From NCBI GenBank assembly GCA_036267355.1, contig DATAWG010000076.1, positions 60,291-124,290 on the forward strand: DNA of 64,000 nt, written 5' to 3'. The position numbers were made by a program, and so were the translations under genes. Origin of the DNA: Pirellulales bacterium. Its GTDB lineage: Bacteria; Planctomycetota; Planctomycetia; Pirellulales; DATAWG01. Shown piece after piece: positions 1 to 64,000 of this stretch. The first letter of the stretch is position 1, and the number at the start of each line of letters is the position of its first letter. The notes under the pieces are model-generated. The model was not told the DNA's origin. It was given only the letters and a program-made list of their open reading frames with translations, and made no database searches.

Positions 1-563
1 CATCGTGCTGGGACGTCGACTCGGTTGCGTTTCTCGAAGAGTTCAACACCCCGTGTTTGAAGGTTCCCTCGGCGGCGCTCACCGATCGCGAGTTGCTCGA
101 CGCATGCCGCGCGACGCGCAGGCCAGTCATGCTCTCGACCGGCATGTCGACGATGGACCAGATCGAAGCCGCGGTCGCCGTCTTGGGCACTGAGCGGTTG
201 CTGTTGGCCCACGCCACGAGCACCTATCCCTGCCCGAAGGAAGAGTTGAATCTGCGGATGATCACCACGCTCGCCAAACGCTTCGATTGCCCGATCGGCT
301 ACTCGGGGCACGAAGTCGGCTTGGCGACGTCGGTCGCGGCCATTGCGCTGGGAGCTTCGTTCATCGAACGTCATATCACGCTCGACCGCGCCATGTGGGG
401 CAGCGATCAAGCCGCATCCATCGAGCCGCAAGGTTTGAAACGGTTGGTCAAAGACATTCGCAGCGTCGAGAGCGCAATGGGCGACGGTCAAAAGCACGTT
501 TACCCGAGCGAAGTCGTCGCTGCCAGCCGATTGCGGCTGAAAAACACGCTCGACGCGAAATAA
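1..563 (+). CDS. N-acetylneuraminate/nonulosonate synthase family protein (NeuB-like), 5' partial
   Basis: Frame 3 is open from the window edge (SCWDVDSVAFLEEFNTPCLKVPSAAL...). TIM-barrel motifs of NeuB/PseI/LegI type are present (GYSGHE, IERHITLD, GSDQAASIEP). The protein ends about 25 aa after the barrel, so no SAF domain. Confidence 0.8.
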   Translation, partial: SCWDVDSVAFLEEFNTPCLKVPSAALTDRELLDACRATRRPVMLSTGMSTMDQIEAAVAVLGTERLLLAHATSTYPCPKEELNLRMITTLAKRFDCPIGYSGHEVGLATSVAAIALGASFIERHITLDRAMWGSDQAASIEPQGLKRLVKDIRSVESAMGDGQKHVYPSEVVAASRLRLKNTLDAK

Positions 564-602
564 CCGGCATGAAATTTCATAAATCGCCATTACAAGAATC
601 GC

Positions 603-1592
603 ATGGTCAACGCCGCATTTTGGAAAGATAAGCGTGTCCTGGTGACCGGCGGAGCGGGCTTCGTCGGGCGATGGGTGGGGCGGGCGCTCGTGGCCGCCGC
701 CGCCGAGCTGCACATCCTCGACATCGTGCCGCCGAAACATGTTGCCGAGCCATTTGCACTGCATCGCGCCGACCTGCGCGATCTGGATGCCGCCACGCAT
801 CTACTCGAAGAAACACGACCGGACGCGATTATTCATTTGGCCGGCCAGCCCGGCGTCTCGGTGTCGCATGACCAGCCCGTCTCGGCCTACGAAAGCAATG
901 TGTTGGCGACATTCAACCTTCTCGAAGCGGCACGGCGCATGACCGCGGCGCAAGCGGGCGGCCGCGGCGTCCCGCTGGCCATCGTCGCCGTCTCGAGCAA
1001 CCATGTGTACGGACATCAGCCCGCCGAAGGCCGGCAAGCGACGCCGGAGTCTGCCGCGTTGAACGGCTTGGGAATGTATGCAGCGACGAAACTCTGCGGC
1101 GACGTGCTGGCCCGCTGTTACGGGAAGAGCTACGGCGTGCCGGTCGGCATCGCGCGGATGACGAATTCCTACGGCGGCGACGATCACCACGTTGGCCATA
1201 TCATCACCGGCTCGATCCTTTCAACGCTGCGCGGCGAACGGCCCGTGATCAAGCAAAGCGGCCGCGATCGGAAAGGTTATCTCTATATCGAGGACACGGT
1301 CGATGGATTATTGGCCGTGGCCGAAGGCGTCGCCGGCTCACCGCAATTGGCCGGCGAAGCATTCAACCTCGTTCCCGACGAAGCGATCACGACGCTCGAA
1401 TTGGTGCGAGCCATCGTCGCCGCGGCGGATAGCGCTCTCGAGCCGATCGTTCAACTTCCCGACGCGCCGCACGAAGCGGAGTTCCTGGATAACACAAAGG
1501 CTCGGCAACTGCTGGGCTGGAAGCCGCGGCACGATCTGCGCGCGGGCCTGCGGAAAACAATTGCTTGGTATCGTCGATCAAGCGGCGCGTGA
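603..1592 (+). CDS. NAD-dependent epimerase/dehydratase (extended SDR)
   Basis: Rossmann motif VTGGAGFVGRWV, catalytic YAATK (YxxxK), 329 aa. The ATG lies 40 nt after the upstream stop. Confidence 0.85.
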   Translation: MVNAAFWKDKRVLVTGGAGFVGRWVGRALVAAAAELHILDIVPPKHVAEPFALHRADLRDLDAATHLLEETRPDAIIHLAGQPGVSVSHDQPVSAYESNVLATFNLLEAARRMTAAQAGGRGVPLAIVAVSSNHVYGHQPAEGRQATPESAALNGLGMYAATKLCGDVLARCYGKSYGVPVGIARMTNSYGGDDHHVGHIITGSILSTLRGERPVIKQSGRDRKGYLYIEDTVDGLLAVAEGVAGSPQLAGEAFNLVPDEAITTLELVRAIVAAADSALEPIVQLPDAPHEAEFLDNTKARQLLGWKPRHDLRAGLRKTIAWYRRSSGA

Positions 1593-1615
1593 GGCGCCCG
1601 GCATGCAACCACCCG

Positions 1616-3223
1616 ATGGAACAGAACGACCAACAGCCAATGGCAGCCGCTGCCCCGCCGGCCGGAGAGCCGGTGTCGGGCTCACCGCCAATGGCCTCGT
1701 CGCCACCGACATCATCGGCGCCGGCCGATTCACCGCCGATGCCCGCGGGATCCGCGCGGCAGCACACTTATGTGCGCCGTTTGGTCGGATCGACGTTCAA
1801 CTACGGGCTGGGAAAATTCGCGCCAAAGATCATTCGCTTCCTGTTGACATTTGTCTTCACGCGGATTCTTTCGCCGGAGCAATATGGATTCATCGACTTG
1901 TCGTCGAAGTTCGGCGATTTCCTCACGACCCCGATGAAGCTGGGCGTTCCGGGAGCGATCACGCGGTTTTACTTCGATTTCTCCGAAGGGCCGTCGCTCA
2001 AGGATTATGTGACGACGGTCGCTTGGTTTGTCGGTCTATGCACCATGACCGTCGGGCTGGTGGCGCTGGTGATCAGCCCCTGGCTCCTGGGGCACTTTAT
2101 CCCAGGATTGCCCTACCTGCCGTTTGCCGTGTTGGCAATCGTTTCCGCGATGCTCGTTTGCATGACCGAATTGCAGGAACGGCTTGTGCAGGCGCGGGAA
2201 CAGTCGGGCTATGCGGCCCGGTTGTACCTCGGCCGGGCAAGCATCGCGATTGTGCTCGCCGTGCTGTTCGTGGCCGGCTTTCGCTGGGGGGCGGCCGGAA
2301 TGCTTGGAGCCGAGGTGGTGTCTTATTTGGCGCTTGCGCTGCTGGCGATCCGCTACCTGAGACCCGAAGTGAGCGGCCGATTTCGATTGCCCATGCTGCG
2401 ATCGTCGCTGGCCTACGGGATGGCGATGCTGCCGGGCGATTTTGCCGGCAGCCTGACTCCGTTGGTGACGCAAGCGATCCTGGCCGACGCCCAGTCGGTG
2501 TCTGCCGTCGGTATGCTGGGAGTCGCCGGTCGATTCGCGCAACCGCTGATTATTCTTGCTTACGCGTTTCAAACGGCGTTCAATCCGATTTACTTTTCAA
2601 TCCGCAAGGAGGCGACTCCTGGCGGAATGCAGCGGCTCGCGGTGACGGCGCGCAACGTTTGGGCGTTGGCGATTTTCGGCGGCGTGGGGACGGCATTGCT
2701 TGGGCCGTGGGTGATTGTGCTCATGACGCCCTCCAGCTTTCACGCGGCCGGCCCGTTGCTGCCGATCTACGTGGTTTTTTTCCTTGGAATGGTCATTCAG
2801 TCGCTTTTCGCCCCGGAGATTTACTACAGCAAGCAGACGTGGTGGGTGCCGGTGGTCGCCTACAGCGGCTCGGCGGTGAACATCGCAGTGACTGTGCTCA
2901 CGGTGCACCGCTTCGGAGCGACGGGTGTCGCCTGGGCCATGGCATCGGAGCGTGTGGCGACGGCGCTTATTTTCGCAGTCATTTCAATGCGATTGGTGAT
3001 GATTCCGCACCAATGGTTCAATCTTGCGCGGATTACTCTGTGCGGGGCCGCAGCCGCGGCAGCCGTGTTTTGGATTCCGCGGAATGGCGGAATCGCCGAA
3101 CTCGGAATCGGCACGCTGGGAATCGCAGCATTCCCCATCGTCCTGTGGATGACCGGCGATCCGAGCATCCGCGAGGGCCTGCATTTGGCGCGGCGAATAT
3201 GGGCTCGGGAATCTCAGCCCTAG
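1616..3223 (+). CDS. Polysaccharide flippase (Wzx/MOP superfamily-like)
   Basis: About 535 aa and highly hydrophobic with multiple helices, typical of polysaccharide-biosynthesis transporters. The N-terminus is Pro/Ala-rich. Start taken at the first ATG after the upstream stop; TTG 1565 is also open. Confidence 0.75.
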   Translation: MEQNDQQPMAAAAPPAGEPVSGSPPMASSPPTSSAPADSPPMPAGSARQHTYVRRLVGSTFNYGLGKFAPKIIRFLLTFVFTRILSPEQYGFIDLSSKFGDFLTTPMKLGVPGAITRFYFDFSEGPSLKDYVTTVAWFVGLCTMTVGLVALVISPWLLGHFIPGLPYLPFAVLAIVSAMLVCMTELQERLVQAREQSGYAARLYLGRASIAIVLAVLFVAGFRWGAAGMLGAEVVSYLALALLAIRYLRPEVSGRFRLPMLRSSLAYGMAMLPGDFAGSLTPLVTQAILADAQSVSAVGMLGVAGRFAQPLIILAYAFQTAFNPIYFSIRKEATPGGMQRLAVTARNVWALAIFGGVGTALLGPWVIVLMTPSSFHAAGPLLPIYVVFFLGMVIQSLFAPEIYYSKQTWWVPVVAYSGSAVNIAVTVLTVHRFGATGVAWAMASERVATALIFAVISMRLVMIPHQWFNLARITLCGAAAAAAVFWIPRNGGIAELGIGTLGIAAFPIVLWMTGDPSIREGLHLARRIWARESQP

Positions 3224-3245
3224 TGGGTTCGATAGAACGCCCGAA

Positions 3246-5153
3246 GTGCTCAGGCAGTTCGTGAATCATTTCGTCTACTACGATTTGGAAGAAGTGCTGG
3301 CCGACGACGTGCGTCGCGCACGAGCCGTTGTGCCGGGTGCGCGGGAATTCATTGCTCGCGGCACTCCGTGGCCCGAAAAATTGGAAGGACCACCGCCTTC
3401 CGAACTGTGGAACCCCCGTGAGCTCGAATATCAGCGGCGGCTAATGGATTGGATCGATCGTTTGTTCAAGTCTCTGGAGCATGGGCGAATGCAGTCGCTG
3501 CTCGCTTGCAGCGAAGGGTTTTCACAACTGGAGATATTGCGTTATCGGTTTCTTTTCGAGTTCTCGGAGATCGAGCAACGGCTGGCGGTCGCCGGTGAGA
3601 TGTATCGCGAGGGGGCGGAACATATTTCATGGATTGTCCCAGAATCGGCGTGCGCGACCATCCGGCAGCTGATGGGCGGCATCAATTCGCCGCACATCGA
3701 CGTGATCGGCGTCGAGCGGCCCGCCAAGTCGCGAAGCCGGCTTTGGCGACTCTTTCGTTCCTGCGGCCGACGCGTGATCGATGGCTTGATGAACAGCGCG
3801 GATGTGATTGCCCGCGACCCGCGAGACTGGGTAAAGTCGCTTGGTGAGTCGGTGGCAATCGTCGAATATTATCCGAACAGTGCGAAGGCGCTGATTCCCG
3901 TTGCCAAGGCGCTTCGCGAAGAACACGGCGTTGAGACGATTTGGATCGCCGCTCGAAGGCAAGTGAAAGTGGCGCTCGAGCGCCACGGCGTCGCTTCGAC
4001 CTTACTTCGCCGGTTGTCGCCAACAGCGAATCGACGGCCGAAACGTCTTCCCGCCGAGACCGCCGGACGTTTGCGGGAAGCAATCGGTGCTGACGCCGAT
4101 GAGAGTTTGTTCTTCGGAACCGGCTCGCTTTTTGGAAAGTCGTTGCTTGCTCCGGCGATCGTTGAAAAGCTTTCGGGCCTGTTGCAGGAATCGGCATTCT
4201 GGCTCGATTCGCTCACGGAAGCGTTCGCCAGGGTACAACCGCTCTGCGTCGTTTCGACCACATATAGCAGCATGGTCGGCCGCGCTGCCGCCCTAGCCGC
4301 GCGGCGACGGAATATCCCATCGGCGTTCGTGCAGCACGGCATGTTTCCGGACTACGACGTATTCACGCGATTCTGCAACGACGCGATCTTTGTTTGGGGG
4401 CACGCGAATCAGCGAACGATCCACCGCAACGGAATTGCCAATTCCCGGATCCGCGTTGTGGGCCCGGCGATTTACGACGAACTGATTCGGCGCAAGCGGC
4501 TATCGAAACGGCCTGCGACGGTTGGCCAAGGCAATCCACTCGAAATCGCTTACATGGCGTCGCGAACGGGCGGACAGGTCGTAAGCGTTTCGTTGGCCAA
4601 GCTGCACCTGATGGCGATTGTTCGCGCTGCCGCCGTCATTCCGAATAGCCGTCTCACGGTAAAGGTGCATCCGGCCGACTACACGGGGATCATCGATTCG
4701 GTCTTGCGGCAACATCCGCACGTGCGGATCGTTCGCGAAGGCAGCTCGCAAGACGTAACGCTTCAGTCGGATGTTGTGATCGTCGTATCCAGCACGACCG
4801 GCCTTGAGGCCTGCATTGCCGATAAGCCCCTGATCGTTATCGAGACCAAGGGGCTGTCGGAATATGGCCCCTACCGCCAATATGGAGCGGCGATACAGGT
4901 TGCGATCGACCACGTGGACGACTCCGAGCGTTTGGCGATCATCATTCGGCAGCTTTCGACCGATTCCAAAGCGCTTGCCGAGTTGGCCGAAGGGCGCCGG
5001 CGGTTGGTCGATGATCTATTGAACGGCGGCAGGGCGGATGCGACAGAATTGACCGCTCGGGCAATTGTCGAACTTTTTCGTGGCCGCTCCGAATCTAGCG
5101 AGGTGATCGCGGCTGCACGTGCGAAGGACCATGGCAACCGCTCTCTCGACTAA
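3246..5153 (+). CDS. Hypothetical protein with C-terminal GT-B / capsule-synthesis (KpsC/KpsS/TagF-like, HP-motif) region
   Basis: 635-aa ORF with a GTG start. C-terminal signature VKVHPADY...DVVIVVSSTTGLEACIADKPLIVIE. The N-terminal ~350 aa are not recognisable. Confidence 0.5.
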   Translation: MLRQFVNHFVYYDLEEVLADDVRRARAVVPGAREFIARGTPWPEKLEGPPPSELWNPRELEYQRRLMDWIDRLFKSLEHGRMQSLLACSEGFSQLEILRYRFLFEFSEIEQRLAVAGEMYREGAEHISWIVPESACATIRQLMGGINSPHIDVIGVERPAKSRSRLWRLFRSCGRRVIDGLMNSADVIARDPRDWVKSLGESVAIVEYYPNSAKALIPVAKALREEHGVETIWIAARRQVKVALERHGVASTLLRRLSPTANRRPKRLPAETAGRLREAIGADADESLFFGTGSLFGKSLLAPAIVEKLSGLLQESAFWLDSLTEAFARVQPLCVVSTTYSSMVGRAAALAARRRNIPSAFVQHGMFPDYDVFTRFCNDAIFVWGHANQRTIHRNGIANSRIRVVGPAIYDELIRRKRLSKRPATVGQGNPLEIAYMASRTGGQVVSVSLAKLHLMAIVRAAAVIPNSRLTVKVHPADYTGIIDSVLRQHPHVRIVREGSSQDVTLQSDVVIVVSSTTGLEACIADKPLIVIETKGLSEYGPYRQYGAAIQVAIDHVDDSERLAIIIRQLSTDSKALAELAEGRRRLVDDLLNGGRADATELTARAIVELFRGRSESSEVIAAARAKDHGNRSLD

Positions 5154-6045
5154 TTCCATCGGCCCGAGCTTGGCGAAATGCCCGGCTTGCCATGCGCCCT
5201 GGACGACCGCCGGTGCGGTTCGCGTTCCGCTTGGACGAGCGTCTGACGCGATGTTGACCGATATGCTTCGAAAGCAACTCCACGTTCTTGTTTACGAGCG
5301 CTGTTCGTTTTGCAATTCGCTCGTCGCTACCGACGAGCGACGCGATCCGCAGTTCCTGCAATCGATTTACGAGTTGTTGCCGGCATCGTATTGGCACCAT
5401 TTGAATCCTCAGGCTGGCTTGAACATCGCAATCGAAAAACAATTGGGCAAGCGTGGTTTGGTGCGGGGCGACCTTTGGGACGTCGGTTGCGGGAATGGAA
5501 ATCTTCTGAGCACTCTCGGCCGTCAGTGGCGCAAGCGCGGCATCGAGCCGGGCCGCCAGGCAGTGGCGGAGGCGAGGGCCCAAAATTTGGACGTGCTTCT
5601 CGGCACTCCCGCGTCGTTGCAATTGCGCGAGGTGGCGGACGCCGTTTTGCTCGTCGATGTCGTCGAGCATTTGCCGGAACCGGAACTCGAACTGCTTGCG
5701 ATCAAGCAGATGTTGCGACCGGGCGGGGCGCTCGTCGTATTAACCGGGCGCGCGGATGCGCGGACGGCCCGTTTCGCCGGACCGCATTGGTATTACCTGC
5801 ATTGCATCGGCCACGTGACAATTTTCAGTGCGAGCTCATTTCCGTTGCTGCTGCGCAAACTCGGATTCACCGATGTTGCCGTTTTTCGCGTGGAGCACCC
5901 GGGTTCGGTTGGGCTGCGTCGTTGGACGCAGCGAATCGGCGGCAACCTCTTGCGAAGCGCCATCGGAAAGGATCCGGCCGCGATGCACTACTACCGCGAC
6001 CATCAGCTCGTTCTCGCAACGAAGCCGCTTTCCAGCAACCCTTGA
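5131..6045 (+). CDS. Class I SAM-dependent methyltransferase with N-terminal zinc-ribbon
   Basis: Motifs LWDVGCGNGNLL, LLVDVVEHLPEP and MLRPGGALVV, preceded by CPAC...CSFC. ATG 5131 overlaps the upstream gene by 23 nt. Confidence 0.8.
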   Translation: MATALSTNSIGPSLAKCPACHAPWTTAGAVRVPLGRASDAMLTDMLRKQLHVLVYERCSFCNSLVATDERRDPQFLQSIYELLPASYWHHLNPQAGLNIAIEKQLGKRGLVRGDLWDVGCGNGNLLSTLGRQWRKRGIEPGRQAVAEARAQNLDVLLGTPASLQLREVADAVLLVDVVEHLPEPELELLAIKQMLRPGGALVVLTGRADARTARFAGPHWYYLHCIGHVTIFSASSFPLLLRKLGFTDVAVFRVEHPGSVGLRRWTQRIGGNLLRSAIGKDPAAMHYYRDHQLVLATKPLSSNP

Positions 6046-7406
6046 TGCATTCCATCGATTCACGCTTGACGCAGGTCGCTTCCGACAATGGGCCGGAAAT
6101 CGGCGAAGCATCGGCCGAACGCCAGCTTCGTGTGCTCTTCTGTTCTTGGTCGGAATTGGACATCGCCTCCGGGACGCCGGTTATCGTGTGCGATATGCTA
6201 AGGCACTTCTCCGACGGGAACGCCGAAGTTTTCACGGAAGAGAACCTCGACCAAAAGCGCCGCCGCAAGATATCGATTGACCACCCCGTCCGCAAGTTTC
6301 AGTTTCATACCAGGCTGTGGCCCTTTCTCCGCGGGCATCGGATTCGCCGCCGTTTGGCGCGAGCCGGCTTTCCGCTGCTGCTCGGCCAGATGGTCCGGCA
6401 TATCCGCCGATTCCAACCGGATTGCATGGTTGCGATCTACGCCCAACCGCACTGGATTCTTGCCACGTGGATGGCTTCGCGAATCACACGCGTGCCGCTC
6501 GTCTATCATGTTCACGATGCGTTCTTGGAAGCCAATGAGCGGCGAAAGAATTCGAGCTTTGCGAGTTGGCTGGAACGCAAGACGCTCACCTCCACCCGTG
6601 TCTTGGCGCTCGACGACAACATGGCCGACCATTACAAGCGTCGTTACGGCATCCAATGCACGGTTCTTCGCCATATCGTCGAGCATCGTCCGCTACCGGC
6701 CAAGCCCGGACCGCACGCCGGGACAGCCGCCACCGATGCGGCGGCCTTGTCCGCAGGGTCACGCACGCTCACGATCGGATTTGCCGGTGCGATTTATGAG
6801 AGCAACTTGCGCCAATTGACCGAGTTGAGCCAACTTGTCAACCAAGATCCCACGTTCCGTTTGAAGGTGTGGTCGGGCTCGTCTTTCGATACGAGCCGAA
6901 TTTGCGGTCCGAGGGTTGAAGTCGCTTTCGAAGCGAACTACGAGCGATTGCTCGCGAATATCGGCGACTGCGACCTGTTGTATCTTCCCTTGCACTTCAG
7001 CCCCGGGAAGAGCATGGCGGCAAATGCCATGTCGCTTTCGCTGCCCACCAAGAGCTTCGATTATTTACTGTCGGGCGTTCCAATCTTGGTCCACTGCCCG
7101 GAGGATTTTTCCCTATCGCGGTTCTTTGTGAAAAACCGTTGCGGATACGTATTGAACGATCCGCAGATCGAGGCCGTTCGCGAATGGCTCGACGCCTGGC
7201 GATCCGGGCAGCTTCCGCCTCCGGACGAAGAGGCTCGGCTGAAAACTTTGCAAATGCATTCCGCTGCGGAAAACAAGCGAATTCTGTGGCAAGTGCTAAG
7301 CGAAGAAATCGGTCGTAGCGGCACGACAAAGCCGGTGTCGCATCGCGATACCATGGATGAACTTCAACTTCACCGTCCGCCCTCCAAGGATTCCAGCCCC
7401 ACATGA
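6045..7406 (+). CDS. Glycosyltransferase (GT-B-like, family uncertain)
   Basis: ATG 6045 shares its A with the upstream TGA (TGATG). C-terminal segment LYLPLHF...[21 protein letters not shown]. The 698-aa track ORF from 5310 is only an in-frame upstream extension. Confidence 0.6.
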
Positions 7407-8473
7407 GCGTAGCAATCGTCACCGGTTCGGCCGGCTTGATCGGTTCCGAAACTGCAAGGCATTTCGCCGGCATCGGCATGGATATCGTAGGCGTCGATAA
7501 CGATATGCGCCGATATTTTTTCGGCGCTGATGCATCGACAACCTGGCAACGCGAAGCATTGCAACGGAATTTGGATCGACAATATCGGCACGTCGAACTC
7601 GATATCCGCGATCGCGACGGCATCGAACGCCTGATGAGCGAGTATCGATCCGACATTCGCCTCGTCGTTCACACGGCGGCCCAACCCTCGCACGACTGGG
7701 CGGCCAAAGAACCGCTGACGGATTTTTCCGTCAACGCGCTCGGCACGCTCAACATGCTGGAAGCCACGCGCCAATTCGCCCCCGACGCGGTGTTCCTGTT
7801 CACCTCCACGAACAAGGTCTACGGCGATACGCCGAATCGGCTTCCACTCGTGGAATTGGAATCTCGCTGGGAAATCGCCCCGGACCACACCTACGCCGAC
7901 GGCATCCGCGAAGACATGTCGATCGACCAGACATTGCACAGTCTGTTCGGCGCTTCGAAAGTCGCGGCCGACATCCTCGTGCAAGAGTATGGGCGGTATT
8001 TTGGCTTGCGTTCGGCCTGTTTCCGAGGCGGCTGCCTCACCGGTCCCAACCATTCCGGCGCCCAATTGCACGGCTTTCTGGCCTACCTCGTCAAATGTGC
8101 CGCCCGGCGGACGCCCTACACCGTGTTCGGATACGGCGGCAAACAGGTACGCGATAATATCCACTGCGCAGATTTGATCCGGGCCTTCGATCGCTTCTTC
8201 CATGCGCCGCGCTGCGGCGAGGTCTATAACATCGGCGGCAGCCGCTATAGCAATTGCTCCATGCTCGAAGCGATCGACATCTGCACGGAAGTGACCGGCA
8301 ATCATCTGGATTGGAACTATCAAGAACAAAACCGCACGGGCGATCATATCTGGTGGATCAGCAGCGTGGCAAAATTTCAATCGCACTATCCCGACTGGCA
8401 GCTAACCTACGACGTGCGTCGCATCATTCGCGAGATCTATGAGGCGAATCGAGAGCGCTGGGCCGCCGCCTAA
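7403..8473 (+). CDS. NAD-dependent sugar epimerase (extended SDR, CDP-paratose/UDP-sugar epimerase-like)
   Basis: [10 protein letters not shown] Rossmann motif and FGASK (YxxxK position). 356 aa. ATGA overlap with the upstream stop. Confidence 0.85.
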
Positions 8474-8495
8474 TGCAATTTGATAGGTTAAACAC

Positions 8496-8580
8496 GGGCA
8501 TGGGTGCCCTACCCGCGGCTTGCGTGGGCATGTTCCCCGAGCGATCCACTTGCCCGACCAAGGCGGTGGGCACGGCATCC
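8496..8580. repeat. REP-like palindromic element cluster (GGGCATGGGTGCCC / GCGTGGGCATG / GGTGGGCACGGCA)
   Basis: Intergenic. Contains GGGCAtgggTGCCC hairpin and GTGGGCA motifs, related to the element at 53367-53451. Confidence 0.4.
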
Positions 8581-8649
8581 GCTGATCTCCCATCGATCTC
8601 GCGGCGAATGAATGACTGACCGAATTACTCGCATGGAAATCCTGACCGC

Positions 8650-10605
8650 ATGTGCGGAATAGCCGGCATCTGGAACTGCCGCCCCGGCTTCGATGCCGAA
8701 CCGGCCGTGGGCGCGATGCTCGATGCGATGCAATATCGCGGCCCCGACGGCCGAGGCACGCTTGCGTTCGAAGGGGGGGCCGCGGGAATGGTGCGCCTTG
8801 CCCTGGTCGATCTCTCTCCACGCGGCATGCAGCCGATTTGGTCGGCCAACCGCCGCGTTGCGGTGCTGTTCAATGGCGAGATTTACAACTTCCGCTCCGA
8901 ACGCGATCGTCTTCTCCGCTCCGGAGTCGAGTTCCACACCGGAACCGACACGGAAGTGATCCTTCAACTCTACCTGGAGGACAACGACAACTTCGTCGAG
9001 CGCTTGCGCGGTATGTTCGCGATTGCGGTGTTCGATTGGCGCTCCTCGTCGGCCGGCGCGTTGCCGATGCTCACGCTAGTGCGAGGTCCCTTGGGGATCA
9101 AGCCGCTCTATATCGCCGCGATGAGCGATGATCCGCATGCCATCGCGTTCGCGTCCGAGGTGCGCGGCTTGTTGGCCGGAGGCATTGTACCGCGGCGTGT
9201 TGACCCGGACGGGCTGAGCGATTTTCTCGCCTGCGGATTCGTCGCACAGCCGCGGACGATTATCTCCGGCGTGCGAATGCTGGAAGCCGGCTGGTTGGAA
9301 CGGTATTCGCCTGGAGAGGAGGTCCGTCGGCGGCGATTCTGGCATCCACCGCCTTACCGTCCCCGCGCGGAAACGCTCGACGAGGCGGCTAGCCGCCTGC
9401 GCGGCATTTTGGAAGAGAGCATCGCGTTGCACGCCTTTGCCGACGCGCCGGTCGGCGCCTTCCTGAGCGGCGGCGTCGATTCCACGGGAATCGTCGGCCT
9501 GATGCGCAAGCATGTTTCCGAGTTGCGGACCTACACGCTTGCCTATCCCGACGCTCCACAGCGCGACGAATCGGAGTACGCAATCGAAACGGCCGCCCGC
9601 TTCGATTGCCGCAACACGGTGGTCGAAGTGCGCGGCAGCGAAATGCCCGACGTTTTGCCGGCGTTCGCCAGCGCGATGGACCAGCCGAGCTCCGACGGTT
9701 TGAACACGTGGCTGATCTCGCGGGCAGCAGCCGGCGATGTGAAGGCCGTGCTTTCGGGCATCGGCGGCGACGAATGGTTTTCCGGCTATCCTGTCACACG
9801 TCGCATGGCCTACTACGCCGTGCACCCGTTCGGCCGCGCCAAAGCCTTCGCCGGCACGGTGGCGGCAATGCTCACCGATTTGCTTCCCGAAGGAAAGATT
9901 CGCCAGCGGGCGTACAACCTCGCCATGCGTCGGTCGTCGCTATCGACTTGGCTGCATGCCCATTCGGTGTTTCGCTACGATCAAGCACGCCGCATGATCG
10001 GCCAGCCGGAAGACAATTCCGAACAAGTTCACGAGTTCGTTGACGCATTGACCGAGTTGCGCTCCGATTACGGCCGGGAGGGGCCTATCGGCCTGGCCTG
10101 TTTGTTGGATTTCCATTTCTATATGGGAAGCCAGTTGCTCCGCGACGCCGACGCCATGAGCATGTCGCATTCGCTCGAGTTGCGGACGCCGTACGTTGAC
10201 GTCGAGGTGGTCGATTTCGCCCGAAGTTGCCAAAACGACTACAAGCTCCGCTACGATGGCGGCTTGGACGGCCATTATTCGCATAGCGGAGCGAAGCGGG
10301 TGTTGATCCACGCGTTGCGCGATGTCTTGCCGCTGGATATAGCGCAGCGTCCGAAGCGAGGCTTTGCATTGCCGATGGTCCATTGGATGCGCAACGACCT
10401 TCGTCCGCTACTGATGGACACTTGCAGTCACGCCGCCATCGCTCGCCGTGGATTGGTGGATCCGGCAGCGGTCGCCCCGATGATGCACGGGGCCGAGGCG
10501 ATCTCAGCCAACCTCTATCCTCGTTTGTGGACGCTGATGCTGCTCGAATTGTGGTGCCGGGCGACGCTCGATGTTCCGGTGCGGGCGCCGGTGGCAAGCC
10601 GATGA
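8650..10605 (+). CDS. Asparagine synthase (glutamine-hydrolysing) family amidotransferase
   Basis: N-terminal MCGIAG (Cys2 Ntn nucleophile) and PP-loop SGGVDS. 651 aa. Confidence 0.9.
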   Translation: MCGIAGIWNCRPGFDAEPAVGAMLDAMQYRGPDGRGTLAFEGGAAGMVRLALVDLSPRGMQPIWSANRRVAVLFNGEIYNFRSERDRLLRSGVEFHTGTDTEVILQLYLEDNDNFVERLRGMFAIAVFDWRSSSAGALPMLTLVRGPLGIKPLYIAAMSDDPHAIAFASEVRGLLAGGIVPRRVDPDGLSDFLACGFVAQPRTIISGVRMLEAGWLERYSPGEEVRRRRFWHPPPYRPRAETLDEAASRLRGILEESIALHAFADAPVGAFLSGGVDSTGIVGLMRKHVSELRTYTLAYPDAPQRDESEYAIETAARFDCRNTVVEVRGSEMPDVLPAFASAMDQPSSDGLNTWLISRAAAGDVKAVLSGIGGDEWFSGYPVTRRMAYYAVHPFGRAKAFAGTVAAMLTDLLPEGKIRQRAYNLAMRRSSLSTWLHAHSVFRYDQARRMIGQPEDNSEQVHEFVDALTELRSDYGREGPIGLACLLDFHFYMGSQLLRDADAMSMSHSLELRTPYVDVEVVDFARSCQNDYKLRYDGGLDGHYSHSGAKRVLIHALRDVLPLDIAQRPKRGFALPMVHWMRNDLRPLLMDTCSHAAIARRGLVDPAAVAPMMHGAEAISANLYPRLWTLMLLELWCRATLDVPVRAPVASR

Positions 10606-10727
10606 TGGTGAGCATGGTGCCGCATATGCCGGTGCTGACGGCTGAGCGCGAAGCAACTCAACCCGAGTTTTGCGCGGCTGGCGGAAACGCCACGCGAGGC
10701 ATCAGCCCGGCCGATTAGAATGACTTA

Positions 10728-12659
10728 ATGGACCGAACGACGACTAGTCTTGATCCAGTTTCGGCGTTGTCGCAGCCTCGCGGGCTCGCCCCGGCCGCAT
10801 GCATGCGGGCCTCTGCGGCGAGCCGCAAAGCCCATGGCAAAGTGCTGGTTCTGGGCGACGGGATGACCTATTTCCTATCCGTCATTCGATCGCTTGGGCG
10901 CAAGCGGATCGAAGTGCATACGGCATGGTGTGCGCCGCGGTGCCCGGCATCGCGGTCGCGATATGTGTCCGCTTGGCACGCCCTGCCGTTCCCAGATGCG
11001 AGCGGTGGATGGAAGCCGGCTCTTTTGGAACTGCTGCGTCGCGAGCAATTCGATTTGGTGATTCCGACCAACGAACAGTCGATGCGTCCGTTGCAGCGGG
11101 ATCGCGGCGATTTCGCGGCGGCCGGTTCGATCTACCTGTTGGACGATCATGCGTTCGGCGTGCTGTTTGACAAGCGGAAAAGCGCGGATCTCGCTCGCTC
11201 GATCGGAATGTTCGTCCCGCGAGGCGCAATGGCAGCAGATCTGGCGGAGTGTCGCCGGCTTGGTGCTGAATATGCGTGGCCGGTCGTGCTCAAACCGCTA
11301 TCGAGCTTCGACGATGCCGATCTTTCGCAGCGGCGAGCCGTGGTGAAGGCCTACAACGATGAAGAGTTGGAAGGCGGCGCCCGGCGGTTGCTGGCGCATG
11401 GCCCCGTTCTGGTGCAAGAGTGCTTCGTGGGCACGGGCGTCGGCGTCGAGGTGTTGGCCTGTCACGGTGAGGTGTTGGCGGAATTTCAACATGAGCGCGT
11501 CCATCTACCGCCGCGTGGTGGTGCGAGCACCTATCGCAAGAGCGCGGCGATGTCGCCCGAGTTGCTGGAAGCGACGCGGCGTTTGGTCGCCCGGCTGAAT
11601 TACACCGGCGTCTTGATGGTCGAGTTCTTGGTGAATCGCGACACGCGCGAGTGGCGATTCGTGGAGACCAATGCGCGATTCTGGGGATCGCTGCCGTTGG
11701 CGGTCGCAGCCGGTTGCGATTTTCCATACTACCTCTACCGGATGCTCGTGGACGGTGAGCGACATTTTCCCCGGCACTATCGCACCGGTCTTTATTGCCG
11801 AAACCTGACCGCCGATTTGTATTGGGCGCACGACAATCTCCGCGCCAACCGCACCGATCCGACGTTGATGACGGTGCCATTGGCCCAAACGCTGCGAGAA
11901 TTGAGCCACGTGCTTTTGCTTCGCGAGCGGTCGGACACCTTGGTGTGCGACGATCCTTGGCCGGGCCTGGTCGAATTGGGACAGTTTGTTCGCGTGAATT
12001 CGGCGAAGTTTGCTCGGCGTGCGATGGCGCGAGCCGCCTGCGCGGCACTCGGCATTCCTGCCGTCCGACAGCGCGCGACCGCCAAAACTCGGGCCGCGCT
12101 CGAACGGGCCGAATCGGTGCTGTTTGTCTGCTTAGGCAATATCTGCCGTAGTCCGTTCGCGGAACACTACGCGCGCCGCGTGTTGCCGGCGGCGGTCGCT
12201 GTTCGCTCGAGTGGTCTGTATCCCCGGCCGAACCGCCCGAGTCCCGAGCCGGCCATCCTCGCCGCGAGCGAGCAGGGGGTCGATCTGTCCCGTCATCGAG
12301 CGGATGTGTTGAACGAAGAAAGCGTTGGCCGCTCGGATCTGATTTTCAGTTTCGATGAATCGGTGCATCAAGAAATTCGCCGCCGGTTTCCGGCGGCCCG
12401 CGGGAAGTTGCATCGTTTCGCCCTATTGGCGGACGACGGGCCCGTCGAGGTTCCGGATCCGTTCGGCGGATCACTTGCCCGCTTTCGAGTGGTGTATCGC
12501 CGGATCGCGGCGGTGTTGGATTCCGCCGCCGCGCGGCTTGCCGACGGCCGGCTGGAAGACGGATCGGGGATCGCTCCGTCGCAGGTTGCGCGGCCGAACG
12601 CGACGGCCGACGCTCGCGGGGCGGCAACTGATTGTGCGGCGGTTTCCTCTGGCTTCTAG
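10728..12659 (+). CDS. ATP-grasp domain protein fused to a low-molecular-weight phosphotyrosine-phosphatase domain
   Basis: N-terminal ~450 aa are ATP-grasp-like (KVLVLGDG..., WPVVLKPL, MVEFLVNRDTREWRFVETNARFWGSLPLAVAAGCDFP). The C-terminal ~150 aa carry VLFVCLGNICRSPFAE (CX5RS P-loop, 12129-12152) and a DPFGG Asp-loop. Confidence 0.8.
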   Translation: MDRTTTSLDPVSALSQPRGLAPAACMRASAASRKAHGKVLVLGDGMTYFLSVIRSLGRKRIEVHTAWCAPRCPASRSRYVSAWHALPFPDASGGWKPALLELLRREQFDLVIPTNEQSMRPLQRDRGDFAAAGSIYLLDDHAFGVLFDKRKSADLARSIGMFVPRGAMAADLAECRRLGAEYAWPVVLKPLSSFDDADLSQRRAVVKAYNDEELEGGARRLLAHGPVLVQECFVGTGVGVEVLACHGEVLAEFQHERVHLPPRGGASTYRKSAAMSPELLEATRRLVARLNYTGVLMVEFLVNRDTREWRFVETNARFWGSLPLAVAAGCDFPYYLYRMLVDGERHFPRHYRTGLYCRNLTADLYWAHDNLRANRTDPTLMTVPLAQTLRELSHVLLLRERSDTLVCDDPWPGLVELGQFVRVNSAKFARRAMARAACAALGIPAVRQRATAKTRAALERAESVLFVCLGNICRSPFAEHYARRVLPAAVAVRSSGLYPRPNRPSPEPAILAASEQGVDLSRHRADVLNEESVGRSDLIFSFDESVHQEIRRRFPAARGKLHRFALLADDGPVEVPDPFGGSLARFRVVYRRIAAVLDSAAARLADGRLEDGSGIAPSQVARPNATADARGAATDCAAVSSGF

Positions 12660-12684
12660 AATCTGCCGATCGATTGACGAACTA

Positions 12685-14301
12685 ATGCTTCGCTTGCTTT
12701 CCCAAATCCACGTCGTTTCGACCGCCGCGACCTTGCATTGGCTGTTGAGCATGTTGGCGTTTGTCGGTTTGTGGGCAGGGGAATTGTACTGTGTTCAGAA
12801 GAAGACGTTGATTTCGGCCCAAGACAGCAGCGAACGGTTTGTCCGCTGGTCGCCGCGGATCCGGCTTGCTCTGAATATCTGTTTCATCTTCGTGGTTTCG
12901 ACATTTCTGCCAAGATGGTGGCTGCTGGGAATATCGGTGATCGTGTTCCTCGTTCACTGGGGATTGATTAGTCATTATCAATACTTTTTGCGTCCGCTTT
13001 CCGCGCTATCGCTATTCCATAATTGGCGCGAAGGCGTGATCGCCGGAGGTTACACGTTTGGCGTGCGGCGCACGCGTCTGACATGGATCTTGGCCACGAT
13101 CCTACTCGTCAAGGCGGCGCTTCTGCTCACGATGCCGGCAGAATCCGGGATCAGCGGATGGTGGGTGAAAGGCGTCGGATTGCTGGCGCTCGTGGGATAC
13201 CTTGCGATTGCCGTCGTCGCAAGTTGGATGGACCCTTTGGAAAAAATCCGCACGACCCGCGGCTTTGGCCGCGTGAGCCTGATTCGCGGCTATTTCATCA
13301 CGTGGCTGGCCGAGTTTTATTATCTGGGGCGTCATGAGGTTTTGACTGGCGCCCTGCGCCAACGCGAGATCCGCCAGGATCATTTGTCGCCGGTCGAATC
13401 GCCGATAACGGTCCACAATCGGCTGATCATTATCCAAGTGGAAAGCCTCGATTTCAACGTTCTGGGATTCGAGATCGGCGGGCAGGAAGTGACGCCGTTC
13501 TTGAATCGCTTGCAGCAGCAGTCGCTCTTCTACCGCGTTGCGGGAGCGCGGCATATCGGCTCGGCCGATGCCGATTTCGTCATGCTCAGCGGCGTCATGC
13601 CTTCCACCCGCATCATCACCTACAATATTCCGAACTATCCTTACGAAAACACGCTGCCACAGTTCCTCTCGCAGTATGGCTATCGCACCGCCGCATTTCA
13701 CGGCAACACCGGCAATTTTTACAATCGGCGCGACGCATTCGAGAAGATGGGCTTGGCCGAAATGCATTTTCGCGAGGAAATGGTATTTCGCGATGGCCTG
13801 CGGGCGCAAAGCTGGGGCGTCGACGATCGCGATGTGCTCGATCTTTCCGCTCGGCGCCTGCAAGACGCGGGCGACGAGGAACGCATTTGCCACTTCATCA
13901 TCACGCTCACGACGCACACCCCCTACACGATGCTGCCGTCATCCGAACAGGAGCTGTTTGCCAAACCTCAATCGATGGCCCAGCACTATCTCAACAACAT
14001 GCGGTGGCTGGATCATCGGCTCCGCGATTATGTCGGTTCGCTGAAGTTAGCGACCGTGGTGATCTACTCCGATCATGCTGCCGATCCGGCGATCGGTCCG
14101 GAATTCCGGGCGCATTGGGACGGGCTGAAGGAATTCGTCCCTTGCTTCATTTTCAACACGGACGAAGATCTCGGGGCATGCCAGCAAACCAGCGAATCCG
14201 TCGCCCGCGGCGGTTCGCTAACGATGCTCGATATCAGCGGTTATTTGCGCAGCCAGGTGGCGAAGGCCTGTCCGATCGTCAATGCGGCGCATGGTGGTTA
14301 A
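12685..14301 (+). CDS. LTA-synthase / sulfatase-superfamily membrane protein (phospho-substituent transferase-like)
   Basis: Hydrophobic N-terminal block followed by IIIQVESLDFNVLG, GSADADFVMLSG, FHGNTGNFYNRRDAFEKMG, WGVDDRDVLD and ITLTTHTPY, matching LtaS/OpgB-type signatures. Start at the ATG after the upstream stop; the track ORF from 12355 is an extension. Confidence 0.8.
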   Translation: MLRLLSQIHVVSTAATLHWLLSMLAFVGLWAGELYCVQKKTLISAQDSSERFVRWSPRIRLALNICFIFVVSTFLPRWWLLGISVIVFLVHWGLISHYQYFLRPLSALSLFHNWREGVIAGGYTFGVRRTRLTWILATILLVKAALLLTMPAESGISGWWVKGVGLLALVGYLAIAVVASWMDPLEKIRTTRGFGRVSLIRGYFITWLAEFYYLGRHEVLTGALRQREIRQDHLSPVESPITVHNRLIIIQVESLDFNVLGFEIGGQEVTPFLNRLQQQSLFYRVAGARHIGSADADFVMLSGVMPSTRIITYNIPNYPYENTLPQFLSQYGYRTAAFHGNTGNFYNRRDAFEKMGLAEMHFREEMVFRDGLRAQSWGVDDRDVLDLSARRLQDAGDEERICHFIITLTTHTPYTMLPSSEQELFAKPQSMAQHYLNNMRWLDHRLRDYVGSLKLATVVIYSDHAADPAIGPEFRAHWDGLKEFVPCFIFNTDEDLGACQQTSESVARGGSLTMLDISGYLRSQVAKACPIVNAAHGG

Positions 14302-14302
14302 A

Positions 14303-15076
14303 ATGACGCATCGTGCAACCGTTTTCTTTCCAATGGCCGGCCGAGGGGCTCGCTTCGGCCACGTGTTCAAGCCGTTCTTGCCGATCGGTCAGGAAACATT
14401 CATCGAGGCGGCGGTGCGGCCATTCCGCAAGTGGGCATCGGCCGTCGAACGGCTCATCTTTGTTTTCCTCGAGGAACAAGATATTGCCCACCACGTAACG
14501 GCCCGGCTGACGAACATGTTTCAGGGTCTGCCGATCGCGACGGTCGTGCTGCAAGATCCGACGCGCGGTCCGGCCGAAACGTTGGTCCGGGGCGTCGCAG
14601 GAGCGCATGCCGTCGGGCCGGCCATCGTTTGCGATTGCGACCATTCGGTCAACGTGGATCCTCTGTTTGCATGGATCGATTCACCATCGGCCGAAGCGGA
14701 GGCTGCCATCCCGGTTTGGGATCTGACGGGCGAAAACCCGCAGGCATGGAGTATCGCCAGCGTGGAGCCGGACGGCTCGGTCACGGCGATCGCCGAAAAG
14801 CGATTTCCCGAAGGAAAGGGCGAACCGCTGGGAGTCGTCGGCTGCTATTGCTTTCGCCACATTGAGCAAATTGCCGATCAATGTGCCCGACGGTCGCTCG
14901 TAAACATCTCGGATGTGATCGGCGAATTGATCGCGGAGAACCGCACGGTCGCGGCCGTGCGCATCGAGGAAGCCGAGTTCTTTGGCGATCCCTCGCGATT
15001 GCAGAATTCTTTGCGGCTTCGCACGCCTGCTGCCGGCGACGAACGCGCCGAACCGCGTGAGAATGCCGATGGCTAG
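14303..15076 (+). CDS. Nucleotidyltransferase-like (GT-A fold) protein, stand-alone paralogue
   Basis: N-terminal FFPMAGRGARFGHVFKPFLPI resembles the sugar-phosphate nucleotidyltransferase G-loop. By eye roughly half its residues match aa 1-245 of the next-but-one gene. ATGs at 14282 and 14291 are alternative starts. Confidence 0.6.
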   Translation: MTHRATVFFPMAGRGARFGHVFKPFLPIGQETFIEAAVRPFRKWASAVERLIFVFLEEQDIAHHVTARLTNMFQGLPIATVVLQDPTRGPAETLVRGVAGAHAVGPAIVCDCDHSVNVDPLFAWIDSPSAEAEAAIPVWDLTGENPQAWSIASVEPDGSVTAIAEKRFPEGKGEPLGVVGCYCFRHIEQIADQCARRSLVNISDVIGELIAENRTVAAVRIEEAEFFGDPSRLQNSLRLRTPAAGDERAEPRENADG

Positions 15077-15803
15077 CAACCCGCCAATTCATACGAATAT
15101 CCACGAACATATCCACGTCTACGCCGACGGCGCCGTGCTCGATCAGATTCCTTCGCTGATCCAGCGCTTCAAGGTTCGCGGATTCACGACGAATCCGACG
15201 CTGATGGCTCAGGCGGGCATCCGCGACTATGAGACGTTCGCTCGTTCGCTACTCGAGTCGACCGGCGAATTGCCGGTGTCGTTCGAAGTGTTCGACGACG
15301 ACCTGGCGGGCATGCAACGGCAAGCCCTCAAGCTGGCCGCCTGGGGAAAGAGCGTGTATGTCAAGATTCCAATCACGAACACGCTGCGGCAACCGACGAA
15401 CGAACTGATCCGTGCGCTATCGCGGGAAGGTGTCAAGGTAAACGTTACCGCGGTGTTCACGCCGGAACAAATCGATAGCCTCGTCGATTGCTTTCCAAGC
15501 GGCACGCCCGGTGTGGTGTCGGTTTTCGCGGGCCGCATCGCCGACGCCGGGATCGATCCGGCTCCGATCTTGCGGCATGCCTTGCAGCGGTTTGCGGCGC
15601 AAGAGCATGTGCAGCTGTTGTGGGCCAGCGTGCGAGAAGTGTTCAACGTCGTGACCGCGGCCGAGGTCGGTTGCCAGATCGTCACGGTGCCGATCCCGAT
15701 GTTGGAGAAACTGAATTCGCTGGGGAAGGATCTGACGGAGTTTTCCTTGGACACGGTGAAGATGTTTCGCAAGGATGCCGTGGCTTCAGGTTTCAATCTT
15801 TAG
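15063..15803 (+). CDS. Transaldolase / fructose-6-phosphate aldolase family protein (TalC/FSA-like)
   Basis: FTTNPTLM, VYVKIPIT (Schiff-base Lys context), GVKVNVTAVFT. About 246 aa. Overlaps the upstream gene by 14 nt. Confidence 0.85.
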   Translation: MPMASNPPIHTNIHEHIHVYADGAVLDQIPSLIQRFKVRGFTTNPTLMAQAGIRDYETFARSLLESTGELPVSFEVFDDDLAGMQRQALKLAAWGKSVYVKIPITNTLRQPTNELIRALSREGVKVNVTAVFTPEQIDSLVDCFPSGTPGVVSVFAGRIADAGIDPAPILRHALQRFAAQEHVQLLWASVREVFNVVTAAEVGCQIVTVPIPMLEKLNSLGKDLTEFSLDTVKMFRKDAVASGFNL

Positions 15804-15806
15804 ATC

Positions 15807-17885
15807 ATGCCGACGCTCGCATCGCCGCTGACGCTGATCTTCCCGATGGCGGGGCAATCCGCGCACGAAGGGTTCAAATTCAAGCCCTTTCTCACCCTCG
15901 ACAAGGAAACTCTGATCGAGGCGGCCGTGCGGCCGTTCGAGAAATGGAAGTCGAGCGTGCGGCGGTTGGTGTTTGTCGTGCTGGAAGAGCACGATCGCGA
16001 TTACGGCGTCGCGGCCCGGCTGCATGAGCTTTTCTCGATGTGGCCGCATGATGTAATCGTGCTAGCGCATCCGACCGAGGGGCCGGCCATGACGCTGGCC
16101 GAAGCCGTGGCGCGCGGACGGATTGCTGGCCCCGCGATCGTGTGCGATTGCGATCATTCGCTGAATGTCGATCCGCTATTCGGCCGAATCGCGGAAGGGG
16201 CCGGCATCGAATGCGGCTTCCCCACCTGGAGCCTCCGCGGAGAAAATCTGCGGGCTTGGAGCGTGGCGGCTTGCGGACCGAATGGCCAGGTGGCGGCGAT
16301 TGCCGAGAAGCAATTGCCGGCGGCGAAAGGCGATTTCGTCGGCGTCGTCGGTTGCTATTACTTCGCACACGTCGAAGCAATCGCCGAAATCGTCTGCCAG
16401 CGGCGGTTTGCCTATCTCTCGACTGCGATTCAAGAACTGATCGCCGCCGGCAGCAAGGTGATCGGCGTGCCGATCGCGCGTGCCGAATTCTTCGGCGACA
16501 CGCGCGGATTGCTCCAAGCCAGGGCCCGGCGCGATCAATTTGTCGGCTCGATTTTTTGCGATCTGGACGGCACCGTCATCGAGCATGAAGCGTCGCCGCG
16601 ATACGATCAACCTCTCGTGATTCTGCCGGGCAGCAGGGAAAAACTTGCCGAATGGGTCGATGCAGGTTATCTCGTCGTACTCACCACCGCACGCCCGCCA
16701 TCCGATCAGGCGCCGCTGGAGCAAAGCCTGCGCGAGGCGGGAGTGGCCTACCATCGATTGATCCTGGGCCTTCCGAGCGGGCCTCGCTATTCGATCAACG
16801 ACCGCAAGCCGTCGGCAATCCTGGTTCCGCAAACCGTGGCGTATGAAGTGTCGCGCAACGAGGGGATTCAGCACATCGTGATCCCTTCCATGACGCCCAC
16901 GGTTCTCAAGCGCTTCCACGGGGCATCGCTCGCCGACACCGTGCTGGTGGAAGACGACGAGAAACTGTTCGTTCGCAAGCGGGTTCTCAAGCGCGATCAG
17001 CTCACGCTCGGCTATGCGAAGCTGCGAAACCAATACCGCACGATGGAACGGCTTGCGCAATACGGCAACATCGTCCCGGCGCTCTACGGCGAACACGATA
17101 ATTCGCTGGAATACTACTACGACATGGAATATCTGCCCAGGCATCGGCCCGTATCGCAACTCGATAGCGCCGAGCTGGGCGAAGCACTCGGCCGGCTGAT
17201 GACGTTCTTGCAAGACCGAATCTATGCCGTGAAAACGTCGACCAGTTGTATGGGCGAAGACTGGTTGCTGGCCCATTTTGCCCGCAAGATTTTTCCGAAG
17301 CTCGACGGCGTGCAGTCGTATCCCGCGCTCGCGAGATTGGTGAACGCCGAGCGAGTATGCATTAACGGTCGCAGTCGGCCAGGGTTGCGAGCGTTGCTCT
17401 CGACGGCTTCGAGTTCGCGCGTCGCTCGGTCGTTGGCGCCGAGATGGCTGTCGGCCGTCCACGGCGATTTGACGTTCGAAAACGTGCTCTACCACCAGGG
17501 CGACTTCCGAGTGATCGATGCCGATGGCGGCGACTTTTTGGACGCTGCCGAACTCGACATGGGAAAGATTTTTCAATCGCTCGTCGGCCGATACGAATTC
17601 TGGGCACACAGCGACGCCCCGCTATGCGAATTTGCCGACGATTCGAATATCGTCTTGAAGCGCGATTTTCCTCCGCCGGATCCGGCGGTGAAGGATCTGT
17701 GCGTGCGCCATTGGTCGCAGATCCTCCATGCCTCGGAAGACCAAGCCTACGCCAAGGGGCTGTTTTACATGGCGCTGCATCTGATTCGCATGATCCCCTT
17801 CCGCTTGCGCGTCAGTGAAGAACAAGCGTTGTATGCAATGTGCATGGCAACGGAATGGATGAACACGGCATTCGAGCAGCTTTAG
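15807..17885 (+). CDS. Tri-domain protein: nucleotidyltransferase-like + HAD phosphatase + APH/choline-kinase-like kinase
   Basis: aa 1-245 are paralogous to 14303-15076. HAD motif I FCDLDGTV (16560-16574) with GYLVVLTTAR. Kinase Brenner motif HGDLTFEN (17460-17483) followed by VIDADG. Confidence 0.75.
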   Translation: MPTLASPLTLIFPMAGQSAHEGFKFKPFLTLDKETLIEAAVRPFEKWKSSVRRLVFVVLEEHDRDYGVAARLHELFSMWPHDVIVLAHPTEGPAMTLAEAVARGRIAGPAIVCDCDHSLNVDPLFGRIAEGAGIECGFPTWSLRGENLRAWSVAACGPNGQVAAIAEKQLPAAKGDFVGVVGCYYFAHVEAIAEIVCQRRFAYLSTAIQELIAAGSKVIGVPIARAEFFGDTRGLLQARARRDQFVGSIFCDLDGTVIEHEASPRYDQPLVILPGSREKLAEWVDAGYLVVLTTARPPSDQAPLEQSLREAGVAYHRLILGLPSGPRYSINDRKPSAILVPQTVAYEVSRNEGIQHIVIPSMTPTVLKRFHGASLADTVLVEDDEKLFVRKRVLKRDQLTLGYAKLRNQYRTMERLAQYGNIVPALYGEHDNSLEYYYDMEYLPRHRPVSQLDSAELGEALGRLMTFLQDRIYAVKTSTSCMGEDWLLAHFARKIFPKLDGVQSYPALARLVNAERVCINGRSRPGLRALLSTASSSRVARSLAPRWLSAVHGDLTFENVLYHQGDFRVIDADGGDFLDAAELDMGKIFQSLVGRYEFWAHSDAPLCEFADDSNIVLKRDFPPPDPAVKDLCVRHWSQILHASEDQAYAKGLFYMALHLIRMIPFRLRVSEEQALYAMCMATEWMNTAFEQL

Positions 17886-17948
17886 CCTTGGCCGAACCTA
17901 ACCCACGAATGCTTTGTAAGCAGCGGCGAAAGCGTCTTTATTGAAGTA

Positions 17949-18058
17949 GGCACATTCCGTGTGCCGTCGGCACACCGCGGCACACCGCGGCACATCGCGG
18001 CACATCGCGGCACATCGCGGCACACCGCGGCACACCGCGGCACACCGCGGCACATCGC
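17949..18058. repeat. Tandem 10-bp repeat array (GGCACAYCGC), 9 clean units plus 2 degenerate in-register units
   Basis: Direct reading. Units start at 17969, 17979 ... 18049 with position-7 pattern C,C,T,T,T,C,C,C,T. They are preceded by GGCACAttccgTGTGCC (17949-17965). Intergenic between the tri-domain gene and the GT4 gene. Confidence 0.9.
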
Positions 18059-18229
18059 ACGCAGAGCAGCGCAGACGGCATACGGAGTATGCCGGCTACT
18101 TTGGTTGCGGCTCCGCCGCGCTGTGGAGAAGTTATTTTTCGGCTGAGCTTTAGTCGAATGGTCGCCCTCGAACACCCGAGCTTGCAGTTGGCGCCGTCCG
18201 ATACGACAGCCGCGGTCGAGTTGCCGCGA

Positions 18230-19456
18230 ATGGTTCTGCACGTGATGAATTCCGCTGGCGGGGGCGCGGCGATGAGCACGCAAGACTTGATCCACTCGCT
18301 CGCCGAGCGCGGAATTCAATCGAGCGTGGTATGTCATGCGATGGGGAGTGAATCGGAGCGGGAGCGGCTCCGCGACTGTGTCGCCGGTCGAGTCCTCTTC
18401 ACGCCGCTGTATTGGATGAACAAGAAAATCCGCGCGGCCCGATGGAAACGCCCCTTGATCGAAATGCGGCAACTCGTGAAGACCGGCTGGCGGATGGCTT
18501 CGACGCGGGCGGTCGTGGAAGCGGCCGAGCGTTATCAGGCCGACTTGATCCACAGCAATACGATTGTCACGGGCGAAGGAGGTTGGACCGCAGCTCGGCT
18601 GAAATTGCCGCACGTTTGGCACGTTCGCGAATTGGTCGGTCCGGGCGGGATTTGCCGATTCAACCGCGAGGGAAAGGCGCTGGGCGAGCGTTTGGCGCGG
18701 CATGCATCGGTCGTCGTGGCGAATTCGCAAGCAACCGGGGCCCGGCTCGCCGAACTACTGCCGCAGGGATTGCTTCGCGTGGTGCCCAACGGGATCGATA
18801 TCAGCCGGTTCGCGCCGCGGAAAACGGCGTCGCGCGGCGGGCCACGGGTGGTCGCCATGGTGGCCGCGTTGAGTTCCCGTTCGAAAAATCATCTGCTGTT
18901 CGTTCGTGCAGCCGCTCAATTGCGCGACGTGGATGATGTCGAGTTTCGCATCTATGGCGATGATCCTTCGACGAGCGATCCAAGCCGCAAAGATGCCTAT
19001 GCCAACGCAGTGCATCACGCGGTAGGCGGGCTGGGGATCGATCAGCGGTTCCGCTGGCCCGGGCACATCGCCGAACCGGCCGATATCATGCAGGGAATCG
19101 ATATCCTTGTGCAGCCGTCGGAGCAAGAATCGTTCGGACGCGTGATGGTGGAAGCGATGGCGGCGGGCATCCCGGTTGTCAGCGTTCGCGGCGGCGGCGC
19201 GGCGGAGATCGTCGTCCACGAAGAAACGGGATTGTTGGGGCCGCCGAATGACGTAGCGGCAATGGCCGCCGCGCTCCGCCGCTTGCTGGATAATTCGGCA
19301 CTGTGCGCGCGATTCGGTGCTTCAGGTCGAGCACGGGTCGAGGCGAATTATTCGCTCCGCGCGTGTACCGAGGGAATGCTTGCAGCCTATGCGCAAGCCA
19401 TGCATAGCCCCGTCGGGCTGCTGACCGCAACTAGGCAAAGCGTGGATCGACCATGA
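18230..19456 (+). CDS. Glycosyltransferase family 4
   Basis: MVLHVMNSAGGGA N-terminus and EX7E region EQESFGRVMVEAMAAGIPVV. Upstream in-frame codons (from 18089) run back toward the repeat array and are probably non-coding. Confidence 0.85.
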   Translation: MVLHVMNSAGGGAAMSTQDLIHSLAERGIQSSVVCHAMGSESERERLRDCVAGRVLFTPLYWMNKKIRAARWKRPLIEMRQLVKTGWRMASTRAVVEAAERYQADLIHSNTIVTGEGGWTAARLKLPHVWHVRELVGPGGICRFNREGKALGERLARHASVVVANSQATGARLAELLPQGLLRVVPNGIDISRFAPRKTASRGGPRVVAMVAALSSRSKNHLLFVRAAAQLRDVDDVEFRIYGDDPSTSDPSRKDAYANAVHHAVGGLGIDQRFRWPGHIAEPADIMQGIDILVQPSEQESFGRVMVEAMAAGIPVVSVRGGGAAEIVVHEETGLLGPPNDVAAMAAALRRLLDNSALCARFGASGRARVEANYSLRACTEGMLAAYAQAMHSPVGLLTATRQSVDRP

Positions 19457-20544
19457 AGTTTTCGGTCTGCATTCCGAATTACAATTACGAGAAATACCTC
19501 GGCCGCACGATCCAAAGCGTGCTGGACCAGACCGAGGCGGATTTCGAAGTGCTGGTCTCGGACAACGCCAGCACGGATCATTCGATGGACGTCGTGCATA
19601 GCTTCAACGACCCACGAATTCGCTCGCAGATCAACGCCTGCAACGTCGGTTTCGCCGGCAATCTAGACCGCGTCGGCCGAATGGCTGGGGGCGATCGGAT
19701 GATGCTGCTTTCGTCCGACGATTTGCTGAGGCCCGGCACACTGGCAACGTATCGCGCGTTTTTTGAATCGCTGGGGCCGGCGGGCATGACGGCCGTCGCC
19801 AGCGCCGCGGTCGACGTCATCGATTCCGACGATCGGCCGATCGGGCGCATCGGCTTGCCGGCGAATTCGGTATGGAATGAATCGGACCGTGCGCCGGAGC
19901 TCGACACGATCGCGGGTGGGCCGGTGTACCGCGTCGCCGGCCGCGAACTGCTCCGTCGCTGCCTTTTGACGATGCAGAATCCGTTTCAATTCGCCGCGAC
20001 GATTTATCCACGGTCGCTTTACGAGGCGGTGGAAGGCTACGGCGGCGGGCGGCAATTGAATCCCGACAAATGGTTCCACTGGAAGCTGCTGTCGAAAGCC
20101 GACATGGCGTTTTTCATCGACCGCTCGCTGTCGGCCTACCGATGGCATTCGTCGAATCAGGCTTCGCTACAAGCCGGCAGCGGAGCACTGAAATATCTTG
20201 TCGATGAATATGTATCGACGTTCGAAATCGATGGCCGGCTCCTCCAGGAGATCGGCTTGCAGCGAGCCGAAGTCGAGCGCGCGTTTATCGAATACGATAT
20301 CGGGCGCCACGGCTTGGCTACCCTCGGCCGCGGTCAGCGCCGACTGGCGCGGCGCATTTACCACTACGGCAAGGCCGTGTATCCACAACACACCGCCAAG
20401 AATCGATATGTTCGAGTGCTTAGACTATTGCTCGCCCTCGGGCCGTTCGGGCAGGCGGCTGCCCGGGCCGCCTACCGCTATCGCACACGCGAAAGCCGTG
20501 CAAAGGCTGAGAACGCCTGGGAATTGACTGGATCGTACCGTTGA
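19453..20544 (+). CDS. Glycosyltransferase family 2
   Basis: FSVCIPNYNYEKYLGRTIQSVLDQT...VLVSDNASTDHS. ATGA overlap with the upstream gene. Confidence 0.85.
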   Translation: MKFSVCIPNYNYEKYLGRTIQSVLDQTEADFEVLVSDNASTDHSMDVVHSFNDPRIRSQINACNVGFAGNLDRVGRMAGGDRMMLLSSDDLLRPGTLATYRAFFESLGPAGMTAVASAAVDVIDSDDRPIGRIGLPANSVWNESDRAPELDTIAGGPVYRVAGRELLRRCLLTMQNPFQFAATIYPRSLYEAVEGYGGGRQLNPDKWFHWKLLSKADMAFFIDRSLSAYRWHSSNQASLQAGSGALKYLVDEYVSTFEIDGRLLQEIGLQRAEVERAFIEYDIGRHGLATLGRGQRRLARRIYHYGKAVYPQHTAKNRYVRVLRLLLALGPFGQAAARAAYRYRTRESRAKAENAWELTGSYR

Positions 20545-20947
20545 TTGCCGACATGGGGTTCAGTTTCGACTGCGGGAGGCGATGCTCCCGATCGGCGCGC
20601 CGATTCGCGCAGATCACGGCTTCTCGGCCACGAAACAGGCGGCTCTCTGTCCGGCTTCCCCGTCGGGGCGGAAGGAAACCGCGGACCATGCGGTTCGTTC
20701 GGCGGCTAGCCGGCCTTGAAGTCAGCTCTACTGTCCGCTTTCAGGCGATTCCTCCGATCCGGTATGCAGCGGCGAACCTGAAAACGGTAATCGGACCGCG
20801 ATCACGCACTACCCTCAGCAACTCCGCGACTTAGAATAGTATCATCGGCCTCTCGCGGTACGTGCGGCTGAAGCCGTCGGGGTTAGACGATTTGAACATA
20901 CTTTGGCGCGGTATTTTCGATAGCAGAGGTTTCCGTTGGCAGTCTCG

Positions 20948-22306
20948 ATGAGTTCGAACCAATTTGCACAGCCGAATCGACAGTGGCTTACGGCGATGGC
21001 CGAGCGTGCCAACGCATTGCGCCAAAAACAGGCAAATCGGGTCACCCTCGGTGGGGTTTGGCTGTTCTTGATCGGGCTGACGATTTTTCTCTCCGGCGTG
21101 CGGGCGTTCCGTCTTCCTGTGTTTAATTTGCGCCTGCAGCCGTTCCTGTTTCCGCTAGCCGTGGCGATTCCCATCACGGCGCTGCGAATGGCCAGATTTC
21201 CGACAAGGGCGCTTGTCGGACTCATGCTCTTTTGGGCTCTTTACGCGATTTCGCTGGTCGGACCGAGCATCCAGCGAGTGTCCCCGTTCGAGGACGCCAC
21301 CAAGCTCGCCGCGGGAGTCGCCGTGGTGATCACGGTGGCGGTGCTCGTATCGAGCCGCGCGGATTTCGTTCTTGGCTCGACCGGGCTCGCCCTGGCGATT
21401 GGATTGCTCGCCTTTCGCGGCCTTGAAGAAGAACAAGAAAACATCATCGAAGTCGCGAACAAGAATTCCTATTCGCTGTATGCCCTGCCGGCCGTGCTGC
21501 TGGCGATTTTCATTGCGGTGCGCGTCGATTGGAAGAAGGTTTCTTTCCGAAAGCTTGCCATTCCGGTCGGCCTGGTGTGTTCCTTGGCAGCCGCAATCGC
21601 GATCGTCGCCGGAGCCAATCGATCGGGATATGTGGGACTCGCGCTGATCGTTCTGATGATGGGTTTCTATTTGGTGTTCAGCCCCAGGCTTCGGCTCGGA
21701 AAGAAATCGCAAGGAGCAGTTCTGCTGATATGCCTGATCGCGGCGGTGGTGGCCGGCCTGGCCTACAAAGGGGCCGAAGTGTTCGAGCACCGCTATGAGC
21801 AGACCGTACAAGGAACGGAATCGGACACGCTACGGATTCATCTGTTTGAAACAGCGTTGATTATCGGCTTGGAGAATCCGATTCGCGGCGTCTCGCCACA
21901 AGTCTTGCCGGTAATGTTGGCGCACCGCCTATATCCAGACGTGAATCCCGGGAACGGCGTCGAAACCCACAATGTCTTCGCCCACGTCATCGGCGGATCG
22001 GGTTTTATCGCGATGGGTGTTTTACTGTATGTCGCCTGGACATTGTGGTTTTGGAGGTCGCCGAACAAGCGATCCCGCGAAAGCGCCGCGGATTTCTTCG
22101 ATGCCCGTTGGTTACTGCGGATGATGGTTGTGTTATGGGCGGTCCGCGGCGCGTTCAGCCAAGAAATTCTATACAATCCGGGCTTTTGCATGGGTCTGGG
22201 ATTGGCGATCGGTTTGTGCATGGTCGAATTGGAAACATTGAAGAAGTCGGCGACATTCGGTCCCGCGATAGGGCGAATACTGCCGGCAAGCGCGGCTCGA
22301 TCGTAA
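20948..22306 (+). CDS. O-antigen ligase/polymerase-like membrane protein (Wzy-like)
   Basis: More than 10 hydrophobic segments, with a central GANRSGYVGLALIVLMMG region typical of the Wzy_C family. First ATG in the ORF. Confidence 0.7.
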   Translation: MSSNQFAQPNRQWLTAMAERANALRQKQANRVTLGGVWLFLIGLTIFLSGVRAFRLPVFNLRLQPFLFPLAVAIPITALRMARFPTRALVGLMLFWALYAISLVGPSIQRVSPFEDATKLAAGVAVVITVAVLVSSRADFVLGSTGLALAIGLLAFRGLEEEQENIIEVANKNSYSLYALPAVLLAIFIAVRVDWKKVSFRKLAIPVGLVCSLAAAIAIVAGANRSGYVGLALIVLMMGFYLVFSPRLRLGKKSQGAVLLICLIAAVVAGLAYKGAEVFEHRYEQTVQGTESDTLRIHLFETALIIGLENPIRGVSPQVLPVMLAHRLYPDVNPGNGVETHNVFAHVIGGSGFIAMGVLLYVAWTLWFWRSPNKRSRESAADFFDARWLLRMMVVLWAVRGAFSQEILYNPGFCMGLGLAIGLCMVELETLKKSATFGPAIGRILPASAARS

Positions 22307-23689
22307 TTGCTTGTGCGGCTTCGCCCTGGTTTATTATCGCGCCGCAATTTGGTGAAAAACCGCATAGCTGTTGCGCCGAACATTGACACCCCGGCGAACT
22401 TGCCTTCGGACGCGCGTTCGATCGCGGAATCGTTCGCGGCTCCGGCTTTTTTGTCCGCCGAGGAGCGTCGCCGGTTGAAGGCGATCCGCGTCGGCTTTAT
22501 CAGCGGCCGGTTCTGCTTTTCCGGCGATGGAATCTGGGCCGATGCCGGCTTGGGACGATTGCTCGATGCGCTTTATCCGTGGTGTGGCCGGCTGACGGCG
22601 GCCCTTTGCCAATCCGATCAGCCGCAACCGCTCTTGGATCATCGCCTGCAACTGTCGCCCGACGACGTTCTGCGGTTGCCCGATTTGCCTAGTATCGGCC
22701 GCGGCTTCGGCAAGATCGCGTCTTGCCGGCGGGTTATTCGCGCGGTCGAAGAACGATCGGATGTGGTCATCGTTCAGCTTCCGTTTGCGGCGACGCTAGC
22801 GCTCGCCGGAGCGCGGCGGCCGCGGGTGTACCAGGTTTGTGCTGACATTTGGGCCTTCGCGAGGCGTTCCTCGCGGTTCGCCGGTTGGAAACGCCCGCCG
22901 GCGCTGATCGCGGGGGGGCTCATCGATCGGTTGCAAGCCGGCTTGTTCCGGCGCGGCGACGTGCGCGTCGTGACAAACGGGACAAAGTTGCGAATGCATT
23001 ATGGCCAACCGCCGGGAAGGGCGGTGATTTCGTCGACGATCCTCGAACCTGAAATCGGCAGCGCGTCGCGATCCCGGCCGGCCGATGCACCGTGGCGGGT
23101 GCTGTACGTTGGCTACGTTCGGCACGAAAAGGGAACCGATTTGCTCGTCGATGCGTTCAGCCGGGTGTTGGACGCGATGCCGCATGCAGAGTTGGAAGTG
23201 GTGGCGGGGCGCGATGAAGCGGGTCGCGGAATGGCTGCCGGATTCGAGAAGTCTTTGACGGCACTCGAGAAAAAAGGGACCGTGCGATTTTTGGGGCATC
23301 GGAATTTTGGCCCCGACTTGTTCCAATGCTTTGCGGATGCCGATGTGCTGGTCGTGCCAAGCCGAACCGAGGGAACGCCGCGCGTGTTGGTTGAAGCGCG
23401 GGCATTCGGTTGCCCTGTCATTGGCACATCGGTTGGCGGCATTCCCACGTCGATCACCGACGGTGTCGACGGATTACTGGTGCCACCAGAAGATGCTCCG
23501 GCGCTGGCGGAGGCCATACTCCGCTTGGCACGCGATCAGCCCCTTCGAGAGCGGCTGATCGCGGCCGGTTACGAAACCGCCCGCCGGTCGACGGTGGAAG
23601 TATTTGCCGCTGGAATTGCCGAAGAAGTGGCTGCGCTCGCGGCCCTTGATGTCTCTCCTCGTCCCTCGCCCCTGGCCCCTCGTCCCTAA
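22307..23689 (+). CDS. Glycosyltransferase family 4
   Basis: VVPSRTEGTPRVLVEARAFGCPVIGTSVGGIP...GLLVPPED. No ATG near the 5' end, so a TTG or GTG start is assumed. Confidence 0.75.
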   Translation: MLVRLRPGLLSRRNLVKNRIAVAPNIDTPANLPSDARSIAESFAAPAFLSAEERRRLKAIRVGFISGRFCFSGDGIWADAGLGRLLDALYPWCGRLTAALCQSDQPQPLLDHRLQLSPDDVLRLPDLPSIGRGFGKIASCRRVIRAVEERSDVVIVQLPFAATLALAGARRPRVYQVCADIWAFARRSSRFAGWKRPPALIAGGLIDRLQAGLFRRGDVRVVTNGTKLRMHYGQPPGRAVISSTILEPEIGSASRSRPADAPWRVLYVGYVRHEKGTDLLVDAFSRVLDAMPHAELEVVAGRDEAGRGMAAGFEKSLTALEKKGTVRFLGHRNFGPDLFQCFADADVLVVPSRTEGTPRVLVEARAFGCPVIGTSVGGIPTSITDGVDGLLVPPEDAPALAEAILRLARDQPLRERLIAAGYETARRSTVEVFAAGIAEEVAALAALDVSPRPSPLAPRP

Positions 23690-23692
23690 TCC

Positions 23693-25393
23693 ATGCCCCC
23701 GCGATTCATCCTCGGTTTGCACTCCGGTCACAACGCCAGCGCCTGCATCGGCGATGAGTCGGGCTTGATCTATGCCGTTCAAGAGGAACGGCTTCGCGGC
23801 GAAAAGAACTATTGGGGCACTCCGACGCGCGCCATGGTCGCTTGCTTGCGGCATGTCGGGGCGGCTACCGCGGATCAGCTTTCAATTGCCCACGGAGGCA
23901 ACCAAGCGATCTGCAAATACCATAGCCGAGACGACGTGCTGCGAGCGTATCGGCGGCGAAAGTCGGTATGGGGACAATTTCGGCAGCGAATCGCCGTGCC
24001 GTTCGTTATCGGGCTACGGCCAAATTGGGGCCAGCAGCGACTAAAGGCCGCCCTCGCAGCCGCGGATTTCGGCAGCGTCCCGCTTTCCTTTCACGACCAC
24101 CACACGACCCACGCCGCAACTGCGTATTATGGCTTGCGGACCTCGCCCGACGAGAAATACTTGGTGCTCACCTGCGATGGCGACGGCGACCGATTATGCG
24201 CGTCGGTGCGCATCATGGGAGGCGGCGACGATCGGTTGGTTGCCGCCACCCATTGGGACAATTCGCTCGGCGCGCTGTATTCGTGGATCACGTTTGGAAT
24301 GGGTTTCGTCCCGCTGGAACACGAATACAAATTGATGGGGATGGCGCCCTATGCGTCGGACCATGCGGCCGCGGAAATGGCCCAGGTGTTCGCCAAATAT
24401 CTCCATCTCGATGCGGAGCGGCTGGAATTCCGCCGCAGCACGTTTCGCCGAACCAACGATCTCGCGGAAAGCTTGTTTCGAGAACTGAAAGGGAAACGGT
24501 TCGACCATATCTGCGCCGGATTGCAGCGGTTCACGGAAGACCTGCTGTGCCAGTGGACCGCCGCGGCCGTCAAGGCCACCGGCGTGCGGCGCGTTCTGGC
24601 GGCCGGCGGTGTGTTCATGAACGTGAAGGCCAACAAGCGGATCGGCGAATTGGATGGTGTCGAATCATTCGAAGCATTTCCTTCGTGCAGCGATGAAACA
24701 CTCTCCATCGGCGCATATTATCTCGAGGCCGCGAAGCGATTCTCGCCCGACCGGTTGCCGCCGCTAAAGCACTTTTATCTCGGCGACGATCTCGACAAGG
24801 TCGACACGGCCGCGGCGGTTCGCAGTTCCGGTTTCCATTTCTCTCAGCCGGCCGACATGGCGGCGACGGCGGCCGAGATTCTCGCCGCCGGACAGCCCAT
24901 CGCCCGCTGTGCCGGTCCGATGGAATTTGGAGCGCGGGCCCTCGGAAATCGCTCGATCCTCGCCGACCCGCGAAATCAAGATGTCGTGCGCGTAATTAAT
25001 CAGATGGTCAAGAAGCGCGATTTCTGGATGCCCTTTGCCCCGATGGTCATGGCGGCCAGGCAGGACGAATACCTGAAAAATCCGAAACGGCTGACCAGTC
25101 CGTACATGATGATGACGTTCGACACTCGCGACAATTTCCGCGAAATGATTGCCGCGGTGCACAATGCCGATTTGACGTGCCGGGCCCAGATTCTCGAAGC
25201 CGACCAGAATCCACCGATGCACGCCATCTTGCAGGCCTTTGCCGAGCGCACCGGCCGCGGCGTGATTCTCAACACGTCCTTCAATCTGCACGGCTGGCCG
25301 ATTGTCCGCACCGCCGCCGACGCGCTGCACGTGTTCAAGAATTCGGGTCTGGAATACCTGCTCGTCGGCGAATATTTAGTGCGAAAAAAATAG
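23693..25393 (+). CDS. Carbamoyltransferase (NodU/CmcH family)
   Basis: ILGLHSGHNASACI, HHTTHAATAYY and C-terminal NTSFNLHGWPIV. 566 aa. Confidence 0.9.
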   Translation: MPPRFILGLHSGHNASACIGDESGLIYAVQEERLRGEKNYWGTPTRAMVACLRHVGAATADQLSIAHGGNQAICKYHSRDDVLRAYRRRKSVWGQFRQRIAVPFVIGLRPNWGQQRLKAALAAADFGSVPLSFHDHHTTHAATAYYGLRTSPDEKYLVLTCDGDGDRLCASVRIMGGGDDRLVAATHWDNSLGALYSWITFGMGFVPLEHEYKLMGMAPYASDHAAAEMAQVFAKYLHLDAERLEFRRSTFRRTNDLAESLFRELKGKRFDHICAGLQRFTEDLLCQWTAAAVKATGVRRVLAAGGVFMNVKANKRIGELDGVESFEAFPSCSDETLSIGAYYLEAAKRFSPDRLPPLKHFYLGDDLDKVDTAAAVRSSGFHFSQPADMAATAAEILAAGQPIARCAGPMEFGARALGNRSILADPRNQDVVRVINQMVKKRDFWMPFAPMVMAARQDEYLKNPKRLTSPYMMMTFDTRDNFREMIAAVHNADLTCRAQILEADQNPPMHAILQAFAERTGRGVILNTSFNLHGWPIVRTAADALHVFKNSGLEYLLVGEYLVRKK

Positions 25394-25498
25394 GGTTTTC
25401 TAACGAACGAGAATCCTCCGAAGGGTGAGACGGTCAAGCGGCTCGCGAAGCGGTTCTTTATTTGTTGTCAAACGAGCAAAGGCGGTTGAAACACTAAA

Positions 25499-27397
25499 AT
25501 GTGCGGGATTTGTGGAGTTGTCGGCGTGGCGCCCCAGGAACCGATCGACGAGGCCGGCTTGCTGCGCATGCGCGACAGCATGACCCACCGCGGCCCCGAC
25601 GACGCCGGCCATTGGCTGACCGCACACGTCGCTCTCGGATCGAGGCGTTTGGCGATCCTGGATCTTTCCGACCGCGGCCACATGCCCATGAGCACCTCCG
25701 ACGGCCGGTATCAAATCGTTTACAACGGCGAAGTCTACAACCATCCCGAACTGCGGCGGATGCTGCAATCCCGCGGCCATTCGTTTCGATCGGGTACCGA
25801 CACTGAGGTGCTTTTAGCACTATTTGCCGAAGAAGGGCCGGCCATGCTCGATCGGCTCAACGGCATGTTCGCGCTGGCCATTTGGGACTCGCTTGATCAA
25901 AGCCTCTTTCTCGCCCGCGACCGGTTCGGCATCAAGCCGCTGTATTACGCGGTGGATGAGCAATTGCTCTATTTCGCGTCGGAGCAAAAGGCGCTTTTCG
26001 CGGCCGGATTGACCCCGCGCTTCGATCCGACGACTTGGGAAGAATTGCTCGTGTTCCGCTATGTCGCCGGTAGCCGGACGCCCTTGGCCGGCATATCGCG
26101 GCTATTGCCGGGGCATTGGATGCGATGGCGCAACGGCGCGGTTGAATCATGCTGCTGGTGGAGTTTGTCCGATCGCGCGAGCGCGGTTCGCGAGAATTTG
26201 CCGGCCGACGCCATCCGTTGGTTCGGCCAAACATTCGACGATTCGGTTTCGCTTCGCCGAGTCAGCGATGTGCCGTTGGGCGTGCTCCTCAGCGGCGGGC
26301 TGGATTCCAGTAGTGTCGCCGCCTCGCTGTCGGTTCACGGCGGCGCCGGTGTTTCCAGCTTCACCATGCGCTTTGCGGAATCCGACTACGACGAGGGACC
26401 GCTGGCGCGGCAGGTGGCCGATCGATGGGGACTCGCGTTCCATGAATGCCGCCTCTCCGCCGAACAATTGTTCAGCCAATTGGAGCACGCTTCATGGCTA
26501 AACGACGAGCCACTGGCACACGGCAACGACGTTCATTTGTGGGCCGTTAGTAAATTCGCGAAGCAGCACGTCACGGTCCTTTTGTCCGGCGAGGGATCGG
26601 ACGAGTTGTTGGGGGGCTACGTTCGGTATCAGCCGTTGTTGCACCCTTGGTTGATCGCTGGTGCCCGGAGGGCGCTGCCGCGGATCGCGCGGGTGGTGCC
26701 GCTGCGTGGCCGCCTCGAGAAACTCAACCGGTTTATCGCGTTGGGGCCGCTGGACAACTTTGTTCTGTTCAATAGCTGCGACGTATTGCCGGCGGATTTA
26801 CGCACGATCGGCTTCGAACCTACCGGCCGCTTCGAATATCGGGAAAACGTTTTGGATGCCGCTAAGCGGCTCTATCCCCGCGAGCCGTTTCGGCAGGCGA
26901 TGTACAGCGATCAACATACGTTTTTATGCTCGCTGCTGGATCGAAACGATCGAATGACGATGGGCGCCTCGATCGAATGCCGCGTTCCTTTCCTGGATTA
27001 TCGGTTGCTTGAGACGGCAGCCGCGCTGCCGACGCACACGCTGCTCTCCCGCTGGAAATCGAAACACTTATTGCGTGCATCGGTCGGATCGCGACTCCCT
27101 CCGGCAGTTCTTCAAGCACGGAAATGGGGCTTCGGCGTGCCGTGGCGCAGTTACATGCGAGATAAGTCCGAATTCCGCGAGTTGCTCGATCAGTTGACTC
27201 GGTTGGAGCCGATCGCGTCCGGTCCGTTCGATCTGCGGAAACTGCGCGCCCTGATCGACGAGTTTTTTTCCGGCAACGACCGTGGCCTGTTGTTGCTGCG
27301 TCAATTGGCCATGGTGGCAATTTGGCATCGGGCACATTTCGGGCGACCTAGCATGACGTTCGGCGGCGCGCCGGTGCCCAGTTCGGCCCTGCGATGA
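25499..27397 (+). CDS. Asparagine synthase (glutamine-hydrolysing) family amidotransferase, second copy
   Basis: MCGICGVV N-terminus and SGGLDSS PP-loop. 632 aa. Confidence 0.9.
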   Translation: MCGICGVVGVAPQEPIDEAGLLRMRDSMTHRGPDDAGHWLTAHVALGSRRLAILDLSDRGHMPMSTSDGRYQIVYNGEVYNHPELRRMLQSRGHSFRSGTDTEVLLALFAEEGPAMLDRLNGMFALAIWDSLDQSLFLARDRFGIKPLYYAVDEQLLYFASEQKALFAAGLTPRFDPTTWEELLVFRYVAGSRTPLAGISRLLPGHWMRWRNGAVESCCWWSLSDRASAVRENLPADAIRWFGQTFDDSVSLRRVSDVPLGVLLSGGLDSSSVAASLSVHGGAGVSSFTMRFAESDYDEGPLARQVADRWGLAFHECRLSAEQLFSQLEHASWLNDEPLAHGNDVHLWAVSKFAKQHVTVLLSGEGSDELLGGYVRYQPLLHPWLIAGARRALPRIARVVPLRGRLEKLNRFIALGPLDNFVLFNSCDVLPADLRTIGFEPTGRFEYRENVLDAAKRLYPREPFRQAMYSDQHTFLCSLLDRNDRMTMGASIECRVPFLDYRLLETAAALPTHTLLSRWKSKHLLRASVGSRLPPAVLQARKWGFGVPWRSYMRDKSEFRELLDQLTRLEPIASGPFDLRKLRALIDEFFSGNDRGLLLLRQLAMVAIWHRAHFGRPSMTFGGAPVPSSALR

Positions 27398-27501
27398 ACC
27401 AGCGGCCGCTTCACCTTTATCATCGACTCGGAAGCCGGTGCCCAACGGCGAGGATGAGCCGAAGAAGTCACACGCATTGCTAGCGCCGTGACCGAAGCGA
27501 A

Positions 27502-28890
27502 ATGAGCATACTTGACGACATTTATCAGGCTTCGCCGGTCTTCCTCCAATCGGCGATGGTTACGGCCTATGGAGCCGCTTGGTATGCCAGACGCTTCGGC
27601 CGTCACTATCGCCGCAAGGTGCGCGAATTGTCGTCCGCCGAGCGATTCACCAAAGAACGATTTGCCGCATGCCAACTCGCCGCACTAAACCGCATCGTCG
27701 GCTTCGCGGCGCAGGCTCGCTATTATCAGTCCGCGTTTGCCAGCGCCGGAATCGCTGGACCGCTCAATTCGCTTGACGAATTGCGCCGCTTGCCGACGCT
27801 CAGCAAGCAAACGTTGAGGGAACGGCCGCGTGATCTGCTGACCGGCGCTCCGCCCTGGGGCACGAAAATCCTCCGTTCGAGCGGAACTACCGGCACCCCG
27901 ACCGACATTTACTACACGCGGCGATTTCACCAAGAAGGTTTGGCCTACTTTCAATCTCGGCTGCGAAGTTGGGCGGGCATCGGACACCGCGATCGGCGCG
28001 CCATGTTCGGCGTCCGAAAGGTTTGCAACTTCGCTCAAGTCGCTCCGCCATTTTGGCGGCCAAGCCCAGTCGAGAATCTGGTCTATTACTCGATCTACCA
28101 CCTTAGTCCAGCCAATTTGCCCCATTACGCCGAGCACCTCGCCCGGTGGCAGCCGCGATTGATCATGGGTTATCCGTCGGCGCTTAATTTGATCGCTCGT
28201 GATCTGCTGGAAAGCGGTCGCCGTCTGTCGATTCCGGTCGCGATCACGACATCCGAAACCGTGACGCCTGAAATTCGCGCGTCGATCGAAGCCGGGTTCC
28301 AGTGCAGGCTGTTTGACCAGTATGGAGCTGTTGAGGGAACTCATTTCGTCTCGCAGTGTGAACATGGCCGATATCACGTGTCGCCCGAACGCGGAATTAT
28401 TGAGATTCTTGATGGGGACTCCCCGGCCCCGCCAGGTCGCGAGGGAAGAGTTGTGGTGACCGGACTCGAGAACACGCTTCAGCCCTTGTTGCGGTACGAG
28501 ATAGGCGACGTCGCGCACTGGGCGGAGGAACAGAACTGCCCCTGCGGGCGGCAAATGCCGATTCTCGGCGGTATTCAAGGGCGCTACGAGGATTACTGCT
28601 TGCTTCCCGATGGCCGACGGATGGTGCGGTTCGATACAGTATTTAAGGGTGTTACGGCGATCATCGAGGCCCAGGTCGTGCAAGAGGAAGCCGATCTATT
28701 CACGATCAATGTCGTACCGACACAAGACTTCTCGCCGCCGGATCGGCAGAAGCTGCTCGATAATTTTCGCCGGCATGCTGGAAACGTGCGTGTACAAATT
28801 GCAACCGTCGATCGCATTGCTCGCACCGCGAACGGAAAGTTTCGCGCCGTCATCAATCGCGTGGTCGGCACCGACTCGCGAGACCTATGA
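27502..28890 (+). CDS. Phenylacetate-CoA ligase / F390-synthetase / CapK-like adenylate-forming enzyme
   Basis: SSGTTGTPTDIYYT AMP-binding motif and C-terminal GKFRAVINR. 462 aa. Confidence 0.8.
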   Translation: MSILDDIYQASPVFLQSAMVTAYGAAWYARRFGRHYRRKVRELSSAERFTKERFAACQLAALNRIVGFAAQARYYQSAFASAGIAGPLNSLDELRRLPTLSKQTLRERPRDLLTGAPPWGTKILRSSGTTGTPTDIYYTRRFHQEGLAYFQSRLRSWAGIGHRDRRAMFGVRKVCNFAQVAPPFWRPSPVENLVYYSIYHLSPANLPHYAEHLARWQPRLIMGYPSALNLIARDLLESGRRLSIPVAITTSETVTPEIRASIEAGFQCRLFDQYGAVEGTHFVSQCEHGRYHVSPERGIIEILDGDSPAPPGREGRVVVTGLENTLQPLLRYEIGDVAHWAEEQNCPCGRQMPILGGIQGRYEDYCLLPDGRRMVRFDTVFKGVTAIIEAQVVQEEADLFTINVVPTQDFSPPDRQKLLDNFRRHAGNVRVQIATVDRIARTANGKFRAVINRVVGTDSRDL

Positions 28891-30137
28891 CGACGCCGCG
28901 GCTGTGCATCCTTACGCAATATTTTCCGCCCGAAATGGGTGCCCCGCAGGCGCGACTCTCCGAACTCGGCGAGCGATTGATCGACTTTGGTTGGCACGTC
29001 GAAACGCTCACGGCCCTGCCGAACTATCCCACCGGACACGTATTCGACGGCTACGACCAGCGGCGCGTGGCGGTCGAGCAGATCGGGCGGATCCGCGCGG
29101 TGCGAGTTCCGCTCTACACGGCCAAAACCGGATTCGCGAAACGATTGCGGTCGTATTTTTCGTTCGCGGCTTCGGCTTGCCGCTATGGTCCGCGCTGCTG
29201 CGCTCGGCCCGATCTCTTGTGGGTCGAATCGCCGCCGCTGTTTATCGGCTATGCGGCGCGCTATCTCCGTTGGCGATGGAAGTGCCCGTTCGTGTTCAAT
29301 GTCAGCGATCTCTGGCCCGAATCGGCAATCCGCATGGGCATCGTTAAGCCGGGGATCGCCACGCGCATGGCCGAACGGCTCGAACGGAAGATTTACCGCA
29401 AGGCCGCGGGCGTGACGGGGCAATCTTCCGAAATCATCGAGGCCGTGCGGCAGCGGGCACCCGGAGTGAAAGCGGAGGTGATCACCAACGGCGTCGATCC
29501 AAACCGCTTCGGGCCAGCATTGGCGGATGCGGAATCCCGGGCAATGCTGGGTTCGGAGCCCGGTCCGATTTTCATTTTCGCCGGCTTGCTAGGGCTAGCG
29601 CAAGGATTGGATCAGATACTCGATCTGGCCGCATCGCTGCCGGCGGAAGTGCCGGGGCGGTTTGTGCTCGTCGGCGAAGGGCCGGCGCGAGAACATTTGC
29701 TCCAGCGGCTCGAGCGGGAGCGAATTGGCCGCGTGAAGATTCTTCCGCCGCAGCCGCGCGCGCGGATACCCGCGCTATTGGCATCCGCCGACGCCGCGAT
29801 CATCAGTTTGGGAATGGTGATTCCCGGCGCGGTGCCGAGCAAGATTTATGAGGCGATGGCATCGCAGTTGCCGATCCTGTTGATCGCGTCCGGCGAAGCC
29901 GCTCAGCGCGTGGAGGAAGCCGACTGCGGAATCGCAGTTGCGCCGGGCGACGCTGCTGGAATCGCTGCGGCCTTCGCTCGATTGGCAGCCGATTCCGAGT
30001 TGCGATCACAACTCGGCGACGCCGGCCGACGCGCGGCGGAAACCACTTACAACCGTGATCAAATCGCCGAACGATTGAACCGTTTCCTGTTGCAAATGAT
30101 CCCCCGGTCCGCTGCCGCGGCAAGGAAAGCATCCTAA
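28887..30137 (+). CDS. Glycosyltransferase family 4 (WcaI/WbuB-like)
   Basis: LCILTQYFPPEMGAPQARLSELGERL...LPNYPTG N-terminus. ATGA overlap with the upstream gene. Confidence 0.85.
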   Translation: MTTPRLCILTQYFPPEMGAPQARLSELGERLIDFGWHVETLTALPNYPTGHVFDGYDQRRVAVEQIGRIRAVRVPLYTAKTGFAKRLRSYFSFAASACRYGPRCCARPDLLWVESPPLFIGYAARYLRWRWKCPFVFNVSDLWPESAIRMGIVKPGIATRMAERLERKIYRKAAGVTGQSSEIIEAVRQRAPGVKAEVITNGVDPNRFGPALADAESRAMLGSEPGPIFIFAGLLGLAQGLDQILDLAASLPAEVPGRFVLVGEGPAREHLLQRLERERIGRVKILPPQPRARIPALLASADAAIISLGMVIPGAVPSKIYEAMASQLPILLIASGEAAQRVEEADCGIAVAPGDAAGIAAAFARLAADSELRSQLGDAGRRAAETTYNRDQIAERLNRFLLQMIPRSAAAARKAS

Positions 30138-31267
30138 TGCGATCGATTGCTTGCGTGGTCGGGGCCCGGCCGAATTTCGTCAAGATGGGGCCGATTCTTT
30201 CTGGTCTCCACTCCGCCGATCCCCAGTTGAGCACGCTGCTGGTTCACACCGGCCAGCACTACGATGAGGCGATGAGCGATCTGTTCTTCCGGCAGCTTGG
30301 CCTGCCGGCGCCCGACGTGCATTTGGAAGCCGGATCGGGCAGACACGGCGAGCAGACCGCGACCGTGCTGTCCCGCTACGAAGCGTGGGTCTTGCAGGCC
30401 GATCCTCGGCCGGCGGCGACGCTCGTTGTCGGCGATGTCAATTCGACGCTCGCTTGCGCGCTGGCGAGCGTAAAGCTCGGCGTGCCGGCGATTCATGTCG
30501 AAGCCGGCTTGCGAAGCTTTGATCGCACGATGCCGGAAGAAATCAATCGCGTGCTGACCGATGCCATTGCCGAACTGTTGCTGGTGAGCGAATCGGATGG
30601 CATCGAAAACCTGAAGCGAGAAGGCCGGCCCGAATCCGCAATTCGCTTGGTGGGAAATGTAATGATCGATGTGCTCATGGCGCAGCTACCGGCGGCGCAG
30701 GCATTGCACGAGCCCGAGCGAATGGGGCTAGTGCCGGGCGAGTTTGCGGTTTGGACGATGCACCGCCCTTCGAACGTCGACGACCCAGCCCAACTCGCGG
30801 CCCTCGCGGAAAGCATGGCCCGAATCGCCAATCGATTGCCGGTCGCGTTTCCGGTGCACCCGCGGACGCGGGCCCGGTTGGAATCGGCTGGCCTGTGGCA
30901 AACGCTCGACGAATCGCCGGGCGTTCGGCTCACGCCGCCACTTGGTTATCTGGAATTTCTCGGTCTCTCGTCTGCCGCGAAACTGATCGTCACCGATTCG
31001 GGCGGGCTACAGGAGGAATCGGCCGTATTGGAGATTCCCTGTCTGACGTTGCGGCGCAACACCGAACGCCCGGTGACAGTTTCAAGCGGTACCAGCACGC
31101 TGGTCGGCACCGACATCGCGCTCGTCGAACGCCTCGTCGACGACATCCTCGCGGGCCACTACAAGCATGGCAAAGCCCCATCCCTCTGGGACGGCCGCGC
31201 CGGCGAACGCATCGGGGCTGAAGTCGTTCGCTTCTTGAATTCGCAACCAGCGGCGTCCAAAACGTAA
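30137..31267 (+). CDS. wecB: UDP-N-acetylglucosamine 2-epimerase (non-hydrolysing) family
   Basis: GARPNFVKMGPI, HTGQHYD, GDVNSTLA, HVEAGLRSFDRTMPEEINR. TAATG overlap with the upstream stop. Confidence 0.9.
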   Translation: MRSIACVVGARPNFVKMGPILSGLHSADPQLSTLLVHTGQHYDEAMSDLFFRQLGLPAPDVHLEAGSGRHGEQTATVLSRYEAWVLQADPRPAATLVVGDVNSTLACALASVKLGVPAIHVEAGLRSFDRTMPEEINRVLTDAIAELLLVSESDGIENLKREGRPESAIRLVGNVMIDVLMAQLPAAQALHEPERMGLVPGEFAVWTMHRPSNVDDPAQLAALAESMARIANRLPVAFPVHPRTRARLESAGLWQTLDESPGVRLTPPLGYLEFLGLSSAAKLIVTDSGGLQEESAVLEIPCLTLRRNTERPVTVSSGTSTLVGTDIALVERLVDDILAGHYKHGKAPSLWDGRAGERIGAEVVRFLNSQPAASKT

Positions 31268-31303
31268 TTTGCGACGCGATCGCAAGATGGAGAGACTTGT
31301 TTG

Positions 31304-32530
31304 ATGATGAATGTGCCTTTCTTCCGGCCTTCGATCGGCGAAGCGGAAATTGCCGAGGTCGTGAAATGCCTCCGCTCGGGATGGCTCACGACCGGGCCGA
31401 TTACACGGCGGTTCGAAACCGAAATGGCCGCCGCCGTTGGGGCGCATCTCGCTGTGGCCGTGAATTCGTGCACGGCCGCAATGCATCTGGCGGTCGAAGC
31501 GATGGGCCTGAAGCCGGGCCAAGCGGTGCTGGTTCCCACGATGACCTTCGCCACCACGGCGGAAATCGTCCGCTATTGCGGCGCCACGCCGATTCTTGTC
31601 GATTGCGATCCCACGACCTGCAACATGGATCTCGCCGATGCCGCGCGCAAGCTCGCCGACCTGGCGGCCGGCAAGCTGCCCGCCAAGATCGAGCCGGGAT
31701 TGCGGGCGGTGGGGATGATTCCGGTTCACGTCGGCGGATTGATGATGGACGTGGCGGCGGTGCAGGCGTTTGCCCGGGATCATGGCCTGTGGTTGGTCGA
31801 GGACGCAGCGCACGCCTTTCCCGCAGCATGGCGGCCGGCTGAAAATTGGCCCTGGCAACGGTGCGGCCAGCAAACGGCCGCCATCACCTGCTTCTCATTT
31901 TATGCCAACAAAACAATTACCACCGGCGAAGGGGGTATGGCCGTGACCGGCGATCCCGCGCTTGCCGATCGCATGCGGCTCATGTCGCTGCATGGCTTGT
32001 CGCACGACGCTTGGAATCGCTACTCAGGCGGCACGAGTTGGGACTATCGGATCATCGAAGCGGGATATAAATACAATCTGACCGATATTGCCGCCGCGAT
32101 TGGCGTGCACCAGCTCGCGCGGGCCGAAGCGATGCGCGTTGAACGCGAGACACTGGCCCTGCGCTATCGGTCCGAACTGGCGGAGATCGGCGAATTGGAT
32201 TTGCCACCCGTAGTTCCCAGCCGGCTTCACGCATGGCACCTGTTTCCGATCCGCCTGAAGCTCGACCGTTTGGCCATCGATCGGAATGCGCTTATCGCGG
32301 CGCTGCGAACTGCCGGGGTCGGTTGTTCGGTCCATTGGCGTCCGTTGCATTTACATCCGTATTATGTTGAACGGTTCGGATGGCGTCCGGAAGCGTTTCC
32401 CGTGGCGACGCCGCTGTGGGAACGCCTGATCACGTTGCCACTTTTCCCCGGCATGCGCGACGACGAACAGCAACATGTCATTCAAGTCGTCCGCGATCTA
32501 TGCCGGTCAAACCGCATCGGCTCGACGTGA
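31304..32530 (+). CDS. DegT/DnrJ/EryC1/StrS-family PLP aminotransferase
   Basis: VPFFRPSIGEAEI...SGWLTTGP and FSFYANKTITTGEGG (PLP lysine context). A GGAGAG sequence lies upstream. Confidence 0.9.
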   Translation: MMNVPFFRPSIGEAEIAEVVKCLRSGWLTTGPITRRFETEMAAAVGAHLAVAVNSCTAAMHLAVEAMGLKPGQAVLVPTMTFATTAEIVRYCGATPILVDCDPTTCNMDLADAARKLADLAAGKLPAKIEPGLRAVGMIPVHVGGLMMDVAAVQAFARDHGLWLVEDAAHAFPAAWRPAENWPWQRCGQQTAAITCFSFYANKTITTGEGGMAVTGDPALADRMRLMSLHGLSHDAWNRYSGGTSWDYRIIEAGYKYNLTDIAAAIGVHQLARAEAMRVERETLALRYRSELAEIGELDLPPVVPSRLHAWHLFPIRLKLDRLAIDRNALIAALRTAGVGCSVHWRPLHLHPYYVERFGWRPEAFPVATPLWERLITLPLFPGMRDDEQQHVIQVVRDLCRSNRIGST

Positions 32531-32670
32531 ATCGTTTCCGGATATTGACGCGCGAAACCGCAAGCGAGCCACGCCACGCCGATTGATAGCGAGCCGCGCT
32601 TGCGGTTTCGCGCATCGCCTCACTCGTCCCTCGTCCCTCGTCCCCCCTCGCGCCCCGTTCCGAGCCCCTT

Positions 32671-33264
32671 TTGAAACGCCTCTTCGACATCTGCGCCGCC
32701 GCTCTTGGCCTGCTGATTTTGTCGCCCGTCTTGTTCGCGCTCGCAGTGGCGGTGAAGATAAATTCACGCGGACCGGTGTTCTTTCGGCAAGAGCGCATAG
32801 GACGCGGGTTTCGCCCGTTTCGGATATTCAAATTCCGCACGATGGTGGTCGATGCCCCGCAGCGAGGTGGCCAAATCACCTCGGGGCACGACGATCCGCG
32901 AATCACACGCATTGGCCGGTTCTTGCGCCGCTGGAAGCTCGATGAGTTGCCGCAGCTCATCAACGTCGTCGCCGGCGAGATGAGCCTTGTCGGCCCGCGG
33001 CCCGAAGTGCAGCGGTACGTCGAAATGTTTCGTTCCGATTACGCCGAAATTCTCCGCATTCGCCCCGGGATCACCGATTTGGCGTCGATCAAATTTCGCG
33101 ACGAGGCAAGCCTTTTTTCGGGCGGCAAAGATCCGGAGCAAATCTACGTGCAACAGATACTGCCCGAGAAGCTGTCGCTTGCCCATGAATATGTTGCCCG
33201 ATCGTCGTTCGGATTCGATCTGCGAATTCTGTTTCAAACTGCCCTGCGCATGGCCCGCGGATAG
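32671..33264 (+). CDS. Small bacterial sugar transferase (PglC/WbaP-C-like initiating phosphoglycosyltransferase)
   Basis: KRLFDICAAALGLLILSPV...SRGPVFFRQERIGRGFRPFRIFKFRTM and DELPQLINVVAGEMSLVGPRP. TTG start. Confidence 0.85.
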   Translation: MKRLFDICAAALGLLILSPVLFALAVAVKINSRGPVFFRQERIGRGFRPFRIFKFRTMVVDAPQRGGQITSGHDDPRITRIGRFLRRWKLDELPQLINVVAGEMSLVGPRPEVQRYVEMFRSDYAEILRIRPGITDLASIKFRDEASLFSGGKDPEQIYVQQILPEKLSLAHEYVARSSFGFDLRILFQTALRMARG

Positions 33265-33397
33265 AGAGCGGCAAGGCGCTAGCCGCCGGTTGAAGAATGA
33301 TCGCGACCCGACCGACCAATCCGATGCAAGGGCACGACGAAAAGCACCGGCGGCTAGCGCCCTGCCGCTCACGTTCGGTGGCGGCGAGGGATCGCGA

Positions 33398-34135
33398 ATG
33401 ACCATTGATAATGAGAAGGCGGCCGCCCGCTGGCGGCGCGCAATGAGCCGGCGATGGGTGCGCTTCGGGCTGGCGGCGGCGGCGATGTTCGCCATTCTCG
33501 CCATCTTTCACGCGCAGATCGCGCGGGGCGTGGCGGGATTTTTGATCGTCGAGCGGCCGGTCGGACAGGCCGACTATTTGGCGGTGTTGCCCGGTGTGGT
33601 CGGTCAATCGGGAGTCGTCGACGATGCAGCGCGGCGGTATTCGAGGGGAGAAGTTCACGGCATCCTGCTATTCGAGCCGCCGGTTTCGCGAGCCGTGCGT
33701 TGTGGCGCATGGCCCGATAAAGTCGACACGTTTCGCGCCGAGCTTGAGCGGCGTGGAGTGCCGTCGGCCGCCGTGATTCTGCTGCCGGGACCATGCCGCA
33801 CGACACGAGATGCTGCCGGGGCGATCCGGCTTTGGCTCGAAGATCGTCCGAAAACTCGCATGCTTGTGCTGGGCCGGCTGTTGCGCGGCCGATGCGATCG
33901 GCAAGTTTTTAATTCCGTGCTCGACGCACAACAATCGGAGGGCGTGGAATTCGCCGCAATTCATACCGGAGTCGATCAGGGCAACTGGTGGAAGAGCCGC
34001 GAGGGGATTCTCCTGATCTTTCAGAACTATGCGGCATTGGCGTTCAACGGATGGAACGGCCCCTCGCAGCCTTGCCGGCCCGCATGGACGCTGGAAGAGT
34101 TTGAAAACAGCCTGCCGACGTTATCGCACCAATGA
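33398..34135 (+). CDS. DUF218/YdcF-ElyC-like protein, degenerate paralogue
   Basis: One N-terminal TM segment. Colinear with the next gene (ADYLAVLPG vs SDYCLVLSGD; WWKSREG vs WWKVEEG). Lacks the SNYHxxRA motif. Confidence 0.5.
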   Translation: MTIDNEKAAARWRRAMSRRWVRFGLAAAAMFAILAIFHAQIARGVAGFLIVERPVGQADYLAVLPGVVGQSGVVDDAARRYSRGEVHGILLFEPPVSRAVRCGAWPDKVDTFRAELERRGVPSAAVILLPGPCRTTRDAAGAIRLWLEDRPKTRMLVLGRLLRGRCDRQVFNSVLDAQQSEGVEFAAIHTGVDQGNWWKSREGILLIFQNYAALAFNGWNGPSQPCRPAWTLEEFENSLPTLSHQ

Positions 34136-34926
34136 CGGGCCACGCCATCGCATCCCGGCCCCGACTCCAATGGATAGCCGCCTGTTGGCGGCGGCGATGG
34201 CTGCGTCGGACGCTTGTTCTCGCAGCGGCCCTCGTAGCGTTATACTTCACAGCCGGATGGTGGCTTTCGGCGGCCGGCCGATGGCTCGACGTTGGGCAGC
34301 GCCCGCAGCCAAGCGACTATTGCCTGGTGTTGTCGGGCGACGAAGAGTCGCGTCCGTTTGCGGCGGCGGCCCTGTACCAAAAAGGCTTCGTCGGTAAGCA
34401 ACTTTGGCTTACCCATCCGGCAATGCCCGATTCGGTCGGCGAGGAGCGGAACCACCCCAATCGCCGCGCGAGGCGCATTCTCAGCGTGCTCGGAGTGCCT
34501 GCCGATCGGATCGTCGAGCTGCCCGGCGATTGCACGAGCACGTTCGATGAAGCAGCGGTGTTGGCCCGCGCGATGACTGCCCATCCGAACGCAACGGTAA
34601 ACGTCGTCACCTCGAACTACCACACCCGCCGCGCTCGATGGATCATTCGCCGCGAACTCGGCTCGAGCGCCGATCGCATCCGATACATCTCCGTGCCGAC
34701 TGACTATTACGACGCCGAATGTTGGTGGAAGGTCGAAGAGGGTTTTACGACGTACTCGAAGGAATTTTCGAAAAACGTGTTTTATTGGTTCAGGTACGGT
34801 TGGGGCGCCGCAGGGCTCGCCATTGCCGCACTAGCAGTAATCGCCTGGCGCCTCACCTCTCGCGTCAGATCTCGCATCCGATCGCGCAGCCCCACCGCTC
34901 CGCGCGTCCCGAACCCCTCACCCTAA
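34132..34926 (+). CDS. DUF218 (YdcF/ElyC family) protein
   Basis: DYCLVLSGDEES and VVTSNYHTRRARWI. N-terminal TM segment. ATGA overlap with the upstream gene. Confidence 0.65.
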   Translation: MTGHAIASRPRLQWIAACWRRRWLRRTLVLAAALVALYFTAGWWLSAAGRWLDVGQRPQPSDYCLVLSGDEESRPFAAAALYQKGFVGKQLWLTHPAMPDSVGEERNHPNRRARRILSVLGVPADRIVELPGDCTSTFDEAAVLARAMTAHPNATVNVVTSNYHTRRARWIIRRELGSSADRIRYISVPTDYYDAECWWKVEEGFTTYSKEFSKNVFYWFRYGWGAAGLAIAALAVIAWRLTSRVRSRIRSRSPTAPRVPNPSP

Positions 34927-34940
34927 CCCCTCCCCCTAGC

Positions 34941-36266
34941 ATGCCCACTGCTTTCGAATTGAAACAAGCGATCGCAAACAAAACGGCCTCGGTCGGTGTG
35001 ATCGGTCTCGGCTATGTCGGCTTGCCGCTGATTCAAGCGTTCATCAAAGCCGGCTTTCGCACGATGGGTTTCGACATCGACCAGTCGAAGGTCAAGCGCT
35101 TGTTGGCCGGTGAAAGCTACATCGGCCACATCCCGTCGAGCTGGATCGGCGAGTGGATTGAAACCCGCCGTTTCGCGCCGACATGCGATATGCGCCGGCT
35201 CGCCGAGGCCGACGCCGTGCTGATCTGCGTTCCCACGCCCCTCTCCGATAGCCGCGATCCCGACCTGAGCTATATCGAAGCGACGGCCCGGCAAATCGCC
35301 GCCGTGTTGCGGCCGGGGCAACTCATCGTGCTCGAAAGCACGACCTATCCTGGCACCACCCGCGATGTCGTTCTACCAATTCTCACGGCCGGCGGAATGA
35401 AGATCGGCGAAGATTTCTTCCTGGCATATAGTCCCGAGCGCGAAGATCCGGGCAATCCGAACTACACGGCAAGCGGCATTCCCAAAGTCGTCGGCGGCAT
35501 CGAGCGGCACAGCGCCGAACTGGCCGAGGCGCTCTATAGCCAGGCAGTGGTGCGAATCGTGCCGGTGGCGAATTGCGAAGTGGCCGAGGCGTGTAAGATT
35601 CTGGAAAACACCTACCGCTCGGTCAATATCGCGATGGTCAACGAGTTGAAGGTGCTATTCGATCGGATCGGGATCGACGTGTGGGACGTGATCGACGCGG
35701 CAAAGACGAAGCCGTTCGGTTTCCAAGCGTTTTATCCCGGCCCCGGCCTCGGCGGCCATTGCATTCCGATCGATCCGTTTTATCTCAGTTGGGTGGCCCG
35801 CAAGCACGGGCTGATCACGCGGTTCATCGAGCTAGCCGGCGAGATCAACACGAGCATGCCGCAATACGTCATCCAGCGATTGAGCGAAGCCCTAAACGAC
35901 GCCAGTAAGCCGCTACGGGGGAGCAAGATTTGCATCCTGGGTATCGCTTATAAGAAAGATATCGACGATCCCCGTGAAAGCCCGTCGTTCGAACTGCTGG
36001 AAATGCTGCTGGCTCGCGGAGCGGAAGTGACCTACAACGACCCGCACGTGCCCAGGTTGCCTCGCATGCGGCATCATCCCGGTTTGCAAATGGCGAGCCG
36101 CGAACTCGACGTGGCGTATCTGGCTGCCCAGGATTGCGTGCTCATCGCCACCGACCATTCGGCCTACGACTACGACTTCATCGTCCGCCACTCACGCTTG
36201 GTGATCGACACCCGCAACGCCACCCGCGCCGTCCGCGAAGGCCGCGAAAAAATTCGCAAAGCATGA
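34941..36266 (+). CDS. Nucleotide-sugar 6-dehydrogenase (WbpA/UDP-GlcNAc or UDP-ManNAc dehydrogenase-like)
   Basis: VGVIGLGYVGLPL, GESYIGHIP, GGHCIPIDP (catalytic Cys). 441 aa from ATG 34941. Confidence 0.9.
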   Translation: MPTAFELKQAIANKTASVGVIGLGYVGLPLIQAFIKAGFRTMGFDIDQSKVKRLLAGESYIGHIPSSWIGEWIETRRFAPTCDMRRLAEADAVLICVPTPLSDSRDPDLSYIEATARQIAAVLRPGQLIVLESTTYPGTTRDVVLPILTAGGMKIGEDFFLAYSPEREDPGNPNYTASGIPKVVGGIERHSAELAEALYSQAVVRIVPVANCEVAEACKILENTYRSVNIAMVNELKVLFDRIGIDVWDVIDAAKTKPFGFQAFYPGPGLGGHCIPIDPFYLSWVARKHGLITRFIELAGEINTSMPQYVIQRLSEALNDASKPLRGSKICILGIAYKKDIDDPRESPSFELLEMLLARGAEVTYNDPHVPRLPRMRHHPGLQMASRELDVAYLAAQDCVLIATDHSAYDYDFIVRHSRLVIDTRNATRAVREGREKIRKA

Positions 36267-37319
36267 CAACCTAGCAGGCATGCCCCGCATGCCGTCCGCT
36301 CGCGGCTGATGCATCTAATTCGTGTGCTTATCGCCTCCAGAAGCGCTCGAAGGAAATCTCACGTTTCTATCGCTCCATGCTGGGGCAACGATGGTCCGAT
36401 TAGAGGCAAAACAAACGGGAGGGTCCGATTCGTGACAACGGACTGCAGCAAGAGGTTTGGCAAGCGATTGGGGCCGGAATCGGCATTCCGCCCCAAGGGG
36501 ACCAGCGACGCGCGGCGGCGAGAAACCAGTCGCTAGGGGCAGCCGAACCACCCCCCCTTTCCACCCCCCGAACCCATCCCGTTTTCACGGGTCAGTTTTT
36601 ACGAGTCCCGTTTTCACGAGAAAATTCGCGGGCAAAAGTGTCTCGTGAAAGAAGCGCTGGCCGACGAAATTGTTTCCACGAATTTTGTGCGGCGGTGCGA
36701 GAGATGCGGTCGATTGCCGATCAGCCGCGCGCCTTATTTTGACGACGACGCCTGGCGCGAGATCGGCCCCAACAGCCCGAAGGTTTCCTTGGTGGCTTAC
36801 GGAGCCTGGGATCGCTTCGATGGCTTTCGCCTCTCATGGCCGCTCGTTCGTGCTCCCGAGGCGGACCGGGCAAAATGTTGCAATGCCGACGCCGAATCGA
36901 TCGCGACGATACGAAAGATCGTGTCGATCAAGGATATAGGGCGATTGGTCTCGCGGATCCGAAGCCGTCCGCCGGCTTCAAGAGCCTCGATTCCGAGCAG
37001 CACCATCAACAAGCCGGGCACCGCTCGAAGTAGCCGCGCCGGCGTGTGTCTCAGCCACGAGCCTTCGCATCGTCGCCGATCGCCGGGCTGGCGACGCTCT
37101 TCTCGCAGCCTTGCGGATCGCAAATCCAGCGGCGCCTCTTGCCGCGCCGCACTTCGCCCCGGGGTTCATAGGTATTCCCTCGACTGACATATTTGCTTGC
37201 ATTTCTAGAATGAAAGTGGAGGGAGACAACGCGAGAGATTGCGAGGTTTCTTTCTGTGGTTAGCGCGGTGCCACGCTAGCGAAAACACCGCGCAATTTTT
37301 CGATGAGGGAGGGTGGATC

Positions 37320-38021
37320 ATGGCTACGGTTCAAGTTCATGAAAGCTCGAGTCAAGTGACTCGGCGCGGGCCGGAAGAGAGGACGGTGGCGGAAGTCGCG
37401 ATGGCCGGGTCGCTCGTGGAAAGCGCCGGCGGAATCGGCGCCATCGTGTTGGCAATCGTCGCCCTGACGGGCGTGTTGCCGATGTATCTCACGGCGATTG
37501 CGGCGATCGCACTGGGAGTGGCCTTGGTGTTCGAGGGGTTGGCCAACGTCGCCCGCTATTCGCAACTCTTCACGGAAGAGGGCGCGATGGCCACGGCCCG
37601 GACGACTCGCGTTGAGACGGGCAGCGGCGTGACCCTCGAATTGTTCTGCGGGGCCGGTGGAATCGTGTTGGGCATTTTGGCGTTGCTCCACATCGCCGCG
37701 ATGATCTTGTTGCCGGTTGCCGCGATCGTGTTCGGAGTCGGCCTCATCTTCAGCAGCGGAACGCGCGCCACTCTGGCCCGGCATTTGGTGGAAGGATTCC
37801 ATGGCCACGAGTTTTCGACGCTCGTTGCCCGCGAGGCGATGCAGGCCGTGATGGTCACCGAGGTTTGCATCGGCATCGGCGGCGCGGTGCTGGGCATCCT
37901 GGCACTGATCGGGAATGCACCGCTGATTCTGACCGAAGTGGCAATGCTCGCGTTCGGTTGCGCTGTAGTGCTGGGCGGCCTGGCCCTGAGCGGCAGGATG
38001 TTCACCGTTTTGCACCACTAA
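37320..38021 (+). CDS. Hypothetical membrane protein built from three ~42-aa Gly/Ala-rich helical-hairpin repeats
   Basis: GGAGGG Shine-Dalgarno 6 nt upstream of the ATG. Repeats are GGIGAIVLAIVAL..., GAGGIVLGILALL..., IGGAVLGILALI... Confidence 0.6.
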   Translation: MATVQVHESSSQVTRRGPEERTVAEVAMAGSLVESAGGIGAIVLAIVALTGVLPMYLTAIAAIALGVALVFEGLANVARYSQLFTEEGAMATARTTRVETGSGVTLELFCGAGGIVLGILALLHIAAMILLPVAAIVFGVGLIFSSGTRATLARHLVEGFHGHEFSTLVAREAMQAVMVTEVCIGIGGAVLGILALIGNAPLILTEVAMLAFGCAVVLGGLALSGRMFTVLHH

Positions 38022-38613
38022 ACCGGACGCGGCAAGTCTGGCCAACGAAAACCCCGGGGGCCCAAAAAGCCCCAGCGGGGTTTTCTCTGCGTCTCCGCCA
38101 CGGCCTCGCGAACAGGGTGGGGCAACTCCACGTCGGGATTGGCGTCGAACAATTGCTCGAAATTCGCCTGCTCTTTCACACTCAAATTCTTCCATCGCCG
38201 ACGATACAGCCACATCCGCGAACGAAACTCCTACTTCGCTGTCCCCTTCAATGCTGGCTTGTGACGCCGTGTTTTTTCTCTGGCGATCGACGATCGCCAA
38301 GTGCCTGGCCACGTGAAACCGGTTCACGACCAATTGGCTCGGCCAGCCACTCCGCACAAACCTGCGGATACCCAGCGCTGACGTCGGTGCGATGCCAGCG
38401 GGCCGCGGCACGCTGCTCGGGCGAGAGCATCGCCAGACAGGCCTCGGTCGCCGCGGTCGCGCCTCTTCGCGACGGCCGGATTCGCTGGCCCTCTTCGTCG
38501 AATAGGCCAATCCGTTTTTTCGTGCCAGGAAGCGTGTAGCACCGGCAATCGGTTTGCTTCCAATACCAAGCGGCGCCGTCTGGCCGTCGACGTTGTTTGT
38601 AAGGTCGTCCCAT
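38018..38613 (-). pseudogene. ISL3-family transposase remnant (frameshifted, truncated), possibly fused to an unrelated N-terminal fragment
   Basis: Three minus-strand frames carry consecutive ISL3-like blocks: TDVSAGYPQVCAEWL, QLVVNRFHVARHLAIVDRQRK (DRFHV box), RRRWKNLSVKEQANFEQLFDANPDV (RWLLLK...L..LL..NP box). No intact ORF. Confidence 0.45.
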
Positions 38614-38859
38614 ACGAAGTCCGTGGTTGGGATGCGGATTAAATAACCTCCCAAGTTTTCGGGCAATTGCACCGAAAAACCGGCCGGAAACGCTGTAGCA
38701 CGCGTTTCAGGTGGAAGAAGGGAGCCTATCTAATCCCCGATCCTTGGTGAAAACTTGACGCAACAAACATGCGAATTCATATTGGACGGCCATAACTCAC
38801 GCGGACCGCAGTCCTATCCCCGCTCACCGCCAATTCCCCTCTCGAAAGAGGCCCTTCCA

Positions 38860-40536
38860 ATGACTTCGCTGAAGCCGATCCCATCACGTTTACTGGGCCA
38901 TTTACTACACTCAGTAACTACACTGGCCGTTTTCACGATTGCGGGCGCGGTGTCAATTAAAGCGTCGTTTGCCGACGATAAGCCGGTAAGTGCAGATCGA
39001 CCAAACATCGTGTTTATCCTGGCCGACGACCATGCCTACCAGGCCGTCAGCGCCTATGGCCACGGCTTCAATCAAACGCCGAATATCGATCGCATCGCTC
39101 ACGATGGAATGCGGTTCGATCGCTGCTTGGTGACCAACTCGCTGTGCGGGCCGAGCCGCGCTTCCGTGCTCACCGGGAAATACAGCCACGCCAACGGCTT
39201 TTACAACAACACGAATTGCCGCTTCGATGGCTCGCAGGTCACGATGCCCAAGCTGTTGCATCAGGCCGGCTATCAGACGGCGATCGTCGGCAAATGGCAT
39301 CTCGAAAGCGATCCGACCGGCTTCGACTACTGGAACATCCTGCCCGGCCAAGGCCAATACTACAATCCGCCGATGATCACGGGCGGCCTGAACACCGCCG
39401 GCCATCGCACGCGCCATACCGGCTACGTGACCGAGATCATCACCGACGACACGCTCGATTGGCTCGCCCATCGCCGCGATCCGTCGAAACCGTTTCTGCT
39501 GATGTGCCACCACAAAGCGCCGCACCGGGAATGGGAGCCGGCGCTGGAAAACCTATCGCTCTACGACGGCGTTAAATTCGCCGAGCCGAAAACGCTGTTC
39601 GACGATTATTCCGGCCGCGGCAAGGCCGAGCACGTGCAAGACATGATGATCCGCAGCACGATGAACGACCACGATCTGAAGCTCAAAACGCCTCCGGATC
39701 TGAATCCCGAGCAGCGCAAGGTGTGGAACGCGTATTACGAACCGCGCAACGAAGCGTTCCGCAAGCTCGATCTCAAAGGGGCCGATCTCGTGCGCTGGAA
39801 ATATCAGCGCTACATGCACGACTACCTGGCCACGATCGCGTCGATCGACCAAAGCGTCGGCCGGGTGCTCGACTATCTGAAGCAATCGGGCCTCGACCGC
39901 AACACGATCGTCGTGTACTCGTCCGACCAGGGTTTTTTCCTCGGCGAACACGGCTGGTTCGACAAGCGCTGGATTTTCGAGCAATCGCTGCGGGCCCCGT
40001 TCGTCGCGCGTTGGCCGGGCGTGACGAAGCCGGGCAGCGTGAATACCGACATCGTGTCGAATCTCGATTTCGCCGAAACGTTTTTGGACGCGGCGGGCGT
40101 GAAAATCCCCGCTGATATGCAAGGCCGCAGCCTCGTGCCGGTGCTCAAAGGCCAAACGCCCGCCGATTGGCGCACGGCGTTTTATTATCACTACTACGAG
40201 CATCCCGGCCCGCACAACGTCGCCCGGCAATACGGCGTGATCACCGATCGCTACAAGCTGGTCTATTTCTACGAACCGGAGTTCAACTATTGGGAACTTT
40301 TTGATCTCAAGAGCGATCCCTTGGAACTCAAAAGTCTGTACGACAATCCGGCGTATGCAAAAGTGCAAAAATCCCTGCACCAGCAACTCGCGGATCTGCG
40401 CGCCACCCTAAAAGTCCCCGCCGAAGACCCGCCGGAATCGATCATTGTCCCCGCGAAACCGAAGCAGCCTGCGAAAACAAAGCACGCCGCGAACAACCCG
40501 CCACCGAGCCTGCAGCGCCAGCAAGGAAGCGGCTGA
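38860..40536 (+). CDS. Sulfatase (formylglycine-dependent, arylsulfatase A family)
   Basis: Signal peptide, then [11 protein letters not shown], then [12 protein letters not shown] (CxPxR). Confidence 0.9.
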
Positions 40537-40706
40537 TGATCGCATGGCGCCGCACGTTACGCGGCAGGAACGCCTCGCCTTCGAGCGGCTTCCAACCCGT
40601 GGCGCAAGCCAACTGCAAACTGCGCAATCGCCGAGAATCTCGCGCTTCTGGTTTATCGACAAAAGAGCAGTACGATGCCCCTTCTTCCTCCCTGAGTGCC
40701 CGAGCA

Positions 40707-42053
40707 TCAAGCATCCGCGGCGGCCAGTCGCAAGCGGACGATCATTTCGTGGCCATCGCGAATGATGTGCAAATCGACGTCGTCGCCGGGGCGATGGCTT
40801 TCGATGGCGTCCAAAAAGTCGTCGGCATTGGTGGTTTTTTGATTGTCGACGCCGATGATCATGTCGGCCGTGCTGCGGTCGACCGTCGTGGTTTCATAGG
40901 TAAATGGTCCCTGGCGCTTGCGTTGCTTGACGAGTTTGAATCCGCGCAGGCCGGCTTGTTCGGCCGGGCCGCCGGGTGTCATCGTGGCGATATACAAGCC
41001 GCGGCCCGTTTCCGGTTGATAGACTCGCGTGATCCCGGTTTCGGGGCGAATCACTTTATGCAGCGGGCTTTCGATCAATTGCGTGGCGATGCGGCTGATC
41101 ATGCTCACTGGGATTGCGAAACCGATGCCGGTGTTCTGCCCGGTTCGACTGGCGATGGCGGTGTTCATGCCGATGAGCCGGCCATGCGTATCCAAGAGCG
41201 GTCCGCCGGAATTGCCCGGGTTGATCGCGGCATCGGTTTGGATCACGGATTTGATGCTGCGGTTGTTTCGGGCCGGCAGTGTGCGATTGAGGCTGGAGAT
41301 GATGCCGGTGGTCAGCGTTCGCTCGAGGCCGAACGGATTGCCGATGGCAAATACGCGCTGGCCGACGCGCAAATGCGTCGAATCGCCGAACCGCACGGGG
41401 TATAGCGATTCGGGCGGGGCGTCGATGTGCAGCACGGCCACGTCGCTGGAAATATCGCGGCCGACGACGTGGGCTTCGTGTGGCGAGCCGTCGAACAGCG
41501 TGACTTCGATTTCCGTCGCCCCTTCGATGACGTGATAGTTCGTCAAAATATTGCCGCGCTTATCGAGCACCGAGCCGGAGCCGGCCCCTTCCTGCGAATT
41601 GTCGAACATCAAAAAATTCGCCGTGCCCGGAATCTTGGTGACGATATTGACCACGCTACGATTGACGCTTTCGTAAACGGCGACGTTCACGCGCTCGTCG
41701 GGCGTAAGTTCGTCGTCGCCCGCCGCGCGGCCGCGAACGGCGATCGGCAGCGGAGCGCCGATCGGCGGGGCCGCTTGAACTGGAGCCGGGTTCAACGGCG
41801 CCGGCCCGCTTGGCGCGTCTTGCCCGGCCGGCGGTGCCGCGGACTGCAAGGGAGAATATGAGGGAGCATTTTGCGGCAAATCGGGCACCGGCGTCGCCGG
41901 CACCTGCCGATAGTTCGGCGCAAATTGCGGACCGGGCAGCGGCGGCTCGGCCGCGGCGAGCTGCATTGGCGAACGCGGTTGGTTGAAAAGTGCCACCGAA
42001 AGGGCCACTCCCACCAGGGCGCTGATCAGGCACAAAACGACGTTCTTTCGCAT
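40707..42053 (-). CDS. HtrA/DegP-family serine protease with PDZ domain
   Basis: N-terminal TM segment and Pro-rich linker. HVIEGA (His), GNSGGPLLD (Ser). C-terminal PDZ-like region. Confidence 0.9.
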   Translation of the reverse strand: MRKNVVLCLISALVGVALSVALFNQPRSPMQLAAAEPPLPGPQFAPNYRQVPATPVPDLPQNAPSYSPLQSAAPPAGQDAPSGPAPLNPAPVQAAPPIGAPLPIAVRGRAAGDDELTPDERVNVAVYESVNRSVVNIVTKIPGTANFLMFDNSQEGAGSGSVLDKRGNILTNYHVIEGATEIEVTLFDGSPHEAHVVGRDISSDVAVLHIDAPPESLYPVRFGDSTHLRVGQRVFAIGNPFGLERTLTTGIISSLNRTLPARNNRSIKSVIQTDAAINPGNSGGPLLDTHGRLIGMNTAIASRTGQNTGIGFAIPVSMISRIATQLIESPLHKVIRPETGITRVYQPETGRGLYIATMTPGGPAEQAGLRGFKLVKQRKRQGPFTYETTTVDRSTADMIIGVDNQKTTNADDFLDAIESHRPGDDVDLHIIRDGHEMIVRLRLAAADA

Positions 42054-42211
42054 GACTTCGTCCTAGATGAAACGATTAACGGGCAAAATCCCTAAACCCA
42101 TCGTATACCGTCTGCCCTTCGCATTCATAAAAATATCGAATCGGGCAGAAACAAGCGAGTCCAGTCGGGGGCTGCTCGAGTGCAAGTCGCACTTTGCTTA
42201 AGGCGGCCAGT

Positions 42212-42310
42212 GGGGTCGGGGTAGGGGCGAGGGGCGAGGGACGAGTGAAGTCAGGCCGGACGCACGCGCGCCCCTCGCCCCCCGTCCCTCGTCCCTCGTC
42301 CCTCGCCCCT
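42212..42310. repeat. G-tract / C-tract inverted repeat (GGGGCGAGGGACGAG family) with G-quadruplex potential on both strands
   Basis: GGGGtcGGGGtaGGGGcgaGGGGcgaGGG (42212-42240) faces CCCCTCGCCCCCCGTCCCTCGTCCCTCGTCCCTCGCCCCT (42271-42310) across a 25-nt spacer. Lies in a divergent intergenic region. Confidence 0.7.
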
Positions 42311-42461
42311 CACAAGAGCCCCATCGGCAACCAACGCGGCCGGCGCGTGCGGTCCGGCCTATGGCGAGGGGGAAACGCAGGCGGTATGATGGCACTGAAT
42401 TCGGTCGCGCGAGCCACAGCGGGGGTTAAGCGGCTTGCGGCCAATTTTTAAGGAGCTCTCT

Positions 42462-43073
42462 ATGTCGGGCATGTTGCGGCGACTGGGCGGTGCATGGCTG
42501 GGCGCGGGCATGTTGGTCGCGGCCGTCATGGCGGCGGCAGCAGGGGGCGGGTTTGTTTCCAATTGGTTGTCGCATGGTTCCGATGGACCGCCCATGGCAA
42601 ATCCGTTCGAAGCCGGCTTCTTGAAAGCGGTCGGCGTCGGCGCCACCGCCACGCACGGCAACGACTCGGTGATCATGTGCACCGGCGAAGTCGATATCGG
42701 CATCGAGGCCGTGTATGTCCTGGATGTCGTCACCGGGGAGTTGAAGGGGGGCGTGCTGAACATCCGCACCGGCCGATTCATGACAGCCTATAGCTACAGC
42801 AACGTGGCCAAAGACCTGCAGGCCGACTCGGTGAAAAACCCAAAATATCTCATGGTCACCGGCGAAGCCCAGTCGACGCAGGGCTTCGGCGGCACCAATG
42901 GCCGCATCGGTCGAGCGGTGGTTTATATCGCGGAGACGAATTCCGGTTGGGTCGCCTGCTACGCGGTGCCCTGGACCCCGAACCGCGCGACCGCTTCCAA
43001 TCCAGCAAGCACGTCGTTGGTCTTGTCAGACCGCTTCCAATTCCGGCAAGGAGCCATCGTTCGGCCACAGTGA
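42462..43073 (+). CDS. Hypothetical secreted/membrane-anchored protein
   Basis: AAGGAG Shine-Dalgarno 7 nt upstream of the ATG. Hydrophobic N-terminal signal/anchor. No recognisable domain. Confidence 0.55.
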   Translation: MSGMLRRLGGAWLGAGMLVAAVMAAAAGGGFVSNWLSHGSDGPPMANPFEAGFLKAVGVGATATHGNDSVIMCTGEVDIGIEAVYVLDVVTGELKGGVLNIRTGRFMTAYSYSNVAKDLQADSVKNPKYLMVTGEAQSTQGFGGTNGRIGRAVVYIAETNSGWVACYAVPWTPNRATASNPASTSLVLSDRFQFRQGAIVRPQ

Positions 43074-43206
43074 TTTTGATTTTCAAACTACGGTGATTTT
43101 CAAACTAGGGTTATCCTGAATTGCAGGATTCAAAGATCGTCCAAGGCAAGCCGCGGTGATTTAGGCCGCGGCGAAGAAGATAACTTTCGCCCTAACGCAT
43201 CGCGAT

Positions 43207-43296
43207 CCCTCGCTTACGCTTCGGGCTAGTGTGCTGACGCTTCGGGCTAGTGTGCTGTCGCTTCGGGCCCCCGTTAGCCCGAAGCGCAAGCGAGGG
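43207..43296. repeat. Nested palindrome containing a 21-nt tandem duplication
   Basis: ACGCTTCGGGCTAGTGTGCTG occurs twice (43216-43236, 43237-43257). A perfect hairpin CGCTTCGGGC-N8-GCCCGAAGCG follows. Outer 20-nt arms 43207-43226 / 43277-43296 differ by 1 mismatch. Confidence 0.8.
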
Positions 43297-43408
43297 AGGC
43301 CCCGCCGCCGAACTAATTTTTCGAGCGGCGGTCAGGCGGCGCAAATCAATGGAAACTCGATCGCCCCTCGGTGCGGAGCCCCTCCGTTTGAATTCAACCG
43401 GCCAATTT

Positions 43409-43609
43409 GTGACCGTGATCGTGAATGGCCAGCCTCGGCAAGTGGCAGAGGGCATGTCGGTGGCCGGGCTGCTGGCCGATTTGGGGCTTGTCTCCGGGCC
43501 GGTGGCGGTGGAAGTGAATCTGGAGTTGGTGCCGCGAGCCCAGCATGCCCGGCAGCCGTTGGCCGAGGGAGATCGCGTCGAAATCGTCACGCTCGTCGGC
43601 GGAGGTTAA
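43409..43609 (+). CDS. thiS: Sulfur-carrier protein ThiS
   Basis: Ends in ...VTLVGGG, a C-terminal GG directly upstream of thiG. GTG 43409 gives the canonical 66 aa; ATG 43349 is an alternative start. Confidence 0.8.
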
Positions 43610-43613
43610 TCGC

Positions 43614-44486
43614 ATGCTCGAACCAAGCGCAGTGGAAACAAACGCCGCGGCCCCGGCAAGCGGTCCGCTCGATTCGCCGCTGCGGATCGGCAGCCACACG
43701 CTCAGCAGCCGGCTAATCGTCGGCACCGGCAAATACGCGACGCACGAACTGATGGCCCAAGCGCTGGCCCTCTCGGGAACCGACTGCATCACCGTGGCCG
43801 TCCGGCGCGAGCGGCTCTTCGACAGTCAAGGGCGAAATCTGCTCGATGCGATCGACCGCAATCGCTACACACTGTTGCCGAACACGGCCGGCTGCTTCAC
43901 GGCCGACGATGCGGTGCGCGTCGCCCGATTGGGCCGCGAACTTTTGCTGGGCTTGGAAAACCCCGGCGCCGATTGGGTGAAGCTGGAGGTGCTGGCCGAC
44001 AAAAAGACGCTGCTGCCCGATCCGGTCGCGACGGTCGAGGCCACCGAGCGGCTCGTGGCCGAGGGGTTTGTCGTGCTGTGCTACACGAGCGACGATCCGA
44101 TCATCGCCCGGCGATTGAAAAATGCCGGCGCGGCGAGCGTCATGCCGGCCGGCAGCCCGATCGGCTCAGGGCAAGGGATTCTGAACCCGAACAACATCCG
44201 CATCTGTCTGGAATACCTCAAGCAAGACGATCCGGATTATCCGGTGATCGTCGATGCGGGAGTGGGCACGGCCAGCGATGTGACGATCGCGATGGAATTG
44301 GGCGTCGACGGCGTGCTCTTGAACACCGGCATCGCCGGCGCGGCCGATCCGCTGGGGATGGCCCAAGCGATGCGTGCCGCGATCGTCGCCGGCCGATTGG
44401 CGTGGCTCTCGGGCCGCATCCCAAAGCGCCTATACGCGACCGCCAGCAGCCCCGACGCCGGTCTCATCAGCCCGAAGCCGCGGTGA
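43614..44486 (+). CDS. thiG: Thiazole synthase ThiG
   Basis: [19 protein letters not shown] and [10 protein letters not shown]...LLPD. 290 aa. Starts 5 nt after the thiS stop. Confidence 0.9.
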
Positions 44487-45223
44487 CGCGAAGGCGTCTG
44501 CCAGGCTTCGGAGCTTCGCAAGACGACGGGCCGTGGGGCATTTCATGCTTTGGACCGCCTTGCCGCTTACCATGGTCGTCCGCGTGCGAGCGGCAAGCCG
44601 CTAGCCCACCGGTATTCTTCCGGGGTAAACGCAGCCGCGTGCTTGTGCGTGCCCCTTCTCCCCGCTTGCAGCGACGCTTGACGCAGTGCCAGCGGCGCAT
44701 CCGGAGCGTGTGCTAGGTCCGTTCCCAGCGAATGGACCTGGCAGCCCTGCCAGCCGTTTTGTGCTTCCCCAGGCGAGTGAAACTTCACCTTTTCCGTGAA
44801 TTGACGCTAACCGCATTGTGCGGAAAAGAGATCGGGCCCCGCTGCTGCGAAACGTGTTTCAAAGCGGTGAAATCCGCCGAAATCGCCATTCGAGTTCTCG
44901 AAAGTGTTTTGAATGCGCAAGTTGTTTTGGAATTGCCACTTGTGATCCGACGCGAAATTTTCCGAGTCCGCGGCGCGGTCGTTGCTTTACAGGGTTGCAT
45001 CAACCAAGTGGCCGACGAGTTTTAGGAGAGCCGTCAGCTTCGCGTCTGAACACTTGTGTGAATCGATGTGTAAGCAAGTGTGTGGCCGAAGCCGCAGCGA
45101 GGCCAGCGAGGTTGGCAAGTAGTGCGGCGTGTGGTGTCCGGGAGTTTGCGGCGTGGCTGCCGATCCCGGGAGTGAGGTGGGCGGTGGCGGAAACGCGTAC
45201 CGCATTACGGCATTAACCCTTCG

Positions 45224-45739
45224 TTGTCTTACCCATCGAGTACCCCAGTCATGAGCACCGTCGTTTCTTCCATTCGCGACCCGATCCCACGTGAGCAGCC
45301 TCGTCTGGAGCGAGCGGTGAAGACCGTTGCCACGCGCGGCTTGCTGGAATGCCTGATCGTTTCGCCGCGGGCGAAGCAACGCGAAGCGCTTTCGCGTGCC
45401 GCCACCGCCGGCGGTTGGGCGAGCGTCGTCTGCAGTGATGCCGCGACGGGCCGTCATCTCGCGCAGCGGATCGTCGTCAAGCTGGCGTTCATCGATTTGG
45501 AAGAGGGTTCGCTCGACGCGCTCGTGAGCCTACAAGAACTCGCCGCGGATTTGGCCCGCATGGGCTGCCCGTTGTTGGTTGTCTGCGGGGCCGATGGCGA
45601 TCGCCAGCAAGAAATTTGGGCGCGGCAACTCGGCGCCTGGCTTTACTTGCCCGGAATGGCGGGCGTTGAAGAAATGACCCAACTGTGTGAAGAAGCCCGC
45701 AATGTCGTGGAGCGCAAGAGCCCCAGCGGCATCCGCTAG
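45224..45739 (+). CDS. Hypothetical protein, possibly receiver-like (pseudo-receiver) fold
   Basis: Alternating beta/alpha-like pattern (CLIVSP..., LAFIDL, PLLVVCG). No clear phospho-acceptor motifs. Start uncertain (45224 or 45251). Confidence 0.4.
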   Translation: MSYPSSTPVMSTVVSSIRDPIPREQPRLERAVKTVATRGLLECLIVSPRAKQREALSRAATAGGWASVVCSDAATGRHLAQRIVVKLAFIDLEEGSLDALVSLQELAADLARMGCPLLVVCGADGDRQQEIWARQLGAWLYLPGMAGVEEMTQLCEEARNVVERKSPSGIR

Positions 45740-45816
45740 ATGCATCGATCGCGTGACGTCGATCCATTCCCTGCCGTCCGAATCATTCAACCATCGTTGC
45801 GACCAAGGAGTTAGCC

Positions 45817-45996
45817 ATGCAATCGCCGAGCTACGCGTATCAGCAGGATCATGAGATGGACTACAGCGTCGAATTTGGCCGGCGAGAGACGGAGCGTTCG
45901 CGTCGTCCGCGTCGCCCGAGTTATTCGCGCGGCGGCAACCGGCCGGTCGTCGTCAACGGCATTCATCGTCGCCGCCACAAGCGTTGCACGTGGTGA
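45817..45996 (+). CDS. Small arginine-rich protein, NGIHRRRHKR C-terminal motif family (59 aa)
   Basis: AAGGAG 6 nt upstream of the ATG. Too short for the ORF track. Translation: MQSPSYAYQQDHEMDYSVEFGRRETERSRRPRRPSYSRGGNRPVVVNGIHRRRHKRCTW. Paralogous to 58070-58240 and 58915-59091. Confidence 0.6.
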   Translation: MQSPSYAYQQDHEMDYSVEFGRRETERSRRPRRPSYSRGGNRPVVVNGIHRRRHKRCTW

Positions 45997-46199
45997 TTGC
46001 ATGGGCCCGGGGTCAATCGCCAGCGGCCGACCGAACCGCAAGCGATTCATCGCAGCGCCCGACACGTGCCTTGACGCCGATTGCCTCGCTGCCCGACCCC
46101 AAATCAGGCTGCCACCAAAGATCACGAGCTTCGTTCTGCTGTCTCTGACGTCCGACCCCTGACCCTGTTCTCCGCTCCTTCAACCCCCAGCGCCACCCC

Positions 46200-47078
46200 A
46201 TGCTATCCACCAACCGACACGTTCTGGCCGGCAGTTTCCGTTGGCCGCTCGTTTGCTGCACTGTTGCCGTTGCATTGATCGCGTGGACAAGCGCCGACAG
46301 GGCCGTCGCGCAGTCCTTTTCGCTGTATGACCCGAACATTTCGTCGACCGTGCAAACCGTCACCAGCGCGCCGGTCTCCGATCTGCTGGTGCCCGGGAGC
46401 TACGCCGAGGCTGATGGTGTGGAGTTCAGCAATTTTTCGATGACCACCGCGGCATTCGGCGCGGGAGTGGTCTTGCCAACTGCCGCAGACATGGTCATCT
46501 CGGCGCCCAACAGCGCGACGCCCGAACTGAAATTCCAAGGCGGACCGTTTCTTGCCCTCAACAACCAATTCGTCGACGTAAGCCTGCAGTTCGACGTGAC
46601 CGCCCTCGATTCCAATCAGAAGCTGACCACCGCCGAACTCCGCTATACGGGCGGCACCTCCGGCACCGGCAGCGTCGTGTTCAGCGAAGATGTCGACGAT
46701 ATGAGCAACAATCTGCTCGGCGACGGATCCTTTGTGCTGCAGCAAGGATTTTCCGGGTCGTCGAACGCCGGCACGATCGCTTTCGCCGGCCAGCAAGAAA
46801 TTCAGGTCAGCAAGGATATCGAGCTATTCGGTCAGGCGACCGGCGATTCGGCGACGCTCAGCGATTTCACGCAGACATTCAATGTCACCCCGGCGGCGGT
46901 GCCCGAGCCGAGCAGTATCGCCATGGCAATCTTCGGAAGCGCCGGCCTTGGCTGGTTCGGCTGGCGTCGGAAGGGGAAGCGGCGAAACGCGGAGCTTGCA
47001 TGTATGGCGACGCGATCTTTGCTCGATGTGAGCAGTCCTCGGTTTGCCCGAGTGAACCTGATTCCCGCCTCGGCCTGA
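46200..47078 (+). CDS. PEP-CTERM sorting-domain protein
   Basis: N-terminal signal peptide. VPEPSSIAMAIFGSAGLGWFGWRRKGKRR (PEP, hydrophobic helix, basic cluster) is followed by 30 further residues. Confidence 0.75.
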   Translation: MLSTNRHVLAGSFRWPLVCCTVAVALIAWTSADRAVAQSFSLYDPNISSTVQTVTSAPVSDLLVPGSYAEADGVEFSNFSMTTAAFGAGVVLPTAADMVISAPNSATPELKFQGGPFLALNNQFVDVSLQFDVTALDSNQKLTTAELRYTGGTSGTGSVVFSEDVDDMSNNLLGDGSFVLQQGFSGSSNAGTIAFAGQQEIQVSKDIELFGQATGDSATLSDFTQTFNVTPAAVPEPSSIAMAIFGSAGLGWFGWRRKGKRRNAELACMATRSLLDVSSPRFARVNLIPASA

Positions 47079-47163
47079 GCGGATGCAGCGTGGCATCGCA
47101 CGAGAGACGCGGCAGTTAACAGTCTCAATTCATCGGACTCCGAACACAGAAGGAGCGCGAATC

Positions 47164-47370
47164 ATGGGCAGCTTCCATAGGGAATCGCACGACCGGAAGA
47201 AGTCTGGCGTCGCTCGTGGCCAATCGACCGGTGCGGAAACGGTTCGTTCGTCGCGGCGATTCAGCTATAGCCAAACGAACGGTTGGCAACAAGGTAGCGC
47301 CGCTCGCGCTCGCGGCCGGGCCAATCGCCTCGCCGCATTCAACCACCGCTGGTTTGGCCGCTTCGAATAG
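47164..47370 (+). CDS. Small basic hypothetical protein (68 aa)
   Basis: AAGGAG 8 nt upstream of the ATG. MGSFHRESHDRKKSG...SSRRFSYSQTNG...FNHRWFGRFE. Weak resemblance (RRxSYS) to the small-protein family. Confidence 0.4.
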   Translation: MGSFHRESHDRKKSGVARGQSTGAETVRSSRRFSYSQTNGWQQGSAARARGRANRLAAFNHRWFGRFE

Positions 47371-47524
47371 ATGTTGCCGCGGCAACCGTCTTTTCCCTCG
47401 TGCGCGTGCCGCTGCAGGCGTGCCGCCGGGTCCGTGTGCCACTGGCTCCGCCAGTGTACGAAGAGCGAGTTCGCCCGGCCGCATCCGCCTGTTTCCGGCA
47501 AATCGCGGTCTCCGAGACAAATCT

Positions 47525-48421
47525 TCAAGCCGCCTCTGTCGCCAGTTGGCCGTCGGCATTCAGGGCGACGATGATGATCCCATGTCGCTCGGCCAGGGCG
47601 ATGCATCGCGGCTCGTCGATAAGGATGGTTCGCCCAGCTTCGACGGCCAGCAGTTTCGCTCCCGCGGCGGCCATGGTCTCGAGGGTGTCGGGCCCGATCG
47701 TGGGAACATCGAACCGCATGTCTTGTTGCGGTTTGGCGACCTTTACGACGGTGAATCCGCCCGTCGGACAAAGCGATCCGGCGCGGCGGATGCATTCGTC
47801 GGTCCCCTCGATCGCTTCGAGCGCCAGGGGCGACCGGTTCTTGACGGCGACGCTCTGACCAATGTCGAGCCGACCGAGTTCTTTCGCCAATCGCCAACCG
47901 AATTCAATGTCTTGCCGCTGGGCCGCCGAGGGTCCGCGGCGAGTCAATTGTCCGTATTTCACGAGGAGCTCCGGTGCATAGTCGGTGGCCGGCGCCAAAC
48001 GGATTCCCGCGCGCGCCAAGCCGTCGGCGATTGCGCGCAACAGGGTGTCGTCGCGGCGATCCTTGTGGCGTGCGATGAAAATAGGCCAAAGCATGCGAAC
48101 CGTTTGCCAGTCGGGCCAATATTTCCGCCATGCCCCTTTTTGGAACAGCCGGACCTTATGGACTTTGCCGACGAAGGTCGCCTCGCGCACGCCCGTTCGC
48201 TGCATGAAGCGGATCGCTTTGCCCATCCGCGCCAAGCCGACCCAGGTGAATTCGTCGCACAGATCCGCCAGCGATGGATCGGCATGCTCGGTGATTCCCA
48301 ATCCGACAACCGTAAATCCTTCGCGACGAAGCGCCGTGGCCACGACGGCCGGATAGTCTCCCCACCCGGCCACCAGCCCGATCTTCACGCGATTCGTCAT
48401 GGACATGGCAGCGATTTTCAT
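47525..48421 (-). CDS. lpxI: UDP-2,3-diacylglucosamine pyrophosphatase LpxI (DUF1009)
   Basis: IGLVAGWGDYP N-terminus, GQSVAVKNRSPLALEAIEGTDECIRRAG, FDVPTIGPDTLE. Adjacent to lpxD. Start could be an internal ATG a few codons downstream. Confidence 0.8.
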   Translation of the reverse strand: MKIAAMSMTNRVKIGLVAGWGDYPAVVATALRREGFTVVGLGITEHADPSLADLCDEFTWVGLARMGKAIRFMQRTGVREATFVGKVHKVRLFQKGAWRKYWPDWQTVRMLWPIFIARHKDRRDDTLLRAIADGLARAGIRLAPATDYAPELLVKYGQLTRRGPSAAQRQDIEFGWRLAKELGRLDIGQSVAVKNRSPLALEAIEGTDECIRRAGSLCPTGGFTVVKVAKPQQDMRFDVPTIGPDTLETMAAAGAKLLAVEAGRTILIDEPRCIALAERHGIIIVALNADGQLATEAA

Positions 48422-48569
48422 GCGCGCGGGGGGTCGGCTTATCTAACCTTCGTGCGACCGTGTAAGTCGCCGAGGTGCCACGGCTGGCTTGTCCCGGCTT
48501 GTTCAGCACCGTGGCCCGGCTCGCAGCGCACACTGCTCGGCGAGCCAGCACGGGCGCCCCGCGATTTTT

Positions 48570-49649
48570 TTAGGCTGCGGCTTGGCTTCCGCCGCGCGGT
48601 TCGCTTTCGTGCGGTTCCGCCGCCGCCAACAATGTTTCGACTTGCCGGTGCAATTCCTTGATCTGTTGCCGCATCTCCGGCAGCCGGCTGAGATGCGCGA
48701 ATTGCACTTTTTGCTGCCGCAGCGGCACCGCCGGCGCACCGAGCATTTGTGCTCCATCCGGCACGTCGTTGACCACTCCCGACTGCGCCCCGAGCACCGC
48801 GCCGGCGCCGATATGCACATGGTCGCGCACGCCGACCTGCCCCGCCATTACGACATAATCGCCCGTGGTCGTGCTTCCGGCGATTCCGACTTGCGAGCAG
48901 ATCATATTGTGCCGCCCGATGCGGCAGTTGTGGGCGATCATCACTTGGTTGTCGATCTTCGTGCCGTCGCCGATGGTCGTGGCCGAGTAGGTGCCGCGAT
49001 CGATCGTGGTGCCGGCTCCGATTTCGACATCGCAGCCGATCTCGACGTTTCCCAATTGGGCCGACAGGTGATATTGCCCGCCGGTCATTTTGTAACCGAA
49101 GCCATACGCACCAAGCACCGCCGCGGCATGGATCACCGAGCGAGCGCCGACCACCGTGTTTTCATAGAGCACCGCGTTCGGATAGATGGTCACACCGCTG
49201 CCGATCTTCGAGCCGGCCCCGACATACACGCCCGCATGAATTGTCGAATGGGGGCCGATCCGCGCGTCGTCGGCCACGGTCGCACCGGGATGCACATCGA
49301 CATCTCCCGCCAGTTGCGCGGTCGGGCTGACGTGCGCAAAAGGGCTAATGCCAAGCCGCGCCGCGATCCGCACCGGCCGAAAATGGGCCACGATCGTGCC
49401 GAACGCTTGATGCACGTCCGCCACCTGGATCGCTGCCGGATGGTCCGGCGAAAAGCCCTCGGGCACCACGACCGCGCCGGCCCGGCTGCGGGCGAGCCGA
49501 TGCGCTTTTTCGGGATTGTCTAAGAGCGTGATATCGTTCGGCCCGGCATCGGCGAGCGTTGCCGCGCCGGCGATCGGCGTCTCCGCCGAAGCTGGCTGAA
49601 GGAGCCGCCCGCCGACCAACTCTGCTAGCATCGCCAGATTCGTCGCCAT
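48570..49649 (-). CDS. lpxD: UDP-3-O-acylglucosamine N-acyltransferase LpxD
   Basis: MATNLAMLAELVGGRL N-terminus and a long run of hexapeptide repeats (left-handed beta-helix). The upstream 81 codons of the track ORF are rejected. Confidence 0.9.
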   Translation of the reverse strand: MATNLAMLAELVGGRLLQPASAETPIAGAATLADAGPNDITLLDNPEKAHRLARSRAGAVVVPEGFSPDHPAAIQVADVHQAFGTIVAHFRPVRIAARLGISPFAHVSPTAQLAGDVDVHPGATVADDARIGPHSTIHAGVYVGAGSKIGSGVTIYPNAVLYENTVVGARSVIHAAAVLGAYGFGYKMTGGQYHLSAQLGNVEIGCDVEIGAGTTIDRGTYSATTIGDGTKIDNQVMIAHNCRIGRHNMICSQVGIAGSTTTGDYVVMAGQVGVRDHVHIGAGAVLGAQSGVVNDVPDGAQMLGAPAVPLRQQKVQFAHLSRLPEMRQQIKELHRQVETLLAAAEPHESEPRGGSQAAA

Positions 49650-50017
49650 TCGATCTCCCGTTGCGGTCGTCGTGCGAGCAAGGTGTATAGCAAGGGGATT
49701 TTTGCAATCTCCCGATTGAAAAGCCGCGGCATGGTAGCGAGGGGCCGAAAATCGGGCAAGGGAGGTTGGGTCAGGCAACGGTGAGGGTCGCGGGGTTCGG
49801 GAACGCGCAAGCGGATATCGACGTGTTACGTGGAGTCTGTAGCTCGCTTGCGGTTTCGCCCGTCGGCGATGCGACGTACTGTTCTCGGCCAATTATTTGA
49901 CATCCGCTCCCCACACCGCTCCAATGGCGGGCGACATCTCCTCTTGCTGTGTCGATTTAGTTCTCGCACCTCGCGCCGACCCATCGACAGTTTCAACGCC
50001 GCTCCGGGGGAAGAATC

Positions 50018-51400
50018 ATGTGCAGGATCCGTGGAACTAAAGTTCGCCGCGATCTGTTTGGGCTGATGGTTGTGCTCCTGGCCGCTTGGGGCGCAGAGGG
50101 GTTGCTGGCGCGATCGGCGGCGCTTGCGCAAGCACCGGCCCCACCGCAAGCCGCGCCGGACGATTCACCAATCGCCCGCCCGGAAAGTTCCCAGACGGAT
50201 CCATTTGGAGAAGACGCTCCGGACGAAAATGCGCCCAAGGCGAAGGACAACGAGATAACGCCTCCGCCGATGGCGCCGGAGATCGGCTTGCCGGCGATCA
50301 AGGAGGAAGGGACATACGCCTGCCGCTCGCCAAAACACCGCCGCGAGCTTCTCAAGCAATTCGGCGGCACAAGGGCGACCGAGCGTGCCGCCGCCGCTGC
50401 GCTGTATTGGTTGGCGAAGCACCAAATGCCCGACGGCAGTTGGAGCCTGGAAAAATTCCAGAAAATGTGTACCGATAAATCGTGCACCGGTGTCGGCAGC
50501 ATCGAGTCGCTCTCCGCCGCCACCGGGCTGGGCCTGCTGCCGTTTCTTGCCGCCGGTCAGACCCAGGCCACGAATGGACCGTTCCAACGCAAGGTGGCAG
50601 CGGGCGTCTATTGGCTGCTGAACCATCAAAAAAGAGACGGCGATCTCTCGGCCGACGCTGCGTCGCAGATGTATTCCCACGCGATTGCCACGATCGCGCT
50701 GTGCGAAGATTATGGAATGACGAAAGACAAGCCGGTCGGCGTGGCCGCCCAGATGGCCGTCAATTTCATCGTCGCCGCGCAAAACCAGAAAACCGGCGGA
50801 TGGCGCTACCATCCGGGCGAGGAAGGCGATACCTCCGTCCTCGGTTGGCAGATGCAGGCGCTGCACGCCGCCCAAGAGGCCGGTCTTACGGTGAAACCGG
50901 CAGCCCTCGATGGCGCCAAAAACTTTCTCGCCTCCTGCCAACCCGCGGAACACGTTGGATGGTTTTGCTATCAGCCCGAAGCAGGCGCGACGCCGCCGAT
51001 GACGGCCGTCGGTCTTCTCGCAAGCCAAGACTTGAAGATGGACCGAACCGATCCGGTGATTTTGGGTGGCAGCGCGCTTCTGTTGGCGAACCAGCCGCAA
51101 GCCGAGAACCGCAACATCTACTATTGGTATTACGCCACGCAGGCGCTCCACAACCTGGCCGGCAAGGAATCGGAATTTACAAGCAACAAGAATTGGGACA
51201 CTTGGAACCGCAAGATTCGCAAGCTTTTGGTCGAGACTCAAGCTCGCGAAGGCTGCGCCGCCGGAAGCTGGGATCCGGACAAGCCAAACAAGGATGCCTG
51301 GGGCCCCTACGGCGGCCGCATCATGCAGACCAGCCTGAGCTGTTTGACGCTCGAAATCTACTATCGCCATCTTCCGGCCGCGCTCCCGGAAAAGCCGTGA
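50018..51400 (+). CDS. Prenyltransferase/squalene-oxidase-repeat (alpha/alpha-toroid) secreted protein
   Basis: Signal peptide, then repeated QW-like motifs (LAKHQMPDGSW, LLNHQKRDGD, AAQNQKTGGWRY). Confidence 0.7.
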   Translation: MCRIRGTKVRRDLFGLMVVLLAAWGAEGLLARSAALAQAPAPPQAAPDDSPIARPESSQTDPFGEDAPDENAPKAKDNEITPPPMAPEIGLPAIKEEGTYACRSPKHRRELLKQFGGTRATERAAAAALYWLAKHQMPDGSWSLEKFQKMCTDKSCTGVGSIESLSAATGLGLLPFLAAGQTQATNGPFQRKVAAGVYWLLNHQKRDGDLSADAASQMYSHAIATIALCEDYGMTKDKPVGVAAQMAVNFIVAAQNQKTGGWRYHPGEEGDTSVLGWQMQALHAAQEAGLTVKPAALDGAKNFLASCQPAEHVGWFCYQPEAGATPPMTAVGLLASQDLKMDRTDPVILGGSALLLANQPQAENRNIYYWYYATQALHNLAGKESEFTSNKNWDTWNRKIRKLLVETQAREGCAAGSWDPDKPNKDAWGPYGGRIMQTSLSCLTLEIYYRHLPAALPEKP

Positions 51401-51641
51401 CGCCGGGAAGTCGTCCGGCGACAACTGAATTTGGTCGAGCCACAATGCATAACCCGAAATTTGCGTCCAGCCGGACGGATTGTTACTCTGGAATCTTCGT
51501 CCGAGCTTAGCCCACCTCGATTGCCCGCTGTAGTTCCCCGCCGAGCGAGATTTGAATCTCGCTATTTTCCCGCCCCGCTTCCATCGGATGCGTCGCATTT
51601 TCAGTTGCGCCGCATCCACCCGCCACTGATTGGAGTCAGCG

Positions 51642-53336
51642 ATGCGCATTGCTTTTCTTGTTGCTTGGGGATGCTGGCTGGCCTGCGGCGCCGCGATGCC
51701 TTCGATGGCCGCCGAAAATACGCCTCGGCTTGATCGTCCGCAGCAAGTTTCGCAGAGGCACGATTCGCCGCAGCAAGATTCGCAGAAGCACGATTGGCCG
51801 CAGCATGATTGGCCGCAGTGGGGCGGAACGCTCGATCGCAACATGGTGTCCGACGCCAAAAATTTGCCCATCCGCTTCGATCCTTCGCCGAACGCCGATC
51901 CGAAAACAAGCGGCATCAAATGGTCGGTCAAGCTCGGCTCGCACAGCTATGGCAATCCGGTCATTTCCGGCGGTAAGGTGTTCGTCGGCACCAACAACGC
52001 CTCGCCGCGCGATCCTAAATACTCCGGCGACCGAAACGTGCTGATGTGCTTCAACGAAGCCGACGGCAAGTTTCTGTGGCAACTGGTCGTCTCAAAAGTG
52101 CAGGGCGAAGCTGATTACCACGAGTTGGGAATCTGCTCGTCGCCGACCATCAATGGCCGCCGCGTCTACACCGTCACCAGCCATTGCGAAATTCTTTGCC
52201 TCGACGCCAACGGCCTCTACGACGGCAACGACGGTCCGTTTGTCGACGAGGCCCAATATCTGGCCAAGCCGATCGAGCACACGCTTTCCATCGGCCCCAA
52301 TGGGCCGATTCGCAAGCTTGTTCTGGCCCCGCCGGTGAAGCTCGGCCCGACCGATGCCGACATCCTGTGGCGATACGATTTGCTTACCGGGCAAAAAGTC
52401 TGGCCCCACGATGCAACGAGTTGCTCGAGCCTCGTCTACGGCGATCTGGTCTACTTCGGCACCTGCAACGCCAAAACGCAGCATAAATATGTCCCCTATC
52501 CAAAGGCCCGGTCGCTGATCGCACTCAACAAACTCACCGGGCAACTCGTCGCTGTTGACGATGCCGATATCGGCAAGGGCATTTTTCACGGCTCGTGGTC
52601 GAGCCCTTCGCTGGGCATGGTGAATGGCCGGCCGCTGATCTTCTACGGCGGCGGCGACGGACGCTGCTATGCCTTCGATCCCAAGCCGGTTCCCAATCCC
52701 GATCCGTCGAAGCCGGCCATTTTGAAAAACGTGTGGGTCTGCGATTGCAACCCGCCCGACTATCGCGTGAAAGACGGCCGGCCGATCGTGTATCGCAACC
52801 GCAAGGGCCCCAGCGAAGTGATCGGCACTCCGGTGTCGTACAACAATCGCGTGTATGTCACGGTCGGCCAAGATCCGCTGCATGGCTCGGGCGTGGGCTG
52901 CGTCACTTGCATCGACGCCACGCTCAAGGGCGACATTTCCGCGTCGGGTCGAATCTGGCAATTCCGCGATATCGATCGCTCGCTCTCGACCGTGTCGATC
53001 GCCGATGGCTTGCTGTACGTGGGCGATTTCAGCGGCGTCGTGCATTGCCTCGATCTTGAAACCGGCCGGCAACTTTGGAAACACGAAACCGAGTCGTACA
53101 TGTGGGGCTCGACGCTGGTGGCCGATGGCAAAGTTTACTTCGGCGACAAGACCGGCACGCTTTGGATCCTGAAGGCCGGCCGGGAAAAACAAGTGCTCAA
53201 CCAAATCAAGTTCTCCGCCCCATTCTGCCAGACTCCGGTCGTCGCCAACGGCGTGCTCTATATCTGCACCGAAGAGCGACTGTACGCGATCCCCACCGGC
53301 GCCGCGGCCGAAAATCCCAAACCGCGGAGCAAATGA
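51642..53336 (+). CDS. PQQ-like beta-propeller repeat protein
   Basis: Signal peptide, then WPQWGG...DRNMVS, then repeated G.VYVG / GK.LW blades. Short DSPQQ/DWPQH N-terminal repeats. Confidence 0.8.
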   Translation: MRIAFLVAWGCWLACGAAMPSMAAENTPRLDRPQQVSQRHDSPQQDSQKHDWPQHDWPQWGGTLDRNMVSDAKNLPIRFDPSPNADPKTSGIKWSVKLGSHSYGNPVISGGKVFVGTNNASPRDPKYSGDRNVLMCFNEADGKFLWQLVVSKVQGEADYHELGICSSPTINGRRVYTVTSHCEILCLDANGLYDGNDGPFVDEAQYLAKPIEHTLSIGPNGPIRKLVLAPPVKLGPTDADILWRYDLLTGQKVWPHDATSCSSLVYGDLVYFGTCNAKTQHKYVPYPKARSLIALNKLTGQLVAVDDADIGKGIFHGSWSSPSLGMVNGRPLIFYGGGDGRCYAFDPKPVPNPDPSKPAILKNVWVCDCNPPDYRVKDGRPIVYRNRKGPSEVIGTPVSYNNRVYVTVGQDPLHGSGVGCVTCIDATLKGDISASGRIWQFRDIDRSLSTVSIADGLLYVGDFSGVVHCLDLETGRQLWKHETESYMWGSTLVADGKVYFGDKTGTLWILKAGREKQVLNQIKFSAPFCQTPVVANGVLYICTEERLYAIPTGAAAENPKPRSK

Positions 53337-53366
53337 TCCCCGAGCCCGCAGCGCTAGCAAGGAAGT

Positions 53367-53451
53367 GCGTGGGTGCCATGCCACTGCCCCGAGTGGGCAT
53401 GCGAACCGCCAATCTACGACATGCCCACGCAAAGCCGTGGGCATGGCACCC
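53367..53451. repeat. REP-like nested palindrome (GTGGGCATG / CATGCCCAC)
   Basis: The outer arms are GGGTGCCATGCCAC (53371-53384) and GTGGGCATGGCACCC (53437-53451). The inner arms are GTGGGCATG (53393-53401) and CATGCCCAC (53420-53428). Intergenic. Confidence 0.6.
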
Positions 53452-53473
53452 CAGAAGGTAAATTTTGATCTCT

Positions 53474-54667
53474 ATGTCTCGGATACGTTTGGTCGCCGCA
53501 CTCGCCGGCGCGATTTGCCTCTCGCTCCCCGCCGTGGTGTCGGCCCATCCGCTGACGGAAAACGCGGCGGACGTCGTCGTCGGCCCGGATCGGATCACGA
53601 TCGATGCCCGGATCTCGTCGGAAGAAATCGTGCTCGTTGAAAGCGAGGTGGGCCGGACTTCGACCGATGCGGAATGGCAAGCCGCTGTCGAGCGGCATGC
53701 CAAATACGTCGAGCGGCATTTTCATGTGCGCGTCGATGGCCGGGAAGTGCCCGGAACCGCCGAGTTTGCCGCGAAGCCGATTGGCGGCGATTCCGCGAGC
53801 GATTCGAGCGACGACCCGGCGCAGCAGCCGATGGTGCCCTACCGCTGGACATGTTCGCTTCCCACCGCTCCGAAGTCGGTCGAGATCGGGCAGGATTTTC
53901 TCCGCGAGTTCCCGCGCTGGCATGCCACGGTTTCGCTCCGCACGCGCCGCGTCGACCAATCGGATTTCGAGCTATCGCTTTTGCAGCGCGGCCAAACGGC
54001 GCGAATTGCCTGCGAATGGTCGCCTGGCGCCGCGCCGGTTTCCGCCGCGTCGGTTCGCACGGATGTCGACGTTTTCGCGACATTCCGGGCCTATGCCGCG
54101 CATGGCATCGAACACATTCTCACCGGCTACGACCATTTGCTCTTCATCACCGCGCTCGTGCTCGCGGCGGGATCGTTGTGGGACTTGATCAAGGTCGTTT
54201 CGGCGTTCACGCTCGCCCACACGCTGACGCTCACGCTCTCGGTGTTCAACATCGTCGCCCTGCGGTCGTCGATCGTCGAGCCGATGATCGCGGCGAGCAT
54301 CGTGTTCGTGGCGGTGCAGAATATGTTTTGGCCGGAGCGCAGTTCCGGCTGGGCCCGGCTGGCAATCGCATTCAGCTTCGGACTGTTTCACGGTCTGGGC
54401 TTCGCCGGCGGATTGAAAGACGCGCTGGTCGGAATGCCGAACATCGCACTTTGGCTGGCGCTGATCGCGTTCAGCCTGGGAGTCGAGATCGGGCACCAAC
54501 TCGTGGTGATACCGATGTATTCATTGCTGTGGGGAGTTCGAAATGCGCGCACCCTCGAGCCGCGCACGGTGCTGCAGACACGAATCCTGAAATTCGGCTC
54601 CGCGGGGATTACCCTGGCGGGAATTTATTTTCTTGTCGTAGCGATTTGCGGAATACAAACGTACTGA
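53474..54667 (+). CDS. HupE/UreJ-family membrane protein with N-terminal periplasmic domain
   Basis: Signal peptide ...VVSAHPL. GIEHILTGYDHLLFITALVL followed by about 5 more hydrophobic helices. Confidence 0.75.
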   Translation: MSRIRLVAALAGAICLSLPAVVSAHPLTENAADVVVGPDRITIDARISSEEIVLVESEVGRTSTDAEWQAAVERHAKYVERHFHVRVDGREVPGTAEFAAKPIGGDSASDSSDDPAQQPMVPYRWTCSLPTAPKSVEIGQDFLREFPRWHATVSLRTRRVDQSDFELSLLQRGQTARIACEWSPGAAPVSAASVRTDVDVFATFRAYAAHGIEHILTGYDHLLFITALVLAAGSLWDLIKVVSAFTLAHTLTLTLSVFNIVALRSSIVEPMIAASIVFVAVQNMFWPERSSGWARLAIAFSFGLFHGLGFAGGLKDALVGMPNIALWLALIAFSLGVEIGHQLVVIPMYSLLWGVRNARTLEPRTVLQTRILKFGSAGITLAGIYFLVVAICGIQTY

Positions 54668-54699
54668 TCCTTGGAAGCCGAGCGGAAAGGCAAGCGACA

Positions 54700-56181
54700 A
54701 TGAGCATCCACGATGAAAACCTATCCACGAAGGGCGAAGCGGCACGGCTGACGCGGCGGCGGCTGCTGGGCTCGATCGCGGCCGGCGGGGCCGTGGCGGC
54801 GGCTTCGGCGCTGTTGCCGCCGAATGTGCGGCGGGCCCTGGCCGAGCCGGCCCCGAAGAAGGCATCGCTCCGCGATATCAAGCATCTCGTGCTGCTGATG
54901 CAGGAGAACCGTTCGTTCGATCACTATTTCGGCACGCTCGCCGGCGTGCGCGGCTTCGAGGATCCGGATGTCCTTAAGTTACCCAATGGCAAGACTGTGT
55001 TTCATCAGCCCGACGCCGAGCATCCCAACGGTTATCTGATGCCGTTTCATCTCGACACGCGCAAGACCAACGCGCAAAAACTTCCCTCGACCAGCCACGC
55101 CTGGGAAGTGCAACACCATGCCTGGAACGGTGGAAAGATGGACAGTTGGTTGTCGGCCCATCGCCAGGCCGACGGCGACAAGGCGCCGTATGTAATGGGC
55201 TATCACACGCGCGACGACATTCCATTTCAATTCGCGCTCGCCGAGGCGTTCACCATCTGCGATGCGTATCACTGCTCCGTGATGGGCCCGACCTGGCCGA
55301 ACCGCATGTTTTGGATGACCGGCACGATCGATCCGGAGGGAAAAGGGGGCGGCCCGTTGACCAGCAATCGCGTCATTCCCAAGGGATTCCGCTGGCCAAC
55401 CTATGCCGAGCGATTGGAAACAGCGGGAGTGAGTTGGAAGGTCTACCAGCAGCACGACAACTATGGCTGCAACATGCTCGAGAATTTTCGCGCCTTTCGC
55501 GAAGCCCCCAAGCACTCCCCTTTATATCTCAAAGGGATGAAGCGCGAGCCGGACGGAACGTTCGAGCACGACGCGGTGAACGACAAGCTGCCGCAAGTCT
55601 CGTGGATCATTCCCACGGGCAGGGCATCGGAACATCCCGATTTCATGCCTGCGGCGGGCGCGGCGTTCGTCGCCAGCAAGATCGACGCCATCGCCGCGAA
55701 TCCGGAGGTGTGGGCCAAGACGGCGTTTGTGCTGAACTACGACGAAAACGACGGCATTTTCGACCATGTGCCGCCCCCGGTGCCGCCCGCCGGCACGCCC
55801 CAAGAATTCATCCGCGGATTGCCGATCGGCGGCGGATTCCGTGTGCCGTGCATCATCGTCTCGCCGTGGACCGCCGGCGGCTGGGTTTGCAGCCAGACGT
55901 TCGATCACACCTCGGTGTTGCAGTTGCTGGAGAAATTCACGGGCGTGGCCGAGCCAAACATTTCCGCATGGCGGCGGCACACCTTCGGCGATCTCACCGC
56001 GGCCTTCCGCTTCGAATCGGAGCGGTCCGCTCCGCCGAAACTGCCCGAGACCGCAACGGAGCTGCATCTGGCCGAGCACAACGCGGCCCATTTGCCGAAG
56101 CCGCCCGTCCCGAGCGGATTGCAGGCCCTCCCGAAGCAAGAAAAGGGTTCCCGCAAGCGGATTCAACACGGCGATCATTGA
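54700..56181 (+). CDS. Phospholipase C / acid-phosphatase (phosphoesterase) family protein, Tat-secreted
   Basis: Twin-arginine signal LTRRRLLGS. IKHLVLLMQENRSFDHYFGTLAGVRGF. 493 aa, so no C-terminal DUF756-type extension. Confidence 0.85.
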   Translation: MSIHDENLSTKGEAARLTRRRLLGSIAAGGAVAAASALLPPNVRRALAEPAPKKASLRDIKHLVLLMQENRSFDHYFGTLAGVRGFEDPDVLKLPNGKTVFHQPDAEHPNGYLMPFHLDTRKTNAQKLPSTSHAWEVQHHAWNGGKMDSWLSAHRQADGDKAPYVMGYHTRDDIPFQFALAEAFTICDAYHCSVMGPTWPNRMFWMTGTIDPEGKGGGPLTSNRVIPKGFRWPTYAERLETAGVSWKVYQQHDNYGCNMLENFRAFREAPKHSPLYLKGMKREPDGTFEHDAVNDKLPQVSWIIPTGRASEHPDFMPAAGAAFVASKIDAIAANPEVWAKTAFVLNYDENDGIFDHVPPPVPPAGTPQEFIRGLPIGGGFRVPCIIVSPWTAGGWVCSQTFDHTSVLQLLEKFTGVAEPNISAWRRHTFGDLTAAFRFESERSAPPKLPETATELHLAEHNAAHLPKPPVPSGLQALPKQEKGSRKRIQHGDH

Positions 56182-56760
56182 ACCGCGAGTACGGCCGTCG
56201 CGTCGCGATCAACGCCTGCGCCGCCCACCGAGGGTTCGCCGCAATCGGCCGAACCAGATCCGCCCCGCCGATCGTCATCGATCGCTCTTATGAGTTGCCG
56301 ATGTTTTTCCGGCGAGCCGCATCACGACGGTTCCGCCAGTTGGCGCCCGCATGCTTCACAAGCGCCTGCTCGGCCGCGACGAATCCTCGGCCGGCGGCAG
56401 CGAGTCCGGAAGTCCCAGTTGAGCCAATCGTGTGAGACCTTTGCCGACCGCCCGTATGCCTTCGCAACAATACTGCTTCTGCTCGGATTAGTCAGCGTAC
56501 GTGTGGAACGCGTCTGCGGCACGGACCAGCAGCACCGGGGGCGTCGTCGGATCGAGCATGTAGGAATTGCAGCGCCGCAGAATCTCGGGCCACCGCTTCG
56601 AGCGATTCGAGCGGCTCCATCGAAAGCACGGCATGCGAGCCGTCGGAAAAAGCACGGCAGTCATCACCACACAACGAAAACGCGGCGGAACAAAACCATC
56701 GCAAAGCGTTCGGCCTTCAGGCCGAGAAGAGCGCGTCGCCGAGATGCTTCAACGGGCCGC

Positions 56761-57786
56761 TCAAGCCCGGAGCTGATCGCGCGCCAAAGATTCGTCGTCC
56801 GGCAGATCACGCTGGGCGATGAGGCGGGTGAGCGTATTGGGATGGATGCCCAGAAGCTTGGCGGCGCGGCCCTTGTGCCCACGCGTCGCGCCGAGAGCCT
56901 GGCGGACGGCTTCGTCGCGCAGCCGTGTCAAATTGAAAAATGGCAGCGATCCCGAGGCATGCGCGGCCGGACCGGAATTCGGCAGGCAGGGATTCGATTC
57001 CAGCACATACGACTGCTCGATCACGTGCGACAACTGCCGGATATTGCCCGGCCAATCGTATTCACAAAATTGGCGAAGCGTTTCCGGATCGGGGCGCCAC
57101 ACCGATCGATGGTATTTCGCCGCGTTTCGGGCCGAGAAGAACGCGATCAGTTCCGGAATGTCGTCCAAGCGTTGCCGTAGCGGCGGGACACGCAGTTCCA
57201 CCATGTTGAGCCGATAAAACAGATCCTCGCGAAAACGGCCGGCGAGCACTTCGGCCTCGAGGTCGCGATTCGTGGCGGCGATCACCTGCACGCTAATCGG
57301 CTCCGGATGTGCGGCGCCGACGGGGGTGACCTCGCGTTCTTGCAAGACACGGAGCAATTTCGGCTGCAGTTCGAGCGGCATTTCGCCGATCTCGTCGAGA
57401 AATGCAATTCCTCCCTCGGCAGCTCGAAACACGCCAAGCGAACTGCCCAAGGCGCCCGTGAACGCTCCGCGCTCGTGGCCGAACAGTTGGCTTTCGGCGA
57501 GCGAAGTCGTCAGGGCGGCACAATTGACAGGCACGAATGGCTTGTTCGCCCGTGGGCCGCCGCTATGGACGACGCGGGCCCAGATCTCTTTTCCGGTGCC
57601 CGTCTCGCCGGAGATCAGCACCGTGCACTCGACTTCGGCAGCCCGGCTGGCGTGCTGCGCTACCCGGCGGATCCCAGCATTACAACCGAGCACCCATTCG
57701 AGTTCGGGCTGACGACGCGTAGCCGGCGGTGCGGACTCGGCCCGCGCGCCCACCCCGTTCACCGATTCACCGAATAAATTCTTCAC
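56761..57786 (-). CDS. Sigma-54-dependent transcriptional activator lacking a sensory N-terminal domain (PspF/HrpS-like architecture)
   Basis: GETGTGKE Walker A, ERGAFTGA (GAFTGA loop), GGIAFLDEIGEM Walker B, C-terminal HTH (AAKLLGIHPNTLTRLI). Only about 30 aa precede the AAA+ core. GTG start. Confidence 0.9.
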   Translation of the reverse strand: MKNLFGESVNGVGARAESAPPATRRQPELEWVLGCNAGIRRVAQHASRAAEVECTVLISGETGTGKEIWARVVHSGGPRANKPFVPVNCAALTTSLAESQLFGHERGAFTGALGSSLGVFRAAEGGIAFLDEIGEMPLELQPKLLRVLQEREVTPVGAAHPEPISVQVIAATNRDLEAEVLAGRFREDLFYRLNMVELRVPPLRQRLDDIPELIAFFSARNAAKYHRSVWRPDPETLRQFCEYDWPGNIRQLSHVIEQSYVLESNPCLPNSGPAAHASGSLPFFNLTRLRDEAVRQALGATRGHKGRAAKLLGIHPNTLTRLIAQRDLPDDESLARDQLRA

Positions 57787-58069
57787 TTCGAAAAGTCCGC
57801 TGGCGAAGGCATTGTCCTAAGGAAGCGTCATAGAATTGCAACGGACATCGACATTTGCAGTTCACAGCACAAACCAACTTCACAGCCGACTTCAAAACGA
57901 CGCAAGTCGTCGATTAATGCAAAAATCTGTTCGGCGCGAACCACTCGCTCCAGCCCAGTTCGACAAGCGGGCAATCCACGGGCGGCTCGAGATTTGACGG
58001 CATGCCGGACGCAGCCAATCCAACTTCAACCGCCAAAGAAAGAGGCTCAGTCGTATCGACAACGGCGAA

Positions 58070-58240
58070 TCAACTGTAGCGCTTGTTGCGCCGGCGATGG
58101 ATGCCGTTGAAGCCCGCAGGACGTGATGTCCGGGCATGCTCCGGCCGCCGCGATCGCGGCCGCTCAACCGACTCCGGCTTGCGAACCTTAACTTGGTAGT
58201 CCAACTCTTGCTCGTTGTAATAATCATTTGCCGCGTTCAC
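58070..58240 (-). CDS. Small arginine-rich protein, NGIHRRRNKR C-terminal motif family (56 aa)
   Basis: GTG start preceded by AAGGGA. Translation: MNAANDYYNEQELDYQVKVRKPESVERPRSRRPEHARTSRPAGFNGIHRRRNKRYS. Confidence 0.6.
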   Translation of the reverse strand: MNAANDYYNEQELDYQVKVRKPESVERPRSRRPEHARTSRPAGFNGIHRRRNKRYS

Positions 58241-58377
58241 AGTATGTTCCCTTATTGATGAAGCGCCACCAAACTCTCTCCCCGACGACTCGATTTCCAA
58301 CCCGGCCAATGGCGCGCCTCATTCGTTCCACGACCAAAGTCGATCGGCTAACGCGCGCTTTCGGCGAACACCCTCTT

Positions 58378-58393
58378 TGCAAGCACCGTTCCA
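58378..58393 (-). promoter_or_regulatory. Candidate sigma-54 (-24/-12) promoter
   Basis: The minus strand reads TGGAACGGTGCTTGCA, against the consensus TGGCACG-N4-TTGCW. GG and GC fall at exactly the canonical spacing. About 138 nt upstream of the GTG at 58240. Confidence 0.5.
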
Positions 58394-58914
58394 AAACCCG
58401 GCTGAATAGCGAGAGAAGTCGCAGACCATTCGCTCATATAGAGTTGCGGCTAGAAGCCGGCATTTTCAAACAATCCAAAGAACCGTGCCGTCTTCACCAT
58501 TTTGAGTGATATCGAGGTCGCAAAATCAACGCATCGCTAGCCGAGCAAACGGTTTATGAAGCAAACACTGAACTAGTGCGATATCACTGAATCGGTGAGA
58601 GGGGGGTAATGGTCAGCGAGAAGCGTCCCAGTCCGCGGACGAGGGCTCGAGCGCGTCCGGAAATTCACGGCCTGGAATATGGGCTTATGGGCTGTCGAAA
58701 CAGCGCCGTGCGCTGGGTAGATCTTATGCAAAGGTGCGGCGCCCTTGTCCCGCACGAATGAGCACCGAGATAGGCACACGACGCAAAACGCGCGATCGTG
58801 CCCAGTCGCCCCTGCATCCAGTCGCATGAAATCAAACGCAGCGCCCTTGTGGCAGAGGACGGGGCGGGGGTCGGCAAGAAGTTATTTTCGGCCGACCCTT
58901 CTTACGATCGCTCG

Positions 58915-59091
58915 TCAGAAAGAATAGCGCTTGTTTCGACGGCGGTGCTTGCCGTTAAAGCCGGCATTGGTCGACTTTCGAGATCGCTCGGGTCCGCGCC
59001 GGCGACGACTCGAGTTATCGCGCTGACGCTCATTCGCAGAAGGCAACGTCGATTCCGAGTCGTCGAATATGAACGAATTGGCCGAGTTCAC
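58915..59091 (-). CDS. Small arginine-rich protein, NGKHRRRNKR C-terminal motif family (58 aa)
   Basis: GTG start with GGAG upstream. Translation: MNSANSFIFDDSESTLPSANERQRDNSSRRRRGPERSRKSTNAGFNGKHRRRNKRYSF. It shares the MN(A/S)AN start and the C-terminal motif with 58070-58240. Confidence 0.55.
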   Translation of the reverse strand: MNSANSFIFDDSESTLPSANERQRDNSSRRRRGPERSRKSTNAGFNGKHRRRNKRYSF

Positions 59092-59182
59092 GAGTTGGGC
59101 TCCGTTTGTCACTCTTTGCCGCGGGCAAGAAACGACGACCATCAGCACACCTTCGGACAAGAACTTCGACCGACCTCGACTT

Positions 59183-59198
59183 CGCAAAAGTCATTCCG
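59183..59198 (-). promoter_or_regulatory. Candidate sigma-54 (-24/-12) promoter
   Basis: The minus strand reads CGGAATGACTTTTGCG, with GG and TTGC at canonical spacing. About 92 nt upstream of the GTG at 59091. Confidence 0.45.
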
Positions 59199-59756
59199 CA
59201 ATTGACGCGAATCAGCAGTTGCTTGTAACCAACTGCGGCGATTCGCTTTAGACAAATAAGTCCCAAATGGACGAACCTTCGACCTGCCACACAGATGTGC
59301 TAAATTTCTATGGTCAATGTTGCAACTCGTTGAACATACGGTTCTTGCGGCGATTCCCAAAAACAGTGACATCTCACCAAAATAGTGATTATCGGCTCTT
59401 TCCCCTTCTGCCGAATGTGGCATCGCTTTGCTGCGTTACAGGGCTGCTCCGGACCGGTGCGTGCGGTTTCAAGTGCGCGACGAACAGCCAGTCCGCTCGT
59501 TTGCGGTGGCATGCCCGTTTCCCAAGCAACGAACTGATCTCCGTTCTGCCTCGACCAATGCGCCTGGTCGATCGAAATTTGTCGTTCGATATCTGGCGAT
59601 ACTGTTTCGACTTGCGGAGTTTCGATTATTCGAGCGACAGCGAATCAACAGCGTCCGGTATATCCCTTGCTTGAAAAACCTTGAATCGTGTTGGCCGCTT
59701 CAGAGCGCCATCGTTCAAGACGCGAACAATCTGAGTAGTTGCAAAAGGAGAATTTC

Positions 59757-60884
59757 ATGATCAAGAAATTGGCGAAGTGGGCAGGAGCATTCGCGGCAGC
59801 GGCTGCCGCGGCACTGGTCGGGGGCCACGTGGCCTTCGCAGATCCGCCGGTGCGAGTAGAACCACGGGCTCCCGAAGCCGTGCGTGAAGCGCCCCGTGAA
59901 GCGGTGCGCGACAACCGCGCGGCGGTGCGCGACGCCCGGATCGACCGTCGCGCTCGTCGGGCGCCGGGTGAGCTGGGACTGAGAATTGGGGCCGTGGCCG
60001 ATCGGGGGCTAGCGATCGCGAACCTCGTCACCAACAGCGTGTTCTACGATGCGGGACTACGGCCGAGCGATTACATCGTCTCGGTCGACGGACATCGGAT
60101 CGTCGCCCCGGGCGACTTTGACCGGTATCTCTATGCTGCTGGCCCGGATCAACCGGTGCAGATCGTGGTCTGGCGGAACGGTGCGGACCAAACGCTCACC
60201 ATTCAACCCTCCGTTCTGTATGCGAATGACGCCTACGACAACGATCTGAACAATTTCGGCGTCGAATTCGACCCGCAATACACCAATCAGTTGCTCATTC
60301 GCCGCGTGCTTCCCGGGTCGCGCGCCTATCTGTCCGGCCTTCGGGATGGCGATGTGATCACGGGTTGGAATGGTCAGCGCATTCGCTCGCCGCAAGAATT
60401 CGCGAAAGTGATTCACGACGAAAAGCCGGGGCGCGTTGCGTTCGACTATAACCGCGGCTCGAAGACAATGCAGGGGAATGTTACATTCGATCGTCGCGAC
60501 GAACGCACACCGAACGCCGCCGGGACCCAACCGGCCGACCGGACTGCTCAACGCGATACTCGACCCATAGAGCCGTCGCGGGTAGGCCCAACTCCCCGCG
60601 AACCGACCCCGACGGTCACTCCGCCGGCAAATCCGCGCGAAACCACGCCGACGGTCACCCCGCCGACGAATCCGCGCGAGCCGATCCCGACGGTTACACC
60701 GCCGGCTGGTCGCGAGCCGGGTCAGACCACGCCTCCGGCTGGTCGCGAACCGCCGCGAACCAATCCGCCTGCGGAAGGCCGAGCGCCGTCTGCGGCACCG
60801 CGCGCTGAAGCGCCGCGCCCGGCCGAGGCCCCGCGCCCGGCCGCACCGGCATCTCGCGAAGGAACCGCACCCGGTGCGAAATAA
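59757..60884 (+). CDS. Secreted protein with two PDZ-like domains and a Pro/Thr-rich tandem-repeat tail
   Basis: AAAGGAG Shine-Dalgarno. Signal peptide (KWAGAFAAAAAAALVGG). PDZ-like segments (GLRPSDYIVSVDGHRI; GLRDGDVITGWNGQRI). The tail carries NPRE(T/P)xPTVTPP three times and AGREP twice. Confidence 0.75.
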   Translation: MIKKLAKWAGAFAAAAAAALVGGHVAFADPPVRVEPRAPEAVREAPREAVRDNRAAVRDARIDRRARRAPGELGLRIGAVADRGLAIANLVTNSVFYDAGLRPSDYIVSVDGHRIVAPGDFDRYLYAAGPDQPVQIVVWRNGADQTLTIQPSVLYANDAYDNDLNNFGVEFDPQYTNQLLIRRVLPGSRAYLSGLRDGDVITGWNGQRIRSPQEFAKVIHDEKPGRVAFDYNRGSKTMQGNVTFDRRDERTPNAAGTQPADRTAQRDTRPIEPSRVGPTPREPTPTVTPPANPRETTPTVTPPTNPREPIPTVTPPAGREPGQTTPPAGREPPRTNPPAEGRAPSAAPRAEAPRPAEAPRPAAPASREGTAPGAK

Positions 60885-60911
60885 CGCTTGTCGCTCGAAT
60901 GACTATGCGTC

Positions 60912-60952
60912 AAACGTCCGGCTTGGGACCGCTCCAAGCCGGACGTTTTTTT
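60912..60952 (+). terminator. Rho-independent terminator
   Basis: Perfect 13-bp stem ACGTCCGGCTTGG / CCAAGCCGGACGT with a 7-nt loop, followed by T7. Lies 28 nt after the stop at 60884. Confidence 0.8.
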
Positions 60953-61180
60953 GTTGATGGACTACGGGGCTGAGATCCACAAGCTTTAAAGGTTTACAGT
61001 CGGCGGGGCAGGCCTTTGAAGCCAGGCAGAAAGTCCGTATATCGGATTGATAGGAATGGGCGGGCAAGCTTGTCGCCTTTTCGCGGACTAGCTTTAGATT
61101 GATGGCCCGATCGTTCTTGTCTGCGCGCGTCAGGCAAGCGTTTTTTAGGGCCGGGATTACCCCCGCCCGCAGTTGCCGCG

Positions 61181-62602
61181 ATGTCCAATCAGCCTGCACG
61201 AATTCAACAGTTCCATTCGATCCTCGATGTCTTCTCGCGATTGACCGATACAATCGCGATCATCGGCAGCTTGCTTTTGCTGGGTATGCACGGGCCCGTG
61301 CTATCGGGCGAGGACCTGTGGCTCGCGGCGATTTTAGCGGTGATCGTCTACTATATTGCCGCTGAAGTGACCGGACTGTTTCGAAGTTGGCATGGAGCCA
61401 CCGCCGAGCGGGAATTGGGATGCACCCTGCTGACGTGGGGACTTACGGTTCCGATTCTGCTGGCGATCGGCTTCTGGACGGGCTCGATCGGCGCGGGCCG
61501 CGGCGAACTGTCGCGTGGCGGATTGTTGCGCTGGTTGCTATTGGCGCCGGCGATGATGGCGGCCGGGCGGATCGGCTACCGCACCGCGCTCCGGCTGGTG
61601 CGGCGGCGCGGCTGGAACTCCAGGGGGTTCGCCATCGTCGGGGCCAATGAACTCGGCTTTCAATTGGCTCGCAACATCGAAATTTCGCCGGAAATGGGCC
61701 TGAAGCTTGTCGGATTTTTCGACGACCGGCCGCCAGAACGGCGGGCCACGATTCCCGGCGATGTTGGGAATTGTGTCGGAAACCTCGACGATCTTTTGGC
61801 CCACGCCAGCGACGGCCGGGTTCACATGATCTACATCACGCTGCCGCTCCGCGCTGAACAGCGGATCAAAAGCGTGCTGGCACGACTTGCCGACACGACG
61901 GCTTCGGTCTATGTCGTGCCGGATTTTTTCGTGTTCGAATTGTTGCATTCGCGGTGGACCAATATCGGCGGCCTGCCGGCGGTAAGCATTTTCGAAACCC
62001 CGCTCTACGGTGTCGGCGGCGCGGTCAAGCGTGTGCTCGATATGGCGCTGGCGAGCGTGTTTCTGATTGTCGCCGGATTGCCGATGTTGGCGATTGCCGT
62101 GTCGATCAAGCTCACTTCACGCGGCCCGGTCTTTTTCAAGCAAAAGCGCTACGGTCTCGACGGCCGGCCGATCGATGTTTGGAAGTTTCGCACGATGAAG
62201 GTGTGCGAAAGCGGCTCAGCCGTCGTGCAAGCCACCAAGTCCGACCCCCGGATTACGCCGCTCGGATCGTTCTTGCGGCGAAGTTCGCTCGATGAATTGC
62301 CGCAATTGTTTAACGTGATCGAGGGAAATATGTCGTTGGTAGGCCCCCGGCCGCACGCCAACGTTCACAACGAACTGTATCGCAAGCAAATCCAAGGCTA
62401 CATGCTTCGCCACAAGGTGAAGCCGGGAATCACAGGCCTGGCCCAAGTCAATGGCTGGCGCGGTGAAACCGACACGCTGGATAAAATGCAGAAGCGTGTC
62501 GAATGCGATCATCAATACATCCGCGACTGGTCTCCCTGGCTCGACATGAAGATTCTCATGCGAACCATCGCGGCGGTTTTGACGAGGCAAAATGCGTACT
62601 GA
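61181..62602 (+). CDS. Undecaprenyl-phosphate hexose-1-phosphate transferase (WcaJ/WbaP-type polyprenyl glycosylphosphotransferase)
   Basis: Four N-terminal TM segments, then a Rossmann-like FAIVGANELG. SRGPVFFKQKRYGLDGRPIDVWKFRTM, DELPQLFNVIEGNMSLVGPRPH, KPGITGLAQVNGWRG. Confidence 0.9.
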   Translation: MSNQPARIQQFHSILDVFSRLTDTIAIIGSLLLLGMHGPVLSGEDLWLAAILAVIVYYIAAEVTGLFRSWHGATAERELGCTLLTWGLTVPILLAIGFWTGSIGAGRGELSRGGLLRWLLLAPAMMAAGRIGYRTALRLVRRRGWNSRGFAIVGANELGFQLARNIEISPEMGLKLVGFFDDRPPERRATIPGDVGNCVGNLDDLLAHASDGRVHMIYITLPLRAEQRIKSVLARLADTTASVYVVPDFFVFELLHSRWTNIGGLPAVSIFETPLYGVGGAVKRVLDMALASVFLIVAGLPMLAIAVSIKLTSRGPVFFKQKRYGLDGRPIDVWKFRTMKVCESGSAVVQATKSDPRITPLGSFLRRSSLDELPQLFNVIEGNMSLVGPRPHANVHNELYRKQIQGYMLRHKVKPGITGLAQVNGWRGETDTLDKMQKRVECDHQYIRDWSPWLDMKILMRTIAAVLTRQNAY

Positions 62603-62778
62603 AGAGGGGCGATCTTGCGGCCGCGCATGGCTGAGCTTGCGGCATAGGAACCGCTACAAACCGACACGAACTCGTGCATTTTGCATTAATTTCTGCGGGG
62701 AGCCGCAAAGCTGCCGGAAATATGTACTAGATTTTAAGTACATCCTGACTTCTCCACCCTAACCTAGTGAGTTCCTTC

Positions 62779-62955
62779 ATGCGTCGATTTTGCCAGTTTG
62801 TTCGGTTCTTCATCCGCAAAGAAGATGGGCCCACGTCCGTAGAATATGCCGTCATGCTCGCACTGATCGTGTTGGTCTGCATGTCGGCCATCAAAACGCT
62901 GGGCACGAACACGAAAACGACGTTTTCCAATATGTCGTCCTCGCTGGGAAGTTGA
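62779..62955 (+). CDS. Flp/Fap-family type IVb pilin
   Basis: Flp motif EDGPTSVEYAVMLALIVLV after a short basic leader. 58 aa from ATG 62779 (62 aa from GTG 62767). Confidence 0.75.
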   Translation: MRRFCQFVRFFIRKEDGPTSVEYAVMLALIVLVCMSAIKTLGTNTKTTFSNMSSSLGS

Positions 62956-63166
62956 ACCGGCGTAGGGGCAGTTCTCTCGGTGCGACAGTGCGCGGGCGGT
63001 TTTTCCGCATCAGAAAGTCGGCCGGGCACAAGGGGTTTTGGCCCTATTGCGACACGCATCGGCGCGCGACCGCACTCTAGCTGCTCTTCTGCCGTGTTCC
63101 CCCGCTTGTTAGAATCCCCCGCTTTCTCGGCTCCCGAGACCGGGTGTGCTAGCGCGGAGGAACCGG

Positions 63167-64000
63167 ATGCGAACGGCGGCATCGTGGCTGCTTCTGTTTG
63201 CGGTCGCATTGAGCGGCTGCGCGTCGCTGCGCGCCGATCGCCCCGAACTGCCAGCCCGCAATGCGGTGCGGCTCGATCAACTGGTGATCCACAGCAATTT
63301 CGAACTGCCGAAGCATCATCGGCTGTTGGAAGAGGTGCAGGCGCTGCGTTGGGACATCGTCTCGAAGCTCGACCTGACGCCCTCCGACGAGCCAATTCAC
63401 GTGTATCTGTTCGAGAATGACGAGCAGTTCAAGGCGTATGTGCACAGCAAATTTCCAAGCTTCCCCGACCGCCGGGCATTTTTCGTAGAAACCGAAACGC
63501 AACTCAGCGTCTACGCCCAATGGGGCGAACATGTGGCCGTCGATCTGCGACACGAAGTAACTCACGGCTATTTACACTCGATGGTGCAAAACCTGCCGCT
63601 GTGGCTCGACGAAGGGCTCGCGGAATATTTCGAAGTGCCCCGGGGAACGCACGGCTATCACCGAGTGAACATCGACGACCTGACGGCCAATCTGCAAGCC
63701 GGCCGATGGCGGCCCGATATCCATCGCTTGGAAGCGCTGAAATCGGTCGCGGAAATGGGCCGCACGGAATATGCCGAATCGTGGGCGTGGGTGCATTTGC
63801 TCCTGGAAACCGAACCCGCCCGCCGCGATCTCTTGCGGGGCTACCTCGCCAGCCTGCGCCGCGAAGCCGCCTCGGAGCCGCTCTCGTACCGGCTGCACCA
63901 GGCAAACCTCGACAATCCGGCCCTGCTGTTGGCCCACCTGCAAACCCTCTCCGCGGCCACCGTGGCCGAACCGTCGCCTCCGCCCCGACGCCGCCTCCTA
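63167..64000 (+). CDS. Lipoprotein with HExxH metalloprotease-like motif (DUF1570-like), 3' partial
   Basis: Not in the ORF track because it runs off the window. GGAGG Shine-Dalgarno. Lipobox LFAVALSGC. HEVTHGYL plus LDEGLAEYFE. The frame is open to position 64000. Confidence 0.65.
   Translation, partial: MRTAASWLLLFAVALSGCASLRADRPELPARNAVRLDQLVIHSNFELPKHHRLLEEVQALRWDIVSKLDLTPSDEPIHVYLFENDEQFKAYVHSKFPSFPDRRAFFVETETQLSVYAQWGEHVAVDLRHEVTHGYLHSMVQNLPLWLDEGLAEYFEVPRGTHGYHRVNIDDLTANLQAGRWRPDIHRLEALKSVAEMGRTEYAESWAWVHLLLETEPARRDLLRGYLASLRREAASEPLSYRLHQANLDNPALLLAHLQTLSAATVAEPSPPPRRRLL

Follow-up and report, generated by a model that had tools for sequence, protein, structure and literature searches.

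A widespread fusion of an ATP-grasp ligase with an LMW-PTP-type phosphatase, a candidate bifunctional enzyme of glycan decoration

A gene encoding an ATP-grasp ligase fused to an LMW-PTP-type phosphatase was found in a 64-kb stretch of DNA from a Pirellulales bacterium (the whole of the DNA analysed, referred to here as the window). The fusion is a real and widespread enzyme architecture and is the dominant state of its ATP-grasp clade. It is interpreted, with moderate confidence, as a bifunctional glycan-decorating enzyme that would form an amide bond and then remove phosphate from a pathway intermediate. Support for this reading comes from the dominance of the fusion, the invariant active sites, the adjacency of the two genes where they are unfused, an exclusive split of the phosphatase domains in a tree, linkage to a deacetylase, triple fusions that contain no kinase, the glycan-cluster contexts and a precedent in Campylobacter jejuni. 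Its most likely role is to decorate a polymer of sugars, not to regulate the activity of a tyrosine kinase, because a deacetylase almost always adjoins the fusion in polysaccharide gene clusters. The features of the fusion gene and its immediate neighbours are shown in Table 1.

Table 1 Positions in the 64-kb window of the fusion gene, its parts and the genes flanking it
Feature	Position	Strand	Remarks
AsnB-type glutamine amidotransferase	8650..10605	+	Directly upstream of fusion gene
Whole fusion gene, 643 aa	10728..12659	+	Single uninterrupted frame; stop TAG 12657-12659
Alternative fusion-gene start, ATG (Met26)	10803	+	618 aa; start annotated in public record
ATP-grasp ligase module, residues ~37-400	10836..11927	+	Pfam, NCBIfam, alignment, Foldseek
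Interdomain segment	11916..12107	+	Invariant E400, D403, D409, P412 (LLRERSDTLVCDDPWPGL), then two helices
LMW-PTP-type phosphatase domain, residues 463-611	12114..12560	+	LMWPc, PDB matches, pLDDT >90
P-loop CLGNICRS, residues 468-475	12129..12152	+	Nucleophile C468 (predicted), R474, S475
Arg503 codon, specificity ('variable') loop	12234..12236	+	Fused-clade comparison
General-acid loop DPFGG, D577, residues 577-581	12456..12470	+	Alignment
C-terminal tail, residues 613-643	12564..12656	+	Low-confidence, probably disordered; unconserved among relatives
LtaS-like (glycerol-phosphate-transferase type) membrane protein	12685..14301	+	Begins 25 nt past fusion stop

The initial annotation described one open reading frame of 643 aa holding both domains and all LMW-PTP hallmarks (CLGNICRS, SSG and DPFGG), and on both points it was borne out: the frame is uninterrupted, each domain has Pfam matches, and the three motifs were located in-frame, SSG at residues 494-496. 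A public record from a Pirellulales MAG holds a 100 % identical protein with its start placed at Met26. Disorder is predicted for residues 1-31 and 613-643, and no transmembrane segment was predicted in the fusion protein. The AF2 model of the whole fusion has a pLDDT of 89.6 and a pTM of 0.81, which indicates a defined mutual packing of the two modelled domains, and two long helices (residues 411-440 and 444-460) in the interdomain segment bridge both of them.

The ATP-grasp module consists of a pre-ATP-grasp Rossmann-like portion (GKVLVLGDG...) and the ATP-grasp core. Residues 226-359 match Pfam ATPgrasp_Ter at 34.1 bits (cut-off 29.1), CPSase_L_D2 scores 23.6 bits (cut-off 19.8) on the fusion protein, and the CPS-like ATP-grasp models of NCBIfam span residues 38-366. 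An alignment of 39 sequences has K149, K189, E299 and E313-x-N315-x-R317 (ETNAR) as invariant residues, and the features that define the superfamily, namely the ATP-binding lysines, the Mg2+-binding E-x-N and the Arg that comes after it, are conserved. Foldseek placed this half with biotin carboxylase, CPS and PurK at a probability of 1.00, and with 2pn1 at a TM of 0.78; the PDB fold search returned only generic biotin-carboxylase/CPS/PurK matches, with no substrate clue among them.

The phosphatase half matches Pfam LMWPc over residues 464-596 (E 7e-22, 78.6 bits, cut-off 23.2). None of the residues C468, R474 and S475 varies among 39 diverse relatives, nor does D577-P578 in the 39-sequence alignment, and among the 116 fused representatives of the survey described below the P-loop motif is intact in 108 and the DP motif is present in 110. 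The grouping of this domain with Wzb or with ArsC had been put forward as a check, and by its sequence it is a canonical LMW-PTP and not an ArsC. Its best PDB sequence match is Wzb (2wmy, 62 bits), and the other leading matches are a Thermus thermophilus LMW-PTP (2cwd), YwlE (56 bits) and AmsI. ArsC identity was rejected, with a score of ~36 bits over the N-terminal ~80 residues only, and the two downstream redox cysteines of ArsC are absent, since C468 and C473 are the only cysteines of the domain.

The phosphatase domains of the fused clade carry a signature of their own, Arg503 plus Phe477. Arg503 is invariant in the fused clade (43/44) and unconserved in Wzb-type and other stand-alone LMW-PTPs, and position 500 in the specificity loop is occupied by polar residues instead of Leu or Trp/Tyr. 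A neighbour-joining tree places 45 of the 48 phosphatase domains associated with ATP-grasp in a split of their own, without any BY-kinase-linked member. Loss of the aromatic pocket residue was considered as a sign of a non-tyrosine substrate and discarded: of 44 fused-clade members, 42 have Y, F or W at residue 579.

The distribution of the fusion was surveyed in the 150 best 50 %-identity cluster representatives of the ATP-grasp clade. LMWPc lies C-terminal to ATP-grasp in 116 of these best representatives, always in the same domain order, so that the architecture, whose recurrence the initial annotation had wished to see checked, is common. The fused clade comprises hundreds of 50 %-identity clusters, from bacteria of many phyla living in soil, water and sediment, and extends over at least eight lineages (Planctomycetota, Gemmatimonadota, Acidobacteriota, Nitrospira, Krumholzibacteria and Alpha-, Beta- and Gammaproteobacteria). 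One close relative (P0013, locus L004) appears to be ATP-grasp only, with a phosphatase domain of 82 % identity in another frame; this split is most likely a sequencing error, because the AsnB and GT4 genes on the same contig are also broken. A frameshift or stop between the domains was ruled out, the sole split close relative being the one on this contig with several broken genes.

Where the ATP-grasp gene is unfused, an LMW-PTP gene directly adjoins it in four of the nine loci examined. The unfused pairs are convergent in L012 and divergent in L011, with the phosphatase upstream in L015, and in L013, from the cultivable Duganella sp. 1224, the LMW-PTP gene lies upstream of an Acyl_transf_3-ATP-grasp fusion. 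No LMW-PTP was present on the small flanks of the short contigs that carry the unfused ATP-grasp genes of L005 and L090-L092 or the unfused representatives P0124, P0128 and P0148. The surroundings of a lone ATP-grasp gene of 31 % identity (L014) are not those of a glycan locus, and this gene was excluded as a probable paralogue. Triple fusions add Acetyltransf_6 (FemAB-like GNAT; 6 of the 10 examined), GT2, GT4 or GINT1_N, and no kinase domain was found among the larger fusions examined. This comparative genomics supports the ligase and the phosphatase functioning together, as had been proposed at the outset, through the fusion itself, the adjacency in unfused loci and the separate phosphatase clade with its own signature.

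The contexts of the family that carry Pfam annotation are nearly all glycan clusters, and most loci, the window included, are large clusters of the Wzx/Wzy type in which a flippase and a Wzy_C protein are encoded together with numerous glycosyltransferases. A CE4-type deacetylase is encoded at 15 of the 20 ATP-grasp family loci and at none of the 69 control loci with stand-alone LMW-PTPs (p = 4e-13); the neighbours in L012 and L088 are examples of this partner. The CE4 HMM applied to the control loci was trained on the neighbouring deacetylases of the family, and CE4 proteins of other subfamilies may have escaped it there. The count of 15 includes a 330-aa family without earlier annotation or Pfam match (>6,000 hits), which is here given a CE4/ArnD-like deacetylase fold. 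When profiles were compared, this 330-aa neighbour matched CE4 weakly (probability 9.5 %), and the assignment came solely from the structure model, which Foldseek matched to the polysaccharide deacetylase 3rxz and ArnD 8t0j at E ~1e-9. Some databases already label this family 'deacetylase'. At two loci (L085 and L086) a GNAT gene is directly upstream of the fusion, and another (L003) has a compact set of GT4, deacetylase-like, fusion and GT2 genes that is surrounded by housekeeping genes and lacks Wzx and Wzy.

The AsnB gene directly upstream of the fusion in the window, which has two AsnB amidotransferases, is in the same position in the closest relatives (L001 and L004), and in L015 an AsnB gene is directly downstream of the pair. 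On the other side, the LtaS-like gene is probably co-transcribed with the fusion gene. It is conserved as a neighbour only in Pirellulales relatives, and its product was rejected as a functional partner on account of this confined linkage and its extracytoplasmic catalytic domain. WecB (above cut-off) and an NDP-sugar dehydrogenase are encoded 20-24 kb downstream of the fusion gene. The initial annotation had referred to a neighbouring uronate-forming dehydrogenase; a dehydrogenase is indeed present, but it is ~22 kb off and its closest match is a UDP-ManNAc dehydrogenase, and the product of the WecB/NDP-sugar-dehydrogenase branch is probably ManNAcA. UDP-sugar dehydrogenases occur in only some of the related loci. 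Also encoded in the window are one aminotransferase of the DegT family, with PseC/ArnB as its closest matches, and an APH-family kinase fusion. Neither was assignable to the formation of serinol-P or ethanolamine-P, and no genes for the supply of these compounds were recognised.

If the fusion decorates a glycan, it would do so as a soluble, cytoplasmic and bifunctional protein of the decoration pathway. From its fold and invariant residues, the ATP-grasp half would activate a carboxylate with ATP as an acyl-phosphate and join it to an amine, giving an amide bond. The LMW-PTP-type domain would then remove a phosphate ester from one partner or from a glycan intermediate, with Cys468 as the nucleophile and Arg474 and Asp577 as further residues of the dephosphorylation. 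Across the family, the CE4-type deacetylase would free the sugar amine, and FemAB-like/GNAT acyltransferases and glycosyltransferases would often join in. With these partners, the usual reaction is probably that a de-N-acetylated amino sugar is re-acylated, or a uronate amidated, with a phosphorylated small molecule, and that dephosphorylation follows. The amidation of a uronate with a phospho-amino alcohol, as put forward at the outset, is one candidate chemistry; the deacetylase, as the strongest partner across the family, and the FemAB-like domains argue no less for the acylation of a sugar amine set free. In the window, the amine or carboxylate partner would need to be supplied by the DegT aminotransferase, or by AsnB and the WecB/NDP-sugar-dehydrogenase branch.

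Several points count against this glycan-decoration reading. No clear supplier gene for a phosphorylated amine or acid was found in the window, the deacetylase of most relatives is absent from the 64 kb, and the unfused relatives L005 and L090-L092 show no LMW-PTP on their short flanks. The LMW-PTPs prefer aryl-, acyl- or N-phosphates and are poor on alkyl phosphate esters, for example serinol-P amides. The aromatic residue that the pocket keeps after Asp-Pro fits a phosphotyrosine-like substrate.

A rival reading is that the phosphatase acts as a Wzb-type regulator of a BY-kinase, or of tyrosine-phosphorylated biosynthetic enzymes (sugar dehydrogenase, initiating transferase), encoded elsewhere, with the ATP-grasp fusion only positioning it in the assembly complex; this is considered unlikely. 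It would account for Wzb and AmsI being among the best PDB matches and for a P-loop that, like those of phosphotyrosine phosphatases, has Ile where the arginine phosphatase YwlE has Thr, together with the aromatic residue of the Asp-Pro loop, and it agrees with a 313-aa BY-kinase-like ATPase 1 kb downstream of the fusion in L008 and a Wzz/GNVR protein 6 kb away in L003. In the window, a scan of the six-frame translations with custom HMMs for BY-kinases and Wzz gave no match, no Wzz, GNVR, AAA_31/CbiA or Poly_export domain was present in any large ORF of the 64 kb, and Wza was not found. The initial statement that no BY-kinase is in sight is therefore true for the window, but its discriminating power is poor: a BY-kinase lies within about 10 kb at 16 of 69 stand-alone LMW-PTP loci and at 1 of 20 family loci, a difference that is not significant (Fisher p = 0.1). 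A missing Wzc nearby is thus a weak argument, the scarcity of kinases near the fusions being statistically like that near stand-alone LMW-PTPs (p = 0.1), and BY-kinase proximity was abandoned as a discriminator after this 69-locus control (p = 0.1-0.34). What speaks against a Wzb-type role, besides the single kinase in the 20 loci and none in the window, is that an unfused phosphatase gene with enough flank adjoins the ATP-grasp gene and not a kinase, that the phosphatase domains form a clade apart from BY-kinase-adjacent LMW-PTPs with a different specificity loop (Arg503 and the polar position 500), and that the larger fusions are without a kinase domain.

It is rather improbable that the product of the module is a small glycoside, soluble or lipid-linked, such as an aminoacyl-glucosamine conjugate resembling mycothiol or bacillithiol, or a compatible solute. 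The order of events would be that a GT4 enzyme acts on a phosphorylated acceptor, the LMW-PTP dephosphorylates the product, the deacetylase frees the amine and the ATP-grasp enzyme adds an amino acid. Mycothiol biosynthesis (MshA, MshA2, MshB, MshC and MshD) is built from the same five activity types, namely GT4, phosphatase, deacetylase, ATP-dependent ligase and GNAT, and the compact four-gene set of L003, among housekeeping genes and without Wzx/Wzy, and the GNAT genes upstream of the fusion in L085 and L086 would fit such a pathway. The large Wzx/Wzy-type clusters at most loci, the window among them, argue against it, and the GT2 and GT4 triple fusions fit both readings and so do not discriminate.

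Least probable of all is a phosphatase that acts in cis on the ligase, either proofreading mis-formed acyl-phosphate or serving as a redox-sensitive brake, by analogy with glutathionylspermidine synthetase/amidase, itself a fusion of an ATP-grasp enzyme and a Cys-hydrolase. In vitro, acyl phosphates are hydrolysed by LMW-PTPs, which a disulfide between the two P-loop cysteines inactivates reversibly, C468 and C473 are both conserved, and the tight modelled interdomain packing and invariant linker motif fit communication between the sites; such a mechanism would, however, waste ATP, has to our knowledge no precedent among ATP-grasp enzymes, and, if obligatory, is hard to square with the divergent and convergent unfused pairs of L011 and L012.

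A more far-reaching form of the glycan-decoration reading is advanced only tentatively. The fused clade may be the first LMW-PTP lineage with a non-protein physiological substrate, a glycan or metabolite phospho-ester or possibly an acyl- or N-phosphate, and may work in a three-enzyme module with ATP-grasp and the CE4-type deacetylase that swaps the N-acetyl group of an amino sugar for an initially phosphorylated acyl or aminoacyl substituent in environmental exopolysaccharides. Literature searches on the ATP-grasp/LMW-PTP fusion or its partner genes found no paper. The routine annotation of an LMW-PTP in a polysaccharide locus is that of a Wzb-like tyrosine-kinase regulator, and if the domain is instead a phosphatase of biosynthesis, coupled with amide ligase and deacetylase, such annotations would be wrong for the whole family. 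The LMW-PTP fold would also gain a new substrate class, ATP-grasp, LMW-PTP and CE4-type deacetylase would constitute a previously unrecognised and widely distributed three-enzyme module, and a widespread decoration of environmental exopolysaccharides would be directly testable with one recombinant protein.

Among known systems, the closest ATP-grasp relatives are the PRK12767/PDB 2pn1 'carbamoyl-phosphate-synthase-like' proteins and PylC. The resemblance to 2pn1, for which we know of no function, amounts to E 2e-4 in sequence and a TM of 0.78 in fold, and PylC carries out amino-acid ligation in pyrrolysine synthesis; unlike the fusion, neither 2pn1 nor PylC has a phosphatase domain. On the phosphatase side, Wzb/Wzc (Escherichia coli K30 and colanic acid), AmsI and Ptp have the LMW-PTP fold, the CxGNICRS motif, the Asp-Pro-aromatic loop and a polysaccharide locus in common with the fusion. 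Wzb-type systems pair with BY-kinases, whereas the fusion has ATP-grasp, without Wzc or Wza in the 64 kb. The superfamily fold and P-loop are likewise common to the pI258-type arsenate reductase ArsC, and the DPFGG acid loop to the YwlE-type protein arginine phosphatases, which score comparably (56 bits). The P-loop Thr of YwlE is a determinant of its phosphoarginine specificity; the fused family has Ile472, nearly invariant, in its place. The mycothiol enzymes and the modules of this family are alike in activity types, but there are no orthologues (MshB is LmbE-type and MshC is tRNA-synthetase-like), and the contexts here are mostly polysaccharide loci. The initial annotation had pointed to a ligase-then-phosphatase pathway in C. 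jejuni HS:2, and its description was correct: the C-terminal part of Cj1438, Cj1438C, is an ATP-dependent amidoligase using serinol-P or ethanolamine-P, after which the phosphate is stripped by Cj1435, a separate HAD phosphatase, as shown biochemically (PMC11800397). The logic of the fusion would be alike, with an ATP-dependent amide to a phosphorylated partner followed by ester hydrolysis, in a polysaccharide locus (PMC11800397, PMC12409886). The C. jejuni phosphatase is a separate protein of the HAD superfamily, whereas here a Cys-dependent LMW-PTP fold is fused to the ligase; the C. jejuni capsule is made by an ABC-transporter pathway and uses no deacetylase, whereas the present locus is of the Wzx/Wzy type and a deacetylase is the main partner of the fused family. 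The likeness to Cj1438C and Cj1435 would thus be an analogy of logic only.

The ATP-grasp/LMW-PTP gene reported in the initial annotation proved to be a single, uninterrupted reading frame of 643 amino acids, with the P-loop CLGNICRS at residues 468-475, SSG at 494-496 and DPFGG at 577-581, as claimed. An identical protein recorded from a Pirellulales MAG starts at Met26 (ATG 10803). The Pfam LMWPc model matched residues 464-596 (E 7e-22; 78.6 bits, cut-off 23.2), ATPgrasp_Ter and CPSase_L_D2 both exceeded their Pfam cut-offs over an ATP-grasp core at residues 226-359, and NCBIfam 'carbamoyl-phosphate-synthase-like' ATP-grasp models covered residues 38-366; the defining features of both superfamilies are thus present. 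In an AlphaFold model (pLDDT 89.6, pTM 0.81) the domains are connected by two long helices and the protein is confidently folded apart from disordered residues 1-31 and 613-643, and no transmembrane segments were predicted in it. The ATP-grasp part is distant from all characterised proteins; among PDB sequences it is nearest to 2pn1 (E 2e-4), a functionally uncharacterised structural-genomics entry, with PylC second (E 0.01), and in fold it is similar to biotin carboxylase, CPS and PurK, the TM score to 2pn1 being 0.78.

The fusion was used to search 5.8 billion proteins, giving 791 matches, and nearly all of the best 120 of these are 550-630 aa long with both domains; their sources, where named, are Planctomycetota, Gemmatimonadota, Acidobacteria and Krumholzibacteria, and scanning genomes extended the range to Stellaceae, Porticoccus, Acidobacteriaceae, Nitrospira, Allosphingosinicella and one betaproteobacterium. 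When the ATP-grasp part alone was compared with 1.84 billion 50%-identity representatives (816 matches at E ≤ 1e-30), the phosphatase domain was present in 116 of the best 150, always C-terminal to the ATP-grasp, with the P-loop motif intact in 108 of the 116. Invariant in a 39-sequence alignment are C468, G470, N471, R474, S475, D577 and P578 of the phosphatase, K149, K189, E299, E313, N315 and R317 of the ATP-grasp, and the linker motif E400/D403/D409/P412. One close homologue, P0013 (locus L004), seemingly lacks the phosphatase, which is encoded in another frame (82% identity), and the AsnB and GT4 genes of that contig are broken too. We read this split as a sequencing error, so a frameshift separating the domains in all relatives was rejected, and the fusion is genuine. 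Such multi-gene frame breaks are typical of uncorrected long-read assemblies and give rise to false 'ATP-grasp only' database entries, e.g. P0012-P0014. The domain pair carries the automatic JGI label 'protein-tyrosine-phosphatase/predicted ATP-grasp superfamily ATP-dependent carboligase', and no published study of the fusion was found in the literature.

The fusion sits in a long plus-strand polysaccharide cluster, listed in the table in gene order. In the 692-aa product of gene 12, residues 15-122 form a MobA-like nucleotidyltransferase domain and residues 367-571 an APH-family kinase domain, with a weak match to Cof-type HAD between them (249-310), and no PDB relative of the protein was found; the transaldolase upstream exceeds the TIGR02134 cut-off and is unusual inside a polysaccharide operon. 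The module of nucleotidyltransferase, transaldolase and 692-aa protein could serve to synthesise an unusual sugar or an activated phospho-alcohol. The LtaS-like gene, of glycerol-phosphate-transferase type, is also directly 3' of the fusion in the related loci L001 and L004, which suggests extracytoplasmic modification of the polymer with glycerol-phosphate or a similar group. For both AsnB copies the closest model is the XrtA/PEP-CTERM amidotransferase, below cut-off, and a PEP-CTERM-anchored protein is encoded in the window; the cluster may be part of an exosortase-linked exopolysaccharide system. Given where the two domains begin within their overlapping long ORFs, the true starts of the first GT4 glycosyltransferase gene and the phosphoesterase gene are probably near 6050-6300 and 54850, respectively.

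Features of the polysaccharide cluster (numbered in gene order), other window genes and loci of relatives (L numbers)
Gene or locus	Feature	Coordinates	Strand	Remark
1	SDR epimerase/dehydratase		+	
2	Wzx-type flippase		+	
3	Capsule_synth-like protein		+	
4	Methyltransferase	5119-6045	+	Overlaps ORF of gene 5
5	GT4 glycosyltransferase	Within ORF 5310-7406	+	Domain begins only at residue ~334
6	Second epimerase		+	
7	AsnB		+	Direct upstream neighbour of fusion
8	Fusion	10728-12659	+	
9	LtaS-like membrane protein	12685-14301	+	Starts 25 nt past fusion
10	Nucleotidyltransferase	14282-15076	+	Second, beside that of gene 12
11	Transaldolase	14982-15803	+	
12	Nucleotidyltransferase/kinase fusion	15807-17885	+	692 aa
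13	GT4 glycosyltransferase		+	
14	GT2 glycosyltransferase		+	
15	Wzy_C protein		+	
16	GT1 glycosyltransferase		+	
17	NodU-like carbamoyltransferase		+	
18	Second AsnB		+	
19	PaaK-like ligase		+	
20	GT4 glycosyltransferase		+	
21	WecB		+	
22	DegT aminotransferase		+	
23	DUF218 protein		+	
24	NDP-sugar dehydrogenase		+	Closest: UDP-ManNAc dehydrogenase
	PEP-CTERM-anchored protein	46200-47078	+	
	HupE/UreJ-family ORF	53465-54667	+	Overlaps long ORF (region 53465-56181), Phosphoesterase (PF04185) from residue ~402
	WcaJ-type undecaprenyl-phosphate glucose phosphotransferase	61181-62602	+	Initiating; CoA_binding_3 domain
L012	LMW-PTP, ATP-grasp			Convergent
L011	LMW-PTP, ATP-grasp			Divergent
L015	LMW-PTP, ATP-grasp			LMW-PTP upstream, ends overlap
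L013 (Duganella sp. 1224)	LMW-PTP, membrane Acyl_transf_3-ATP-grasp fusion	~9919-12705		LMW-PTP upstream
L087	~330-aa protein	6940-7950		
L003	~330-aa protein	8983-9972		
L089	~330-aa protein	9769-10764		
L006	~330-aa protein	4348-5592		
L090	Unfused clade ATP-grasp (P0124)	1651-3024	-	Convergent with Big_2 + Metallophos phosphoesterase
L008	AAA_22 ATPase, 313-aa BY-kinase-like ATPase	11752-13860		1-2 kb downstream of fusion
L004	Frame change, ATP-grasp/LMWPc	~11386-11389		

The phosphatase domain aligned over its full length with Wzb (62 bits), the T. thermophilus LMW-PTP, YwlE and AmsI, and its initial assignment as an LMW-PTP is borne out; an ArsC-like identity was rejected, ArsC proteins matching at ~36 bits over the first ~80 residues only and the domain having no cysteines beyond the two of the P-loop. 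Ile472 in the P-loop is a phosphotyrosine-type residue, and after Asp-Pro 42 of 44 clade members retain an aromatic residue (Y, F or W). Arg503 (43/44) is not conserved elsewhere, Phe477 occurs in 39/44, and position 500 is polar in the clade, Leu in BY-kinase-linked enzymes and Trp or Tyr in other stand-alone enzymes. In a neighbour-joining tree of 117 phosphatase domains, one exclusive split holds 45 of the 48 that are ATP-grasp-associated and the other three, all unfused, group together; since distances are large and the bootstrap trees agree moderately (mean F 0.956), the tree lends moderate support to a separate split.

The absence of a BY-kinase, stressed initially, is true of the window, in which no Wzz, GNVR, AAA_31/CbiA or Poly_export domains were found and six-frame translations gave no match to BY-kinase and Wzz HMMs built from three Pfam-verified Wzc proteins. 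As evidence it is weak, because the same HMMs detected a BY-kinase in only 16 of 69 stand-alone LMW-PTP control loci from the genome scan (roughly ±10 kb), against a clear BY-kinase-like ATPase in 1 of 20 ATP-grasp-associated loci (L008, 1 kb downstream), and the difference is not significant (p = 0.1; 0.34 when L003, with a Wzz/GNVR protein, is counted). L008, from an Acidobacteriaceae MAG, is the sole family locus with a nearby kinase, its 313-aa ATPase scoring 247 bits to the kinase HMM.

Discriminating evidence, unlike the missing kinase, comes from unfused adjacency, a deacetylase partner, larger fusions and glycan contexts. In four unfused loci, each differently arranged, an LMW-PTP gene directly adjoins a separate ATP-grasp gene (genes of L005-L015 are our greedy ORF calls, and most loci are from MAGs). 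L013 shows a further architecture of the pair, in a cultivated strain that might be used for genetics; the phosphoesterase of L090 could be a phosphatase of another kind standing in for the LMW-PTP, or simply an unrelated neighbour. A CE4 polysaccharide deacetylase directly adjoins the pair in L008, L009, L012, L015 and L088 and is nearby in L001, L004, L007, L011, L085 and L086, and an unannotated ~330-aa protein takes the adjacent place in L003, L006, L087 and L089. This family has >6,000 members, a few source-named 'deacetylase', no match in Pfam or NCBIfam, and invariant TIDTEGD, HxH and HSSE motifs. A CE4/ArnD-like deacetylase fold is predicted for it, as a structure model of pLDDT 90.8 gave matches at E ~1e-9 to ArnD 8t0j and polysaccharide deacetylase 3rxz. 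Across the two homologue lists, five pairs of entries, P0068/P0264, P0111/P0265, P0074/P0376, P0040/P0312 and P0117/P0331, have equally long longest contigs. Deacetylases of either kind occur in 15/20 loci against 0/69 stand-alone LMW-PTP loci (p = 4e-13, with a CE4 HMM built from these same neighbours) and in 0/16 BY-kinase loci; none was found in the window by tblastn or HMM searches. Among ten longer representatives, six have gained Acetyltransf_6 (FemAB/CelD-like) at one end or the other and four a GT2, GT4, GINT1_N or unknown domain; none of the ten has gained a kinase domain. Annotated contexts are nearly all glycan clusters.

We infer a ligase-then-phosphatase glycan decoration that has recruited an LMW-PTP and is partnered by a deacetylase, in which the ATP-grasp would form an amide bond via an acyl-phosphate, the phosphatase would strip phosphate from a pathway intermediate, and the deacetylase would, in most members, provide a free sugar amine. 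Across the family, the association with deacetylases and FemAB-like domains speaks for sugar-amine acylation rather than uronate amidation; with no deacetylase in the window and AsnB as direct neighbour, the uronate variant may apply at this locus. The chief argument against this mechanism is that alkyl phosphate esters are poor LMW-PTP substrates, so the phosphorylated species may be unusual, or the phosphatase may be of the Wzb type, regulating a BY-kinase. In the window the fusion lacks the kinase linkage that is the genetic criterion for Wzb. The glycan-decoration reading has a parallel in the C. jejuni HS:2 capsule, where, as initially described, Cj1438C uses ATP to amidate GlcA with serinol-P or ethanolamine-P and the HAD phosphatase Cj1435 acts afterwards, a sequence demonstrated biochemically (PMC11800397, PMC12409886). 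The likeness is one of ligase-then-phosphatase logic alone: the phosphatase of the fusion has a different fold from the HAD enzyme Cj1435 and is fused to its ligase.

Follow-up and report, generated by a model that had tools for sequence, protein, structure and literature searches.

Introduction

The sigma-54 activators PspF and HrpR/S carry no regulatory domain and are controlled in trans by small partners, PspF by PspA and HrpR/S by HrpV and HrpG. To our knowledge, gene regulation in planctomycetes is almost unexplored experimentally. Sigma-54 control of genes for PEP-CTERM proteins is established in Proteobacteria (PMC1569441). There, the PrsK/PrsR/PrsT system combines sigma-54 promoters and an upstream activator site with long upstream non-coding regions and PEP-CTERM-associated genes (Haft et al. 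2006, PMC1569441). The Prs cis-element has been described for Proteobacteria only (PMC1569441).

Here we analyse a stretch of 64,000 nucleotides from a Pirellulales bacterium (the window; 61% G+C) that contains three copies of a gene for a small arginine-rich protein (c1, c2, and c3). The window encodes a sigma-54 enhancer-binding protein (EBP) that consists of AAA+ and HTH parts only, as PspF and HrpR/S do. The candidate modulators are encoded beside the EBP and are themselves expressed from predicted sigma-54 promoters, a feedback layout. They resemble PspA, HrpV, and HrpG neither in sequence nor in fold, and searches of Pfam, NCBIfam, and PDB sequences return no family match. Instead, the putative modulators are a basic peptide of 58 aa, predicted to be disordered, and a pseudo-receiver.

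As in the Prs system, a sigma-54 promoter and an upstream site precede PEP-CTERM-linked genes, and the upstream non-coding regions are long. However, the EBP of the window scores 253 bits against the PrsR model TIGR02915 (cutoff 502.6) and has no receiver domain. A degenerate receiver-like domain is encoded as a protein of its own, the loci show neither a histidine kinase nor a TPR partner, and Prs has no small-protein component.

Results

Three small genes in the window

The features of the window are listed in Table 1. The C-termini of c1, c2, and c3 read NG(I/K)HRRR(N/H)KR followed by 2–3 residues. A six-frame regular-expression scan of the 64 kb window finds the full motif at three sites only, which correspond to c1, c2, and c3. 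The translations bear out the original prediction of three open reading frames (ORFs) of 56–59 aa with a common C-terminal motif, present in three copies. Its account of the mechanical ORF list is also correct: c1 is below the 60-aa cutoff, and c2 and c3 are present only as longer ORFs of 79 and 90 aa, respectively, from earlier starts. Each gene has a plausible Shine-Dalgarno sequence, as proposed, that of c3 being the weakest.

Table 1 Features of the window
Feature	Position	Strand	Remarks
Enhancer-like palindrome TCACCTTTTCCGTGA	44785..44799	.	186 nt upstream of the pseudo-receiver operon promoter
Sigma-54-type -24/-12 promoter of the pseudo-receiver/c1 operon (CGGCGCGGTCGTTGCT)	44971..44986	+	8/11 consensus positions
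Acidic pseudo-receiver, 162 aa, CheY-like fold	45251..45739	+	gene end 78 nt before c1
c1, small protein of 59 aa (MQSPSYAYQQDHEMDYSVEF...VVNGIHRRRHKRCTW), second gene of the pseudo-receiver operon	45817..45996	+	ATG start; AAGGAG 7 nt upstream
PEP-CTERM protein gene, 204 nt downstream of c1	46200..47078	+	PF07589, E = 5e-7
Sigma-54 EBP: AAA+ domain, lid, HTH_8; no N-terminal regulatory domain	56761..57786	-	Pfam, NCBIfam
c2, small protein of 56 aa, immediately 5' of the co-oriented sigma-54 activator gene	58070..58240	-	GTG start; AAGGGA upstream
Sigma-54-type promoter of c2 (TGGAACGGTGCTTGCA), 153 nt before the GTG	58378..58393	-	10/11 consensus positions
Second enhancer-like site TCACTCAAAATGGTGA, N8 spacer	58494..58509	.	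116 nt upstream of the c2 promoter
Enhancer-like palindrome TCACTGAATCGGTGA	58584..58598	.	205 nt upstream of the c2 promoter
c3, small protein of 58 aa, motif NGKHRRRNKRY	58915..59091	-	GTG start; ACGGAG upstream
Weaker sigma-54-type promoter of c3 (CGGAATGACTTTTGCG), correct GG-N10-GC spacing	59183..59198	-	7/11 consensus positions
Enhancer-like palindrome TCACTATTTTGGTGA	59374..59388	.	190 nt upstream of the c3 promoter

The orthologues of c1 are 90–93% identical to it. The GTG start of c2 and its N-terminus, VNAAND, are kept in three related loci (L063, L054, and L065), and the orthologues of c3 are found in the same three. Among the paralogues c3 evolves fastest, with a dN of 0.46–0.73 outside the motif. 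Annotation systematically overlooks bacterial small proteins of less than 60 aa. In L063, the c3 orthologue has no gene call, and the opposite strand carries a called gene instead.

A protein-coding family of the Pirellulales

A profile of the three sequences matches 127 protein clusters in 5.8 billion sequences (E ≤ 0.01), nearly all of 54–66 aa. An exhaustive HMM search (E ≤ 1e-3) extends the family to at least 234 representatives (clusters at 50% identity), nearly all of 55–70 aa, and a genome scan finds the gene in frame at 61 genomic loci. These numbers greatly exceed what chance would produce. Homologues with a conserved reading frame, which the original prediction had called for, do exist. 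The genome scan searched for the pattern NG[IKM]HRRR[NH]K, so part of the motif's invariance is due to ascertainment; the fused members, which were recovered by HMM, read H[CR]RR[NSQ][KS]R at this position. All members with a taxonomic placement come from metagenome-assembled genomes (MAGs) of Planctomycetia/Pirellulales. A match in a Clostridia MAG (L062) consists of 11 isolated residues in AT-rich DNA, with the remainder of the protein missing, and was taken as chance.

The family was proposed to be an unrecognised one, and the searches agree. In Pfam-A and NCBIfam, c1, c2, and c3 match zero families at E ≤ 10. A profile of 112 sequences gives one chance-level match to PDB sequences (E = 0.8), and a literature search for the small proteins gives none. 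In sum, c1–c3 belong to a strongly conserved family of Arg-rich proteins of ~58 residues, so far only in Pirellulales-type planctomycetes.

A Shine-Dalgarno sequence precedes every homologue, and all 61 loci conserve this sequence, the start codon, and the stop position. Between the three motif copies of the window, the DNA differs almost only at third codon positions. The entropy of the motif columns is 0.34, 0.31, and 1.03 bits at the first, second, and third codon position, respectively, and position 3 of the motif codons carries 1.0–1.6 bits, positions 1 and 2 being invariant. The conserved D, E, Y, and R columns outside the search pattern have the same third-position bias. The dN/dS is 0.065 for c1 against L063 and 0.072 for c2, and ranges from 0.065 to 0.26 over the comparisons of c1 and c2 (0.065–0.07 for the closest orthologues), at a dS of 1.1–1.7 and a dN of 0.07–0.3. 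The concentration of variation at third codon positions and the low dN/dS indicate selection on the peptide. That the family is peptide-coding and selected as protein rather than as a DNA repeat, as originally argued, is well supported: conservation differs between codon positions, and the dN/dS across orthologues is low.

The opposite reading is that there is no protein, and that the three copies are either a DNA or RNA repeat or ORFs that arose by chance in G+C-rich DNA. G+C-rich genomes do yield many spurious ORFs, and gene callers often miss or mis-start the ORFs in question. However, this reading is effectively refuted by the codon-position entropy, the dN/dS, and an Rfam search without any match, and the conserved signals at 61 loci also speak against it. 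We regard it as almost certainly wrong.

The family contains 27% R+K+H, close to the ~30% given in the original prediction, and 19% Arg. The median net charge is +7 and the pI is 11.1. The Arg run near the C-terminus is followed by a conserved Trp or other aromatic residue. In the AlphaFold2 (AF2) model of the small protein alone, made from a 112-sequence alignment, the pLDDT is 63 and there is no secondary structure; therefore, a fold search is not meaningful. The small proteins are thus predicted to be intrinsically disordered when alone, in agreement with the earlier guess.

An acidic pseudo-receiver and an activator without regulatory domain

In 58 of 62 loci, a gene for an acidic pseudo-receiver of ~165 aa is located ~78 nt 5' of the small gene, in the same orientation. 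The pseudo-receiver of the window is 100% identical to a hypothetical protein of a Pirellulales MAG. Its profile matches receiver domains in the PDB, and AF2 predicts a (beta-alpha)5 fold of five strand-helix units (pLDDT 84, pTM 0.76). The top 50 Foldseek matches of the model are receiver domains throughout, with TM scores up to 0.85. In Pfam, there is no Response_reg match; the only match is to the VpsR domain (E = 0.077).

The likeness to stand-alone CheY-like receivers and pseudo-receivers resides in this partner protein and comprises the fold and the Asp at the phospho-acceptor position, which is retained (VDL). However, the Mg-binding acidic pair is replaced by S-x (CLIVS), the Thr/Ser by Cys (VVCG), and the Lys by Leu (YLPG), and the Response_reg match is missing. 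The protein has the CheY fold but lacks the full residue set of a phosphorylation site.

The most conserved stretch of the pseudo-receiver, EE(I/L)WARQLGAWLYLPG, corresponds to helix 4 and strand 5 of the model. The core of the pseudo-receiver has a charge of -7 (pI 4.65), as opposed to +7 (pI 11.1) for the small protein. Natural fusions of the two are absent among 123 pseudo-receiver homologues, the long members being merely N-terminally over-called.

The EBP is composed of Sigma54_activat, AAA_lid, and HTH_8 domains, beginning at residue 34, and has no sensory domain. Its match to TIGR02915 (252.9 bits) is below the curated threshold and spans profile positions 137–443 only, indicating that the receiver domain of PrsR is absent. 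An orthologous EBP is present in 26 loci, and EBP orthologues in other loci adjoin the pseudo-receiver/small-gene pair or small genes. In L063, the orthologues of c3 and c2, the EBP gene, the pseudo-receiver gene, the orthologue of c1, and a PEP-CTERM gene follow each other in this order on a single strand. L065 has two EBP genes, each with its own small gene in front. In the freshwater clade, there is no EBP gene within 6 kb. The small-protein family is genetically locked to an acidic pseudo-receiver and to an EBP without a regulatory domain of its own.

PEP-CTERM neighbours and a fused clade

At least 23 loci have a PEP-CTERM gene after the small gene, and at least four unrelated passenger types are represented. 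In 20 loci of the freshwater clade, a Peptidase_S26 (signal peptidase I-like) gene is directly upstream of the operon. The link to PEP-CTERM genes is not universal: in a large soil clade (~20 loci), none is adjacent and the operon ends with the small gene. At ~20 loci, a Peptidase_C25 gene comes next and is convergent.

In one clade, the small module is fused in frame, as checked on the DNA, to a GSGRGAR linker, a signal peptide, an FGE-sulfatase domain, and a PEP-CTERM anchor. The fusion is found in ~15 representative clusters and in locus L015. A fused representative (P0150) matches FGE-sulfatase and PEP-CTERM only in Pfam and NCBIfam, its first 60 residues being unmatched. Readthrough or an alternative genetic code is ruled out as the source of these ~400 aa proteins: the junction in L015 reads TGG GGC ACG and holds no stop codon, indicating that the fusions are genuine.

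These neighbours allow the small proteins to be read as export helpers or detached pro-regions. The module would sit at the cytoplasmic face of the membrane, as a signal-peptide extension or a separate polypeptide, and would target PEP-CTERM preproteins for secretion or pace it. The fusion directly before a Sec-type signal peptide, the downstream PEP-CTERM genes, and the upstream Peptidase_S26 genes are consistent with such a role. There is also a resemblance to the extended signal-peptide regions (ESPR) of autotransporters, in that the fused clade carries a conserved module before an ordinary Sec signal peptide; however, the module here has ~60 residues, is highly charged, is usually a separate gene, and has no ESPR match in Pfam. 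An export role would not account for the soil clade, where the small gene is last in the operon, or for c2 and c3, which are paired with EBP genes instead of secreted proteins, and it would leave the universally linked pseudo-receiver without a role. We find it quite improbable.

Gene order also bears on the idea of a cis-acting leader peptide, whose conserved C-terminus would stall the ribosome and thereby control the next gene. Conservation is indeed concentrated at the C-terminus, the stop codon is at a fixed distance, and c2 and c1 precede the EBP gene and a PEP-CTERM gene, respectively. However, the downstream genes vary by clade, and at the ~20 loci with Peptidase_C25 nothing downstream can be controlled in cis, because the next gene is convergent. 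In addition, the N-terminal and central parts are under purifying selection as well (whole-gene dN/dS 0.065–0.07; conserved D/E/Y/R columns outside the motif), and the module is still conserved inside a long fused protein. We rejected ribosome arrest, a very remote prospect, on the ground that at ~20 loci no further gene of the operon follows the small gene.

Sigma-54 promoters with a common enhancer-like site

The three promoters of the window all have the correct GG-N10-GC spacing. For the c2 promoter, shuffled sequences are expected to give 0.05 matches of 10/11 per 61 sequences. The promoters of the c3 orthologues match 9–10 of 11 consensus positions, and the sigma-54 promoter upstream of the pseudo-receiver gene is at the same position in almost all loci. 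No sigma-70-like promoters are found in the regions before these genes. Directly before the c1-type genes, a sigma-54 promoter is absent. These genes are located 60–90 nt 3' of the pseudo-receiver gene and are most likely co-transcribed with it. After the small genes, intrinsic terminators do not exceed the shuffled background.

The sequence TCAC-N7-GTGA occurs only three times in the 64 kb, where chance would give 0.6, and each copy is 186–205 nt upstream of one of the three promoters. Across loci, the palindrome TCACC-N5-GGTGA is positioned at fixed spacings of ~117, ~200, and ~219 nt. The spacing of the second c2 site agrees with the family-wide site at ~117 nt. Every copy of the small gene is the product of a predicted sigma-54 transcription unit with one type of enhancer, TCACC-N5-GGTGA. 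We infer that the EBP of the window binds these sites. Control of the small genes by the EBP is equally compatible with an effector role of the small proteins as with a regulator role.

The 5' leaders are long (150–340 nt). Those of the pseudo-receiver operon contain no hidden conserved ORF, Rfam finds no element in the window, and no RNA motif common to the three leaders was found. In the soil clade only, a small covarying hairpin just 5' of the Shine-Dalgarno sequence of the small gene is visible by eye. RNAalifold gave no consensus structure for the sequence that separates the pseudo-receiver gene from the small gene, owing to indels in the alignment.

RNA, DNA, or ribosomes would be equally plausible targets of an Arg-rich, disordered peptide. 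In such a reading, the Arg-rich C-terminus would contact an RNA hairpin, DNA, or the ribosome, as in lambda N, Tat/Rev, or RMF, and the sigma-54 circuit would set the timing only. The small proteins share with lambda N, HIV Tat/Rev, RMF, and SRA that they are short, Arg-rich, predicted to be disordered, and have an aromatic residue after the basic run; Trp18 of lambda N stacks on boxB. The composition (19% Arg, pI 11, charge +7), the aromatic residue, the long leaders, and the soil-clade hairpin would fit. However, the small proteins have no homology to RMF or to ribosomal or nucleoid families (Pfam, NCBIfam, PDB sequences), and neither Rfam nor the three leaders provide a cognate RNA element. 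The genes are located in a sigma-54 circuit rather than in an antitermination or ribosome locus, and the strict pairing with a pseudo-receiver and the fusion to a signal peptide, which implies membrane tethering, are unexpected for a ribosome or nucleoid factor. We consider this reading unlikely. Ribosome or nucleic-acid association had originally been proposed from composition alone, and we found nothing specifically in its favour.

Discussion

The reading that we prefer, with a probability of about 0.4, is that the small proteins are trans-acting partners of the pseudo-receiver and the activator in a sigma-54 circuit, whose output includes PEP-CTERM surface proteins. The pseudo-receiver, the sigma-54 promoters and enhancer, the EBP, and the PEP-CTERM context argue for a role in such a circuit and not for a general one at the ribosome or nucleoid. 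The proposed binding to the pseudo-receiver or the EBP is based on gene linkage, charge complementarity, and conservation.

In the proposed mechanism, the small proteins would act in trans as binding partners within the circuit, and the C-terminal NGIHRRRNKR would serve as a short linear docking motif. It may dock onto the conserved acidic alpha4-beta5 surface of the pseudo-receiver, onto the EBP, or onto both. The predicted disorder of the small protein alone is expected for a motif that folds upon binding. Together, the small protein and the pseudo-receiver would supply the control that the EBP lacks, through feedback or partner-switching, and PEP-CTERM surface proteins would be among the outputs. 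In the fused clade, the position of the module before the signal peptide could tie release of the module to protein export.

A more specific proposal is that the disordered Arg-rich micro-proteins, as a new class, and the pseudo-receiver are the missing control module of the EBP, and that in some lineages the micro-protein is made as a cytoplasmic pro-region in front of a Sec signal peptide, from which signal peptidase, in processing an exported PEP-CTERM protein, would free it as a transcriptional regulator. Such a direct feedback from secretion to transcription, carried by a fragment of a signal peptide, is a doubtful extension.

The original prediction stands as far as it concerns a peptide family that is under selection, unrecognised, and disordered; its ribosome or nucleic-acid role is unlikely. 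The pseudo-receiver, the sigma-54 promoters and enhancer, the EBP, and the PEP-CTERM context were not part of it. With these added, the small proteins have the appearance of a component, not described before, of a regulatory circuit that is tied to PEP-CTERM surface proteins.

A large family in one bacterial order, with a 10-residue motif, a regulon (enhancer, sigma-54 promoter, and activator), and a partner, provides a ready experimental handle. The fusion to a signal peptide offers a testable link between export and transcription. Should the activator indeed be controlled by the small proteins and the pseudo-receiver, this would represent a new solution to the regulation of activators without a sensory domain. 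Beyond the Prs system of Proteobacteria, the circuit would also be the first put forward for PEP-CTERM surface proteins.

A conserved family of small protein-coding genes

Translation of the window confirms the positions and sequences of the three small genes (c1, c2, and c3; see table) put forward in the original prediction. Their products end in NG(I/K)HRRR(N/H)KR followed by 2–3 residues, and a six-frame scan of the window (61% G+C) detects this motif nowhere else, in agreement with the three copies claimed. As also claimed, c2 and c3 are present in the mechanical ORF list only as mis-started ORFs of 79 and 90 residues, with starts further upstream.

When a profile of the three sequences is run against 5.8 billion proteins, 127 clusters match at E ≤ 0.01; nearly all have 54–66 residues, and all are named 'hypothetical' or unnamed. 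Searching 1.84 billion representatives exhaustively with an HMM gives 234 matches at E ≤ 1e-3. With each GTDB species represented by a single genome, a scan yields 62 loci, 61 of them genuine; these 61 belong without exception to Planctomycetia/Pirellulales MAGs from soil, groundwater, and lakes, with no cultured isolate among them. Because the scan searched with the motif itself, the absolute invariance of the motif is partly an ascertainment effect; in fused members found by HMM it is relaxed to H[CR]RR[NSQ][KS]R. The remaining locus (L062 6001–6033, Clostridia MAG contig, 41% G+C) is an isolated exact match of 11 residues (NGIHRRRHKRC) with the rest of the protein missing, and is judged a chance match to the search pattern. 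Five loci (L023, L024, L029, L032, and L050) carry the complete Pirellulales-type operon under labels such as Chitinophagaceae, Candidatus Kuenenia, and Solirubrobacterales; mis-binning or mislabelling of these contigs is the probable cause.

A strong Shine-Dalgarno sequence (AAGGAG, GAGGAA, or AAAGGA) precedes the start codon of every homologue by 6–9 nt. The motif codons of c1, c2, and c3 vary almost only at third positions, and when 63 distinct genes are aligned by codon the entropy of the motif columns is 0.34 bits at the first, 0.31 at the second, and 1.03 at the third codon position; the conserved columns elsewhere in the protein (D, E, D-Y, R, Y, R) have the same third-position bias. 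Relative to the closest relative, locus L063, dN/dS is 0.065 for c1 and 0.072 for c2 (dS >1); in c3, the sequence outside the motif changes much faster. The third-position bias and the dN/dS values support the earlier proposal of selection on a peptide rather than a DNA repeat. Since homologues, Shine-Dalgarno sequences, codon-position entropy, and dN/dS all point the same way, a non-coding element is extremely improbable, and, judged from these sequence data, the family is real, conserved, and protein-coding. In L063 the c3 orthologue (4205–4378, +) is unannotated and a 66-residue gene is called over it (4235–4435, -), probably a mis-annotation.

Anatomy of the small protein

An acidic, aromatic N-terminus (MN.AN..YQ.QE.DYQV; net charge about -3 across the first 22 residues) leads into a basic middle (R..RRP.Y.R..RP), after which comes the invariant C-terminal NGIHRRRNKR(F/Y/W).(W), which looks like a short linear binding motif. 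Across the family, Arg makes up 19% of the residues, the net charge is +7, and the pI is 11.1. AlphaFold2 on a 112-sequence alignment gives no secondary structure (pLDDT 63, pTM 0.13), a prediction of disorder for the isolated protein, as had been suggested. The family was thought to be unrecognised, and it has no match in Pfam or NCBIfam, even at E ≤ 10, or in PDB sequences; the motif was not found in the literature searched. The composition would suit an Arg-rich binder of nucleic acids or the ribosome, an unlikely role: a search for a cognate RNA found none, and such binding leaves unexplained both the pseudo-receiver and the signal-peptide fusion described below.

A pseudo-receiver is encoded upstream

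ORFs of ≥100 residues were clustered around the 61 genomic loci and two window regions. The pseudo-receiver, enhancer-binding protein (EBP), and promoters described here are a genomic context overlooked in the original prediction. In 58/62 loci a same-strand gene for a protein of ~165 residues ends ~78 nt before the small gene. Its profile matches PDB receiver domains, its AlphaFold2 model has a (beta-alpha)5 fold (pLDDT 84, core >93), and the 50 best Foldseek matches of the model are all receiver domains. Of the phosphorylation site only the Asp ('VDL') is retained; the acidic pair, Thr, and Lys are substituted ('CLIVS', 'VVCG', 'YLPG'). Therefore, the protein is a pseudo-receiver. The best-conserved segment, EE(I/L)WARQLGAWLYLPG, forms helix 4 and strand 5, the face through which receiver domains usually interact. 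The core is acidic (net charge -7, pI 4.65), a mirror image of the charge of the small protein. No natural fusion of the two proteins occurs among 123 pseudo-receiver homologues.

A sigma-54 regulon

A sigma-54 EBP gene lies nearby in 26 loci. The EBP comprises Sigma54_activat, AAA_lid_14, and HTH_8 and has no N-terminal sensory domain. In L063, c3, c2, EBP, pseudo-receiver, c1, and PEP-CTERM genes follow one another undivided on one strand, an order relative to which the window has been rearranged. Locus L065 has two EBP genes, each preceded by a small gene, and a fourth paralogue before the pseudo-receiver gene (5001–10109: c3, EBP, c2, EBP, the fourth type (MNRAAAQYDEPLDQ...NGIHRRRNKRWTW), pseudo-receiver, c1); the source annotation called only some of these four paralogues of one genome.

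Features of the window and their positions
Feature	Position	Strand	Remarks
ThiG-like (thiazole synthase) gene	43545-44486	+	by eye, sequence motifs only
Predicted sigma-54 promoter, pseudo-receiver/c1 operon	44971-44986	+	CGGCGCGGTCGTTGCT
Pseudo-receiver gene	45251-45739	+	100% identical to Pirellulales MAG 'hypothetical protein'
c1	45817-45996	+	ATG, 59 aa; AAGGAG 7 nt upstream
PEP-CTERM gene	46200-47078	+	downstream of c1
LpxI/DUF1009-like gene	47525-48421	-	by eye, sequence motifs only
EBP gene	56761-57786	-	c2 and c3 directly upstream, same strand
c2	58070-58240	-	GTG, 56 aa
Predicted sigma-54 promoter, c2	58393-58378	-	TGGAACGGTGCTTGCA; 10/11 consensus positions
c3	58915-59091	-	GTG, 58 aa
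Predicted sigma-54 promoter, c3	59198-59183	-	CGGAATGACTTTTGCG; weaker; orthologues 9-10/11
PDZ-domain protein gene	59739-60884	+	divergent from c3
TCAC-N7-GTGA sites	44785, 58584, 59374		each 186-205 nt upstream of one of the three promoters
Fourth palindrome, N8 spacer			116 nt upstream of c2 promoter

A -24/-12 sigma-54 promoter upstream of the pseudo-receiver gene is conserved in nearly all loci (e.g. TTTGGCACGGGCAGTGCATTT). No promoter of their own was found for c1-type genes, which are therefore most likely co-transcribed with the pseudo-receiver gene. No sigma-70-like promoter was found upstream of the pseudo-receiver operon, c2, or c3. Exactly three copies of the palindrome TCAC-N7-GTGA are present in the 64 kb window versus 0.6 expected, and in other loci TCACC-N5-GGTGA lies at fixed distances of ~117, 200, and 219 nt from the promoter. 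Enhancer, sigma-54 promoter, and EBP are thus arranged in the classic way, and these predicted elements place all three small genes in one conserved regulon; the adjacent EBP presumably binds the palindromes.

The 5' leader of the pseudo-receiver operon (44987–45250, ~265 nt; 330–400 nt in the soil clade) contains no conserved ORF in the window or the soil clade. A UG-rich block (TTGTGTGAATCGATGTGTAAGCAAGTGTGTG, ~45054–45085) is common to the window and L063. In 19 soil-clade loci (L003, L006, L007, and others) a short hairpin, rich in G+C and showing compensatory changes (GGGGC/GCCCC, GGGT/ACCC, GGGA/TCCC, GGGC/GCCC), lies ~15–35 nt upstream of the small-gene start, immediately before the conserved Shine-Dalgarno motif AAGCGAGGAAC; because of indels in the alignment, RNAalifold gave no consensus on the 19 sequences.

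In L063 (1–3566), the side that corresponds to the PDZ gene of the window also carries a PDZ gene, together with genes for Bac_transf (sugar transferase), Flp pilin, and TadE; this neighbourhood may therefore serve cell-surface functions. The ThiG-like and LpxI/DUF1009-like flanking genes appear unrelated to these findings.

Link to PEP-CTERM proteins

In at least 23 loci a PEP-CTERM gene, with at least four unrelated types of passenger domain, lies downstream of the small gene. In addition, ~15 representative clusters are fusion proteins of 370–425 residues (locus L015 2567–3802; proteins P0150, P0160, P0180, P0187, P0203, and P0206), consisting of the small module (residues 1–60; motif H[CR]RR[NSQ][KS]RW[TN]W), a conserved GSGRGAR linker, a Sec-type signal peptide, an FGE-sulfatase domain, and a PEP-CTERM anchor. 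The L015 fusion is genuine, since its DNA (...CGC TGG ACC TGG GGC ACG AGC...) has no stop codon between module and remainder; the pseudo-receiver gene and sigma-54 promoter are retained upstream. In the predicted topology the fused module faces the cytoplasm, and the signal peptide that follows it is cleavable.

In 20 freshwater-clade loci (including L024, L026, L028, L030–L032, L035, L037, L043, L048, L051, and L059) the gene immediately preceding the sigma-54 promoter and pseudo-receiver operon encodes a Peptidase_S26 (signal peptidase I-like) and is located ~0.9 kb before the small gene. The large soil clade has no PEP-CTERM gene beside the small gene, which is the last of the operon and is followed throughout by a convergent gene for a ~530-residue Peptidase_C25 (gingipain family; L003, L006–L012, L019, L033, L039, L040, L044, L053, L055, L057, and L060). 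An export helper or detached pro-region for PEP-CTERM proteins would account for the fusion, the PEP-CTERM adjacency, and the neighbouring Peptidase_S26 gene but not for the soil clade or the EBP-paired paralogues, and we consider it slightly less probable than the nucleic-acid or ribosome binder. A cis-acting leader or arrest peptide is very improbable, being excluded as a general role because the small gene ends the operon in some loci.

PEP-CTERM genes of Proteobacteria are known to lie behind sigma-54 promoters and a site used by the activator PrsR (PMC1569441). The window EBP scores 253 bits versus a PrsR cutoff of 503 and lacks the receiver domain, which rules it out as PrsR.

A proposed circuit

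The small genes appear to encode translated, strongly constrained, basic micro-proteins, predicted to be disordered and made from predicted EBP-type sigma-54 promoters. They are almost always accompanied by the acidic pseudo-receiver gene and often adjoin an EBP gene. The molecular function that we infer, with a probability of about 0.4, is that of trans-acting components of a sigma-54 circuit: the pseudo-receiver, through its conserved acidic face, the EBP, or both proteins would serve as docking partner of the C-terminal motif, and the pair of small protein and pseudo-receiver would supply control to the domain-less EBP by feedback or partner switching. The outputs would include PEP-CTERM surface proteins, and the fused variant suggests that in some lineages module availability is coupled to export. 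PspA with PspF and HrpV/HrpG with HrpS follow a similar control logic, although the small proteins have no homology to PspA, HrpV, or HrpG.

The type of system, a sigma-54 promoter, enhancer, and EBP associated with PEP-CTERM genes, is already known; the small-protein family and its near-obligatory pairing with the pseudo-receiver are new to the databases and literature searched. The family is large and cleanly delimited, with a testable regulon.

Follow-up and report, generated by a model that had tools for sequence, protein, structure and literature searches.

The 64-kb stretch of DNA analyzed here (hereafter, the window) appears to carry one arm of a conserved sigma-54 circuit of the Planctomycetia, a reading to which we assign a probability of roughly 0.55. 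In this circuit, an NtrC-like activator with a detached receiver would target the genes of a receiver-like protein (X) and of small arginine-rich proteins (the mini-proteins), and feedback on the activator would act in trans. The activator gene, two mini-protein genes and the regulatory elements predicted for them are located as follows.

56761-57786, minus strand: activator, a sensor-less sigma-54 enhancer-binding protein of 341 aa (Pfam PF00158, PF25601, PF02954)
58070-58240, minus strand: mini-protein A, 56 aa, GTG start, pI 10.6, C-terminal GFNGIHRRRNKRYS, 13 homologues
58378-58393, minus strand: P-A, predicted sigma-54 promoter TGGAACGGTGCTTGCA, 11/12 consensus positions, predicted start near 58367
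58494-58509, no strand: proximal enhancer palindrome of P-A, TCACTCAAAATGGTGA, centre 110 bp upstream of the -24 GG
58584-58598, no strand: distal enhancer palindrome of P-A, TCACCGATTCAGTGA, centre 199.5 bp upstream of the GG
58915-59091, minus strand: mini-protein B, 58 aa, GTG start, pI 11.7, C-terminal GFNGKHRRRNKRYSF, paralogue of A
59183-59198, minus strand: P-B, predicted sigma-54 promoter CGGAATGACTTTTGCG, 8/12 consensus positions, predicted start near 59172
59355-59388, no strand: tandem enhancer of P-B, composed of TCACTATTTTGGTGA (59374-59388, centre 184.5 bp upstream of the GG) and the degenerate TCACTGTTTTTGGGA (59355-59369, centre 165.5 bp)

The activator is a bacterial enhancer-binding protein with both an AAA+ domain and a Fis-type HTH. 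Its N-terminal tail of about 33 aa is followed by the AAA+ core (Sigma54_activat PF00158, residues 34-198, E = 4.4e-64; AAA_lid_14, residues 204-266) and the C-terminal HTH_8 (PF02954, residues 293-321, 31.9 bits against a cutoff of 22), with GETGTGKE, LDEIGE and GAFTGA visible in the translation. No Pfam domain precedes residue 34, and an in-frame stop upstream bounds the 5' end of the ORF, leaving 33 residues ahead of the AAA+ domain. Lacking an N-terminal regulatory domain, the protein belongs to the sensor-less class of PspF, HrpR and HrpS, as the first-pass annotation had proposed from a tail of about 30 aa; all coordinates and sequence strings given there were verified in the window. Orthologues are 331-352 aa long. 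No NCBIfam equivalog matched at its cutoff. Identity with PspF was rejected (TIGR02974, 217 bits against 443.55; NF008622, 179 against 529), and so was identity with PrsR (TIGR02915, 252.9 bits against 502.6), whose profile was matched at positions 137-443 only, meaning that the receiver is missing. NtrC was among the best family-level matches (TIGR01818, 275 bits), and PspF ranked below NifA, ZraR, FlrA, NtrC and FleQ in comparison with solved structures.

Promoters were scored as GG-N10-GC spacing within the extended consensus TGGCACG-N4-TTGCW at 12 positions. Both P-A and P-B have this spacing. P-A is the single best consensus match on either strand of the window, and its GG and TTGC are invariant in 8 aligned relatives. 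The score of P-B is equalled or beaten by 157 window sites and is, thus, not significant alone. Nevertheless, its GG and TTGC are kept in place upstream of the B orthologues present in L001 (CGGAACAAATTTTGCA), L003 (TGGAACACAAATTGCA) and L066 (TGGAACAAAGTTTGCT, read from the alignment). Hence, one of the two sigma-54 promoters claimed earlier stands on its own score, and the other, although weak by itself, is backed by its conservation. The 58.2-59.75 kb region, already described as less GC-rich, indeed has a GC content of 0.48-0.56 (58.2-59.7 kb) against approximately 0.60-0.68 in the coding flanks. Scanning 56.5-59.8 kb for consensus terminators and sigma-70 promoters gave results at or below chance, and an Rfam scan of the whole window gave no match, which excludes a known RNA element as the explanation of the long leaders.

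The conserved enhancer unit is a 15-bp palindrome, TCACCA-N3-TGGTGA. The corresponding search pattern, TCAC-N7/8-GTGA, matched only four times in the window, always 110-200 bp upstream of one of three predicted sigma-54 promoters (the third is described below), and 81 of its 104 matches across 667 kb of related loci lay no more than 800 nt upstream of X. Enhancer-to-promoter distances in the related loci clustered at about 111, 194 and 213 bp, and the combined positions support a placement of the putative enhancer at fixed distances from the -24 GG, namely about 110 and about 180-215 bp. In phylogenetic footprints, the promoter and enhancer blocks stood out as conserved islands upstream of A (8 genomes) and B (4 genomes); the proximal palindrome of P-A was a conserved block in the former, and the tandem enhancer of P-B was the most conserved block in the latter. 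Four AGTGA-type strings had been placed correctly in the first-pass annotation, but the AGTGAYATC half-site proposed as the binding motif gives way to the conserved palindrome, of which these strings are the inner halves; their ATATCG extension was not conserved in the aligned relatives. The 'inverted pair' at 58505-58514 and 58579-58588 proved to be the facing halves of two separate palindromes. The activator presumably binds the palindrome, to judge from their co-occurrence. The enhancer core, CACCA-N3-TGGTG, coincides with that of the enteric NtrC site, TGCACCA-N3-TGGTGCA; enteric NtrC sites (glnAp2) are situated 100-140 bp upstream of the promoter. Overall, footprinting and conservation support the core of the earlier interpretation, namely an activator, upstream sites, sigma-54 promoters and tiny proteins.

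The circuit is nevertheless larger than was first noted. A third unit, consisting of P-X, X and mini-protein C, was found 11 kb away, at 44.8-46.0 kb, and probably extends to a gene for a PEP-CTERM protein.

44785-44799, no strand: enhancer palindrome of P-X, TCACCTTTTCCGTGA, 180.5 bp upstream of the GG
44971-44986, plus strand: P-X, predicted sigma-54 promoter CGGCGCGGTCGTTGCT, 10/12 consensus positions
45251-45739, plus strand: X, stand-alone degenerate receiver (CheY-like) domain of 162 aa (AlphaFold, Foldseek, profile search)
45817-45996, plus strand: mini-protein C, 59 aa, ATG start, C-terminal VNGIHRRRHKRCTW (NCBI HEX3999300.1, 'hypothetical protein')
46200-47078, plus strand: PEP-CTERM-anchored secreted protein, probable distal member of the X-C operon (PF07589, 30 bits against a cutoff of 20.7)

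P-X is conserved as CGGCGCGG-N3-TTGCTTTA in L001 and L066, with GG and TTGC invariant in the three sequences. By spacing and positional conservation, P-A, P-B and P-X all conform to predicted sigma-54 (-24/-12) promoters. A GGTGAAA half-site is also present near 44868 in the region upstream of P-X. An EPS priming transferase (TIGR03023) is among the proteins encoded nearby in the window.

The third unit is the one that recurs most widely. The gene of X lies immediately ahead of a mini-protein gene in all but one (62) of 63 related loci of the Planctomycetia, and the same enhancer and promoter architecture was found in about 60 Planctomycetia loci. Promoter matches of at least 10/12 occurred upstream of X in 40 of the 63 loci (63%) compared to 2.5% of 1112 background segments of 650 nt. 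Mini-protein C, which shares 90% identity with the L001 copy, is the ancestral-type copy beside X, A and B are clade-specific duplicates, and X with its mini-protein is the ancestral, universal target. Activator orthologues (59-83% identity) were adjacent and on the same strand in about 25 of the 63 loci; no activator gene lay within 6 kb in about half of the loci, among them all those of the 'MSAP' clade. The co-occurrence of activator orthologues with NGxHRRRxKR ORFs, suggested earlier as a check, includes seven relatives (among them L001, L003, L066, L069, L070 and L071) where the mini-protein gene lies directly upstream of the activator gene; the intergenic gap is 3 nt (L070) or 27 nt (L069) in two of them. 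In clades where the activator gene is located upstream of X, a search for its own enhancer or sigma-54 promoter found none, so that autoregulation would be at most specific to the clade of the window. Clustering of ORFs for further conserved neighbours recovered X, the activator and clade-specific genes only, and was noisy from shadow ORFs in the GC-rich DNA.

A coincidence of ORFs and GG-N10-GC strings within a long intergenic region is scarcely credible on these data. Bare GG-N10-GC occurs 1161 times in the window, P-B scores just 8/12 and spurious ORFs are plentiful in GC-rich genomes; however, the conservation of ORFs, promoters, enhancers and their spacing spans about 70 loci, and the invariant residues of the mini-proteins are each encoded by 2-5 synonymous codons (60 distinct DNA versions). 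The comparative data already contradict chance. A has 13 homologues at 64-98% identity, and 15 of the 18 C-terminal residues of A and B are identical (AGFNGxHRRRNKRYS). Judged by their sequences, A and B are genuine paralogous genes; paralogy, homologues and synonymous variation thus bear out the claim that the two tiny arginine-rich ORFs are real.

The N-terminus of the mini-proteins is acidic, the body is rich in arginine, and the C-terminal peptide, NGIHRRRNKR(F/Y)(S/A)W, is invariant. They carry a net charge of +7 to +9 in 56-59 residues, and their pI of 10.6-11.7 contrasts with a median of 5.15 in the X family. The AlphaFold model of A had no fold (pTM 0.14), and the protein is predicted to be disordered. 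Searches with A, B and C against Pfam, NCBIfam and PDB gave no match at E up to 1-10, every database copy is named 'hypothetical protein', and the motif string had no match in the literature searched. The comparisons support the view that the mini-proteins are translated, trans-acting and intrinsically disordered.

Conservation is densest in the last 13 residues, beside the stop codon, where the tail is near-invariant. SecM-, TnaC- and MifM-type arrest peptides likewise have a conserved C-terminus next to the stop, and the small ORFs might, in principle, be cis-acting leader peptides whose C-terminus stalls the ribosome and controls the next gene, i.e., the activator gene after A, separated by as little as 3-27 nt in the two relatives mentioned, and the secreted-protein gene after C. 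This is very improbable. Nothing but the regulatory region of A comes after B; in one large clade, the operon terminates with the mini-protein gene, beyond which come first a hairpin with a T-run and then a convergent gene; the N-terminal motif MNxAN..Y..ExDY is conserved as well; and TAA, TAG and TGA are used with no preference, while the sequence past the stop is not conserved. On these four grounds the leader peptide was rejected as the main explanation. Fused proteins and an apparently in-frame open frame had also suggested stop-codon read-through into the downstream PEP-CTERM ORF, an idea rejected on the same lack of conservation past the stop and the use of all three stop codons.

Another possibility, tentative and on balance doubtful, is that the mini-proteins are the physiological output, made abundantly under an inducing condition as disordered, strongly basic proteins binding a nucleic acid or other polyanion (ribosome, nucleoid, RNA or membrane), with X alone as the feedback regulator. 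Their charge and the absence of a predicted fold agree with it, and so does the clade in which the mini-protein gene comes last before the hairpin. Even at class-level divergence, the 10 residues of the core NGxHRRRNKR do not vary, although X is only 30-40% identical, which suggests a very conserved target. Moreover, the mini-protein gene has undergone two duplications, and every copy has an enhancer and a promoter to itself, whereas X is single; duplication with such strong regulatory units fits a stoichiometric effector better than a regulator. However, comparison with Pfam, NCBIfam and PDB revealed no likeness of the mini-proteins to known families that bind ribosomes, DNA or RNA, and their strict pairing with X, together with the matching invariant patches of the two proteins, suggests a protein partner. 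In addition, one clade fuses the mini-protein domain ahead of a signal peptide, which implies membrane tethering and would be odd for a ribosome or nucleoid factor.

The nature of X can be deduced from its structure prediction. The AlphaFold model (pLDDT 83.5) has the (beta-alpha)5 fold with five strand-helix units, the top Foldseek matches were all receiver domains (E down to 3e-7, TM 0.8-0.85 normalised to the target), and in PDB the X profile matched nothing but receiver domains, aligning best to the NtrC receiver, including GAxxYLP. Pfam Response_reg was not matched, and the VpsR-domain and NtrC-receiver matches were only weak. A complete phospho-acceptor pocket comprises an acidic pair following beta1, an Asp following beta3, a Thr or Ser following beta4 and a Lys following beta5. 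The pocket of X is incomplete: only the Asp (D82) is retained, as an invariant residue, while the acidic pair is replaced by Ser or variable residues, the Thr by a near-invariant C112 and the Lys by an invariant G135. As modelled, X is a receiver fold without a complete phospho-acceptor pocket. The invariant residues of X are clustered in a single run of 15 on alpha4-beta5, EIWARQLGAWLYLPG.

The likeness to NtrC concerns the activator, by its TIGR01818 match, X, by its profile, and the enhancer core. In contrast to NtrC, the receiver exists as a protein of its own, whose gene lies downstream of that of the activator or, in the window, 11 kb away; X lacks the acidic pair, Thr and Lys of the pocket; no NtrB-like kinase is nearby; and the targets are not nitrogen-assimilation genes. 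In NtrC1/DctD-type activators, the unphosphorylated receiver keeps the AAA+ domain inactive via its alpha4-beta5-alpha5 face, and in CheY the same face binds short terminal peptides of FliM and CheZ. The corresponding face of X is the invariant patch, but, unlike the receivers of NtrC1 and DctD, X would have to act in trans and free of phosphorylation.

In the circuit favoured here, P-A would drive mini-protein A and probably, through transcriptional read-through, the activator gene as well, P-B would drive mini-protein B, and P-X would drive X, mini-protein C and probably the PEP-CTERM surface protein. Given that an input domain is missing from the activator and that nothing but X and the mini-proteins is conserved among its targets, one or both of these most likely bind it in trans. 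They would thereby set its activity, forming a feedback and input module as in PspA/PspF or HrpV/HrpG/HrpS, and feedback of the mini-proteins and X on the activator is probable. X might be an NtrC-type receiver that became detached and lost its phosphorylation chemistry, and, by analogy with CheY, the invariant C-terminal peptide of the mini-proteins could hypothetically dock on the alpha4-beta5 patch of X. A phosphorylation-free, three-part 'split response regulator', in which X gates the activator in trans and the mini-protein peptide on X is the switch, is a rather unlikely elaboration; with the peptide replacing phosphorylation, the circuit would read peptide concentration or sequestration, not a kinase signal. 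A circuit targeting only its own regulators would be pointless, so real outputs must exist, whether PEP-CTERM genes, genes elsewhere or the mini-proteins themselves.

Among known systems, PspF-PspA of Enterobacteria shares an activator made of AAA+ core and HTH with no sensory domain in cis, encoded beside the sigma-54 operon that it activates (here, a predicted target). There, PspA, the first product of the operon, binds the activator in trans and inhibits it. By the TIGR02974 score given above, PspF has no orthologue in the present activator; homologues of PspA/IM30 and PspBC are absent, and the candidate partners are instead a pseudo-receiver and a disordered basic protein of 56-60 aa. In the HrpR/HrpS system of Pseudomonas syringae, the small negative regulator HrpV acts in trans and a second small protein, HrpG, counters it. 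The activator is again sensor-less, and X and the mini-protein might form a comparable two-protein control module within the regulon; however, there is a single activator here and not a co-dependent pair, X has a receiver fold unrelated to HrpV, and the type III secretion context is absent.

The PEP-CTERM gene raises a different, unlikely reading, in which the system is a planctomycete counterpart of PrsK/PrsR that switches on PEP-CTERM proteins for an exosortase/exopolysaccharide programme, with X and the mini-protein as accessories. Same-strand PEP-CTERM genes lie downstream of the mini-protein gene in 33 of 64 loci, which represent several clades and include the window; in one clade the two genes are fused, and proteins combining mini-protein, signal peptide, secreted domain and PEP-CTERM anchor fall into at least six clusters at 50% identity; L014 has, in this order, enhancer, promoter, mini-protein, PEP-CTERM gene and X; and the EPS priming transferase of the window also fits. 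Most proteobacterial PEP-CTERM genes carry a sigma-54 promoter and an activator site, and Rhodopirellula baltica has PEP-CTERM proteins while lacking PrsR, PrsK and PrsT (Haft et al., 2006, PMC1569441). The present loci share with PrsK/PrsR/PrsT (PMC1569441) the occurrence of sigma-54 promoters, predicted here, and of an activator site upstream of PEP-CTERM genes, as well as the association with exopolysaccharide loci. However, about half of the loci have no downstream PEP-CTERM gene, none follows A or B, and the PEP-CTERM proteins involved come from unrelated families. Furthermore, the activator, which is devoid of a receiver domain, falls below the PrsR model cutoff, PrsK and PrsT are missing from the vicinity, and X and the mini-protein, not the PEP-CTERM gene, come first after the promoter.

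No description of this arrangement was found in the literature searched, in line with the initial impression that it was undescribed; a 2025 COG-level survey of sigma-54 regulons covers the Planctomycetia only generally.

Sigma-54 activators devoid of a sensory domain are rare, and the two well-studied cases, PspF and HrpRS, founded the idea of control in trans. The circuit favoured here would be a third, unrelated case, conserved in many uncultured lineages of Planctomycetia, with a cleanly definable enhancer motif and a fixed promoter geometry. It would also bring two new partner families, namely a receiver that has been stripped of its phosphorylation chemistry and, at about 58 aa, a mini-protein whose tail of 13 residues is near-invariant. 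Several ORFs of 56-60 aa that are unannotated, or annotated as nothing, are shown to be real and strongly selected genes. If the split arrangement of the response regulator were true, the peptide tethered to PEP-CTERM precursors in some lineages would couple the export of envelope proteins to sigma-54 transcription. The circuit may explain how PEP-CTERM surface proteins are controlled in planctomycetes without PrsK/PrsR, and it offers a concrete entry point to sigma-54 regulation in a phylum nearly unstudied experimentally.

Pfam matches in the predicted sigma-54 activator comprise Sigma54_activat (residues 34-198), AAA_lid_14 (204-266) and HTH_8 (293-321), and the residues before 34 are empty. 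An upstream extension of its ORF is impossible because the listed ORF begins at the first start codon past an in-frame stop, so the first-pass annotation was right to describe an activator without an input domain. The protein reached none of the NCBIfam equivalog cutoffs (PspF, 217 vs. 443.55; PrsR, 252.9 vs. 502.6), and the nearest solved structures to the AAA+ core were NifA, ZraR, FlrA, NtrC and FleQ, with PspF more distant. Domain content, family scores and structure ranking therefore identify it, at the level of sequence, as a true sigma-54 activator that lacks a sensory domain, and orthology with PspF is rejected. The features of the window discussed below are as follows.

Predicted regulatory units in the window (enhancers by palindrome start; distances measured between the palindrome centre and the -24 GG)
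44785-47078 (+): third unit, 11 kb from A, B and the activator, with enhancer 44785, promoter 44971, X, C and a PEP-CTERM gene
44785: enhancer, 180.5 bp upstream of the third sigma-54 site, P-X (44971-44986)
45251-45739 (+): X, stand-alone putative degenerate receiver, window copy
45817-45996 (+): mini-protein C, directly after X
46200-47078 (+): PEP-CTERM protein, PF07589-positive, after C
56761-57786 (-): activator, 341 aa, GTG start
58070-58240 (-): mini-protein A, 56 aa, GTG start
58494 and 58584: enhancers, 110 and 199.5 bp upstream of P-A, the promoter of A
58915-59091 (-): mini-protein B, 58 aa, GTG start
59374: enhancer, 184.5 bp upstream of P-B, the promoter of B

The C-termini of A and B share 15 of 18 residues, with the common string AGFNGxHRRRNKRYS. 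Neither protein has a Pfam or NCBIfam match, no PDB relative of the mini-proteins was found, and AlphaFold predicted no fold (pTM 0.14). A database of 5.8 billion proteins contained 13 homologues of A at 64-98% identity. When one genome per GTDB species was scanned with a degenerate pattern, 63 loci were obtained, almost all from MAGs labelled Planctomycetia, Pirellulales or Planctomycetaceae; a profile search of 1.84 billion representatives gave 77 clusters, nearly all of stand-alone proteins of 54-70 aa. Many of the MAGs come from Danish soil and sediment, and the system is also present in complete genomes such as OY970273.1, OY970289.1, OY969698.1 and CAWDFN010000001.1. Every public copy is named "hypothetical protein". 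The family combines an N-terminus of the form MNxAN..Y..ExDY, an arginine-rich middle and a near-invariant tail, NGIHRRRNKR(F/Y)(S/A)W; the pI is 10.6-11.7, with the first ~20 residues acidic. The core motif was compared in 60 distinct DNA versions, where invariant residues are encoded by 2-5 synonymous codons (His by CAT in 31 and CAC in 29; Arg by CGC, CGT, CGG, CGA and AGG), which places selection at the protein level. This supports translation of the mini-proteins and purifying selection on them, and readings of the small ORFs as leader peptides or as products of chance are disfavoured. On these comparisons, A and B are real genes of a new family, as their homologues, synonymous variation and conserved arrangement bear out for the two tiny arginine-rich ORFs first reported beside the activator.

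Sigma-54 sites were scored on both strands of the window by their match to TGGCACG-N4-TTGCW over 12 positions, the bare GG-N10-GC pattern occurring 1161 times. P-A, TGGAACGGTGCTTGCA (58393-58378), scored 11/12 and was the top site of either strand across the 64 kb. P-B, CGGAATGACTTTTGCG (59198-59183), scored 8/12, a value equalled or exceeded at 157 sites, and is therefore not distinctive alone; it has counterparts in the related loci L001 (CGGAACAAATTTTGCA), L003 (TGGAACACAAATTGCA) and L066 (TGGAACAAAGTTTGCT). Thus, of the two promoters initially proposed, P-A stood by its score, whereas P-B, weak by this measure, is supported as a putative promoter by conservation. An alignment upstream of A from eight genomes showed four conserved islands amid diverged sequence: two TCAC-N7/8-GTGA palindromes, the promoter tTGGaaCg-N4-aTTGC, an AAGGGAA ribosome-binding site and the GTG start. 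Another sigma-54-like string, TGGGACGCTTCTCGCT (58615-58630, minus strand; 10/12), is located upstream of the A enhancers; the eight-genome alignment shows no conservation of it, and it is probably a chance match. The GC content across 58.2-59.7 kb is 0.48-0.56, in agreement with the dip noticed earlier near 58.2-59.75 kb.

The palindrome TCAC-N7/8-GTGA occurs only four times in the window (shuffle mean 1.7), starting at 44785, 58494, 58584 and 59374. The ~250-bp zones upstream of the three promoters cover about 1.2% of the window, and we estimate the chance of all four palindromes falling within them to be of the order of 1e-8. In 667 kb of related loci, 81 of 104 matches lay at most 800 nt upstream of X, yielding the consensus TCACCA-N3-TGGTGA, with enhancer-promoter distances in tight clusters of ~111, ~194 and ~213 bp. 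Upstream of B, the best-conserved block consists of two tandem copies of the palindrome found in the A enhancers. The AGTGAYATC half sites of the first-pass annotation lay at positions within real palindromes, but their ATATCG extension is specific to this genome. Its "inverted pair", AGTGATATCG and CGATATCACT, consists of the facing inner halves of two separate A palindromes; AGTGATTATCG and AGTGACATC represent the right-hand halves of the B pair.

In 62 of 63 loci, X, a protein of ~160 aa, is encoded ~100 bp upstream of the mini-protein gene on the same strand. Its model has a (beta-alpha)5 fold (pLDDT 83.5), Foldseek and PDB profile searches matched receiver domains only, and weak family matches were to the NtrC receiver and the receiver-like VpsR domain. 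When aligned with receiver domains, E. coli references among them, X keeps the phospho-acceptor Asp (D82, invariant), with the acidic pair replaced by Ser or variable residues, Thr by Cys112 and Lys by Gly135. The family is acidic (median pI 5.15), and the residues invariant in it make up a single uninterrupted stretch, EIWARQLGAWLYLPG, on alpha4-beta5. X is, by these criteria, a predicted degenerate receiver. Strong predicted sigma-54 promoters are found 100-450 nt upstream of X in most loci (e.g., TGGCACG-N4-GTGCA, TGGCACCGTGCTTGCT and YGGTATAGCACTTGCY), with a match of at least 10/12 in 63% of loci vs. 2.5% of background segments; P-X in the window, CGGCGCGGTCGTTGCT, is conserved in L001 and L066. 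The ~250-nt leader between P-X and X contains a GTGTG-rich block, TTTGTGTGAATCGATGTGTAAG...GTGTGTGG (about 45040-45110, plus strand), conserved in L001 and L066, looser in L069 and lacking an Rfam match. In L055, two tandem X copies (1613-2050 and 2402-2839) precede the mini-protein gene.

Comparison with relatives, a check put forward in the first-pass annotation, placed A directly before an activator orthologue (81-83% identity) throughout its own clade (L001, L003, L066, L069, L070 and L071). Only 27 nt separate the two genes in L069 and 3 nt in L070, and they therefore make up one operon in those loci. L001, L003 and L066 also have a B orthologue, upstream of A. In 22 loci, an activator orthologue of 59-81% identity precedes X by ~0.7 kb in the same orientation, and there the activator gene was found to lack both an enhancer and a sigma-54 promoter of its own. 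In the window, 284 nt separate the A stop from the activator start (57787-58069, minus strand). This spacer has a beginning conserved in L001 and L066 (TGATTCGCCGTTGTCG...TGGCGG...TGGATTGGCTGCG), possible stem-loops and a weak terminator-like hairpin (57941-57929), and may be an attenuator setting the A:activator ratio; its counterpart in L070 has a length of only 3 nt.

The gene order in L001 is B, A, activator, X, C, PEP-CTERM gene, then LpxI and LpxD. The block from X to LpxD is inverted in the window (45000-56760 vs. 10400-17400 in L001) and separated from the activator by four unrelated genes (50.0-56.2 kb), which encode a terpene-cyclase-like protein, a PQQ/BamB-like propeller, HupE/UreJ and a phosphoesterase; thus, rearrangement split an ancestral cluster. 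An envelope cluster (59739-62955, plus strand), whose synteny extends to L001 and L066, is divergent from B. It encodes a secreted protein with two PDZ domains and a proline-rich tail of PTVTPPxNPRE repeats, an EPS priming glycosyltransferase of the WcaJ type (TIGR03023) and an Flp pilin, after which come Tad genes.

In 33 of 64 loci, spread over several clades, the mini-protein gene is followed by a PEP-CTERM gene in the same orientation, and the PEP-CTERM proteins belong to different families. One clade has the two as a translational fusion (...NGIHRRRNKRWTW-GSGRGAR-signal peptide-...-PEP-CTERM, with a conserved GSGRGAR linker), as seen in L015 (2444-3802) and six 50%-identity clusters (proteins P0139, P0146, P0189, P0197, P0200 and P0202). 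The permuted order in L014 (5757-8286), namely enhancer, promoter, mini-protein, PEP-CTERM gene and X, supports co-transcription of the three genes. In another, large clade the operon ends with the mini-protein gene, followed by a hairpin with a T-run and a convergent gene. Proteobacterial PEP-CTERM genes have a sigma-54 promoter and a PrsR site, and Rhodopirellula baltica has PEP-CTERM proteins in the absence of PrsR, PrsK and PrsT (Haft et al., PMC1569441). A PEP-CTERM surface programme would be compatible both with feedback of the gene products on the activator and with the main rival explanation, that the mini-proteins are the effector output, acting as polyanion-binding stress proteins. 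Duplication of the mini-protein gene without X favours the latter.

Taken together, the conserved sites support three putative regulatory units in this genome. In each, an enhancer stands at a fixed distance from a -24/-12 promoter, and the units would drive A(-activator), B and X-C(-PEP-CTERM). The palindrome would be bound by the adjacent activator which, since it has no input domain, would be controlled in trans by X and/or the mini-proteins, the same logic as in PspF/PspA and HrpS/HrpV/HrpG; the invariant face of X is a possible docking site for the mini-protein tail.

No description of the system was found in Pfam, NCBIfam, PDB, Rfam or the literature searched, consistent with the initial impression of an undescribed arrangement. 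The regulatory grammar is that of classical sigma-54 systems; novelty lies in the partner proteins, the motif and the split architecture, and the system is restricted to uncultured lineages. The enhancer core CACCA-N3-TGGTG presumably matches the enteric NtrC site, and GAWLYLPG of X echoes GAFDYLPKP of NtrC. Both likenesses point to a probable origin in an NtrC-type regulator, from which the receiver was split off as a separate protein, apparently no longer phosphorylatable.
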